Part shown: one piece after another, positions 1 through 64,000 of the stretch
Numbering within the stretch: position 1 is the first letter of the stretch
Layout: the number at the start of each line of letters is the position of its first letter
Assembly: GCA_037447605.1 (NCBI GenBank)
Contig: CM074815.1
Location: 1,178,001 to 1,242,000 of the forward strand
Length of the DNA: 64,000 nucleotides
Reading direction: 5' to 3'
DNA from: Zygnema circumcarinatum SAG 698-1b
Taxonomy: Eukaryota; Plantae; Zygnematophyceae
Program-made: the position numbers and the translations under genes
The notes under the pieces: generated by a model
The model's input: the letters and a program-made list of their open reading frames with translations, nothing else
Databases searched by the model: none
Told to the model about the DNA's origin: nothing

Positions 1-120
1 TCCTTGATCACAAGATCTTGATGTTGCTGCTCGTCGGAATGTTCTTGGATACTCCACTCAGCAAGAGAACACATCAGTGGAGAAATTTGACGGCCTCCAG
101 AGAAGGGCTCTGAGGAACCA

Positions 121-3100
121 CTAAGAATTTATTTTCTTCAGCAATTTGGCCCTTAGGGCCGCCACATCATACACATGGTTTGCTACTATCCGCTGACTCT
201 GCACCATCTTCTTCGCGACGTCTTCTAAAGCGTCCATCCCTCCCGCAAGCTTCAGGGACGACCCCGCTCCCAGCTCCCTCAAAAGGGCTCCTGGCGCCAC
301 TTCCCAAGGAAGAGCCCTTGCCCCTTCTCCCTCTATGGAACTAGTTCCGTTAAACTGCGCAGGCTGGAGCACAGTGGACCATGCTGCCACCTCCGCTGCC
401 ACAGGCTGAGCGAGATAGTACTGTAGGAGGGAGCATATGCTGTCAAGGCTGTTGCCTGCAGCTTGTGCCAGCTCCTTCAAGGCCTCCTGCGCCTTCCGAG
501 CAAACATCCCCAATCCTTCTGCTGCTTTATCGACCGCTTTCGTCTTCTTCTTCTGCACAGTCGCATCCTTCAGCGAGCTGTTCCAGTGCCGCAGAAGGAG
601 TCCCAACCATGCCGTCTGGTTCAAAACAAAGGAAGCCAAGCCCCTCATGCCAAGCCCCGTGCCTAGAGCTTTGCTGCCATGGTCTCCCTCCTGTTCCTCT
701 GAATGTGAAGCAACAGCTAAACCTTTGTCCGCCTTGATTGACAAAGCAGTCATTCCACCAGTCCACTCCCTTCCTCCCACGTGGTGTGCCCCATCAATAT
801 TCACTACTGCAGCCTTGCACAAAGTCTCCACTGCCTCTTTCAGGAGCTCCTTGATGCCCATCAGCTGCATAGTGAAGGCATCTCCTGCTGCCATTGCAGC
901 TTCAGGAGTGTGACTTAAGTCGGAAGCCGCATCAAGGAAGGTCGCGGCAGCTGCAAAAAGTTCCGCATCCAGCAGCTCCAATGTGGGCGGCCTCCCTTCC
1001 TGCCATCCCTTCCCCACGAGTTGTGTTAGCCCGGAGCACCTCCAAGACCTACAACATCCGAGGTTGACTTACAGCAACAGGTCTACTCTCTCATACTAAT
1101 CTCTAGCAGCAGGGGTAATACCCAATAACCACATAAAGTGCACCATACCTGCTCCTCCAACCCCAATTTTCCAGGATCTGATAAGGAAGAATGCGGCAGC
1201 GTCGGGTTTAAGCCTGAGAGATGGCTCAGCCTCTTGACCAAATCCTGTAGCTCCTCACCATCCTCACGCTTGCCCCCCTCCAACTGCAAGGCCAATGACA
1301 TCAGTCGTGGAAGCAGGCAACGCTTCGTCACGGCTCGACGCATTTCTTCATGCCTTCGCTTCCATAACGTCTGCAAACCCACATAGTCCTCAAGAGAATT
1401 AGGTTTGGAGTAGTTCCTCTCATCTATTTCTGAAATCCAAGCTTTGAATCCTCTCGACTTACCTCATCCTGCAGCTCATGCCAAGATAGGTTTCTGCCAG
1501 AGCTCTCCCACCAAACGCCTGCATGTGCCCCACTCCCTCCACTACCATGTCTCAAGAGCGGCAGCGGTAACCTCTAATACAGAGCAGTTTTTGTCGATGC
1601 ACATAGCTACTTTGCTTCCCAAAAACAGCCCGCACCAGTTAAAAGATGAAGCTCGGTTGGAGCAGGCCACCACCATCGGCGTGTAGAGAAATCCTCTGTG
1701 AAAACCAACTTCTCCATGTTGCTTTGTGATACCCACTCAAGAGGTGTCTTCCCAAACTTGAGCTCGCCAAGCAGAATTTTAACTTTTTCGGCATTATCTG
1801 CTTCCTCGCTGATGGAGACGAGGTGGCCTTCAATGCGCATGAGGAGGTTGGGATGGGACCTTTGCAGAGTATCTCGAAATTCCACAAACTCCAAAATCTG
1901 ATATACCCTCAAAATCCCATTTCCCGACCGACTCAGGCGCCTCTGCCGAAAGATGGGACTGCTCTATTTAATAATTGATTATCCACTCTAAAGAGTTGTC
2001 TGAAGGTGAAATCAAAGTTCTCAATGCATAAGAGAGAGAGCAGACTCACTTTGCTGTATGTACCATGTCGAAATGCCACACTGGTGAGTTCTGGGGCATC
2101 GCGTCGATGATCGTCATGGAAAGTGTTCATTAGAGTAAACATGGAGCGAACTTCCTGCCAGCGTCCACACTGCAGCAGAGGTCGCAGCACATGGTGGGAG
2201 AGAGTCTCGAGGAGAATGTGCTTCATGTCCATTGTCTGAAAGCTGCCCACTTCTCCCAGCCACGGATGAGCAGGAGACTCACCCCAGCACTTACACAGAG
2301 CAGTCCCAAAACCAAAAAGTCATACGACCGTCCTTCCACAGCCAAGCATGACTGACTTTCGAGAACAATGGCAACACCTGCAAACCTAACGTACACATTC
2401 TCATGGAGACCATCTCTTTTCTATCTTCTTGCGGAGGGCAGAGTGAAAAAGGCAGGCTACTACAATCCTTGAGTGAAATGAGGAGGTTGGCTCACGTTTC
2501 CCATGCCAAGTTAGGGGCTGCGAGCAGACAGTAGAGGCTGATTACAATGAGTTTTTGCTGAGGGTTGAAGCTGCATAATGCCCCTCACCCATCAAGCCCT
2601 AGTCTCAGAAAGCAGGCAAATATAATAGCAACGGAAAGGCAGAAAACAACGATGGGAACGTGGCAAATGTTTCAGCAGCGAATGACGTAAACCGACGGTT
2701 TAGGCTGTTCTCATGATTTGCCCATGTCAGGGCCTACGGGCAGCTGATTAAGGGCTATAGCATGAGAACTATGAGGAAAGTCTTGGTCCAGTCATGCAAC
2801 GTCTCGGTAAAATCTGCTTCAACTATGGTGCACTCATGTCACGCAAGTGTGCCTGAACACGAAAGGTGATTTAAAGTTCTCACTATACAAATAATGCTTG
2901 AAATTTCTAACTTTGTGAATGCCTGATGCACACTGAACATGGGCAGAAGTTCTTGTGAGTTCAACCAGAATAACAGGCTCTACTAGCTATTATTTTTCTA
3001 ATGGCTCACATCGAAAGCTTGGAAGTTACGAGTCAAGAATTTTGGCAAATCATTGAATCCCAAAACCTGAAGAATTTTATTATAACCAGTAACCGTTACG

Positions 3101-6100
3101 GCCTACCTAAACTTGTGTTTCAAATCTTGACACACAAGACAACACACTATAAACAAAATGATTCGTTGCTAACACCGAACAGCAATGCGACATTGTATAA
3201 GAACGTTTGCAAGCACGGAAGCTTGTGAAGGTACGTACGGTCGTTGCCGAAGGCCATGTTCAACAATAAGTACAGCTTCCAATAGGTACGCCTGCAGACC
3301 TGTTCGTGCATGCATCTGCAGTAAGGGAACAGGTCCAATGGTGGCATTAGAATGTATCTCGGAGCCAACAAAGCATCATAATCAAGGTAGGAACCATTCT
3401 CTCAACTTGCCTAGCAATTGTGGGATCTCTTATAAACAAAGAGTCGGACGCTCTTTAGAAGAAGTGCGGAGGTTCACTGATGTGTACAAGCACTCCACGA
3501 ACCACTTCAGCGAACCGATTCAAAATCTAGCTTCAGGGGATGGTGGACTGGAGATTTTTCCTTCTCGAACCTTCAAAGATTGTTTTGGACGACGCAGACA
3601 TCTTAATGTCAGTTACTGGCCCTTTTTTCTACACTCCCAGCACCGACTTGAAAAGCATTTCATCCAAACCTCAGATTGAGACTGATTGAGAGAAACTAAT
3701 TAAGGAAAAAAGCTAAACTTGTGATGATGTATGCAATGAGAATGTAAGAAATAGACAACTATCACCAAGCCATATGCGGAAGCCAAGCTTCCACTATATT
3801 CTCAAGTTTCACCTGTGCACATCTGAAACATGAGCAAAAGAAATAAGGTGAGTAAATTGACCCTTCGTAGCATTTACATTTGCGACATCCTTAACTCCAC
3901 CCCTCACCTCCACCAGACAGTTGGCGACCAAACTCAAGAGTTCAGCTCCAACGCCCTCCTCCTTATAGTCCAGAAGAGCAGACAAAGGAATGCTCTCCTC
4001 ATAGAGCTGCAGCAACCTCTTTCCACGGCTCACGAGATCTGTCACTCCCCGATTCAGGACCATCTCATATCCGGCATCAGTTGACGCATTCCAACAACAA
4101 CACTAGGCAGGCATGCGGGCCAACTTGAGACGAAAAGGATACTGTAAACAACAGCACTAACATGTTCGAAAATTTTTGCAGAGAGTATAAGCTGTTTGAC
4201 AAGCCCCTTTAGGAAAAGAAAGAACACTACCAACCTTCAAGTGTGCCCTCCACGGGCAGGCGCAGGTGCTCGTCCACCTGCATAGCTGCAATTTGTCTCC
4301 TCAGCAACTGCTCCGGTGTATTAGAAGAAGCTACGCAGGCTCCATGCAGGGCTGAACTAAGCCACGAACGGCTATCTCCCTCTACCAGACATGTGTATTG
4401 CAGAACGTCGGAGGCAAAGCTGACCATATACCCAAACCTGCAACGGAGGAAAAATCAGCAGCCTGTCAGGTGAGAACAGGGGCATAGTTTGTGCACTTAG
4501 TTTAACTTCCAGCCCAGACTGAAAAAGTGCTAAGACTACCATAGAGATGATCACGGACGAGGAGTTTGTGAGACCTTGACTCAGGCTACTCACTTCTGGA
4601 AGTAGGCAGCAATAGCCTGAGCTAATTGCGGCGTGCTTTTAGGCACTTCAGCTATTCCCAAGCCATGCTGCATCCTTCTTCTTGCAATCTCCAGCTCCAC
4701 CAGGAACGGCCCTCGCCTTAATCCTGTAGCTGACAGTGACTGCAGGTCCTGCAGAAAAGTCTCCATGACCATAGAAAGCCGCTGCTCAACCTGCCAATAA
4801 AACCGTTGCCTTCAGAAGCGTGAAGATGACCACATTACAGGCGCTTCTAACCACTATGTCATACAGTTCACGAAATCACCATGTACGTAGCCAACCACAT
4901 ACCTTTACCGCCAAACAGAATCTTAATTTTGCTTTTACGGCGGCACGCGCTTCTAAAAAAAAAAATGGTCATATGAATTTACTAGAACTTTCAGAGCACC
5001 TCTTCAATGGAGAGCGGAGAGAGAACTGTCGCAGTCATTTTGCTCTGTGCCTGCATGATCCTCCCCTGTTGTCCATCATGTGCTTTGGCCGAAGGAGGAA
5101 CACATTCTAAGACGGCATCCAAGTAATCCACCAGAGTCGCCCAATCATCAGAGCTGGCCCCAACAGAGTTAACGTGAAGATTTAGATTAGTCAAAGTAGC
5201 GGCCTACTTACCTTGATACATGCACCTGTTGGCAGAAAGGTACAAGTCAATATTCATAGAGACTATAGACTTTCAGACTCTCTTCAGCATAGCAAAGCTG
5301 TTTCCAAATTGATAGTTACCAATCCAACACAAGCTACCGAGTACACGCGACCCAGCCACTAAATGCAAGATTTCAGCAGAACATTTGGGAATCATCCATC
5401 AATGATTCTGATGAATTTGAATTCGAGCGTACATGTCATCTATGTGCAAGAAACGTTATGCTTTTTGAGTGCTTGTAGACGGTGAACTTTCTGCACGTTT
5501 GGAAACACTGGTCAGCGGGCGTACCTTAGAACCAGTACTTCCTCGTAAACCGCACGTGCCTCGCTGAACTGGCCTAGGCGCATAAGCAGATCTGCCTGGC
5601 CCAGGATTCAGACTATAGGCCCAGTTAATCAGCAGATTCGACACTGAAAGGGAAGAGAACTAAAGAAAACCGATAAGAACTTTCCTATCCCAAATACTTA
5701 TCTAGCAGCTGCATTTCACAAGCACTGGCATCAGGAGTGATCCATCACATGCCACTACACGTCAAACTTTTCTTAGCTTCATGCATTTCTCTCAAATGTC
5801 TTAACTAGTGTACACTTGATATTTCTTTTTGCCATGGATGAAGTCTAGATTCGTTTACATGTACAGGAGCAACAACATGTGACACTGTCGCACCTTCAAG
5901 CGGAGGCGATCTGCAGTGATTGTAAAAAGCTGCCCGAGGCTTCCCTCAAGTACCTCCAGGGCAGCGCTATATTTGCCTTGTCTTTGCAGAATATGTAGAT
6001 AGACCAGCACCGCTGCAAAGATAAAATACAATGCAATGAGTGGGTGTGAATGTATGCAAGCAACCAGAGATGATACCCTGTAGGTGCTACCTCCAATTCT

Positions 6101-7724
6101 GATTTATGAATATGACCACCCACCATTTTCCAATCTCTTTGGAAATTTGACTCGAGAAGAAATAAATATAACTGTGTTATTTAGGATAAATCAGCAGTTG
6201 AGACCGTACAAAGCTTCAAAAATGCTTCCTGTACCCAGAGTAATATGGCCCAGGGCTTACACTCATGCTCCTTCAACCCCTGAGCTCCTGCTCGCCTCCG
6301 TAACATTGCTTCCGCCAGTTGCAGGAGTTTGTCTTCCTGATCAGGGTTGCTCCTGACCTGGTTGCCATCAAATGACATTTCATTAACGACTGGACCATGA
6401 ACCAAACGTCTAACTCTCCAAGCATAACTCAGTTTTGTTCCACTCCTATATACCCCTCACTACCACTTGTTTCCTCCCTCTTCAATCCCTCCTCCAGCCT
6501 CTCAGCTTTATCTTTTCCCAAACTCTCTACTTATCTGAATCAAGCCCATCCCCTGACAGCTGATTGCAAGTCCTGTCAGCATCAAGCAGTCTAGAACCAA
6601 GCTAATCATGAACTAGACTGAATCTACATCCTGCAGCTAGCGACTGCACAGTGAACAGACACAACAATCAGCCCCTGCAGGGCATGGCAGCCACCGTAGC
6701 GCACTTGAAGCTCGATGCTGCAGACTGCCCACATCAGAAACTTCTCCTCCCCGAGCTTCTTATAAATTCTTGAAGCAACCTGCAGCCCTGGCCATGCACA
6801 GGCCCATTCTAAAACAGCACATTGAACAAGGAGAGGCTTCGAAACTCTGGAGGTTAAGCATCAAAAGATTGTTCAAGTGCCATGGACAATACGGCTGCTT
6901 CGCCAAAACAGGCAAAGCCAGAAGATGCGGACACCCCGAAGGAAGGAAGGAAGGAAGAAAGCCCCGTATAGTTCACACCTGCTGTTGCTTTACGTAGTTA
7001 TCTTCTCGTAAATAGGCCATAAACAGTGAAACTTCCAGCTCTGCATTTCCGGGATTCTGCTTACACGCATTCTCGTAGCTTTGAGTTGACTCTTCCACTG
7101 CAAAACCCCTCCAGCATGCAAGCAGAGAGCTGCGCGTCTGAGCCAACTGGAAAGTGCTCAACAAACAGAAGTACTTCAGCAGGCAAAGCACGTCACTCCT
7201 ACACGGAATACGAAACATACACTAAAAGTTGATGTACATTCGATAGGTTGAATTCTTACAAGTAGTCCTCTTTCTTGAAACGAGCAAACAAAACCAACAC
7301 TTCAACATGAATTACAGCAACAGGTGCTTAGGGTAAGCCTGACTGAAGGCAAGCACTCAACCATGGCCAAGGCGGTAGAATATCTGGTAAAGGTCGTTCA
7401 GCACGCGCTCATCTGTAGGCATGGCGTCCTTGACCTGGCGACAAATAGCCAATGCTTCCTCCTCCTGTCCCTTGCGCTCTAGAACGAGCGCCTTCAGGAG
7501 CTGCATAGCCAAGCAATCCAATACGATTCAAGCTTCTCAGTATCCAAAACTGTATCCTTCATAACCTAAACATCCGACAGCTCAAAGCAAGGACTAACCT
7601 TCACATGAAGGCTTTCAGGATGCTTCTGCAGGAGCACATTGGCTTGTTTCAGAGCTCCCTTGTAGTTCTTCAGCTCGATCATGTCGTAGAGAGGCCTCAG
7701 CCGCCGCTCCAGTACCGCGTCCAT
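121..7724 (-). CDS. NAA25: NatB N-terminal acetyltransferase auxiliary subunit (NAA25/MDM20), multi-exon
   Basis: Exon 1 reads gccgccATG-MDAVLERRLRPLYDMIELKNYKGALKQANVLLQKHP, the NAA25 N-terminal signature. Later exons include YENACKQNPGNAELEVSLFMAYLREDNYVKQQQ, RRGPFLVELEI and MKHILLETLSHHVL. The last exon is ORF 121-1017 ending KKINS*. Introns are GT-AG; internal boundaries were not all mapped. Confidence 0.9.
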
Positions 7725-7983
7725 GGCGGCTGCCGCGCCTCCTGGTACACTGCCCGGCTGAGGGAGGGAGGGCGGGAAAAGGGCAAGGCAGGGCAGGGCA
7801 GATGAGACGACGGACCTGCCACGTGGCGCGAGCGCGGGGAGCTCCCTGCAGATGACAACAAAAACCAGTTTTCTCCGTACAAACCTAAATAAGGGTTTCG
7901 TTCTTTCGTCGCGATATGACTAGACTAGACTCCACTAGACTACAACTGGCAGACTAGACAGTAAAAACTTTCAGTAAGTCGAC

Positions 7984-8226
7984 TAGTATTAGTCATAGTC
8001 ATAGTTGTAGTCATAAATAGTTATAGTTTTAGTAATAGTCATATCCGTAGTTATAGTCATACTGGTAGTTAAAGTCTTAGTCTTAAGGATAGTCATAAGG
8101 TAGTCATAGCTATAGTCGTAGTCATAATCATAGTCATAGTCATAGTCAGAGTTAAAGTGATAGTTATACTAGTAATAGTCATAGTCGTAGTCATAGTCAG
8201 TCGTAGTCGTCGTCATAGTCATAATC
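7984..8226. repeat. Degenerate (TAGTCA/TAGTCG)n hexanucleotide array
   Basis: About 240 bp of tagtca/tagtta/tagtcg units seen directly, followed by short (GCTC)n and (CATGC)n runs at ~8265-8375. Confidence 0.85.
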
Positions 8227-9061
8227 GTGGAAAGACGGAAACGTTGGGACGCCGTGCAACGTCCTCGGCTCGCTCGCTCGCTCGCTCGCTCGTTCCAACA
8301 TTGTTACGACAGTACGGTATTGTACGGAAGTGCCATCGCCCTCAGTTTCATGCCACATGCCATGCCATGCCATGCCTGGCGAGGGTGGAAGGGAAGCAGG
8401 GGAAACGTATCCTTTGAAACTCCTCTCCACCTACCGCAGCAGCAATTGTTTCCCGCAGTGAAGTTTTTGTTGTTGTACACTGCAAGTGACAACTGCGGAA
8501 TTAAGAGTATTAAATTCCGAACAAGTCCCCCAGGCACAACCCCTACGTTTTGTTGCTGATTGACAAGCCCTGGGGTAGAAGGTCTGCCTCCTTGTGGAAA
8601 CCTGCAGATGACCATTTGCTGTGGATGCCGATTTGATGCATGAGCATTGCTGCTAGGTACATTTTGCGCCATGCTGACATAAAAACTCTATCATGATCAC
8701 GCTGCATAGCAGCTGATATCTCATTGCAGGTGACATAGAAACCATCAATTGGAAAATTATGACGAGAAAAAAATTACAAATGCAAACGGCTCATAAGTAT
8801 TCTCCCTTTTCTGTCTATATCCATTTATTGCAAGAGCAAAGGCGTGCCAGCTGTTGCAACGATTCCTTGAACATTTCATCCTCCACATACACACTCTATT
8901 ACAAAAGATTAAAAAAAATATAAAAAAAAAATTTGATTGTAATTGACTGATTGATTGCAGATTGTAAGATTCACTACAGTAACCAAAACCCAATCAAGCA
9001 ACTACAAAATTGACCTGCCGCCAAGACCCCCCATTTCGGGTTCCTCAGACCCTTCGGCTCG

Positions 9062-12000
9062 TCAAGGGGAGGCAGTGCGGCAGAGGCGAAACTTCGCAAA
9101 AACATATGGATACTGTCTCTGGAAATAATTGCGAAACGAGTCGCGAAGCATCGACGGATGCGTCACAGGAGCGGAGCCTTTCAGGGTGTAATGTTGCCCG
9201 TCGAAAAAGTCCGTTGAATATTCTTCATATTCGGGCATCGCCTGGAAGCCTGGAAAGGGCTCAAAAGTAGAGCTTGTCCATTCCCATCCTTTGTCCCGGA
9301 TGTTTAAAACTTCCTCCCCCTCATCGGAATCCACGATACGTTGATATTCCGCCTCTGTCATGATCCTCGCATCTGCAGCAGAGCAGAAAGCCATGGCTTC
9401 TGACAGACTCACATATACAGGTTGGTCTGCCACCTCCGACCAATGGTGTGAAGAGAAAGGCCCGTGAACGAAGTACTCGCCATTTACAAGAGACCAAGTG
9501 GCCGGAGCAGTGTGATTCCGAGACTGAAAATATTCCAAGTCCTCAGAATCCCACCATTGCCGTTCGCGATATCCCTGCTGCTCCACAATAAAGCGATGAA
9601 ACTCCCCAATGCTAACGGGAGCTACTGAAACAGAGAAAGGCTGCTTTACAGAGGCAGCCATAGGGGGGCCCTCATTGTCCCACTTGAATCCGCCCTCATT
9701 CAGATCCGTTCCTAAGGTGACATCTCCTCCAGGAATGACAACGTAGGACTCCATTGATTTCCCATTGGCTTTTAGAGATCGAGGTCGGATGCCATTTGAA
9801 GGAGGCCCGTTGAAGGAAGCCTTTTGGGCCTGAGCCAACATGTAGCAGAGAGTTTCCTGGTGCATACGCTCATGCTCAAGAGCCATGTTCAACACCCACA
9901 AAGATACCTGCAAATCAAAAGTATTTGTTTAGATATTTGATGCTCCCCTTCTACAATTTCCAGAAAGGGGTTGTTTGGCATACATTTGCAAAAGAGGACA
10001 TTTCGCAATGGTACATTTCACTTCGAACTTATGATGTTCCTAAAACAGCAGCAGCAAACACTAATTCCCTGTGGGAAATCTCTCTCCCTGGGTCAGGAAG
10101 TGGACAACAAATTCAAAGTTCCAACTCATTGGCATGCCCCTTTTTCCTTTCCCTCTCTTTCCTGCTCTCCTTCCTTTACTTCCCAAAGTTCTATCTCACC
10201 TTCTTTTTGGCGATGCCAGTCAGGATCTTGGAGCGAGTGACTGCCACGAAATCAAGAGTCTTTTCCTTTGAAGGCCATTCAGCCGGAGCATCAGGATGAC
10301 TATGGCACTTGGAAGGATCGGTAACAATAGGATCAATACCTCGGGAGAACATCATCTCCATCTCTGAAGCGTTCTCCTTCGGCAATAGCTTTAACTTTGC
10401 AAATGCTGGTAAGTGGCCCCTGTTTCACAAAAGCCACCTACAAAACTTCAGAATAAAGCGGAGAGTATTGCTCTATGCTTTATGCCACTTATTCCTTATC
10501 CTGTTTGAGAGACTGCCTCGCAGCATGATGCTGGGGTTTGTAAGAACATGAACTTTCTTCAAAACAATCACGAAACACTTACGCATAGAAGGAGTACGGG
10601 TGGCGCAATTCGATTGGCCGCAGACTCCAGTCGGGAATTTTGGAAAACAGAGCGTCGGTATCATCCCAGCAGCGGCGCATCGCCTCCTCCGCAGGCAGCA
10701 GCATCTACAAAAGAAGTGGAAGTTGCATCTCCTTAGAAAGTGGAAGCTGGATTAAGGAAAACTGAGATTCGTTGCAGATAATCAACGATTAGCTGGGCCA
10801 GCTATCAAGTTCACCCCTTGGCCTCAGATGCTCCAAAACAGCGAGGCAGTTGCTGGGGGGCTCTCCTCATTCATTCATTCACTCTCCTCTTTCATTCGCA
10901 AAAGGATTTCTCTACGATTTCCAGTACAGATGCTACTGCGGAGCGTAGCCTCACTAACCTGAATACCGTACTTCTTGCTCCGCCAGGCTGCATGTACACA
11001 AAATCCAGATTTCATCGCCATGCGATTTATGTCCCCCACCGTAAACTTACGTGAAACTTCCATAAGGATGCGCTCCCCGGGACTGCAGAGACACACATAA
11101 TGTGAACATTGGCCTTAGCACACAATACCACTCGAACACGTTTTCAAGGAGACACATGCAATGTTTGGCGAAACCACTCGTAAACGAGCGGGGTAGAGGG
11201 CAATGAACCGCATCACTACAGCTACCTCGAAATGACAATCTTGATTACAAGACCTTCTGAACCTGAAAGAAAGATGAACTTACCGAATACAGATGTTTTC
11301 TTGGATCAAGTTCAGGCCATCCGGCAGACGGACCCACATCTCCACTTGCCGAAGCTCAGCATTGACTTCCACCTCATATATCCACCTCGCCTCCTCTTCA
11401 GAGGAAATCTCATATCCGATAGTCCTTAGAGCATTCCGGACACCATTCTTTATGAAGGCTTCCGTAACTCCTTTCTTATCGTGATACGCCTCGTAGAGGA
11501 TTCTCCTGTCTTTCCATAAATCTGCACATCTTAAACACGTATAAGGGACTGCACTTAACACAGCAGAGACCAAAAATACGATGTATTTGATACAATTACA
11601 GACTGTACTTATTCCCTCCCGTAAAATCACTCCTCCCGGCCCCTCTGCTGCAGAAATGAAGAGGTCGAAATGGGATGAAGTGTCAAGATAGAAGGGCCTG
11701 GCTGGTCAGGAATTGAAGAGTAAGCCAGTCCTTGCATGGAAAACACGACTAGGGACTTTAGGCTACTTTGAAGAAGAGTTCAGCGAGCCACATCAGACAA
11801 AATCTCTGATTTCACAAAAAAAAAAGTTGTACCTGTGCAGAGGAGAACTTGCATGTTGGGACCCGCCGCAGCGTCAACGTCCTTAAAGAACTCGATGGCC
11901 TCCTCGTCTGTCGAAACACAATGAAAAGCAAGTTATTCTTCCAATACATCCAAACCACTAAGCAGCACAAACACAGTGCATTCACAGATGTCCGCCCACA

Positions 12001-13109
12001 AATCTCTCCTTCAAAACAAGTCCAGCAACTCCTCCTCTAAACGAGTTAAAAGTTGTGGAAGGACGCTTCGTAGAACATACGAGTAAGATTGCCCACACTG
12101 CTCCCGAGCCAAAGAATGCAGAGAACCTCAGTCGGGAACCTTCGGCGAACTTCCCGCAGGCCTTCAATGTACTCCGCCTCCACCATAGTCATCTGCGCGG
12201 TCTTCATTCCGGGGACCTGCTTCAAAAGGTTCATCCGCGCCTCCGCGAGGAAGGAGGCCGACACATCAATGCCCGCAAATCGGCAGCTGAAACCAAGACA
12301 GCGGGAGAGAAGCAGGTTAGTTGGTTGGGTGCGTACCGAAGAGCCGCAGGGCAGTATGGCATATATTTTCAAATCCGCGAAATTTACTTTCCAAGGATTC
12401 CTGAAGCCTCACTTATGTACATCACAGGCATCAAGAAGTAAGAAGTAATTTACAAATAAAGCTAGAAATTTTGGAAAGGCAAGCGGAACAAAAAGGGAAG
12501 AAAAGTAAAAGGGAAGAAAACTACAACTTCAAATCTTGGAATCTTCTTGACATCCAGCTATACAGCAAAAACTGCAGATAAAAAAGGAGACAAAAGAATA
12601 AAAAAATAGTAATAGAAACAAGCGTCACATCCTACCAAAAAAAGGAAAAAAAAAACAAATGGCCTAGTGACTTGTCAAGTTAGAAAAAAAAAAGGGGCCC
12701 TCGACCAGCGATCAAAGCAAGTCCATTGACTAACCTTACATTTCTTTCAGGAATAAAACAGTTATTAAGCAAAATAAAATCATAAATAAGAAAGAAGAGA
12801 TTCCAGCGCTGACCTTCCGTCCCGGCTGACCAACGCATTCAGAATCGCCGCCGTCTTCCTGGCCGTCCCGCAGCCGAGCTCCACCACCACCGAGCAAGCA
12901 GGCACGTGCGAGACGATGTCCTCCAAATGCTGCTTCAGCATGTTCTCCTCCGCACGAAAAGGATAGTACTCCTCCAGCTCCGTTATCTCCTCATACAGCG
13001 ACGACCCCTTGTTGTCGTACAAATAGCAGAAGGGCAGCGTCCTCGGCGTCATCTTCAGCGTGGCCGCCACATCTGCCAGCGCCTTCCACTCCTCCTCCAC
13101 CGTCGGCAT
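9062..13109 (-). CDS. EGT1: Egt1-type ergothioneine biosynthesis fusion: histidine methyltransferase (EgtD) + DinB + FGE-sulfatase sulfoxide synthase
   Basis: MTase part: LPFCYLYDNKGSSLYEEITELEEYYPFRAE, VELGCGTARKT, LWLGSSVGN, KDRRILYEAYHDKKGVTEAF, GERILMEVSRKFT. A phase-0 splice (YGIQ|MLLP) joins it in frame to RPIELRHPYSFYAGHLPAF, FSRGIDPIVTDPSKCHSHPDAPAEWP and the iron-binding HX3HXE motif EHERMHQE (9854-9874). The C-terminal FGE domain has GWEWTSSTFEPFPGF and FRNYFQRQYPYVFAKFRL. Confidence 0.9.
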
Positions 13110-13130
13110 GGCTGCCTCCTCCCTCCCTCC

Positions 13131-13200
13131 TCTCTCCTTCTCCCTCTCCCTCTCCCTCTCCCTCTCCCTCTCCCTCTCCCTCTCCCTTTCCCTCTCCCTT
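13131..13200. repeat. (CTCTCC)n / (GGAGAG)n purine tract in the EGT1 5' leader
   Basis: About 11 hexamer units immediately upstream of the EGT1 ATG. Confidence 0.85.
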
Positions 13201-13452
13201 CAAGCCTTCGCCTCTTGCCGCACTTCCTGGGCCGCCTAAAGCTTGCAAGGCTCCCTCCCAAAGTCGCAGTGCCGCCCTTTAGCAAGTTCCGAGAAAGCTG
13301 CCGTCCTCCGTAGACGCCCATAGGCCGTACGAAAGGCCTGATCCGTACCTTTCTTTGTACAAATCTGGTACTGTACGGACGGGAGCTTGATGTGCCGCGT
13401 GCATCGGAAGCTTCGTCGAGGTGGATGTACTTACAGCCTAGGGTTCTTATTT

Positions 13453-13505
13453 CCAATAGGTGAGTGCCACGTGTAATATATATACACGTGGCATGACTCT
13501 ATTGG
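13453..13505. promoter_or_regulatory. Palindromic CCAAT / G-box / TATATA / G-box / CCAAT module
   Basis: ccaatag-gtgag-tgccacgtgta-atatata-tacacgtggca-tgact-ctattgg: an 11-bp perfect inner inverted repeat plus a 7-bp outer one, ~350-400 bp upstream of EGT1. Regulatory function is inferred. Confidence 0.45.
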
Positions 13506-14055
13506 CCCATGGTCAGGTACTGTTCGGAGTTGGAGAAACTTCGTCGGAGTTTGACGATTACGACAAAGCACGAAAGCCGACGTATTAGCGTGGTATGACG
13601 TCACTATGTACGGCCGCAGGGGGATCCAGTGGGCCGACGTCTGAGATAGCGTACGGTCGGCGAGAATCGAGTTTGGTTGCCAATCGACGGCAGAGAGGGC
13701 GCCATCCGGAGATGATCGTGTGGATCTGGATGGTACGGACACGTGTAGCGACTACTGCGGATAGCGTGGCCGAGATAGCGACAATGTGCCGTACCGTACG
13801 GTAATTGTCGGCATGTTCCAGGGAGGCAGATTTTGGAAGGGCAGGTTCCAGGGTACCATTCGTCGGGCGGGTATGGATATTTGGGGGGTGGGTTTGGGGT
13901 TAGAATCTGGGTCTGTACGGATGTATCCGTTAGGTTTGCTGGTTTTGTTTGGGAGTTAAGTGCCCTCTCCCTTAAAACAAGGCTGGTGACGACTCACACG
14001 TGTTAGTGACGCATGCAGATGTTGCAGTACAGTACTTGGTAAAAAGGTTATGGTA

Positions 14056-16671
14056 CAGTGGGGGGTCCTCGTATTTACCACCCCAAGGAGTGCGCTGTAG
14101 CGTTACGGAGCTGCGTTCGACGGATCCGCGTCCGTTCAATTGTACTTGACATATGCCTCTTCCGTGTCACGGATCAACGGGATCCAGGAGCTGCCAACGG
14201 AGATTGAGAGTAGGCGGCGCCATGCGTTGGCGGCCCACGGAACAGCACACCATCCAGCAAGGCGCACCCGGGAACACCGCCAGAGGCCGCCGATTATCAT
14301 TCGTTGACCTATCCGAAGGCTCCACGTAGTCAGTCAGGCCTCTCAGTGGGCAGTTAGCCAATCAGAGGCTGTCACTACTAAGACTCAAGATCTNNNNNNN
14401 NNNAGGCAACCGACATGTAAGACCACATTACATGAACGCTACAGATCCACGACAAGATCGACTCTACCAGCAGTTCCTGAAGACACAGAATCAACAGCTG
14501 TTCGATCCCTACGCTACATCTGCTCGGAACAAGCCTTCCTTCTCCGGCGCCACTGCTCAGGACGGCCGGACAGCCCCTGTGGTGCAGCCTCTGGCCATAG
14601 CCAGCACAACCAAGCCCCTTCCCCTTTCCCCATACCCTCATGATCCGGCNNNNNNNNNNCTGCGTTGCGGACCATGGACCTGCACCTTCTGTCAGATCAC
14701 GGGACATGATGCCCGTGTGTGCATGCGGAGACTCTCGAGTGAGAAGGCCCGAAAGGGGAAAGAGGCGGCAGCAGGGAACTCACCTGCCGAGATCACTTTC
14801 ATGGATATGCTCCCGGCTTCTCCCCCACCCTCAAGAACACCGGCTCCCTTTCGCCCGCCGCCACCTCCTTCACCCGCTTACACCATCCTGCAACGACCAC
14901 CTATCCATCTGCACCCCATGGACTCCCCTTCCCTGTCGAACGTATTGGGTGCTGAGCCCGATCCTGCTACCCGATCACGCACTGCCCAGGTTGCCGCGGC
15001 ATTTCAACCGGCTTTATCAGAATCACCCATCACTTCTGAAGCTGAGGCTCAAGCCCGGATCGCCGAGATTGCGACTGCCCTTCGCAGGCTCCCTGTCAAC
15101 CGAGGCGATCCTCATTCTCATCCTCTGCCATTCCTCCCTGCCAATGTCACCGGCGCCAGTTCCTCGGGCACGGCTCCATCGGTCGCCACCCCTGTCCGAA
15201 GAACTTCAGTCATCCCTCCCTCCACGGGTCATCCCTTGGGATCCCTACCTGAGGAGGACATTGAAGATCTCAATGAAGAGGAGCCGCCAGCGGCGCAACC
15301 AGAGCCGACGCCACCGGCGACCGAAGAGATGCACGTCAACCCTCCACACCGCCCACGGGCAGCCCGTTTCTACCCCCAAGCAGCCGATCGTCGNNNNNNN
15401 NNNGCATTACCTTGTCACAGTTGATGCAACTGGTTCCAGGTGCTGCCGCCGTAGTTCGAAAGCTGGCCGACAGTGCAGAGGCCACCCTGCGGCCTCCCAC
15501 GGCTCCTATGGCATCTCCTCCGGACGTCCCCTCGCCGGCCGATATCCACCACATGGCTACGGCGCCTCCGCCGGACCCAGTCCGCTCCCCTCGCCATCCT
15601 CCTCGCCAGATTCAGATCCTCCCTCTCATCCCAACGCCCAACGTGCGGATCATTGTCAATGTATGGCTCAACGGTCATCCCAGCAAAGCCATGATCGACA
15701 CGGGGGCTATGCGCACAGTTCTGTCCAAGCCTGTGATGAAGGCGGCAGGGGTCAAGTTGGACAAGACGCTTGAGCCCATCCCCCGATATGTGGGAGTTGA
15801 AGGGAGCTTACATGAAGGATTGGGAAGCGCCCAAGTGGTCATCAGTCTTGGCGAGATGGGAGCCACAGTGAATGCAGTCATCACAGCCGCTGAACACTAT
15901 TCTATTCTGCTGGGCTCAGATTGGCTCATCGCGATGGGAGCACAAATCGATTTTGCNNNNNNNNNNCTGTCACTATGCCAAGCCACTATCCTATTCTATC
16001 CTGCCTTACACTCATCCCAATGACCGATGATAACTAGAAGCTTGGCTAAGAGACTAGCCGAGGAGAGGACAGGGGAAGAGAGCCCCCAAGGAAGGGCTCT
16101 TTGCGCATCGAGTCCAGCCGCCGGTGGGAACATCTTCAGGATCCCTACGTCTTCCGCTGCGCGTACCTCTGAATCCCCCGGATCCTGGCTCTATGCTGCA
16201 GGCAGACCCACAGAACCAACCCAACCCTTCATTAGTTTCAGCACGGACGCGCGTGTGGCCGTACAGCATCTGCAACTAGCTCAGCAGTCTTCTCTTAACC
16301 CCACATATCTTGTGCTACACACACCTGATCTCCCCGCTCGTGCCGGTAAGAGGCGCTCGCTCTTCTCCCCGTCTTTTTGACTTCGACACGATACGATACG
16401 ATACGGCCAATACGATACGAAACTCCCCGATGGTTGGATGACGACAGTATGTACGACAATATATGCGTCACGATATGTCACGGTACGATACGATTCTAAA
16501 TGATACAGTACGATACGGTACGATATGGTGAGATACGATACGTACGGTTCAACATGAACTCTAACATAATACCGCCCGTCTATTCGTAACACGAACCTTA
16601 TATATGCAAATTTAATATTTTCGCCTCATTTTGCCCGGAACCAGGGTGGAAAATATGAGGACCCCCTACTG
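14056..16671. mobile_element. Tc1/mariner-type non-autonomous TIR element (shell 1) containing an LTR retrotransposon
   Basis: TA|CAGTGGGGGGTCCTCGTATTTACCACCC at 14056 and GGGTGGAAAATATGAGGACCCCCTACTG|TA ending at 16671 (25/28 inverted match). Subterminal (ACGAT)n array at ~16385-16550. Confidence 0.75.
14096..16319 (+). mobile_element. Ty3/gypsy LTR retrotransposon, family Z copy 1 (gap-riddled)
   Basis: Starts TGTAGC (14096) and ends GCTACA (16319). Has a Gag CCHC knuckle CTFCQITGHDARVC and an aspartic protease KAMIDTGAMRTVLS...YSILLGSDWL (15412-15956). LTR parts match 40598-40890, 41267-41610 and 54205-54370. RT/INT are not visible because of N gaps. Confidence 0.75.
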
Positions 16672-18702
16672 TACAGTACTGTACAGTACAGTCTCATCCG
16701 TACAGTTCTGCTCCGGCTGATTGTTTCCGTACAGCCCCTTCCTCCCGCTGACGGGGCTTCTAATTGGCCGAGAAGGCTCCGAGGCCTCGCGTGTCGCCCT
16801 CTGATTGGACGGCCACAGTTTGGGTTCCCCGCCCTGTTTTTGGGAGCCAGTCACCGCACACGTGGCACGCTGTACACGTGGCATCCAGTACACGTGGCAC
16901 TCGACGCGAGGCATTTTATCCACAAGGTCATCCGACATGGCGAATGGGCAGGCGCCAGTTGGCATGAGTGCATGCTAGGCGGCAGAACGGGCGAGCCGTG
17001 CTGGCAGCCGTCCGGACGTTCGGGCATGGCAGAGATTCTCGCTTACGTGGCGCCATATGATTGGATATGAAAATGACTTCTCGTCCTCGCACAAGAAGTC
17101 AAAACCACACTGTCCGGCTGGCCGGCCAGAAACTGCGGAGGAACGACCTCATAAACACGAAGGGGTGACGTAGGTGGACTAGCGTAATGGCTCTCATGGT
17201 CTCGTCAGTCGCCGGCGGGCGGGCGGGTGGGACCGTACGAAATCGGGTATTGGCACAGCCCGAACGCGAACGTGCACACCCCACGCAAAGTGCCGAGAGT
17301 TGGGCGTGTTAGGCAGGCCTCGACATTTNNNNNNNNNNCTGTCACTATGCCAAGCCACTATCCTATTCTATCCTGCCTTACACTCATCCCAATGACCGAT
17401 GATAACTAGAAGCTTGGCTAAGAGACTAGCCGAGGAGAGGACAGGGGAAGAGAGCCCCCAAGGAAGGGCTCTTTGCGCATCGAGTCCAGCCGCCGGTGGG
17501 AACATCTTCAGGATCCCTACGTCTTCCGCTGCGCGTACCTCTGAATCCCCCGGATCCTGGCTCTATGCTGCAGGCAGACCCACAGAACCAACCCAACCCT
17601 TCATTAGTTTCAGCACGGACGCGCGTGTGGCCGTACAGCATCTGCAACTAGCTCAGCAGTCTTCTCTTAACCCCACATATCTTGTGCTACACACACCTGA
17701 TCTCCCCGCTCGTGCCGCCGTAAGAGGCGCTCGCTCTTCTCCCCGTCTTTTTGACTTCGACACGATACGATACGATACGGCCAATACGATACGAAACTCC
17801 CCGATGGTTGGATGACGACAGTATGTACGACAATATATGCGTCACGATATGTCACGGTACGATACGATTCTAAATGATACAGTACGATACGGTACGATAT
17901 GGTGAGATACGATACGTACGGTTCAACATGAACTCTAACATAATACCGCCCGTCTATTCGTAACACGAACCTTATATATGCAAATTTAATATTTTCGCCT
18001 CATTTTGCCCGGAACCAGGGTGGAAAATATGAGGACCCCCTACTGTACAGTACTGTACAGTACAGTCTCATCCGTACAGTTCTGCTCCGGCTGATTGTTT
18101 CCGTACAGCCCCTTCCTCCCGCTGACGGGGCTTCTAATTGGCCGAGAAGGCTCCGAGGCCTCGCGTGTCGCCCTCTGATTGGACGGCCACAGTTTGGGTT
18201 CCCCGCCCTGTTTTTGGGAGCCAGTCACCGCACACGTGGCACGCTGTACACGTGGCATCCAGTACACGTGGCACTCGACGCGAGGCATTTTATCCACAAG
18301 GTCATCCGACATGGCGAATGGGCAGGCGCCAGTTGGCATGAGTGCATGCTAGGCGGCAGAACGGGCGAGCCGTGCTGGCAGCCGTCCGGACGTTCGGGCA
18401 TGGCAGAGATTCTCGCTTACGTGGCGCCATATGATTGGATATGAAAATGACTTCTCGTCCTCGCACAAGAAGTCAAAACCACACTGTCCGGCTGGCCGGC
18501 CAGAAACTGCGGAGGAACGACCTCATAAACACGAAGGGGTGACGTAGGTGGACTAGCGTAATGGCTCTCATGGTCTCGTCAGTCGCCGGCGGGCGGGCGG
18601 GTGGGACCGTACGAAATCGGGTATTGGCACAGCCCGAACGCGAACGTGCACACCCCACGCAAAGTGCCGAGAGTTGGGCGTGTTAGGCAGGCCTCGACAT
18701 TT
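15967..18702 (+). repeat. Near-identical direct duplication of ~1.36 kb (15967-17328 and 17339-18702), probably an assembly artefact
   Basis: Both copies start at the same base after a 10-N gap; I noticed only a 2-nt indel between them. Confidence 0.85.
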
Positions 18703-19120
18703 AAGGAAACCCATGTACGAGATCCCTTAAATCCCATATATTGATTACTGTATTGGCCAACCCTTAGAATGTGTCATAGGAGATTGGTTTGGTAGAGTTA
18801 TAGTGTTCAAGCTTGCAGTGGGGTGCTTCACTTCATTGTGTGTAGTTGAATCTGGTGCTTGCAGTCTTTGGATGAGCATGTCCAACTATATCTAAGTTGG
18901 ACGGCCCCAAACGTGCATGTCGGCACCAGCACGTTGCTCCCTCCCTTCCTCAACACGTGAACAATTTTCCTTGATCAACAACGATTGAATGAATTCAACT
19001 GTCAACAAATGAATTGACCAAATGAATTGTTGTTGTTCAAGCCTTCAACTTCTGAACAATAATTTGTTAGCTTTGTCGTGCAAGAAACTTGAAGGTTGAA
19101 CCCCAAACTGTTCCCGTTCC

Positions 19121-22100
19121 ATGCTCCAGTTCTGGCAATTCGTGCAACGACAGCAGCTGCCGTTCCATGCCCCCAAGCCACCCCCCCCGCCGCCTCCGCC
19201 CCCCGTCGCTCTCTCAGGCTCCCTCCCGCTATGGTTGCTCCCCTGTCCCCCCTTCCCTGCGGCGTCCTCCGGGTGGATGACACGTGGCGGCAGCAGAGGC
19301 AGCGCTCCCCCGCCGGAGACGCCACGTGTCGTGCTCGTCTCCCGGCACACGTGGCCCTTCTTGAGCACGGGGAGGGTCAGAACCTTGGGAGACATCTACT
19401 TGGGGGGGAGGGGCGGAGGGAGGGCCATGGCGGAGGGGGGAGGGGAAGGGGAGGCTGCAGGGGGGGAGGGGATTAGGGTGAATGGAAGTTCTGCAATAGT
19501 GTCTGTGCAGGGCCTTGCTGAGCCTGCTGAGGGCGGTGAGTGGGAGGGAGAGCAAGGACGGAGGGGGGAAGGAGGGGGAGGGGGAGGGGGTCGGAGGAAG
19601 TTGGATGCGAAAGAAGGAGAAAGCGAGGCTATGGACGTTGATATTGAAAATCAGGCCGAGGAGGAAGATGCAGGGCTGAGAGCAATTCGGACCAAATTGG
19701 AATCGAGGAGAGGAGATGGGAAGGAAGGGTCTGAGAGGGAGACAGTGGAGGCTAGAGAAGCATTACTGGGTGTTAGGGAGAGTCAAGGGCTGCCTACGGC
19801 TTCAAGGTCAGTGGAGAATGGAGTGCAGGTCATTTGGCTGAAACGTTCGGAAGTTCGAAAATTAACATTGAGATACTGCAAATCCGAAGGTCTTACCATT
19901 GCGTGTCCTAATTATTAATTAGAACTTCCTTTCAGAATATTTGATTTAGCTTTTGAGACTATCAGTCTGAATAAGTTCAAACTGCTGAATTGGTCGACGT
20001 CTTTTTGACTAAAGGTTCAACGGGATTATTGTCCCTTTGCTGGTCTATGTCCAACTTAGGTTCCAGACAAATGGCTAGTTGATCATCTTTATAATACTGT
20101 TAAGTAATTGAGGTAGGCTGACGCATGTAAGTGTGGTTGTCACAACCGGCAACTAGAAGGCAATTTGTACTTGTCGTCAATTTGGGAGTCGCATCTTAAT
20201 CCTTGTATAGAGACCTCTGTAAATTAAGTGCTTCTTTCCTTTTACTGCTGAAGCTGTTGACAAGAGATTTTACAGTACTACCTCCTTTAGTAATTACTTC
20301 CTATTTCCCTTAGGCTAATTTTGAGTAGCTAATGTCGCTCTTTTCTGTGAGCAGGAGCATTCACGGGTCCGGGGGGCCTTACGCACCTCAAGGGTGGTCT
20401 TGGCGCATCATGATAGGAGAGTTCACAAAAGACGAGTCTCCTTTGGGAGGTATCAAGTATTGCCAGAATGGGACAAGTATGTCGAATACACTTTTGCTTT
20501 CTGTCCCTTTTCTCCATGTAGGTTCGTACACCTTTGTGTTAAACATCTAATCATCGTGCAAACTTGACAAAACACCGATGAGATTAGGGTACTGAATTAA
20601 TTATACCTGAATACATTCAAACCATCTGTTGCCGGTGCAGTTTGTTCCTGCATCATTTGTCGACAGCATGTTGTCGTATCTAAGTGTCCGGTCGCAACTT
20701 CTGTGATGCAGGCATGATTTTCAATGGGAGAAGGTCCTTAGTAAAACATTTCATGGGGACGAACAACTGGGAGGAGAGTCTGGCTCAGGAATATGTGGAC
20801 AGAGAATTTCCTCAACACAGGATCCTCCTGCCTGCAGATCCGGCCGTGTCCGGTTTGTCCAAAAGGTCATTTGATACTCCTGGCAGCTTGGAGGGGAGTG
20901 AAAAATCAGACGGCTTGTGTTCGGAAAGGAAAGGAGAAGACGACAGCTTGGTGGGAGCAGGAGGACGGCGTGTTAGGAGACGAGTTACTATAGAGTTGAA
21001 ACTTCCGATGGAGGAAGAGGAAATAGAAGAAGGGAGAGACATCCAAAAGTGTGTGCAGGCTTCTGTGGCACCGAGTAATGAATTTCATTCAGTTCAAGAA
21101 AACGCAGTAATTCAATACACTGACAGCGCACTGAGGATTAAGAGGGTAAAGGAAAGATTGAGAGAGTTTCTACGCAGGAAAAGGGCATGGCCAAATTGGA
21201 AGGGGAGATTTGACCCAGAATTACTGGAGTATTTGCGGAATGTGCGCAATGAGGGGCCAGAGCAGCTGAAGGTACGTTGAAAGCTGGAGAAATTTCACTA
21301 TGAAACTGTGATATCAATTGTGTGCGCTTATAGGGATGTAGAATGCACTTTAGCTTTGTGCCAAATAGCCACAATATGCTAGTTGTGTGTTGAAGAAGCT
21401 TGTGGGAAAGGTTACATATGCTGTCAGGCCAGCAGCAAGCTGAGCATGGGGAAAGCTCGATCGTTGCTCTGCTATGGAGTACTGCGCAAGGTGTCATCAC
21501 CTCGCTATTGAGGAGTCCTTTGCACTCAAATGCAACTTGGAGTTGTTCTGGAAACTGGAAAGAAAGTTGAAGTGGTGTTGGCTGCCAATGCGGTTCGACT
21601 GAGATCTTGCTTTGTTGAATCAATGCGTTGGTTCGTTATATTTCTACTGAGTTTACTGTCTTTGCGCAGTTGTTTGGTTGTTTTGGGTGTTATTTATTTT
21701 ATTTGTTAATGTGATTCATGTTCTTCTGGTGTAGAAACAAAGTTACAATGTTTCCTCAATTGGCAGCTCCAACCTGGAGATTCTGACCCTCTCCTCGTTT
21801 CTGTTGGGACATTGATGGCGGCTGCAGGAGTTTCAGGACATATTTTTGAACCACAACTTGGGAGAAGACTTTCTTCTGAAGCAGAGAAAGGGAGTTCTAG
21901 TTATACTTACAATACTAATGAGTCACTCTGCAGGGGTAAGGCGTGAGACAAAAACGCAGTTAGTAAAGTCCATTGTCACCTCTGCACCGTGGATGGAGCG
22001 AATGAGGGGAGACAATCCGACAAGGGAAGAAGCTGCTCAGGAAAGAGGGGAGACCGTACAGGATGATTCAGGTCCTGCTGAGGACAGTGAGGACAATGAG

Positions 22101-22883
22101 TTGTGTAAGCTTCTTGATTGGTCCGTCTCTCCAGAGTGCAAGGAGACTGTTACTTCAGCAAAGGAAGTACAACGTGGTGAAGCAATAGTGAGGTCTGATG
22201 GTGAGAAGGCAGCGGAGGATGGATCTGAGAAGGGAGTGCTGGTTGTGGTCGGACAAACAGAAGCAGTTGGGAACAAGTCGGACTTGTCTGTGCCTGCTGC
22301 TGCTTTTTCAGGGGAAATTGAAGCAGCAGGGGCATATGAGGATGCAGATGAGGATGCCCTGGCTATGGAGGACTTAAAGAATCAGATGCAGGATGTCAAA
22401 GGAAGGCTGCTCTTGCAATTGTCGCAGCACCGGCGAAAAGTTTCCACTCTACAAGAGTTAGCTAAGCAAGCGAATGATGCTGCAAGTGAAGCAGAGAGGG
22501 ACGTTGAGGAGGCGAGGATCAGGTTAAAGGCGGCAGAAGCAACTCTGGAAGCCGCACAAAGTCGCGCGAGAAAGATTGCAACGACAATAGAAGCCTCCCC
22601 AGTTTTTAGGTCACAGGTAGAAACCGACATTGAGGAGCGACTGGTGATGCTGGAGGCTAAGGGAGAGGAGTGCGAGGCTGCTCTGAGAGAGCATCTTGTC
22701 CTGCAGAAGCAGTTGGAACGAGTTCCGAAACTGCCCAGGGACGATGAGGCAATGTCAGCATACGTGAAGGTTCATCTCGCAGTGGCTGGGAGTCTGCAGA
22801 AGTATCAAGCAAAGAGGAGGGAGATGCAGGTGCTTGGAGGGGGATTGGTGAAGGAGGAGAACGATGAGGCGCAGGAACTGTAG
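19121..22883 (+). CDS. Spliced gene of unknown function, Gly/Glu-rich N-terminus and coiled-coil C-terminus; start uncertain
   Basis: Phase-consistent exons 20060-20103, 20355-20449 and 20712-21271 join to VPDKWLVDHLYNTVKSIHGSGGPYAPQGWSWRIMIGEFTKDESPLGGMIFNGRRSLVKHF. The last exon lies in ORF 21846-22883 and is heptad-rich (LKNQMQDVKGRLLLQLSQHRRKVSTLQELAKQANDAASEAERDVEEARIRLKAAEATLEAAQ). Confidence 0.55.
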
Positions 22884-24158
22884 GGTTAACTCCATGTACA
22901 GTGCGGGGTAAATGAAAGCTTAGGTAGCTGTTTTTCATGAAGGTGGAGCGAGTTTGCTCGTAGGATTTAGAATAAAGATCTGCTCGTAGGATTTAGAACA
23001 AAGATCATAAAATGTACAAAATCCATATGCTACAACGCAATAATTTTGAAATTAGAGTTCCGGCTTGAACGATACAAACCGTCTTCAATGTTTGATAGCC
23101 ATGCTTCCCTATATGTCAAACATCCCTCTGTCTTTTTCCTTATCTTGCAGTTTCTGGCAAAAGCCTCCGGCGTACACAATATTGAATACAACCAAACCAT
23201 GCCATTTTTGTGCCAATGCAAAAATAGGGCACCCTGGTGGTTGCCATATTATTCAGGTATCATAGTGATGATGCGGATTGGTATTTGGTTTATCATGGCG
23301 ATGCCATCAAATATAGGCATGGACAGAGGTCATCACAACCTCGGCGTTTCTTGTAGAGCTGCAACATGCGTCGGCGAATCTCTCCCTTGTCTCTGAAAGC
23401 AGGGAGGGATGAGCACTGCTGGTGAACTCCAGAACTGCAAAGCGAGTCAGTGAACGATGAATCCGCACCGCATCAATATATGCAGGACCAAATCGTCCAT
23501 TATTGCCAAATGGGCAAATGTCGATATAATGAAAAGCCCCATTTAACGTGAATGTTGGCTGGAGTATACTATTCTGTCAGTGCTTGATGAAGGAGGGCGG
23601 TGAAGGAGGTTACTGATTCATTGTTTTCTATATCATCACTGTTACAGGAAACGAGAGCTAAAGAAAGAGTGGGTAATTTGATAATTTCAACAATTCCTCA
23701 ATGCTTATTTATTGTTTAGGGTAACTTTTTCATCATTCAACACAGGGCACGTGAAAAGCAATAGTGATGCCTTTGCATGAAGGGGTGTAGTGGAAATTTG
23801 GTGAGCTATGAAAATAGATTCAACTAAAATGACACGAGGAAACTCAGCATCACAACACTGAACTGATTCAAACATCATTTCCACTGCACTTCAGTTCCAC
23901 CATATTTCCCCTTTATATTCCCATTCGCCCACACCCTTTCAAGAATGAAGTACATAAAACAATTCTGTGACAAGTTTTGCTTCTCCCTCTCTACCCTCAG
24001 CAACCTCCCCGAGTACAACCCAAGGCCTGCAACCTTGTGAATGAATCTACATGCCCTGTTCGTAAGTATAACCTGCTCGAAGCAACTTCTAAACCCTTGT
24101 ACACCTCAAAACCCTTGTACACCCCGCACCCCAACAGACATAAACCCAATAAGAAATG

Positions 24159-29572
<5,414 letters not shown>

Positions 29573-30555
29573 GCAAGAAGAAACGCCTTTCTTGTAAATG
29601 GTCAACTGGACAAAATGACCACATTACTGTTGAAGATTTCTATTATTTGGAATTATTGCTTTGCTAATTGCTAGTCTGGTCAGTCTAGAAATCACAACTT
29701 CATTGACTTCCCGTGAAAAGGTTCTGAAAATGAAGGAAACCATTGACAATCGCAATCCTAGATTTCGTTGCGGATGTGCCTAGCAGCAATACGTTTCATT
29801 CACTATGAAACGTATTATGCTCACATTAACGCCTAAAATGCTATTGTTTCGAATGCTAAGTACACCCAGAATTAGAAAAATCCCGTGGATTTAAAGGGAC
29901 CAGGAGCAGCTCAGCCAAATAGAATGTTTATCTGCAATAAGCAGGATAAAAAAGTGAACCTCGTATTAAATGTCAAGCAAATGATAAGCACTAACCTTTC
30001 CTTACAAGTCATGGCGAATAAGACGGGAAGGGAGCAGAGCGGACCTCGTCGGAGAGGAAGGCGTTTGCTGGCGCGAAGATACATGCGAGGGCGAGGGCGG
30101 CTCCTGCCGCCGCCATGGCCAGACGCCGCGCTCCCGCCGCCATGCTGCCTGACGCCGCAGATGAGCGCCGCTGAGGCGCTCTGCATGGCTTTGCATGCGC
30201 GCCGGCTCCCGCCGGCGAGGGCGACGGCCTTCGCGGCGCGCAGTGGCGGCGGTCCCCAGGAGGGCCCTCGGGCCGAACTTACTGAGGGTGGTTCGTCAGG
30301 CAATGAGTGGCCGCCACGTTTCATAAGGGAGATTCTCATAATCCCGAATAGCATGACATGGCGAGCTCTCATTCGACATCTTGTACGATGAAGGGTGCCG
30401 TCCATCCAATAGGAATCGTCAATTGTCCGTACGGAGAGCGCACCGTGCGGGCGGAGCTGCCGAGAGGGAGGGCGGCCGATTGTGGATGGCGAAAAGGGGA
30501 AATGTCGATGGGGGGGGGGAGGGGGTCGAATCGCGCCGACGGCCATACTGTAGAC

Positions 30556-32034
30556 CGAAACGAGATGAATTGGAATATATCGAATTGAGATGAATTAAAA
30601 TATATTGATTCGAGAGTAATTGGAATATATCGATTCTGGATGAACTAGAATATATCGCATCGAGGTAAAATAGAATATATTGACTAGCGGACTCTAAGGA
30701 ATTTGTGTGAATCAAAATGAATTAGAATATATCGAATCGCAAACAAATTGAAATATATCGATTGGATGAACTGGAATAAATCGAATCGATTGAATGCAAA
30801 AAAACGTTTCGAAATGAACTGGAATATATCGAATCAATATGAATTGAAATATATCGAATGGAGATAAATTGAACTATATCGTATCGACCAAGCTTAAATA
30901 TATCGAGTTACGATGAACCGAAATATATCGACTTTAGGTGAACTGAAATATATCGAATCGGAATAAAATAGAATATATCGAGTGAATAGGAAAATAAATA
31001 GATCGAATCGAGAAAAAATAAAATATATCGACGTGAAGTAAACTGAAATATATCGAGCCGGAAGAAAATAGAATATATCGAGTCGAGATGAAAACAAGTA
31101 TATCGTATCAGGATGAAATACAATATATCGAGTCGAGAAGAAAATAAATATATCGTATCGGGATAGAATAACATATATTGACTTGGGGTGAACTCAAATA
31201 TATCAAATCGGCATAAAATAGAATATATCGAACCGAGATGAAAACTAATATATCGAGTCGGAATAAAATAGAATATATCGACCTGAGGTGAACTGAAATA
31301 TATCGAATCGGAATACGATCAAATATATCGGATTGAAAAAGAAATAAGTATATCGTATCGGGAAAAAATAAAATATACTGACTTGGGGTGAACTGAAATA
31401 TATCGAGTCAGCATAAAATAGAATATATCGAACCGATTTGAACTTAAATATATCGCATCGGGATAAAATCGAATATATCGAACCGAGTTGAAGTTAAATA
31501 TATCGCATCGGGATAAAACAGGATATATCGACGTGTGGTGAACTGAAATATATCGCATCGGAATAAAACAGGATATATCGACGTGGGGTGAACTGAAATA
31601 TATCGCATCGAAATAAAAGACGATATATCGACTTGGGGTGAACTGAAATATATCGAATCGGAATACGATTGAATATATCCCGCCGATATGAAAATGAATA
31701 TATCGATTGAGGATGAAATAGAATATATCAATTTGGGGTGAACTGAAATATATCGAATTGGGATAGAATAGAACATATCGACCTTTGGTGCACTGAAATA
31801 TATCGCATCGGAATAAAATAAAATATATCGTATCGATTTGAAAATGAATATATCGATTGGGGATAAAACAAAATATATCGACTTGGGGTGAACTGAAATA
31901 TATCGCATCGAAATACAATGGAATATATCGTATCGATATAAAAATAAATATATCGATTGTGGATAAAATAGAATATATCGATTTGGAATGAACTGAAATA
32001 TATCGAATTGGGATAGAATAGAATATATCGACTT
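30556..32034. repeat. AATATATCG-core satellite, 25-bp monomers in 50-bp dimers (left arm)
   Basis: Consensus dimer AATATATCGACTTGGGGTGAACTGA + AATATATCGAATCGGAATAAAATAG; it degenerates toward 30556. Confidence 0.9.
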
Positions 32035-32682
32035 TTAGGGTTTTTTTGGGTATTTAGGGGTTTTTAGCAGGGTTCTTCAAATAGGGGATTTCGGCTTAAG
32101 ATAGGGGACTGTCCCCTGTCCCCTAAGGGAGTGAGACCATTTTTCATTTCATTTCTAATTTTAGTTCCTATTTCAGTTTTTCTTTTGTGACTACATCTAG
32201 AATTTCAGAGGTTATGATTTGGAATAGAGTTTTTGTGAGAAAATTTCAAGACTATGATGGATTCTAAAGTGATACTTGGAGTAATTAATGATGGATGGAA
32301 AAGGAAATAGAGAGCTTAGGATTGGATTTACAAAGTTTCCGAGCAATTGGGTTTTTGAATAAGCAACTATATGTTGTGATTGCCAAATGCACAGTAAAGT
32401 AAAGTAAAGTTCATATACATCATTGCTATCGTAGTTGCAAATGCAATTCATTTCCTTTTTGTTTTTAACCAAAAAAATGCTTTTTTGGGGCTTGTGTGGT
32501 ATTTAAGTTGAAATCACGTAAACTAATCTCAAAATCTTACATAAATAAGCTATTTACGATATTTAGGGGATCTCCCCTATTTGAAGAACCCTGGTTTTTA
32601 GGGTTTTTAGGGTTTTTAGGGTATTTAGGGTATTTAGGGTTTTTAGGGTTTTTAGGGTTTTTAGGGTTTTTAGGGTTTTTTT
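32033..32682 (+). repeat. Interstitial telomere-like (TTTTTAGGG/TATTTAGGG)n tract split by a MITE
   Basis: Tract at 32033-32067 and 32594-32682, with about 9 near-perfect 9-mers in the right part. Confidence 0.85.
32068..32593. mobile_element. hAT-superfamily MITE (526 bp)
   Basis: Perfect 21-bp TIR CAGGGTTCTTCAAATAGGGGA (32068-32088 / 32573-32593) and 8-bp TSD GTTTTTAG (32060-32067 / 32594-32601). The interior is AT-rich with no transposase. Confidence 0.85.
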
Positions 32683-32686
32683 ACAA

Positions 32687-33262
32687 AGAATAGAATATAT
32701 CGACTTGGGGTGAACTGAAATATATCGAATCGGAATAGAATAGAATATATCGACTTGGGGTGAACTGAAATATATCGCATCGGGATAAAACAAGATATAT
32801 CGACGGTGTGAACTGAAATATATCGAATCGGGATATAATAGAATATATTGACTTGTTGTAGACTGAAATATATCGAATCGGCATAAAATAGAATACATCG
32901 ACTTGGGGTGAACTGAATATATCGAATTGATATAGAATAGAATATATCGACTTGTGGTGAACTGAAATATATCGCATCGGGATAAAATAATATATATTGA
33001 TTTGGGGTGAACTGAAATATATCGAATTGGGATAGAATGAAATGTATCGACTTGTGGTGTCGTACCGATATGGTTTGGAATATATCGAATAGATTCTAAT
33101 TGGAATATATCGAATTGTTTGGATTCTAATATATCGCATGAGTGCGAACGAAATATATCGAGTCGAGATGAGTTTAAACATATCGACATTATTGAAACGA
33201 AATATATCGATTCGAGATGAATCGAGATATATTGATCTATCTGAATCGGAATATTTGGAATC
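32687..33262. repeat. AATATATCG-core satellite (right arm, same orientation as the left arm)
   Basis: Same 25/50-bp units; it degenerates toward 33262. Confidence 0.9.
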
Positions 33263-34294
33263 GGTCCGAAGCGGCCAAACTCTTCCCTCTGCCGCCACTC
33301 GCATGCAGTACAGGAGTCGTCTGGTCTGTGGAACGCCGCTGCAGGAAGGAGCAGGCGGAAGGCTTTGAAAGTTAATTAAAATAATAAAAAAAAAGAACTA
33401 ATCAAGGGAGTCTTTTGCGCTTAGCCTGCTTCTGCTGTAGCTCCGCAAAAGAGTCTGCAATGCCTCTTCAAGAGCACGGCAACCTTCAAAGTGCGAACAC
33501 CGGGGGAGACTAAGGCCCCCTCCAGAGGCATCCGCGGATCCGCCCCTGGTTGGTAACCTGTATGCAACTCTCACCCTATCACGAATTGATTTTATTTTTC
33601 CTTCATTTTTCACACTATAATCTGGTTTCATATTCGTTATTTCTCCGGAAAAAATCCGTAAAATGTCCTCATATTGTTGCTTGCTCACAACTCCCTCGTA
33701 AAAGCATGCGCGCAAATCGGAAAACTTTCGGTGAATACATTAAACCGTAATTGAGGGTTGTAAGGATTTTCGATTACTGCAACCTTCAAAATTTCAAATA
33801 CACGGGCAGAAACCCCTTGTCCTAAGCAGTACAACTCGTTTCTTTGCTGGATTCTATGACCAAAAATGCTCGATTAAGTTTCGCTGACGAAGGGTGAAGG
33901 CTTCAAACATAATCACATTTTCTGCGAATAATTCGGTTTGATGCCATCAACAATCGCGAAGTCATGGCAGGAAATGCGCCGTTAGAATGGAGCTTGTTAT
34001 TGGCCTAATAATGCAGGAGTTAAAAGAGTTATAAAGCTTAATGGCGACGTAAGTTGTTATGTGTAGATCAGGAACATAGCAAGCGAGCCTGCAGCAGGCA
34101 TCGCTGTGGTTCACATCCCTAGGCGGCCGTTTTGGCCATCGAAAGTTGTAATGATGTTGTGAAGCACACATGCCAAAAGAAAGTATTGAGAAAAGAAGTG
34201 TAAACCATTTCAAACAAATATATTGAATTTTTTTTCTAGTTTGAACAACCTCCCACTTCTGAAATGTCACTCGCACCATTGCCTTGGAAGTATT

Positions 34295-39179
<4,885 letters not shown>

Positions 39180-42100
39180 TGTATCACGAATGACAGTCAG
39201 CCGTCCAGAAATTCAAATAAAGCAAACACTCCTCAGCCTGCTCCCCTTTCTGAGAAGCTCAGCTTGACGCATGCATTGCCTTCCTTTTAAAGCTTGTTAC
39301 CAATGTGCACAGGGCGCCAAGGCTTCAGAAAGGAAAAACAGGCAGCCGCACCACCTGCGTAGGAAGCGGATGAGGCTGAGGTAGAGCCGCATGGCCATGC
39401 GCGCATTCGCATGCCATGGCCATGGCCGTGCCCAGTACCCGCAAGGCCATGCTCATGTGCATGGGCCGCCGTCTTTTCACTCCCGCCATCAGATCCGACC
39501 CTTTGGCTTCGCTCGCAAAGCGTACAATCTTGCTCGTCCCACGCGGCCTTTTTATGCGCGCGATTAGCGGAAGATCTCGGCCGCCGATGTCGACAGGTGG
39601 TGGACAGTGACGGCTGGCAGCCGTCGATCTCGCACGCCTCCCCTCGCGGTCCGCGCTTTGAGGGTGTCGCCGCCGGTTGCGGATCGCATGTCGGTCGTCG
39701 AAAGGACAAGAAAGCGGCATTGATCTCACGATGGCGATGATGCCATAAAATGTACATGGAACCACGAGGAGCTGGTCGCAATGGACCTTAGGACAAGAAA
39801 AAGGCTAAGAGCGGAAAGCTACGCATAGGCTCAACAACGCAGGCCTCCATCAAAGCAGTCGCGAAAGTCACATCGCGCGGAGGGAGGGAGGGAGGGAAGG
39901 CCACCGACACGGCCACCAACAACCGCGGCTTCACGCCGAAGTAGCGGAGCAGCGAGGAGGACAGCAACGCTGAAGAGCGACGGAAATGCGCTATCGATAA
40001 AAAGTAGTGAGGATTGATCGCTAGGAGAGGAGGGCTTTCGGGGCCGTGCGCGCATCTCCAAGGAGCGATCGATGGGCGCACGTACGTACGCAAAAGCGAA
40101 AGAAGGAAGGCATCCAAACGGGCGTCGAGGCACAACCAGAAATCTCAACAACCGTAGAAACAAACTCGTCGGCCGAGTCACGTCGCGACGGGCATATGCG
40201 CGGTCCTTGCGAGGGCTGCATCGCCTTCATGGTGCGCGGCACGACGGGGCGGATCGGGCCACAACACAACATCCCCAAACATGCGTCGAGCAGCGCCGCC
40301 CAAGAGGAGGAAGGGCCGAATCAGGACGAACTCCGAGTTTGCTCGTCCGTACTCCGCGCGTCGTCCGTACTCCCGAAAGCTTGTACAGTACAGTCAGCAG
40401 TCCTCATATTTTCCACCCTGTACAGTGCGTCCCCAAGAAATTCGCCCCGATTTTGCCGATACCACCTTTTTGTACGGTAACTCTGTGTTAGCCGTACTAC
40501 CCGTACTATCCGTACCCATAAAACCCCAAAACCCTACAAACCGTACTAGCCGTACCTGCCGTACTTTCCGTACTTGCTGTACTAGCCGTTACGGGCTTGT
40601 AGCGTAACGGAGCTGCGTTCGACGGATTTGCGTCAGTTCAATTGTACGTGACATATGCCTCTTCCGTGTCACGGATCAACGGAATCCAGGAGCTGCCAAC
40701 GGAGATTGAGAGAAGGCGGCGCCATGCGTTGGCGGTCCACGGAACGGCACACTATCCAGCAAGGCGCACTCGGGAACACCGCCTAAGGCCGCCAATTATC
40801 ATTCGTTGACCTATCCGAAGGCTCCACGTAGTCAGTCAGGCCTCTTAGTGGGCAGTTGGCCAATCAGAGGCTGTCACTGCTAAGGCTCAAGATCTATTGT
40901 CAGTGTTAAGTAGATGGGATGTCAGTGATGCTTGTTTGTCTTTTAGTGCTGGGCTTAGTATTTGTATTTGCTGTGTGGTTTGTTGTCTTGTTCTTCTTTC
41001 TTCTTTTCCTTCCTCTTCAGTTACAGCAACAGATGCTAAGTAAGAGAGTGAGAGAGAGAGAGTTCCATGCCATAGATAGAGAGAGAGAGAGAGAGAGAGA
41101 AAGAGTCTTCTTGCTGATAGCATTTAGACGTCCCATTCAGCCCAGTTAGACAAAGATTTCAGTGAGAAGACAATTTCATTGTAATGACATTCCCCAGCCA
41201 ACCGCTGGCTGGGGTGAGTTTCCAAAATACCACCTTTATCTAAGTTGTGTCCTGTTTTCCCTCTGCTGTCACTATGCCAAGCCCCTATCTTGCTCTATCC
41301 TGCCTTGCATTACTCTCAATGACCAATGATCACTAGAAGCCTAGCTAAGAGACTAGCCAAGTAGAGGACAGGGAAGAGGGTCCCCAAGGAAGGGCTCTTT
41401 ACGGATCAAGTCCAGCCGCCCGGTGAGCGTCTTGGAATCCACTGCGATGCCATTTAGCGGCGTACCTCACGAATCCCGGATCACGGCTACATCTTTGGCA
41501 GGCGATTACAGTACCACCCCAACCCTCGTCGATTCCGGCGCGGGCCCTTTCGGGTGGCTACGAAGCATCTGAAACTGCTTCGGCAATCTCCTTTTAACCC
41601 CGCTTATCTTGGTATGGGCTGAAGGTTTTGCGGTCCGCGTACCTTGATACGTGAAATTGCCCGATCTGTGACCCGTGTGCGGCCGCCATAGATGGCGCAA
41701 CAAGAGACAACCGAATCTTAAAGTATTGGTGGAGACTTGGGACCTCAAGAAGAAACAGGCGATCAATCAGGGCCGGATTGATTTCGAGAGGAAGAAGCGG
41801 TCGAGAGAAAGGTAAAGATGGGCATCACGAAGAGAACCCTTATCGGTCGGCTTTACACTTGGCGGTCCGAGTCGATTGAGGGACTGCGGCGACTCCATCT
41901 AGGCGGTGATGGCCATAAACTTCATTTGTGATATGCCTGCCGGGATGATCCAAACTGCGGCTGCCCGGTCGGTTTATCCGCGGCGCGGTCCGCGTGAAGA
42001 GAGGAATTAAGATTCCAGAGCACGAGGTCCCCACGCGTACGGACCGCGGAACCCGCGGGATCTCGGTCCGGATAACCCCTACTTTGCACCGGGGAGTCCG

Positions 42101-44355
42101 CGAAGCCTGCCCGGCGCGATCTTTTCTACAATGATGAGGATTCCTCGAAGACACCCTCACCTGCGGCGTTCACAGCGTACCCATCCGGCGACCCGGGCGG
42201 CGACTTGGGGGCAAGAGGCGGGGACGATGCAAGGACCCTCCGGCTTTCGCACCAACCTGCGAGAGGAAGCCTTGAGGTGGAATCACGAGTTTCCAGTAAG
42301 ATGGAAGGAATGATGGCCCGAAGCAATGATTCTGAAAAGAGTGAAGTGGGGATACCACGGGCATCATCACAAGAGGCTTCACCGCTGGCGAGGAAGATCT
42401 CTTTGAAGCATGGTTGAGACACCTTGAGGGAGAAGCGGTATAAGCATACACGAAGGAGGACCCGATGGATCAAAGTGGCCCTTAGAAGCCCATTTGGAAG
42501 GAGGCCGTCAGCCCGGAAATTTGTCCAAGCGGCACAAGGCGGATGTAAAGTCGGCAGCACGACCCGAGGGACACACATTCAAGCAAGCACCGGACAACGG
42601 ATTTGGATCCGATCCAGTGCTTGGGCAAACCCGGCTACATAGAGATACTTTCTGATGATGGCGAATTTCATTTAATTCAGGCGTTTTTATGCATGGCAAA
42701 TCTTGTCGAGAACTTGCGACTTTTTAAAGTTCTCACGTGGTTATGAGGCCATCGGCGAAGGATCTCCACGGATCGTGAGGCTGGCGACAACCCACGGCGG
42801 ATGCCGGGGCCTTGTTGTTAGAAAGAGGCGAGGCGAATTGAAGGATCAAGAGAGAGGCAACCGGCATATGCGACCACATTACATGAGCCTTCTGAGATCG
42901 CGGCAGATCGACTCTACCGGCGAGTTCACGAAGACCTGAGAATGGCGGTTGTATGATCACTATGCTACATCTTCTAGGAACAAGCCGTCTTTCTCCGGCA
43001 TCCCTGCTCAAGACGTCCGGTCAGCCCCTGTGGTGCAGCCTCTGGCCATAGCCAGCACGACCAAGCCCCTTCCCCTTTCTCCATACCCTCATGATCCTGC
43101 ACGACCCATTGAGCCGGCGGTGAATCCTCACATACGGATGTTTCTCGTCGGGATGTCGGGCTCCTTATTCGATCGCACGCGAAGAGAGGCTGCGGCGGGG
43201 CGATCTGGCGGCGTCGGATAGCGAGCAGGGGAGTTCCGGCGTCGTCTTGCACTGCGGCTGAATCATAATCAGCGTGCGTGCGGACATAGACTGCACCTGC
43301 AGCCGAGATCCACGGGACATGATGCGTGTGTGCATCAGGAACTCTCAAGTAGAGAGGCGAGAAAGGGGAAAGCGTGCTTGAGGGAAACTCACTGGAGAAT
43401 TAAGCCTTCGTGGATATGCTCGGCTACTCCCGCACCGCCGAGATCTCGGCTCCCTTTTAAGCAGCCTCCACTCCTTCACCGCTTACGGCATCACCCAGCG
43501 TCCACTTTATCCACACGCACCCCATGGACTCCCCTTCCCTGACAAACACATTGGGTGCTGAGCCCGATCCTGCTGCCCGCTCACGCACTGCCCAGATTGC
43601 CGCGGCATTACAACCGGCTTGGTCCGAATCCCCCATCACTTCTGAAGAGGGTGCTCAAGCCCGGATTGCCGAGATTGCAAATGCCTTGCGCAGGCTCCCT
43701 GTCAACCAAAGTGATCCTCATTCACATCCACTTTGCCCGTTTCCTCCCTACTTGAGTGTCAGCGAAGCCGAAAACTCCTTTGGCAAACTCACCGATGCGC
43801 CACCTGTCAGGAGAACTTGGGTCCTCCCTCCTTCCCTGGTCATCCATTGGGATCCTTTGAGGAAATTGGCGATCTCAATGAGGAGGCAGAGCGGTGGCCA
43901 GCGACGAGGCGAAACACCGGCGGAAGAGATGCCACATCAACCCTCCCCCATCGCCCTCGGGCTGACCCGTTCTACCCGGGCTGACCCGACCCGGCGACCA
44001 ACCCCGACGGATGGCCTCTCCGATTGAACGCATGGTTCATCAACTCATAGAACAAGGCTAAGATAGGCATTACGCTATCCTGATTGATGCAAGCTGGTTC
44101 GAGTCTTCGCCGTAGTTCGAAGAGGCTGGCCAGGCAGTCTGAAAGCCACCTACTTGACGCTCCGGTTCTATGGCATCTCCCTCGGACGTCCCTGCGCCCG
44201 GTAGATATCCACCACGGCGGCGCCTCCTCGGACCGATTACGCTCTCCCGCCATCCTCCTACCATGGGATTGAGATCCTCCCTCACGATCCCACACCCAGC
44301 GTCGCGAATCATTGTCGATGTATGGCTCAGCGGACATCGGCAAAACCATGATCAT

Positions 44356-44661
44356 TGTAGCGAAGCAAGCTATACATACATTGTATGGCACAGTACTTAC
44401 ATCCCATGGTTGCCTTTTAATGGTAAAGCAGCGAAATTGTAGATGTAGGAGGTCTTGTGTTCAAACCTTGCAGTAGGCGGGTTTGTTACATTGGTATCAG
44501 AGCCAGTGCCCGGTATTTGTAATCCACCCTAAAAACAGTGATCTCGAGGCATGATGCGGGAGCATGAAATGCGGGGGTATCCACGCTGATTACTTTACCA
44601 TTAAAAGCAGCAGCGGATGTAAATCTTAGAGCGTACAGCGGATGTATAGCGTTTGGCTACA
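44356..44661 (+). mobile_element. Rearranged TRIM copy with tRNA-like LTR, inserted in the Z protease
   Basis: LTR 44356-44490 (TGTAGC...TGTTACA), tRNA-iMet PBS TGGTATCAGAGCC at 44492-44504, an internal segment matching 50241-50278 (reverse complement), then an inverted partial LTR at 44593-44661. Confidence 0.7.
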
Positions 44662-47600
44662 TTGACCACGGGAACCATGCTGCTTGGCGATTACATCCAA
44701 GCTTTGTGATAGAGGCTGCGAGGGGTTAAAGTTAGCGGACAAGACACTTTCGAGCCCATTCCCCGATATGTGGGGGTTGAAGGGAGCTTACATGAAGGAC
44801 TGGGCAGCGCCCAAGTGGTCATCAGTCTTGGCGAGATGGGAGCCGCGATTGTAACAACTGCCCCACTAGCGGTACGAGCGTCTAAGAGATTGAAGAGAGA
44901 GAGAAGGAGAGAAGGAGAGAGAGAGAGGCGTGAGCTCAATCTTTGGTACAAAAACTCGGATGGTCTCCCGTCGAGGCGCCCGATCCCCTTAAGCTCCCCA
45001 GTTGAACCCCTGCATGGAGGGCCAGGAGAGGCCTTGTCAGAGCCGCGGCGTGGCGAGATCCTTAACCGAGTTGTAATTTGAGACAAGCGCGTGGTCTACG
45101 CCCATCTCCGCGAGGCGTCGTGACAGCCAGCCCGTCGTCTTGACGGCGCCGCGGCCTAGAAATGCAGCGGTCCCGGACTGTCGGCTCCACGTCCGTCTGT
45201 CTGGGGCCGGTGCCTGCCAATCAAAAAGATGCGCCCGCGTCTAAAATTGTATGCCGCCCAGAAGCGGCGCTTCCGGCATCTTGGCGTAGCGGCTAAATCT
45301 CGGCGGGAGGATGGTAATAATAAAGTCGCGTCCATTGCACATGCGGGCGACCCGTCTGATCAAAGAGATCCTTTGATCACTTGCGAGTAGTCGCGGTCGT
45401 ATTTGGCCCGAACACTATTATCCTGGCAGGCTCGAATTGGCTCATCGCGATAGAGCACAAATCGACTTTGCTACATGTCAAGCGCACTTGCTCTGGCGTG
45501 GGGACGGTACGCTCCTTCCCCATCATCCTGAGTCACTTACCACCTCAGCCTTCCCCAAAGCGCCCACGCGCGGCGCGGGTCTCTACGAGGAGATCACCAT
45601 GTACCGGCCGATTACGGCGGCCCCGATTCTTCTCGCTGGATGGCCAATTCCGATCTCTGGAAATGGCGAGACTCCCCTCCTTCTTCTCGAGTCGGCTCTC
45701 GGTGCGTCGGCCAGGAGAAGCGTACGCCAGTCTTGTCGCACCCGGCTTTCCCCGTGAGACCAGCCGTGATGAGGTGAAATTTTGGAAATAGAGAGGCGGG
45801 AATGCGATTGAGACTGCGATCTGGGGGCAGGTGACATTCCCAACTCACGCCAAGTCTTTGCGCCCGAGAATCACTGGATTTTGTACGACATTCACTTTCG
45901 ACATCGGCAAGACTCACTTGATTTGGAGCACCGCGTCGATGGGGGGATGCGCCTCGGTGATGACCACGACTCCACTACCCGGCTTTTGGCCCGTACCCGG
46001 CCGGCAGTGTCAGGCGGCCAGTCTCGGCGGAAACGTGGTACGCGGATGTTAGAGCAGGAGGGCGGGCCGGCCAGATTACGCCCCAGCCGGGATGGCACAC
46101 TCCGCTACTGTGGTGACTATGAGGCGCGGTACCATAACGGACGAAGTGGGGATCCTTATCACGTTACGGATGTGGACTGATTTCTCTCACGGCGTCTCCC
46201 ACTAGGGCCGATGGTTCTCGACGCGGACATCGCGAAAGTCGCCTGGCGATTCCCTGCGGCAGGCCCGTTATTTGCAAAACGGGGCTTACGCAGCTTGGCG
46301 CTTTGTGCGTGGGCCCGATTACTTCCGTTGAGGGCTCAAGAATTCCGGTCGGACTACGGCGCACAGCCAGCAGTGTTACATTTTATGGTACCTTACCGAA
46401 CCTTCGTGGATGATGCCTCCCTCCACAGCAAGGACTGGTCCTCCCACCTGCAACACATTGACCAAGTCCTCCAACAGCTCATCAGTGCGCGTTTGAAGAT
46501 TGCACCTAAAGTGCAAATGGGGCCATCGGGAGATCACCTATCTCGGCACCGCTGCATCAATGGCCTGAAACCATCACTCACAAGATCAAGCGACACCTTA
46601 TGCCGCATTCCACGTAACTCCTCATCACCTCACCAAGTCTTTGGGACCTCACCTCATTCTATCGCCGCTCATCATATTATGCCCTTATCGCTACGGCCCC
46701 TACATGCCTGGAGAAGCACGGAGTCCACTACGAACGGAGCCGAGCGCCAGATCCGCCTTCCCTGTGCGCTCAAGAGTGCCTTCTCGTGCCTTTATTCAGA
46801 CACCGACCCCACCCTGCCCAATTATCATCGGGACACGCCGACCGGAGTCGACGCGCTTTGGGGCAAAGGGCTACCAAGCCTCGATGGGGAACACCGGCCG
46901 CTATGCTATAGCCGGGTTTGTCTCGTGGAACCCCAGACCAAGTACGCCCCCCACCGAGGAGAGGCCGGCTATCCTCCTGCACCCTCGAGTAGTTCAAGCT
47001 TTCACTGCCTACCAGCCCGCTATCATCCGGATCGACCACATGCTCCCTCACCGGCCGCACATTATGGCTACCCTACGCCCTAAGTTTGCACCATGGGTGT
47101 TGAAGTTGGAGGTGTACAATGTACTCAAAGTCACTCACCGTCCCGGCCGTAGTCACGGCAATGCTGATGGCCTCAGTCGCAATCCCTCGGCTCCCCTCCT
47201 CTGCCACGATCCGGCCGTTCTTGAACCCATCCCTCCACCCACCCTCCTGAACCCTGAGCATCTTCCCATTGAGATCTTTATTGCAGAGCAAGACTTACAT
47301 GAGGTCATATTCGCAGATGGAATTATCGATATTCCGGCCACGGCCACCACCCTCCATCGCTGGCAAGACCCTGACTTCACCCACGGCCACCCCCATGCGG
47401 ATCCGTGGGAACTCCTCATGGACGACGATGGTGAAAATCCCTTTCTTCCTCCCCATTTCCCCAGCGCCAATGACGTCCATTCCGACTCCTCCCTTCAGCC
47501 ACGCCATGACTCAAGACGCCGCCTCTTTGTCACTCTGACACCTAGAGGGTTTCACGCCTCCGCCAAGGCTGAAATTCTCTCGGCCGATGATGACTGATGC

Positions 47601-47816
47601 ATTCCTCACCTCCCTCCGCCTTCCCCTGCTCCATTCCCTACCGAGCGATGGAAATTCTCGACGCCGCCCACTCCATTCCCAACCCCGCAGGCTTCCACCT
47701 CTTACGTATAGGAAGATGGTGGCCCCTCAAGGTGAGCGCTACGGCTGGCTCCGGGCTTTCCATGGCGCGTGAGCCGCTACATTGAAACTCGCACTGGCCG
47801 CTAACGCGGTAAGCGC

Positions 47817-50800
47817 CAGAAAGGAACGCTACGTAGCCACCTCTAAGGGGAAAGGGGTGTTGGATTCCGCCACGCCCTGATCCTTTAATTCTCCGGCTGG
47901 CCCGCCCGCATGCTAACTAAGCACTGGCGGTGGCCGGATACTGCTGTCGCATCATAAGGCCGCTGCTGCTGTAGGGATCCGACCGTAGTACCGACAAAGA
48001 GTATGGGCGCCATTGCTGCCGCTGGGCGCGGCGCCAAGGGAATGCGGCGAAGCATTCGTATTTGCAGCAGGCCACCTCTCGACCCATGCAGTCGAGAGGG
48101 ACACGTGGCGCTTTGCCATTGACAACCGCCTAACTTCCATGCCGGGTGAGGTTCAACGGGGAAGCGATAGGGGCGAGTGGGTGACCGCCGCCACCCAACC
48201 AACATACCGCATACGGGTTGCATCGCCCGTCCGGGCTGCTCCCCACTCGAGAGCTCTCTCTCTCTCGTTTCCTTTGTCAACTCGGCACCGCCGCACGGGC
48301 CTAAGGGCCAGGGATTTCTCGTGACATTTGCATCGTGAGCAGTGTTTTCTTTCTTTTGGGAAGGGAACCCGCCGGGTCATGGTGACCCCACTCGCCGGGC
48401 CGGAGGGGACCCGGGGCCCTCGGGGCCGCCACCTCCACCACCCGTCCCCCGGGACGAGGTGATGGAGGAGAACTCGGAGACTGCGGCCGTCCCCATGGAG
48501 GGGCCCAGTCCCGAGCCCACGGATGACCAAGGTCATCCGGTGACTGCTGCCCCTTTCCCCGCGTCACCGGAGCCGCTGGCTCCGGCAGAATCCGCCGATC
48601 CCATGATCGGGCCCACATCACTTCGGCGCCTCACATTTAGCTAGAAGAAAGATCAATTTAGCCGAGCGGATGTGGGCAGTAAAGAAGGCCGCCACCATGG
48701 CCCTCGACGCAGGTGTGGGATCTACATGGAGCTCACACGGGCCGCTTGGTGGACACGCTCCAAATGGAGTTCCGGGGCCTTTCGGACAGGCTCCGGAGGA
48801 TCGAAGAAGGTATGCCTCGAACCCCCCCTCAGGCTGTAGAGGCAGTAGATGCGGCAGGTCCTGGGGAAGGGGTTAGGCACACCACCGCGGTAGCATCGTC
48901 GCTACCGGCGTCCCAACCGGCTGCCGGAAGCAGCCGGCAGAGATCTGGACCCCCTGTTGATTCAACGGGGGGGAGTCACCCCCATGGGGGTGGCGAACCA
49001 CCCAGCAGTGGGGGACCCCCGTCGGGGGCAGCTGCTGGCGGCGGAGGAGATCCCAGTCCTCGGACTGCTCCTCCGCAACCTACTGAGGATGCCCGACGGA
49101 ATCGGGCCAAGGTGGCCCCTCTTTCCTTTTGGGGCGAACATCCTACCACGGACTGCTCGATTGAGCAGTGGTTGGGTCAAACGAAGGGCTACCTTCTGGC
49201 GACCAACTGTCCCCCCCTCCAGTGGGTAAGCTTTGCTTACCCAGCACTCAGAGGAGCCGCATACCGTGTGTATGAGGGCCTCTCTGATGAGATTGGGGAC
49301 GATTGGGATAAGTTCAGAGATGAACTTATCAAACACTTTGGGGCCTTGGATCCCGGCTTGGAGGCCCGGGATAAGTTTCAGAACATGGTCCAAACCGGCA
49401 GCGTCAAGCAGTTTCTGCGAGACCTGCGACAAGTGGTGCCTCAGATCACCACTCACAAGCCTGACAGGCTGAGTTTTTTCCACTGTGAATGGCCTGCCAC
49501 ACTCAGGAAGCAGCACTAACTCCACGGACCAAACCGCGGGGACCCCTGGCCGACTCGAAGCCAGACTTTGATGCGTACCTATTCGGGCTTGGACACCGCC
49601 CTCAAGTAGTGATGTAGATCTTCCCCACCCCGCCAGGTCGGCGACGTGACGTGGTCGTGGAAGGCGATTCCTACCCTCGCCAAATCGCGTGAAAGAATAA
49701 GCTTTAAGCGTACCGAAGTGGCTGCCCGCCCACCCACTGCACGGCCGCAGAAGCTGACTCCAGAGGAAATGGAGAAGATGCAGCGGGAGAACAAGTGTTT
49801 CCGCTGCCGCAAGGAGGGGCACAAGGCCCGGGATTGCCCTCTCAACTCCAAGGACAAGAAGGGCAAGGGGCCGGAAAACCCCAACCCACCAGCAGTTTAG
49901 GAGTCGCTGCTGGTGGAGTAAGCAGGTTAGGGGATGGGAAGACAGTTGCCGTCAATGTGTAACAAACCCGCCTCCAGCAGGGTTCGAACTCAGGACCTCC
50001 CGGTATTCACCTAAGTGCTTTACCATTAAAAGGCAACCGCGGATGTAAGTACTAGGCCATACAACACATGTATAGCGTTTCGCTACATTCCTCCCCACCT
50101 AAACGTCCCGCTCGTCTCGAAGCATCTCAAGGGTTTTCACGAAAGGCTGTCTGCTCCTTCAACACATGGACTACTTCGGGCCCAAATTCCCCTCAGCCAC
50201 TAAGGGAAAGCAAGTGTTCCGTACTCATGCCCGTAGGAGATCACTGTGTTTTTAGGGTGGATTACAAATACCGGGCATTAGGCTACGATACCAATGTAAC
50301 AAACCAGCCTCGAGGGTTCGAACTTCGAGACACTCGGTATTCACCAAGTGCTTTACCATTAAAAGGCGGACCTTGAGGATGTATGAAATCTTAGGCATTA
50401 CAACACATGTACTTAGCGTTTACATTTACACAATGTTAAGAAACTTTGTGGCTTAGGTCCACCTGACATGCTTAACTTGTCGGGCGTAATCTTTGGGGTG
50501 CACTCCATCTCGCTGTGTCATGCGCTTCCCGGAGTATGTCCTTTTCCCTCGCCAATCGCGGGTGACTCTCTGTGTTTATGGATGTATCGGCGCGCGGGCC
50601 GCTGGCATGTTTCACCTCAATGTTATGGGGAATGATGTCTTGATGAGATGTGCCATGGATGCCTTGCTTCTCTTGCGGGATACTTCCCACATCCTTGGCC
50701 GCGATACCGGTTCCTCACACTTGGCGGCCAGACTCTTTTCCCAACGCCAATCGGGCGTTGGTGAAATACCGAGAAAAGGGCACAAGTTAGTGCGCATAAT

Positions 50801-53762
50801 GGAAGGATCCACCGCCACTCTGTTGGATCCCCTACACCTTGGTGTGGAGGACGCTCGCCCTCACCCTCGTGACATAGTGCTATCCCCGCTCCATCTTGCC
50901 CATCGCGGTAATGACCTTCACCGGGTCGCCCATCGGCCACCCCGCAGCGGATATCGCTTAGATACCGCGTGACGCTTAACTTTGTTGGGTTCTCGCGATT
51001 CACCAGAGATTTGTTGGGTCACCATGTATCCCCATTTAGAAAGTGTTACTTTCGGGGATGGACGCAAGGGCCAGATCTCTGGTAGCGTCACACTCAAGAT
51101 CAAGCTCCAATCCTACTCCGGGGCAGTGAAGTGCCTTCTGACACAACTGGCCTTTGGAACGGATGTTATTTTGGGGAGTGCTTGGTTAACCATAGTCAAA
51201 GCCCAATTGGACTTTTCCATCCCACACTGTATTCTGCACAGTGGAGATAGGCGCATCACCCTACACCCTGGCAAAACCACATCCACTGCGTTCGCGCAGG
51301 TTGATACTCCTTATCTCTGCTCGGCTATGCAGTTGGCCAAGGCAGTTAAGGAGGGTTGCACCTTGTTCATGGTGCATGTCATGGCAACCACTGAGGATGT
51401 TGATGACGAAGATCCGGAATGGCAAATCGCATCCACGAATGTGTTCTCGGCTGTTCCATCCCAGATCCAACCTCTGTTGGATGAGTTCAGGGATGTCTTC
51501 CCTGACGACCTTCCAAGAGGGTTGCCGCCATCGAGAGGGGTGGGGCACACAATCCCTCTTGAGCCTGAGCAAAAGCCGCCTTGGCGGCCGATCTATCGGT
51601 TAAGCCCGAAGGAAACCGAGGAGATGCGGAAGCAGTTGGCAACTTTACGTGACAAGGGCTGGATAGAACCCAGTCAGAGCCCCTTTGGGGCGCCCATCTT
51701 GTTCGTTGGGAAGAAAGATGGTTCGTTGAGGATGTGCATTGATTACCGCGCACTCAACAAGATCACCGTAAAGAACCGTTTTGCTTTACCACGTATTGAT
51801 GATCTGTTGATCGTCTTCACGGCCGCAGTGTTTACTTCCACCGATCTTGCTCGTGGGTACCATCGTGATCCGTGTTACTGGAGCCGATGTGCCAAAACTG
51901 TTCCTGACACCGACATTGGTCATTTCCAATATAAGGTGTTGCCCTTGATTGACTAATGCCCATGACTTTCCAGCCGCCATGAACGAGATGTTCATCGGCA
52001 TGGACGAGTTTGTTTTGGTTTACCTCGACGATATCCTTGTCTTCAGTAAGACAGAGGAGGCACATCTTGAACACGTTCGGAAAGTGTTTGAGACCCTGAG
52101 GAAACACCAATTTTATGCCAAGAGGAAGAAGTGTCACTTCATGCAACGTGAGTTGCTTTATCTTGGGCATATCTTGAATGATCAGGGCCTTCGGCCTGAT
52201 CCAGCCAAAGTTTCCGCGGTAGAAACTTGGGCGCCACCGACTGACTTGCATCAGTTGAGGTCTTTTCTGGGCTTTGCGAATTATTTTCGTAAGTTCATCC
52301 AAGGGTTTAGTAAACTGGTTACCCCCTTGACTAATTTGACACGTTCCGGTGTCCCCTTTATATGGACCCCTGAATGCCAGAATGCATTCGAAGGTGTGCG
52401 CCATGCACTTGTTACCGCACCCACTCTCCGTTTAGCGGACCCATCCAAGCCTTATGAAGTGGTTTGTGATGCCTCGGGATTCGCCTTGGGTGCCGTCTTG
52501 TTTCAGGATGGCCAACCCTTGGCGTATGAAAGTAGCAAAATGAATCCCGCTGAGCGCAACTATTCTGCAACAGAACAGGAACTGCTTGCAGTGGTCCACG
52601 CCCTGAGGACATGGCGGTGCTATTTAGAGGGGGCGAAAGCGGTCACGCTGGTCANNNNNNNNNNACGGCCAGCAGTTGGTCGTGCCCAAGGCCGGGACTG
52701 TACGGCAGCTCATTCTGGGTGAGCTACATGATCCTCCGTACCGAGGTCACATGGGAGTTGCCAAAACCCGTGAGGCACTGCTCCGAGAGTTCTGGTGGCC
52801 TGGACTCTCGAGGGATGTGAAAGCGTATGTACTCGCTTGTCCAACTTGTCAACGAAACAAACCCCGCACTGGCAGGATCCCTGGCCAGCTGCAACCCCTC
52901 ACACCTCCTTTTCGGAAATGGGATAGTGTGGGCATGGACTTGATCACAGATCTTCCTGTGACATCTCGGGGGCATGACTCCATCCTCGTCTTTGTCGATC
53001 GGCTCAGCAAGATGGTGCATTTTGCACCAACTACTAAGACCGCTGGGGCCGACGAGATTGCACGGTTGTATGTTGACAAAGTATGGAGCCAGCATGGTCT
53101 TCAGTCAGAGATTGTGTCTGACCGTGATCCACGATTCACCGGCCATTTTTGGACGGAAGTGCTCAAAATCGTGGGGACCAAGCAGGCGTTGAGTACAGCT
53201 TTCCACCCGCAAACCGATGGCCAGACGGAACGGGTGAACAGGATCCTGGAGGATTACCTCCGGCATTATGTGGGACCTACCCCGGATGGGTGGGACGAAC
53301 TGCTCCCAGTGGCTGAGTACGCCATCAATAATGCTTTCCAGGAGTCCATTGGTACCACCCCTTTCTTCCAGAACTTTGGTCAGCATCCCCTAAATCCCCT
53401 GCAACCAAGGGATCAGTCCCCTGATCCGNNNNNNNNNNCGCGTCGCGGCGCGCGCCGCGGAATGCGGCGAGCATTCGTACGTTGTACACCTCTGACCCAT
53501 GCAGGTCAGAGAGGGACACGTGGCAGTTTGCCATTGGACAGCCCTGCTTCCAATCCTCCATGCTGGTAGGAGGTTCAACGGGGGAAGCGTATAGGGGCGA
53601 GGGTGACTGTCGTCACCCAACCAACATACCGGCATACGGTTGCACGCCCGTCCGGGGCTGCTCCCCACTCTGGAGCGCTCTCTCTCTCTCTCTCGCTCTC
53701 TTTGCTGAACTCTGAAGTGTAATTCCGCGCACGGCTGAAGGGGCTAGATTTCAGTCGTGACA
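47817..53762 (+). mobile_element. Nested Ty3/gypsy LTR retrotransposon, family W
   Basis: LTRs ~47817-48326 and 53439(gap)-53762, both ending CGTGACA, with putative TSD AGCGC. Gag 48713-49900 has CFRCRKEGHKARDC; PR from ~50905; RT LRMCIDYRALN and VYLDDILVFS; RNaseH VVCDASGFALGAVL and ELLAVVHAL; INT ELHDPPYRGHMG...CPTCQ and SDRDPRF...HPQTDGQTER. Confidence 0.85.
49958..50430 (-). mobile_element. Complete TRIM (473 bp) with tRNA-like LTRs
   Basis: LTRs 50295-50430 and 49958-50087 (TG...CA), PBS TGGTATCGTAGCC (rc 50281-50293), PPT TGGGGAGGAA (rc 50088-50097), 5-bp TSD CAATG (49953-49957 / 50431-50435). Confidence 0.85.
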
Positions 53763-55488
53763 AGCGCTCTGCTCCCCCCGACCGCCAACCCCTCGAGATG
53801 GGTGAGATCCCCATACGAGGCGTCGCCGAAGATTGGAACATTGACACCTTTTCTATCCCCCAGCTCGGCACCCCCTACATTCGAGTCTTCCTAGCCGTGG
53901 ACAGATACACCAAGTGGGTGGAAGTTCATACGACAGAATCTAAGCATTCCATCCACTCTGCTCGCCTCCTGACGGCCATCATTCACCGCCACTCTCTACC
54001 CTACTCTGTCCACTCTGACAATGGCACCGAATACAAGGGGGCATTTGCCAAGCTCATGCAGGACTTCCGCATCATTCACCACACCTCTAGCCCCTACTCC
54101 CCCTGGCAGAATGGGCTTGCAGAACGTACCATTCAGACGGTCAAGGATGCGTGCGTCCGCGGCTGCGCGGAGCTGCAGGCGGACTGGCGCGAGGNNNNNN
54201 NNNNCCGCTGCGCGTACCTCTGAATCCCCTGGATCCTGGCTCTATGCTGCAGGCAGACCCACAGCACCACCCCAACCCTACGTCAGTTTCAGCACGGACG
54301 CTTGGGTGGCCGTACAGCATCTGCGACTAGCTCAGCAATCTCCTTTTAACCCCACTTATCTTGTGCTACAGGCTTCAGCAAAACTCACCGAATCTTCCCG
54401 CTCGTGCCGCCGTAAGAGGAGCTCGCTCGTCTTTCCTCTTTTTTTGATTCCGACACGGCACGGCACGGTACGATACGGTACGATATGGTACGGAACGATA
54501 CGTACGGTCCAACATGAACTCTAACACGAACTCTAACAATACCGCCCGTCTACTGGTAACACGAACCTTCTATTTGCAAAAATCAATATTTTCGCCTCAT
54601 ATTTGGCAAAACCATGGCGAAAATATGAGGACTGTTGACTGTACAGTACAGTACTGTACTGTACATTACTGTACGATAACTCCATGCGCCAATAATCAGT
54701 ACTAAGCTAACTCGTGATCGCGCGGCCTAACGCCGCGCGCCGTTATTATTTGTTAGAAGCTAATTCTGTGTCGGCACAGCCTATCGTCGATAGCCACGTG
54801 AAATATCCCGACTCCCCGTGTTCCCACTACGAAAACAAACAAGACCTGTACAGACTATGACCGTATCTTCTAAGGACCCCGGTCTGACGCTAAAGGACCA
54901 GCGACTACGGCCAAGGACCGTACAGTGTACTATTCCAGACTAGACCCCTATTGTACACTACAGTTGAGCCTAGGCGTATTTTGCAACTCCTAGCGTTTTT
55001 CTTTTGGCCTGAAGTCCTTTGAGACCTCGTGGCTCCCCATGCTGATTTGGTCCATTGGCCAAAACCATTGAACCATTGGACATGCGCGCATAGCCCTCCC
55101 TCGCTAGCGCTTTATCCCCTCGGACCGACACACTGCCTACTCATACCTACGCTCAGTCAGACTCAGCGTGAAGCTCCACGGCCGTGCAACTGACCGTGAT
55201 CAGGCGCTCTACGGAACTTCAAAAGGAGGCCTTGCAAACCCTAATTGACGTTCCTCCAAACTGTTGAGAGATTTTTTCGTGACTATACAAACTGCACTGC
55301 AATAGATACATTCTTCGCCTGTTGACAAATGCAGGAAGTAGTATGACTGAAAATTAAAAGCTTAAGTGTCTTCCTTAGCTAGCTGAGTTTTTCGTACGTC
55401 TGGATCACCCCCTGCGCAGCAACAGAGGAGGCGGGGCTTGACACAGTGTGAATTAAGGCCTCTTTTTGTGAGTTGGAGAGAAGAAGAA

Positions 55489-57870
55489 ATGGAGGGAAAG
55501 AGCCGGAATAAAAATGTCCTGCGATCGCTTATGAAGGACGCGTTAATGAAGAAGGAAACTCGGATAAATTCACCCCTTGTTCGGTAAGGACTACGACTTC
55601 TTGCTGCTTTTCTATTCTGGAACATACGCGTTTTGAGCCTTACCTTAATCGAATTTGGGAGGGCCTGAAATGTGAAGTCTTGGCAGTTCGCACACGTTGC
55701 CATCAACCTTAAAATGTTTACTCCCTGTCCAACAAGTATTGAACTGATGAACCAATTCTCTGACGACTGTTTGCAGATACAATGACGTTGGGCAGGCGGT
55801 GTGCAAAGTTTGCAATGTTGTGATAAAGTCCGAGGGGCTGTGGCTGGGTCACATCAGCAGCAAAGGGCACAAAGAGGTCCTGTATGCTTCATGGCCCACT
55901 TTATCTTCTTTATTCCTCACAGTCTTCACTACTCTATCTGCTTCACTCTTTACCCAATAGCTTTATTCATCTCGCTCTTACTTTATGGCTTTATCGATCC
56001 CACTTTTCCTCCAGCGAGCGTCTGTTTTCTGGCAACTCGAAAAGTTCTAAGCAACCCCTTTAACCTGCTTGGATTCAAGCTTCACACCCGTAAACTACTT
56101 TGGACCTTTTGAAAGCGACGGCTTTGGTTGCCGTAGTTAAATGATTTTTCACATAACCTTTAGTAGTTGGCTTACCATGATTCTGCTCGTCGTACAACAC
56201 AGAAACTCAGAATGAGAACCTTATTATCCTGGTCCTGATCCTGTGGCGTTTCAGACTGAGTCCATTTTATCCACGTTGCTTTTTCTGAAAGTTCACATAC
56301 CCTGAACGAATGAGCCTTTTGTCAGTCATCCCCTCAAAAGGCAGACGCTGATGGTTCCTTGGTTTGTGCTGCGAGAAAGCGCAGGCTGTCGAGGAACTGA
56401 AGAGGCGTGCAAAGAAAGCCACTGCAGTTGCAAATCAAGCGGAGCAGGCTGCTCCTCCTCTACCTGCAGAGGAAGCAAGTAGCCCTGTTTTGCCTGCCAC
56501 CCGAGAAGCCTCAGCTCTGCCTGAAGGATTTTTTGATACACCTCCGCCAAAGAAGCAACGTGCAGGTACGTCAACACCAACCTCTTATTCTATTTGTATC
56601 GTAAGTGCTGAAAAGATATTGAAAATTCTGAACCTTCTGGCAAGCCTTACATGTTTTTTTCTAGTTTTTTTTAATGGTTGGGGGTGCAGATTCAAGCAAA
56701 TCACAGCCGAGCAGGGAGCAGCTGGCAAGCAGGAGTGGAGTACGCCTGCTCCCTGAAGCAGGGGCTGCATCACTCCGCAGTGAGGGAGCTGTGTCTGTGG
56801 GGGAAGCGCCCCCAAGTGGGAGTGGGAGTGGCAGTGGGAGTGGGAGAGCGAACGGGAGTGAGAGTGGGAGTGCGTTGCCAGAGGGCTTTTTTGACAGCAA
56901 GGAGGCGGACCACAAGGCTCGGGGGGTCCAGCTGCCCAAGATCGACATTCAGTAGGTTTCGCAATTTGTGTTGCGTTAGGATGGCTTTCTAAGAAAGACT
57001 GTTTTCATCGTAGGAATAGATGGGCGTTTCTCTCTTTCTGCAACATCTGTTACATCGGCTACTTGCATCCACTGGGATGATGTCCTTAGTAGTGGTGTGG
57101 TTATGGGCTTTCTTCCTTGCAGGGAGGAGTTGAAGGAGTTTCAGAAAGCGGTGGATGTGGACCTTGAAGAGGTGGATATCCGACAGGAGGAGGATGAGGT
57201 GAGGCTCTTTACCAGCCAATACACAAACTTGCGTAGGTCATGTACGAAAACATGAAGGTTCTTCAGTTACATTCAAAGTGACACGCAGAGTTGTATACAG
57301 TGCATAGTTCTGGGTATATAGCAATATAGCAGTATCTTATCGGCATGAGTCGCTTTCACTTGACAGATCTATGCAGTTTAAATTTAAAAACTGTAGAATC
57401 ATATAGAACTATATCTATAGAACTGCCAGCATATAACCGGCTGCACCATGATGTGGATGCGTGCAGGCTGAAGCTGCAGATGAACGTGAAATGCGTGAAG
57501 AACTCACGCAGAGGTACTCTATGGGCTCACACATGTCAACTTTTCGGAAAGGAGCAGTCTGGTTTTGACGGATAGATGTGTGAAAAGTTGAGCTCCTGTA
57601 TAATTGACCATGCTCCTTTGTGCTCTTTTCTTGCCCCTTTGCAGATCCCTTCTAGAGAGAGTGCAAGAGTTGAAGCAGAAGAAAGAGCAGCGGGCGGCAG
57701 CTCTGGCGCAAGCGCAAGCGTCGCAGTCTATGCAAAACGAGGGTTCAGGGACTGAGGCAGGGAGGGTCGAGGAAGAGGAGGAGGAGAAGGAGGAGGAGGA
57801 GGAGGAGGAGGAGGACGAGGATGAGGATGGCGTGTTTGGTCTTTTGGATTGGCGAGCAAAGCATTATTGA
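55489..57870 (+). CDS. ZNF830: Zinc finger protein 830 (CCDC16) homolog, spliceosome-associated
   Basis: MEGKSRNKNVLRSLMKDALMKKETRINSPLVR|YNDVGQAVCKVCNVVIKSEGLWLGHISSKGHKE (matrin-type C2H2), two LPEGFFD motifs, and an acidic C-terminus ending LLDWRAKHY*. Confidence 0.88.
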
Positions 57871-58877
57871 GGAGAGAATTGGGCTAATTACGGCTCCCTC
57901 AACGGGATGTCTCATTCCACGTTTGTTCGTTGCTTTTTGGAGAGTTTTGTATTATGTTAAGAGGAGCTTGAGGATATGGGAAGGAATTGCATTAGATTCC
58001 ATTAAGTTTGTTGATGAAGTGAATTCGAGGTTTTTGGGTTTGTTTCTGAGGCACTGTATGTAGCCGCACCTTTTTTTGAGTGATCAGAACGTGAAGATCG
58101 TTTGAAAGCATTCAAACTTCAAACTGTGGAGCTCAGATTCGGAAAGCTCGATTAGTATGGGTGGGGTTCCATCGAGGCTATCCTGTGTGCGTTGTCCAAT
58201 CACCAAAAAAATGGCATGCGCGGCAATTCCATTTTGGCCCATGCTTCAGAAGGCACCCTCAATGGATCTTGATCCTTCGCCTTTCTGGTGACCTCCGGCA
58301 TGTGCATTCATGGAAAGGTCTGACTTGACTAGTTCGAAGAAGGTTGGAGATCAGTTGATCGAACAGGGCTTTGAACTTCGCTTTTATTCCGCCTTCTGGT
58401 CATTTGCCAGCTTTGCATGTTGGCTCGTTATATGTTAGCGTCCAACCCTTGCACATGAACTTCTCGGGGCGCTACCGTTGTGAGCACAGCACAAAGCATT
58501 GGATAGACATGAACGTGTCAAGGACTGCCATAGCCACACCATCTCACATTCTGTGAACGTCTCCTCTTAGGTTCGCCCACGTAGCATGTGTGCGCATGTT
58601 AGAAGCCTAGAATTTGGTGTGGTGCTGTAGCATCAACATGTTGTACCATGAACACCAACATGGTCGGGGTTTGTTGCACAACAGGGTAAGGCCGTGCAAG
58701 ATGGCCCGCTGAACCCTGCCGCGGCCCTGCACTTCAAAACCCTCCGAGCCTTTTTAGGTCATTGGTGACCCGCCTGCCCTGCGCTGCTCTGCAACTCTGC
58801 AGGGCGGTCATTGCAGCTCGTCTCTCCTTCCTTCCCTCCTGCTGCTGGCAGGAGTGCAGGCTTCCAGGGAGGAAGCC

Positions 58878-61800
58878 ATGGCACGAGGCTATGGGTTGAA
58901 GAGCGGAGGGGGAGGGAAGGGCGGAGGGGGAGGGAAGGTCGGAGGGGGAGGGAAGGTCGGAGGGGGAGGGAAGGGGAGGGGAGGAAGGATGGGAACCGGC
59001 AGCCATGGCGGCGGCGGCGGAGGGAAGGGAGTTGAACGCCTCCTCCGTCTCTCGAAGGCAGGGGCCATGAAAGCGCTGCTAGGAGAGCAGGGAGTGGCGA
59101 AGGCGGAGACGAGAGAGGAGGACGAGGGCTTCGCCGCCATGGATGCTGGATACGAATATGAGGAGGCGGTGCCGGAGGAGGAGGCGGGGAAAAACCGTAG
59201 GTTCGATGATGTGGATGTGTATGAATATGAGCTTCCGGAAGACTTTGAGGTGAGCTAGAGTTTCCCTCTTCCCTTTTATGAGGTCGAATGCCGAGAAGGA
59301 GGAGGAGAATATCATAGTAAGAATTGAGGCAGCATGTTTAAAAGAATAAGTTTTTGCAGCTGGGGTACTTTCGGTACCTTGAACAACTCCAGCTGTGAAA
59401 CTTGTACTTGTGCGGTGATCACTAGTTGATAGTGGCAGAGGCAAGTATAGCGCTGCTTCTGTTGGGCTGCGTGGTTAGTTTTGGTTGACGTTAGTTTTGA
59501 TTCAAAACACGTTGTACTGTGCGATGTGTAGGATGAAGAAATCGACGAGGATATGGCTTTCACAGAAGACGATAAAGGAAAGTTTGGGCGAGGAGAGGAC
59601 GAAAATTTGGAGGATGACGAAGGGGAGGATGGTAATGACGATGATATAGACTTAAATAGTATGGAAGGCAGTGATCCTGACGCGGAGGAGGAGGACGAGG
59701 AGTACGATGATGAGGAGGAAGAGGAGGAGAAGAAGGCGGGGTTGGAGGGAGATGACGTGGGGGAGGGGAGGGAGGAGGGTCCTGAAGAGGAGAGTGAGGA
59801 GGAGGAGGAGGAGGAGGAGGAGGAGGAGGAGGAGGAGGACATGGATGCGGAGGATAGGGAGGCGAGGCACCAAAAGATGATAGCAGAGGTCACTGGAAGG
59901 ACACCGACCAAAAGTGCGTCAGCGAAAACAGGCGGGCTCCATTATAACCATTTAAAGCATGGGAGTCCTTATCTGGTAGCCTTCAGCAATGCCTATTAGC
60001 TCCTGGAATGGGCGTCGCGCTCAGTTTGTTGCCTCTGTAAAGGTCCAAGGATGTTGCTTGCTTTTGAAGAAGGAAAGACGAGACCCAGCTTTATGAGAGA
60101 TGCAATGCCTGCCAGAATTCCTCAAATTCTGCAGCGATGCATGCTGGAGTTCTTGAATGCTAACATATAGCCAACACCATGATGTGTGTATGTAAGCACG
60201 GTGAGCGTGGGTTCAAGTCTTACTATGATATGTGGGGAAGGGACCATCTTCTGAAATCGTTTCATGTGTCAAGAACCTAGTGGAACCTGTCCAATTTCAT
60301 GATTTCCGGACTTTGGGTTTACTGATTTCTCTAGGCCCAATCTAAAACCAGTATAAACGGTACATGCTGTCATTTTTGGAGGTGTCCATCGGATGTCGGC
60401 CATCGGTTCCATATTTTAACCTGTTTTAATTATTATTTCAGTACCTCATAGTAGGCATAACCATTTGAGGAGCAGCCAGCATTTGGTTGGGCCTCGTCAA
60501 TGAAACGGAGTCAAGAGATGCTAGAAATACTAGTACAACTTTTAGTTCTGCTACATATTTCTTCGAACAGTTTTGGCTGGGTAAGGTTGGTCTAGCGCTC
60601 GTTCACATTCTTCACCTGATATTCTGTCTATGTCGCTTTGGAGCATGTGGAATATTGTGCCGGCAACCTGTCCTTTGTATGCATTAACGGCGTGCAGACT
60701 TATTCTACGTTTTGACATTTTGTCTTTGCCTTCGTCGTGTGCATTATTGCTCAGCTGCCCGAACCCCGCGGAGGACATCGGTGGTCTCAGAGGCATATCC
60801 TGAGTCCGAGTTCAATCTTGACCTGTCTTCATCTGCTGCTGCTGGAGGCAGTCTTAGTGTAGAGGAGCTTTTGGAATCATTGGGGGGAGACTCGCTGGGA
60901 GGTGGAGGCCTTCCTGCTTTGAGAAAGAGACTGGAGCAGCAGCAGAAGAGAGGAGGCCCTGTTGCTGCTCCCTTACCAAAGCCCATTCGAGAGCGTTTGG
61001 AACGAAAGTAAGCGGCTAAAACTCCTGCTGTGTTTCATTACAAAAAAAGCCTGCTGGATTTGTTGGGGGAGGGAGCCTTCTGGACTGTTGCGACTGAATG
61101 TTCGTTCCGTGCATTGTTGGAAAACTTATGGAGCAAGCTATTATCTCTTCCCACTTTAGTTACCTATATTCTATGCTATATTTGCAGAGCTGGGTACGAA
61201 AAGACATCAGAAGATGTCTCAAAGTGGCAACCAATTGTGAAGCGCAATCGAGAGGCATCAACACTCGTGCTAAAGCAAAAGGACCAGGTCAACAATTTAA
61301 GTACGGGTGCCATAGTCGCCAAGTTCAAACCAACAACAGACTTTGAAAAGGAAATTGACCAGCTTTTGAATGAGAACGGGGCCACACAGGAGTCAATTGA
61401 GGAAGCAGAGGCCATGGAGCTAAACAAAGTGAGTAAAACCATCAAACCTAAATCCAATCTCGCATGATTTACGAGTGATGAATGGTGCGGTTGACATGAC
61501 GGAATGAACTGAAAGGCAGTTCTCTTGGGCGGGAAATGGGCTGTTCTGTAGTTGACGGTGGAGGAGGTTCATGCAAGAAAGGAGAGGCTGGCAAGGATGC
61601 GATCCCTCCTCTTCCGTTCCGAGCTTAAGGCGAAGCGGACGAAGAAAATCAAGTCAAAGACGTTCCACCGACTGATGCTCAAATCAGAACAGCGCAAAAA
61701 GCAGAAATCAGATCCAACGGAAGAGATGGACCCCGAGGAAGTGAAAGCTGCTGCAATCAAGCAAGAGTTTAGGAGAGCGCAGGTGAGTTTATAAGGATTG

Positions 61801-64000
61801 ACAACCACGTCGAGTAGCCTGTCTTGGGCTTGAAGGACATTTTTAATGTATACCCTTTGAGAGGTTTCAGAAGAGTGCTTCCAAAAGCATATCAAGCTGC
61901 CATGAACCGTTCACTGGAAGGTATGAAGAAAAAATTGTAATTTAAGGTTGGATTTCTTGGATGTGATGATGTTGTTGCAGGAACGTATGACTTTGAAACA
62001 TAGGAATACTTCGAAATGGGCAAAGCGTATTCTGCAGCGTGGACTGACTGCTCGGACTAATCCTGAGTCAGATGCGACCCGGGTAGCAATCGCAGAACAG
62101 CTCCAAATGCACCAAGATCTGAAAAGGAAGATCCACTCGGCAACCATTGGGAGGGAAGATGAGAGTGATGAGGAAGAAAGTGATTCTGACGAGGAAGCAG
62201 CACAGGAGGGAGAGGGGGAAGATGGAGGGGCTCTTGATGGAGGGAAGGTGAGGGGACTGGTATTGGGAAGTGGTAGAAATAAGATATTGGCCAAGGGAAA
62301 GGCTGCAATGTTGAAGGAGCTGGAACATAACCCTGACGAAGATGTTCCTACAACTGGACTGTTTGCGCTGCCTTTCATGGTGAGGCCCTAAACCTCGAAC
62401 CCTCTTCCAGAGGCAGCTCAGTATGTGTATAAAGGCTTACGGAGAAGAGAAGGTTTCTTTAGCCGGGGAGGAAAAATGAAAGTGTTAATTTAAGAACTTT
62501 GAAATTCAGCTGCTGTAGCCGAACATACTTTGAGCAGGAGTTAGATGTTATGACTGCTTGAAACTAATTGGGAAGAGGATTTTATTTAACGCCCTCTGAT
62601 GTATGGGCATTACAGGCACGCGCAATTGAGAAGAAACGCAAACAGGCAGAGCAGGAAGCCATGGCTGTGTTGCGGGAGCTTGAAGAGGAGGCGGAAAGAC
62701 AGCATTCGGATTCGGATGGCGAAAGAGAAGATGGGCAGAGCAGGGAGGAAGCAGAGGGTAATGATGACGGACCTGTGTCTGGCAGAAGGAATTTTGGATC
62801 TGCTGCTATGGCTGCCGATAGAGGTGCTGAGCAGGCGGGGGAGGATGGGGAAGAAGATGGAGGAGAGCGTGCAGGCGGCAGTGAGGGCGAATGGAATGAA
62901 AGCGAGGATGCATCTGGTGATGAGGGCAAAGATATCAGGATGGGGAATGGTGGGAGAAAGCAGAGCCGAACGTTAGGGATTGGAAAGCAGAAGGCCAAGG
63001 TTCATAATTCACGTCTGAAGGCTACCTTTGAAAGCGAAGAAACAGGCGGGGCGACAGTGGAACTTCCGGAGGATGGAAATGAAATCAGAGAGGTATGGCG
63101 TCTGTGTAGGTTAGGACATAGTTTTTGAGTGATTGAATTAATGGCATTGCATCTCACTCCTTGCTTGCCTCAGTGTTTGGCCTGTTATTCTTTGCCGTTT
63201 ATGTTTTTTCATGTATGCCCTGAACACATCATCCAATTTTGAATCGTCTATGGGATCAGAAAGAAGCTTTGAGCCTTGCCTGCTGGCAATAATCTTCATC
63301 TGGAATGGAGGCAGGTGGATATGTTTGGATGGGTGGAGCTGATGGCGGAATGATAAAGAGTATTCATGGGTTATTTTATGGCCTTTGCAGGTGGGCGTGT
63401 CTGCAGAATTCACTGTGAAAATGAAGGAGCCTTTCTCAGTGTATGACTTTACCGAGGATCACAGTGGCCCCTCCTTTCGAGAAGATGCAGAGGAGGGAGC
63501 ACCTTTGGTAGCCAATGCTGAACTTGAGAGACGAGCAGTTGCTGGTAATGGGGAAGCAGCAAAGGAAGGTCGGAAGTCTGTGGGCGGAGCTAAAAGTTAT
63601 GCCTCTTCCTTGGGGAATAATCCATCTCTTTTCGGACCCCAGGAAATGGGCAGCCAAGGGAGTAAGGCGGCAAAGGAAGGAAAGGTAAAGAATAAAGGGA
63701 CAGAGACAGAGAATGGACTACAAAGTGAGCGCGGTAAACAAACTAAGGGGCAGCGTGGAGAAGATAAGAGTGCTGCGAATGGGAAAGTTGCTAAGCCATT
63801 GGTTTCTACGGGTGTGCCTGTGGAGGACCAAGAGGAGGAGCAGGACTTAGAAGACGACGAGAAGGTTGAGGATGAGGATAATGGGTTTGATACAGGACTT
63901 GGCTTAGGTTCTGCGACTGAAATACCTGAAGGATCGTTTCTTGATGCAGTGGGGTCGCAGAGGGAGCTTATACAGAGAGCATTTGCAGGTGATGATGTTC
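58878..64000 (+). CDS. UTP14: U3 snoRNP-associated protein 14 (UTP14), 3'-truncated by the window
   Basis: YEYEEAVPEEEAGKNRRFDDVDVYEYELPEDFE, PLPKPIRERLERK, SKWQPIVKRNREA, RMRSLLFRSELKAKRTKKIKSKTFHRL, ERMTLKHRNTSKWAKRIL, GLFALPFM. N-terminal GGGGK repeats and poly-Glu tracts. Confidence 0.92.

Follow-up and report, generated by a model that had tools for sequence, protein, structure and literature searches.

Ergothioneine, an antioxidant obtained from the diet, was for decades believed to be taken up by plants but not made by them. A gene for its synthesis in the plant lineage matters for both stress biology and nutrition. EGT1 has been reported in streptophyte algae, bryophytes, lycophytes, ferns and gymnosperms (Kock et al. 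2026, Plant Biol, PMC13358676), with examples in Spirogyra pratensis (Sp_v1_0036840.1), Klebsormidium nitens (kfl01195_0010) and Physcomitrium (Pp3c20_13320). In that study ergothioneine was found by HPLC-MRM/MS in axenic cultures, only in EGT1-carrying species, among them the zygnematophyte Spirogyra pratensis, Klebsormidium and Physcomitrium. The published link between EGT1 and ergothioneine in the green lineage is a presence/absence correlation. For the fungal enzyme (S. pombe Egt1), a two-step pathway is given in PMC4020840.

We analyzed a window of 64,000 nucleotides from Zygnema circumcarinatum SAG 698-1b (contig CM074815.1 of GCA_037447605.1), which carries an EGT1 gene. The gene family and the compound were already known in this algal class (April 2026) and the locus is one more orthologue; a search of Dataset S1 of PMC13358676 with the N-terminus of the window protein gave no match, and the species is absent there. 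What the locus adds is modest: an RNA-verified gene model and a case for vertical descent built on introns and phylogeny. A sequence-only reading of the window had supposed that land plants merely take up ergothioneine and that an ancestral gene might have been lost in them. The first supposition is overturned by the finding of EGT1 together with ergothioneine in axenic cultures (PMC13358676). The second fails as well because that study and our own search place orthologues from bryophytes to gymnosperms, so that EGT1 is missing only from angiosperms.

EGT1 is a real, expressed gene of eight exons, and it lies intact and spliced where the sequence-only reading had put it (Table 1). All seven junctions were matched to the base, with zero mismatches, by transcript contigs from four RNA runs of the same organism. 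One spliced transcript joins all of the exons, and the transcript depth was high in the four runs. At the DNA level, 99% of the sampled EGT1 words were found in six runs (five samples from three studies) under the same organism label. The transcript contigs stop at 13105 because the microsatellite repeat upstream of the start codon was skipped in the read search; this repeat is GA-rich when read on the EGT1 strand and is probably part of the 5' UTR or promoter. Among the ten longest other open reading frames in the window, Pfam matched only a retrotransposon gag and Utp14.

Table 1. Coordinates of EGT1 and adjoining features in the window (position 1 is the first nucleotide of the window).
Feature	Position	Strand	Content and support
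EGT1 coding region	9062..13109	-	708-aa open frame from ATG at 13109 to stop codon ending at 9062; 8 exons; 7 GT-AG introns of 527, 173, 311, 201, 254, 163 and 292 nt; all junctions matched by transcript contigs
Exon 1 (aa 1-99)	12814..13109	-	Start of EgtD-type methyltransferase; SAM-binding loop VELGCGTARKT; Y31, Y39, Y48; Methyltransf_33 4.8e-26; alignment to EgtD 7scf and 4uy6
Exon 2 (aa 99-168)	12081..12286	-	Methyltransferase; ends in LGSSVGN (N165); Methyltransf_33 1.5e-07 and TIGR03438
Exon 3 (aa 168-193)	11833..11907	-	Methyltransferase; 75 nt; gene model and transcript junctions
Exon 4 (aa 193-272)	11284..11521	-	Methyltransferase; AYHDKKGVT (Y205, T212), EMW; Methyltransf_33 7.7e-09; alignment to EgtD 4pim
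Exon 5 (aa 272-313)	10959..11082	-	End of methyltransferase; MEVSRKF (E280, S282); Methyltransf_33 6.9e-05
Exon 6 (aa 314-354)	10583..10704	-	Start of sulfoxide-synthase DinB-like helical domain; alignment of orthologue P0160 and helices of its model
Exon 7 (aa 354-427)	10200..10419	-	First iron ligand H356 (codon 10415-10413); RGIDP..CHSHP..EWP segment
Exon 8 (aa 428-708 and stop)	9062..9907	-	HX3HXE and FGE-like domain; H439 (9874-9872), H443 (9862-9860), Y654 (9229-9227), Y657, N687; FGE-sulfatase 7.9e-24; alignments to EgtB, EgtB-IV, OvoA and SenA structures
3' UTR, at least 262 nt	8800..9061	-	Transcript contigs unbroken from 9062 to 8800, 8802 or 8815
(CTCCCT)13 microsatellite	13123..13199	.	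Tandem Repeats Finder; just upstream of EGT1 ATG

The protein was proposed to be a fusion of methyltransferase, DinB and FGE domains, and the order of the domains bears this out. Profile searches were run exon by exon, and an orthologue 71% identical to the window protein (P0160) served as a stand-in for full-length searches and for the fold. Methyltransf_33 (PF10017, IPR019257) covered profile positions 3-294 in order over exons 1, 2, 4 and 5, placing a SAM-dependent histidine N-alpha-methyltransferase domain at the N-terminus, and the EgtD model TIGR03438 also matched on these exons. FGE-sulfatase (PF03781, IPR005532) was matched on exon 8, where it follows the methyltransferase within one polypeptide. 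The Pfam model DinB_2 gave no score on the short exons of the window and scored in some orthologues only; evidence for the DinB-like part comes from alignments with EgtB and OvoA structures and from the fold of P0160, which from its residue 319 onward aligns to OvoA 8khq and EgtB-IV 8vih, the basis on which exon 6 was assigned. The AlphaFold model of P0160 (pLDDT 94, pTM 0.92) superimposed in its N-terminal half on EgtD 4pim with a TM by target of 0.87 and an rmsd of 2.3 A, and in its C-terminal half on EgtB-IV, OvoA, EgtB-II, EgtB-I and SenA with TM values by target of 0.72-0.76.

The residues expected for catalysis are in place. The predicted iron triad was found as a GH pair (H356) followed by HERMHQE (H439, H443 and E445). 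The three iron ligands, H356, H439 and H443, occur without exception in the 73 relatives and, together with the Y-x-x-Y motif, align to those of MthEgtB. In all 55 columns with at least 93% conservation among the 73 family members, the window protein carries the consensus residue, including H356, H439, H443, E445, Y654 and Y657. We take Y654 to be the catalytic tyrosine, and Y657 and N687 to be the tyrosine and asparagine that contact hercynine, following the EgtB literature; all three are conserved and align to EgtB-I, EgtB-IV and SenA, whereas OvoA differs at the last two. In the methyltransferase, the histidine-binding residues of M. smegmatis EgtD, which we take to be Y39, F47, Y56, N166, Y206, T213, M252, E282 and S284, were compared with the window protein. 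Y31, Y39 (F to Y), Y48, Y205, T212 and the methionine of EMW were placed by alignment, and N165, E280 and S282 by motif and by invariance in the family alignment A1, in which E-x-S-x-K of exon 5 is invariant or nearly so.

Our homology search recovered EGT1 orthologues in mosses, liverworts, ferns, Selaginella, conifers, Zygnematophyceae and Trebouxiophyceae. The nearest proteins were two transcripts with 71% and 65% identity, followed by Spirogloea (57%) and by liverworts and mosses (about 53%). In the phylogeny, the window protein formed a green clade with Spirogloea, Mesotaenium, liverworts, mosses, ferns, conifers and trebouxiophytes (100% support), which broadly follows the species tree and in which the window protein stands among the zygnematophyte orthologues. 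In the synthase-domain phylogeny the green clade (29 rows) and the fungi (13 rows) were separate, each with 100% support. All five introns of Closterium and all four of Marchantia agree in position and phase with introns of the window gene, and Closterium has an exon of the same length as exon 3. Because intron positions are shared and the phylogeny agrees, we conclude that EGT1 was inherited vertically within the streptophytes, not transferred from fungi, and that it predates the divergence of land plants from Zygnematophyceae. The old horizontal transfer that had been suggested thus finds no support. Neither a single origin of all eukaryotic fusions nor a sister relationship of the green and fungal clades was rejected (AU p 0.43). 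In Symbiochloris, the orthologue has at least ten introns as located by tblastn, at approximate positions that gave no reliable match to the introns of the window gene. The homology search around the neighboring clades returned mostly metagenomic entries named 'EgtB'.

Taken together, we suggest that this EGT1 is very probably the algal orthologue of plant EGT1, a single polypeptide that would carry ergothioneine synthesis through its first two stages. This agrees with the earlier proposal that the alga has a bifunctional enzyme of Egt1 architecture, which most likely starts ergothioneine synthesis, as its intact residues and green-clade orthology indicate. The chemistry assigned to it draws on homology and on the published LC-MS of orthologue-carrying species (PMC13358676), to whose EGT1 the window gene is orthologous on the evidence of the fully supported clade and of intron sharing. 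The polypeptide looks cytosolic. Its N-terminal EgtD-type domain (aa ~12-310) would convert histidine to hercynine by SAM-dependent trimethylation of the alpha-amino group. In the C-terminal EgtB-type domain (aa ~316-708), the DinB-like helices would hold Fe(II) through H356, H439 and H443 and pack against the FGE-like part that bears Y654. With O2, this domain would then couple C2 of hercynine to a thiol, cysteine being the most likely, to produce hercynyl-cysteine sulfoxide, from which a separate PLP C-S lyase, presumably encoded elsewhere, would free ergothioneine.

That no such lyase (Egt2) lies in the window had been noted before, and our results concur, although the checks were light because exons here are short. 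When the window was searched by tblastn with the PLP-lyase segment of one triple fusion (P0082) and with another triple fusion in full (P0213), only EGT1 itself was found; two class-V PLP signature motifs of EGT2 (Dataset S1 of PMC13358676) were absent from the six frames of the window, and the Pfam check was negative for a lyase. With E values of 1e-5 to 1e-23, the EGT2 matches in PMC13358676 are weak, and they are found also in non-producers such as Arabidopsis and Chlamydomonas.

Other activities have to be considered for the synthase half. It is conceivable, though we think it unlikely, that green EGT1 and the adjacent protist fusions represent a deep type of sulfoxide synthase apart from the fungal type III, in which the sulfur or selenium donor or the product spectrum may differ, for example through use of gamma-Glu-Cys or substantial formation of selenoneine. 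We give a still smaller chance to the possibility that EGT1 makes ergothioneine with gamma-glutamyl-cysteine, as the mycobacterial type I EgtB does, so that an extra amidohydrolase step would be needed. Among solved relatives of exon 8, the type I enzyme MthEgtB ranks second (88 bits), but the closest in both sequence and fold is a cysteine-bound type IV EgtB (8vii), and the type I equivalog model TIGR03440 was missed widely, with 150 bits for exon 8 and 142 for P0160 against a cut-off of 360. Use of this donor is also at odds with the fungal Egt1 enzymes, the other eukaryotic fusions, which use cysteine.

SenA works as a stand-alone enzyme and uses a selenosugar. A SenA-like synthase half, making mainly selenoneine (or using a seleno- or thio-sugar donor) and not ergothioneine, was considered and dropped, and we hold it to be very improbable. 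Its appeal lies in the NCBIfam scores of exon 8, in which SenA ranked first (191 bits, compared to 150 for EgtB and 134 for OvoA), and in the last 82 aa of EGT1, which are closest to SenA 8ryz/8k5i (50.6 bits, compared to 38.9 for EgtB-IV); in addition, selenoneine is a reported product of S. pombe Egt1 as well (PMC4020840). However, the SenA score is under half of the cut-off of 420 bits (NF041186; 176 for P0160), and the ranking carries no functional signal, since fungal Egt1 (P0288) ranks OvoA above SenA and SenA above EgtB, and bacterial relatives show every order. None of the 20 relatives that we scanned reached any equivalog cut-off; likewise, the summed exon scores of the window protein and the 194 bits of P0160 fell below the EgtD cut-off of 291 bits. 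When the whole of exon 8 was compared to the PDB, EgtB-IV came first, followed by EgtB-I, OvoA and SenA. The Egt1 layout is one in which the synthase is joined to an EgtD domain that makes hercynine, and species carrying the orthologues contain ergothioneine (PMC13358676). The SenA-like C-terminal segment of green EGT1 may in itself be a hint of substantial selenoneine formation.

Less probable still is an OvoA-like enzyme that makes 5-histidylcysteine sulfoxide for the ovothiol pathway. The N-terminal OvoA model (TIGR04344) gave 134-151 bits, and OvoA 8khq is among the top matches in fold and sequence, but the cut-off of 400 bits was missed, and at the positions of Y657 and N687, where EGT1 resembles the hercynine binders, OvoA has F and Y/A. 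The methyltransferase of OvoA is C-terminal, as the molecule name of 8khq states, with chain residues 33-324 aligning as the synthase part, and it belongs to a different family, whereas that of EGT1 is N-terminal and of the EgtD type. Finally, the idea that EGT1 derives from contamination or was recently taken up by horizontal transfer from a fungus or bacterium, and is not a resident algal gene, could appeal to the long-held view of ergothioneine synthesis as fungal and bacterial and to flanking long open reading frames with almost no Pfam matches to anchor the scaffold taxonomically, but its chance is negligible in view of the seven spliceosomal introns, four or five of them common to Marchantia or Closterium in position and phase, the nesting among Zygnematophyceae in the fully supported green clade, an identity of only 27-31% to fungi, and the presence of the gene in six DNA runs and as exact spliced contigs in four further runs, all labeled as the same organism.

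We compare EGT1, read as the orthologue of plant EGT1, with the described systems. The plant and streptophyte-algal EGT1 proteins (PMC13358676) have the same domain order, fall in the same class of about 700 aa and in the same clade, and introns are common to Marchantia and Closterium. In bacteria, EgtD (M. smegmatis 4pim) and EgtB (M. thermoresistibile 4x8b; cyanobacterial EgtB-IV 8vih/8vig) resemble the respective halves of EGT1 in fold and catalytic residues, with EgtB-IV as the best solved match to the synthase half, but they are two proteins of 24-28% identity, and type I uses gamma-Glu-Cys. SenA of Variovorax paradoxus (8k5i/8ryz) has the same fold and hercynine binding, and no other solved structure comes closer to EGT1 over the C-terminal 80 aa, although its solved chains, of 416 and 427 aa, match the synthase half alone. 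The fusions of methyltransferase and synthase in marine protists (MMETSP, clusters P0079 and P0094) have the same domain order at ~31-32% identity, and in both trees they branch as sister to the green clade (support 87-92).

The comparison with fungal Egt1 (N. crassa Egt-1 and S. pombe Egt1/Mug158; type III) shows why the label 'fungal-type' given by the sequence-only reading applies to the domain order and no further. Fungal Egt1 shares with EGT1 the EgtD-like methyltransferase followed by the DinB/FGE layout, the iron triad, the catalytic tyrosine and the RGIDP..CH.H..P..WP segment. The stretch RGIDPIVTDPSKCHSHP..EWP (aa 380-403), which had been likened to Neurospora Egt1, does align with fungal Egt1 (ERGIDPDVDDPEKCHAHSEIPDEWP), but it also aligns with non-fungal relatives. 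The fungal enzymes are 100-200 aa longer, have an identity of 27-31% to EGT1 and form their own fully supported clade, outside which the window protein falls in the synthase-domain phylogeny; under the EasF model, the fungal methyltransferase half scored 422 bits, compared to 163 bits for the green one. The green and fungal enzymes are thus alike in architecture, yet they belong to distinct deep clades.

The EGT1 gene of the window is real, intact, transcribed and spliced according to our model, because public DNA runs and exact transcript junctions both agree with it. The model was derived from the three-frame translation; its eight exons and seven GT-AG introns form an unbroken frame of 708 codons, which begins and ends exactly where the sequence-only reading had placed the start and stop. 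In an index of public runs, 99% of the sampled EGT1 words were present in six DNA runs, and further runs with the same organism label held 47-75% of them, a share that fits the expectation for spliced RNA. All seven junctions were base-exact in contigs from four RNA runs, with no mismatches and with CT..AC ends on the plus strand. A single contig of 2470 nt linked all the exons and extended through the 3' UTR to at least position 8800; intron-retaining contigs had a low depth, about 0.5-1% of that of spliced contigs. The transcript contigs end at 13105 because the microsatellite was left out of the read comparison, so that 13105 need not be the 5' end of the transcript. In intron 3, about 32 nt (11752-11783) were matched alone by contigs of three RNA runs with unrelated sequence on both sides, and thus this short piece is common to another expressed sequence.

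Features of the window and their positions
Feature	Position	Strand	Basis	Remark
EGT1 exons 1-8	13109-12814, 12286-12081, 11907-11833, 11521-11284, 11082-10959, 10704-10583, 10419-10200, 9907-9062	minus	translation and transcript contigs	
(CTCCCT)13 microsatellite	13123-13199			immediately 5' of the EGT1 ATG; GA-rich in the gene's orientation
Repeated 300-nt stretches	15957-16256, 16346-16645			each again, 100% identical, ~1372-1374 bp downstream; span 15957-18441
Ty3/gypsy-like LTR retrotransposon	48683-54220		Pfam and motifs	
Retrotrans_gag	48683-49516		Pfam	
Utp14-like (U3 snoRNP) gene exons	59532-63999	plus	Pfam	match on 63343-63999, 27.9 bits, slightly below cut-off

The repeated stretches suggest two tandem copies of a unit of about 1.37 kb. 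The same three ORFs occur in both copies, and immediately upstream the sequence has N-masked runs (about 14.4-16 kb). In the retrotransposon, motifs like those of reverse transcriptase (YLDDILVFS) and of integrase stand in ORFs that extend to about 53.6 kb. The Utp14-like gene has acidic N-terminal exons near 59.5 kb.

The sequence-only reading had proposed the order methyltransferase, DinB-like and FGE-like domain, and this is confirmed by Pfam on the exons and by the predicted fold. Methyltransf_33 (the EgtD family) was collinear on exons 1, 2, 4 and 5, and FGE-sulfatase was on exon 8; the N-terminal exons also matched the NCBIfam EgtD model TIGR03438, and exons 1 and 4 were alignable to mycobacterial EgtD. 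The fold was predicted with a 53-sequence alignment for P0160, the closest full-length orthologue, 71% identical to the window protein (pLDDT 94, pTM 0.92). Its N-terminal half resembled EgtD (TM by target 0.87, rmsd 2.3 A), and its C-terminal half gave TM by target of 0.72-0.76 against EgtB-IV, OvoA, EgtB-II, EgtB-I and SenA. A synthase-domain alignment of 73 sequences has 55 columns that at least 93% of its members conserve, and the window protein shows the consensus residue in every one, including the iron ligands H356, H439 and H443 and E445 of HX3HXE. Y654-x-x-Y657 also belongs to these columns and aligns with the tyrosines that serve catalysis and contact hercynine in M. thermoresistibile EgtB. 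In alignments to solved structures, Y657 and N687 are as in EgtB-I, EgtB-IV and SenA, which bind hercynine, whereas the histidine-binding OvoA carries F and Y/A there. The EgtD substrate residues Y31, Y39, Y48, N165, Y205, T212, the EMW methionine, E280 and S282 are retained. The roles given here to the residues of both halves are those described in the structural papers on EgtD and EgtB.

Exon 8 scored 191 bits for SenA (selenoneine synthase), 150 for EgtB and 134 for OvoA in NCBIfam, all far under the curated cut-offs, and its ranking against solved structures was EgtB-IV, EgtB type I, OvoA, SenA and EgtB type II. The SenA-leaning scores were examined as a functional sign and dismissed as uninformative. 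Of the solved structures, SenA is the one most similar to the C-terminal 82 aa, and there is thus a small chance that the enzyme might use an unusual donor chemistry.

We searched for homologues with HMMER over 1.8 billion cluster representatives and then with two word-indexed searches. Full-length orthologues were found in mosses (Ceratodon, Sphagnum), liverworts (Marchantia, Riccia, Calypogeia), ferns (Adiantum, Psilotum), a lycophyte (Selaginella), conifers (Cryptomeria, Taxus), Zygnematophyceae (Spirogloea, Mesotaenium, Closterium) and Trebouxiophyceae (Symbiochloris, Auxenochlorella, Prototheca, Micractinium, Trebouxia, Helicosporidium). Identity to the window protein is 71% and 65% in two transcripts, 57% in Spirogloea and about 53% in bryophytes. 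Two synthase-domain trees (FastTree, 192 rows; IQ-TREE LG+C20, 73 rows) both recovered one green clade with 98-100% support, with protist fusions from MMETSP transcripts as its sister group. The introns argue against contamination, which the sequence-only reading had allowed for. Exact exon structures were mapped for two orthologues, and all five introns of Closterium (window introns 1, 2, 3, 4 and 6) and all four of Marchantia (1, 3, 4 and 6) share position and phase with those of the window gene; these common introns also argue against a recent transfer. An old horizontal transfer had been suggested as well, but the window protein lies among Zygnematophyceae in both trees and the inner order of the green clade is broadly that of the species tree. 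The gene is therefore the alga's vertically inherited EGT1.

Egt1-like sequences were noted earlier in Auxenochlorella, red algae, diatoms and Physcomitrella (Ho 2015, PMC4659905). With S. pombe Egt1 and Egt2 as queries, Kock et al. (Plant Biol 2026, PMC13358676) screened Viridiplantae for proteins having this pair of InterPro domains in this order. EGT1 was present in Klebsormidium, Chara, Coleochaete, Spirogyra, bryophytes, lycophytes, ferns, gymnosperms and one trebouxiophyte, whereas Chlamydomonas and angiosperms lacked it. In axenic cultures, HPLC-MRM/MS detected ergothioneine only where EGT1 was present, and high light and heat raised it in Klebsormidium and Physcomitrium. It is thus outdated to assume that land plants are unable to synthesise ergothioneine, and the proposed loss in land plants holds for angiosperms only. 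That this alga would make its own ergothioneine is reasonable from its gene, but no longer new, because these EGT1 and metabolite data are already published. The species is absent from their data set, so the locus is one additional orthologue; the observation is confirmed and its interpretation partly supported.

The 'EGT2' assignments of the same study, for the C-S lyase of the plant pathway, are putative. Its Dataset S1 entries are weak BLAST matches (E 1e-5 to 1e-23, 20-27% identity), include NifS-like cysteine desulfurases and occur also in non-producers, among them Arabidopsis and Chlamydomonas (PMC13358676). Light checks of the 64-kb window found no PLP lyase, in line with the earlier remark that it holds no Egt2. 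Two proteins from the homology searches, P0082 (1160 aa) and P0213 (1208 aa, from a EukProt eukaryote), each combine three parts in a single chain, namely a PLP aminotransferase/PatB-like C-S lyase domain, a sulfoxide synthase and an EgtD methyltransferase, and such triple fusions could hold the entire ergothioneine pathway.

Fungal Egt1 formed a separate clade with 100% support. Constraining green, protist and fungal fusions as one clade cost 3.6 log-likelihood units and was not rejected (AU p 0.43). The metagenomic P0029 and P0088 are methyltransferase-synthase fusions of about 790 aa whose EgtD halves score 346 and 320 bits, against a bacterial equivalog cut-off of 291, and therefore an Egt1-like fusion is probably also present in bacteria; it may have arisen more than once. 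Fungal Egt1 is 27-31% identical to the window protein, which is no higher than the identity of about 32% to metagenomic fusions with an EgtD half above that bacterial cut-off.
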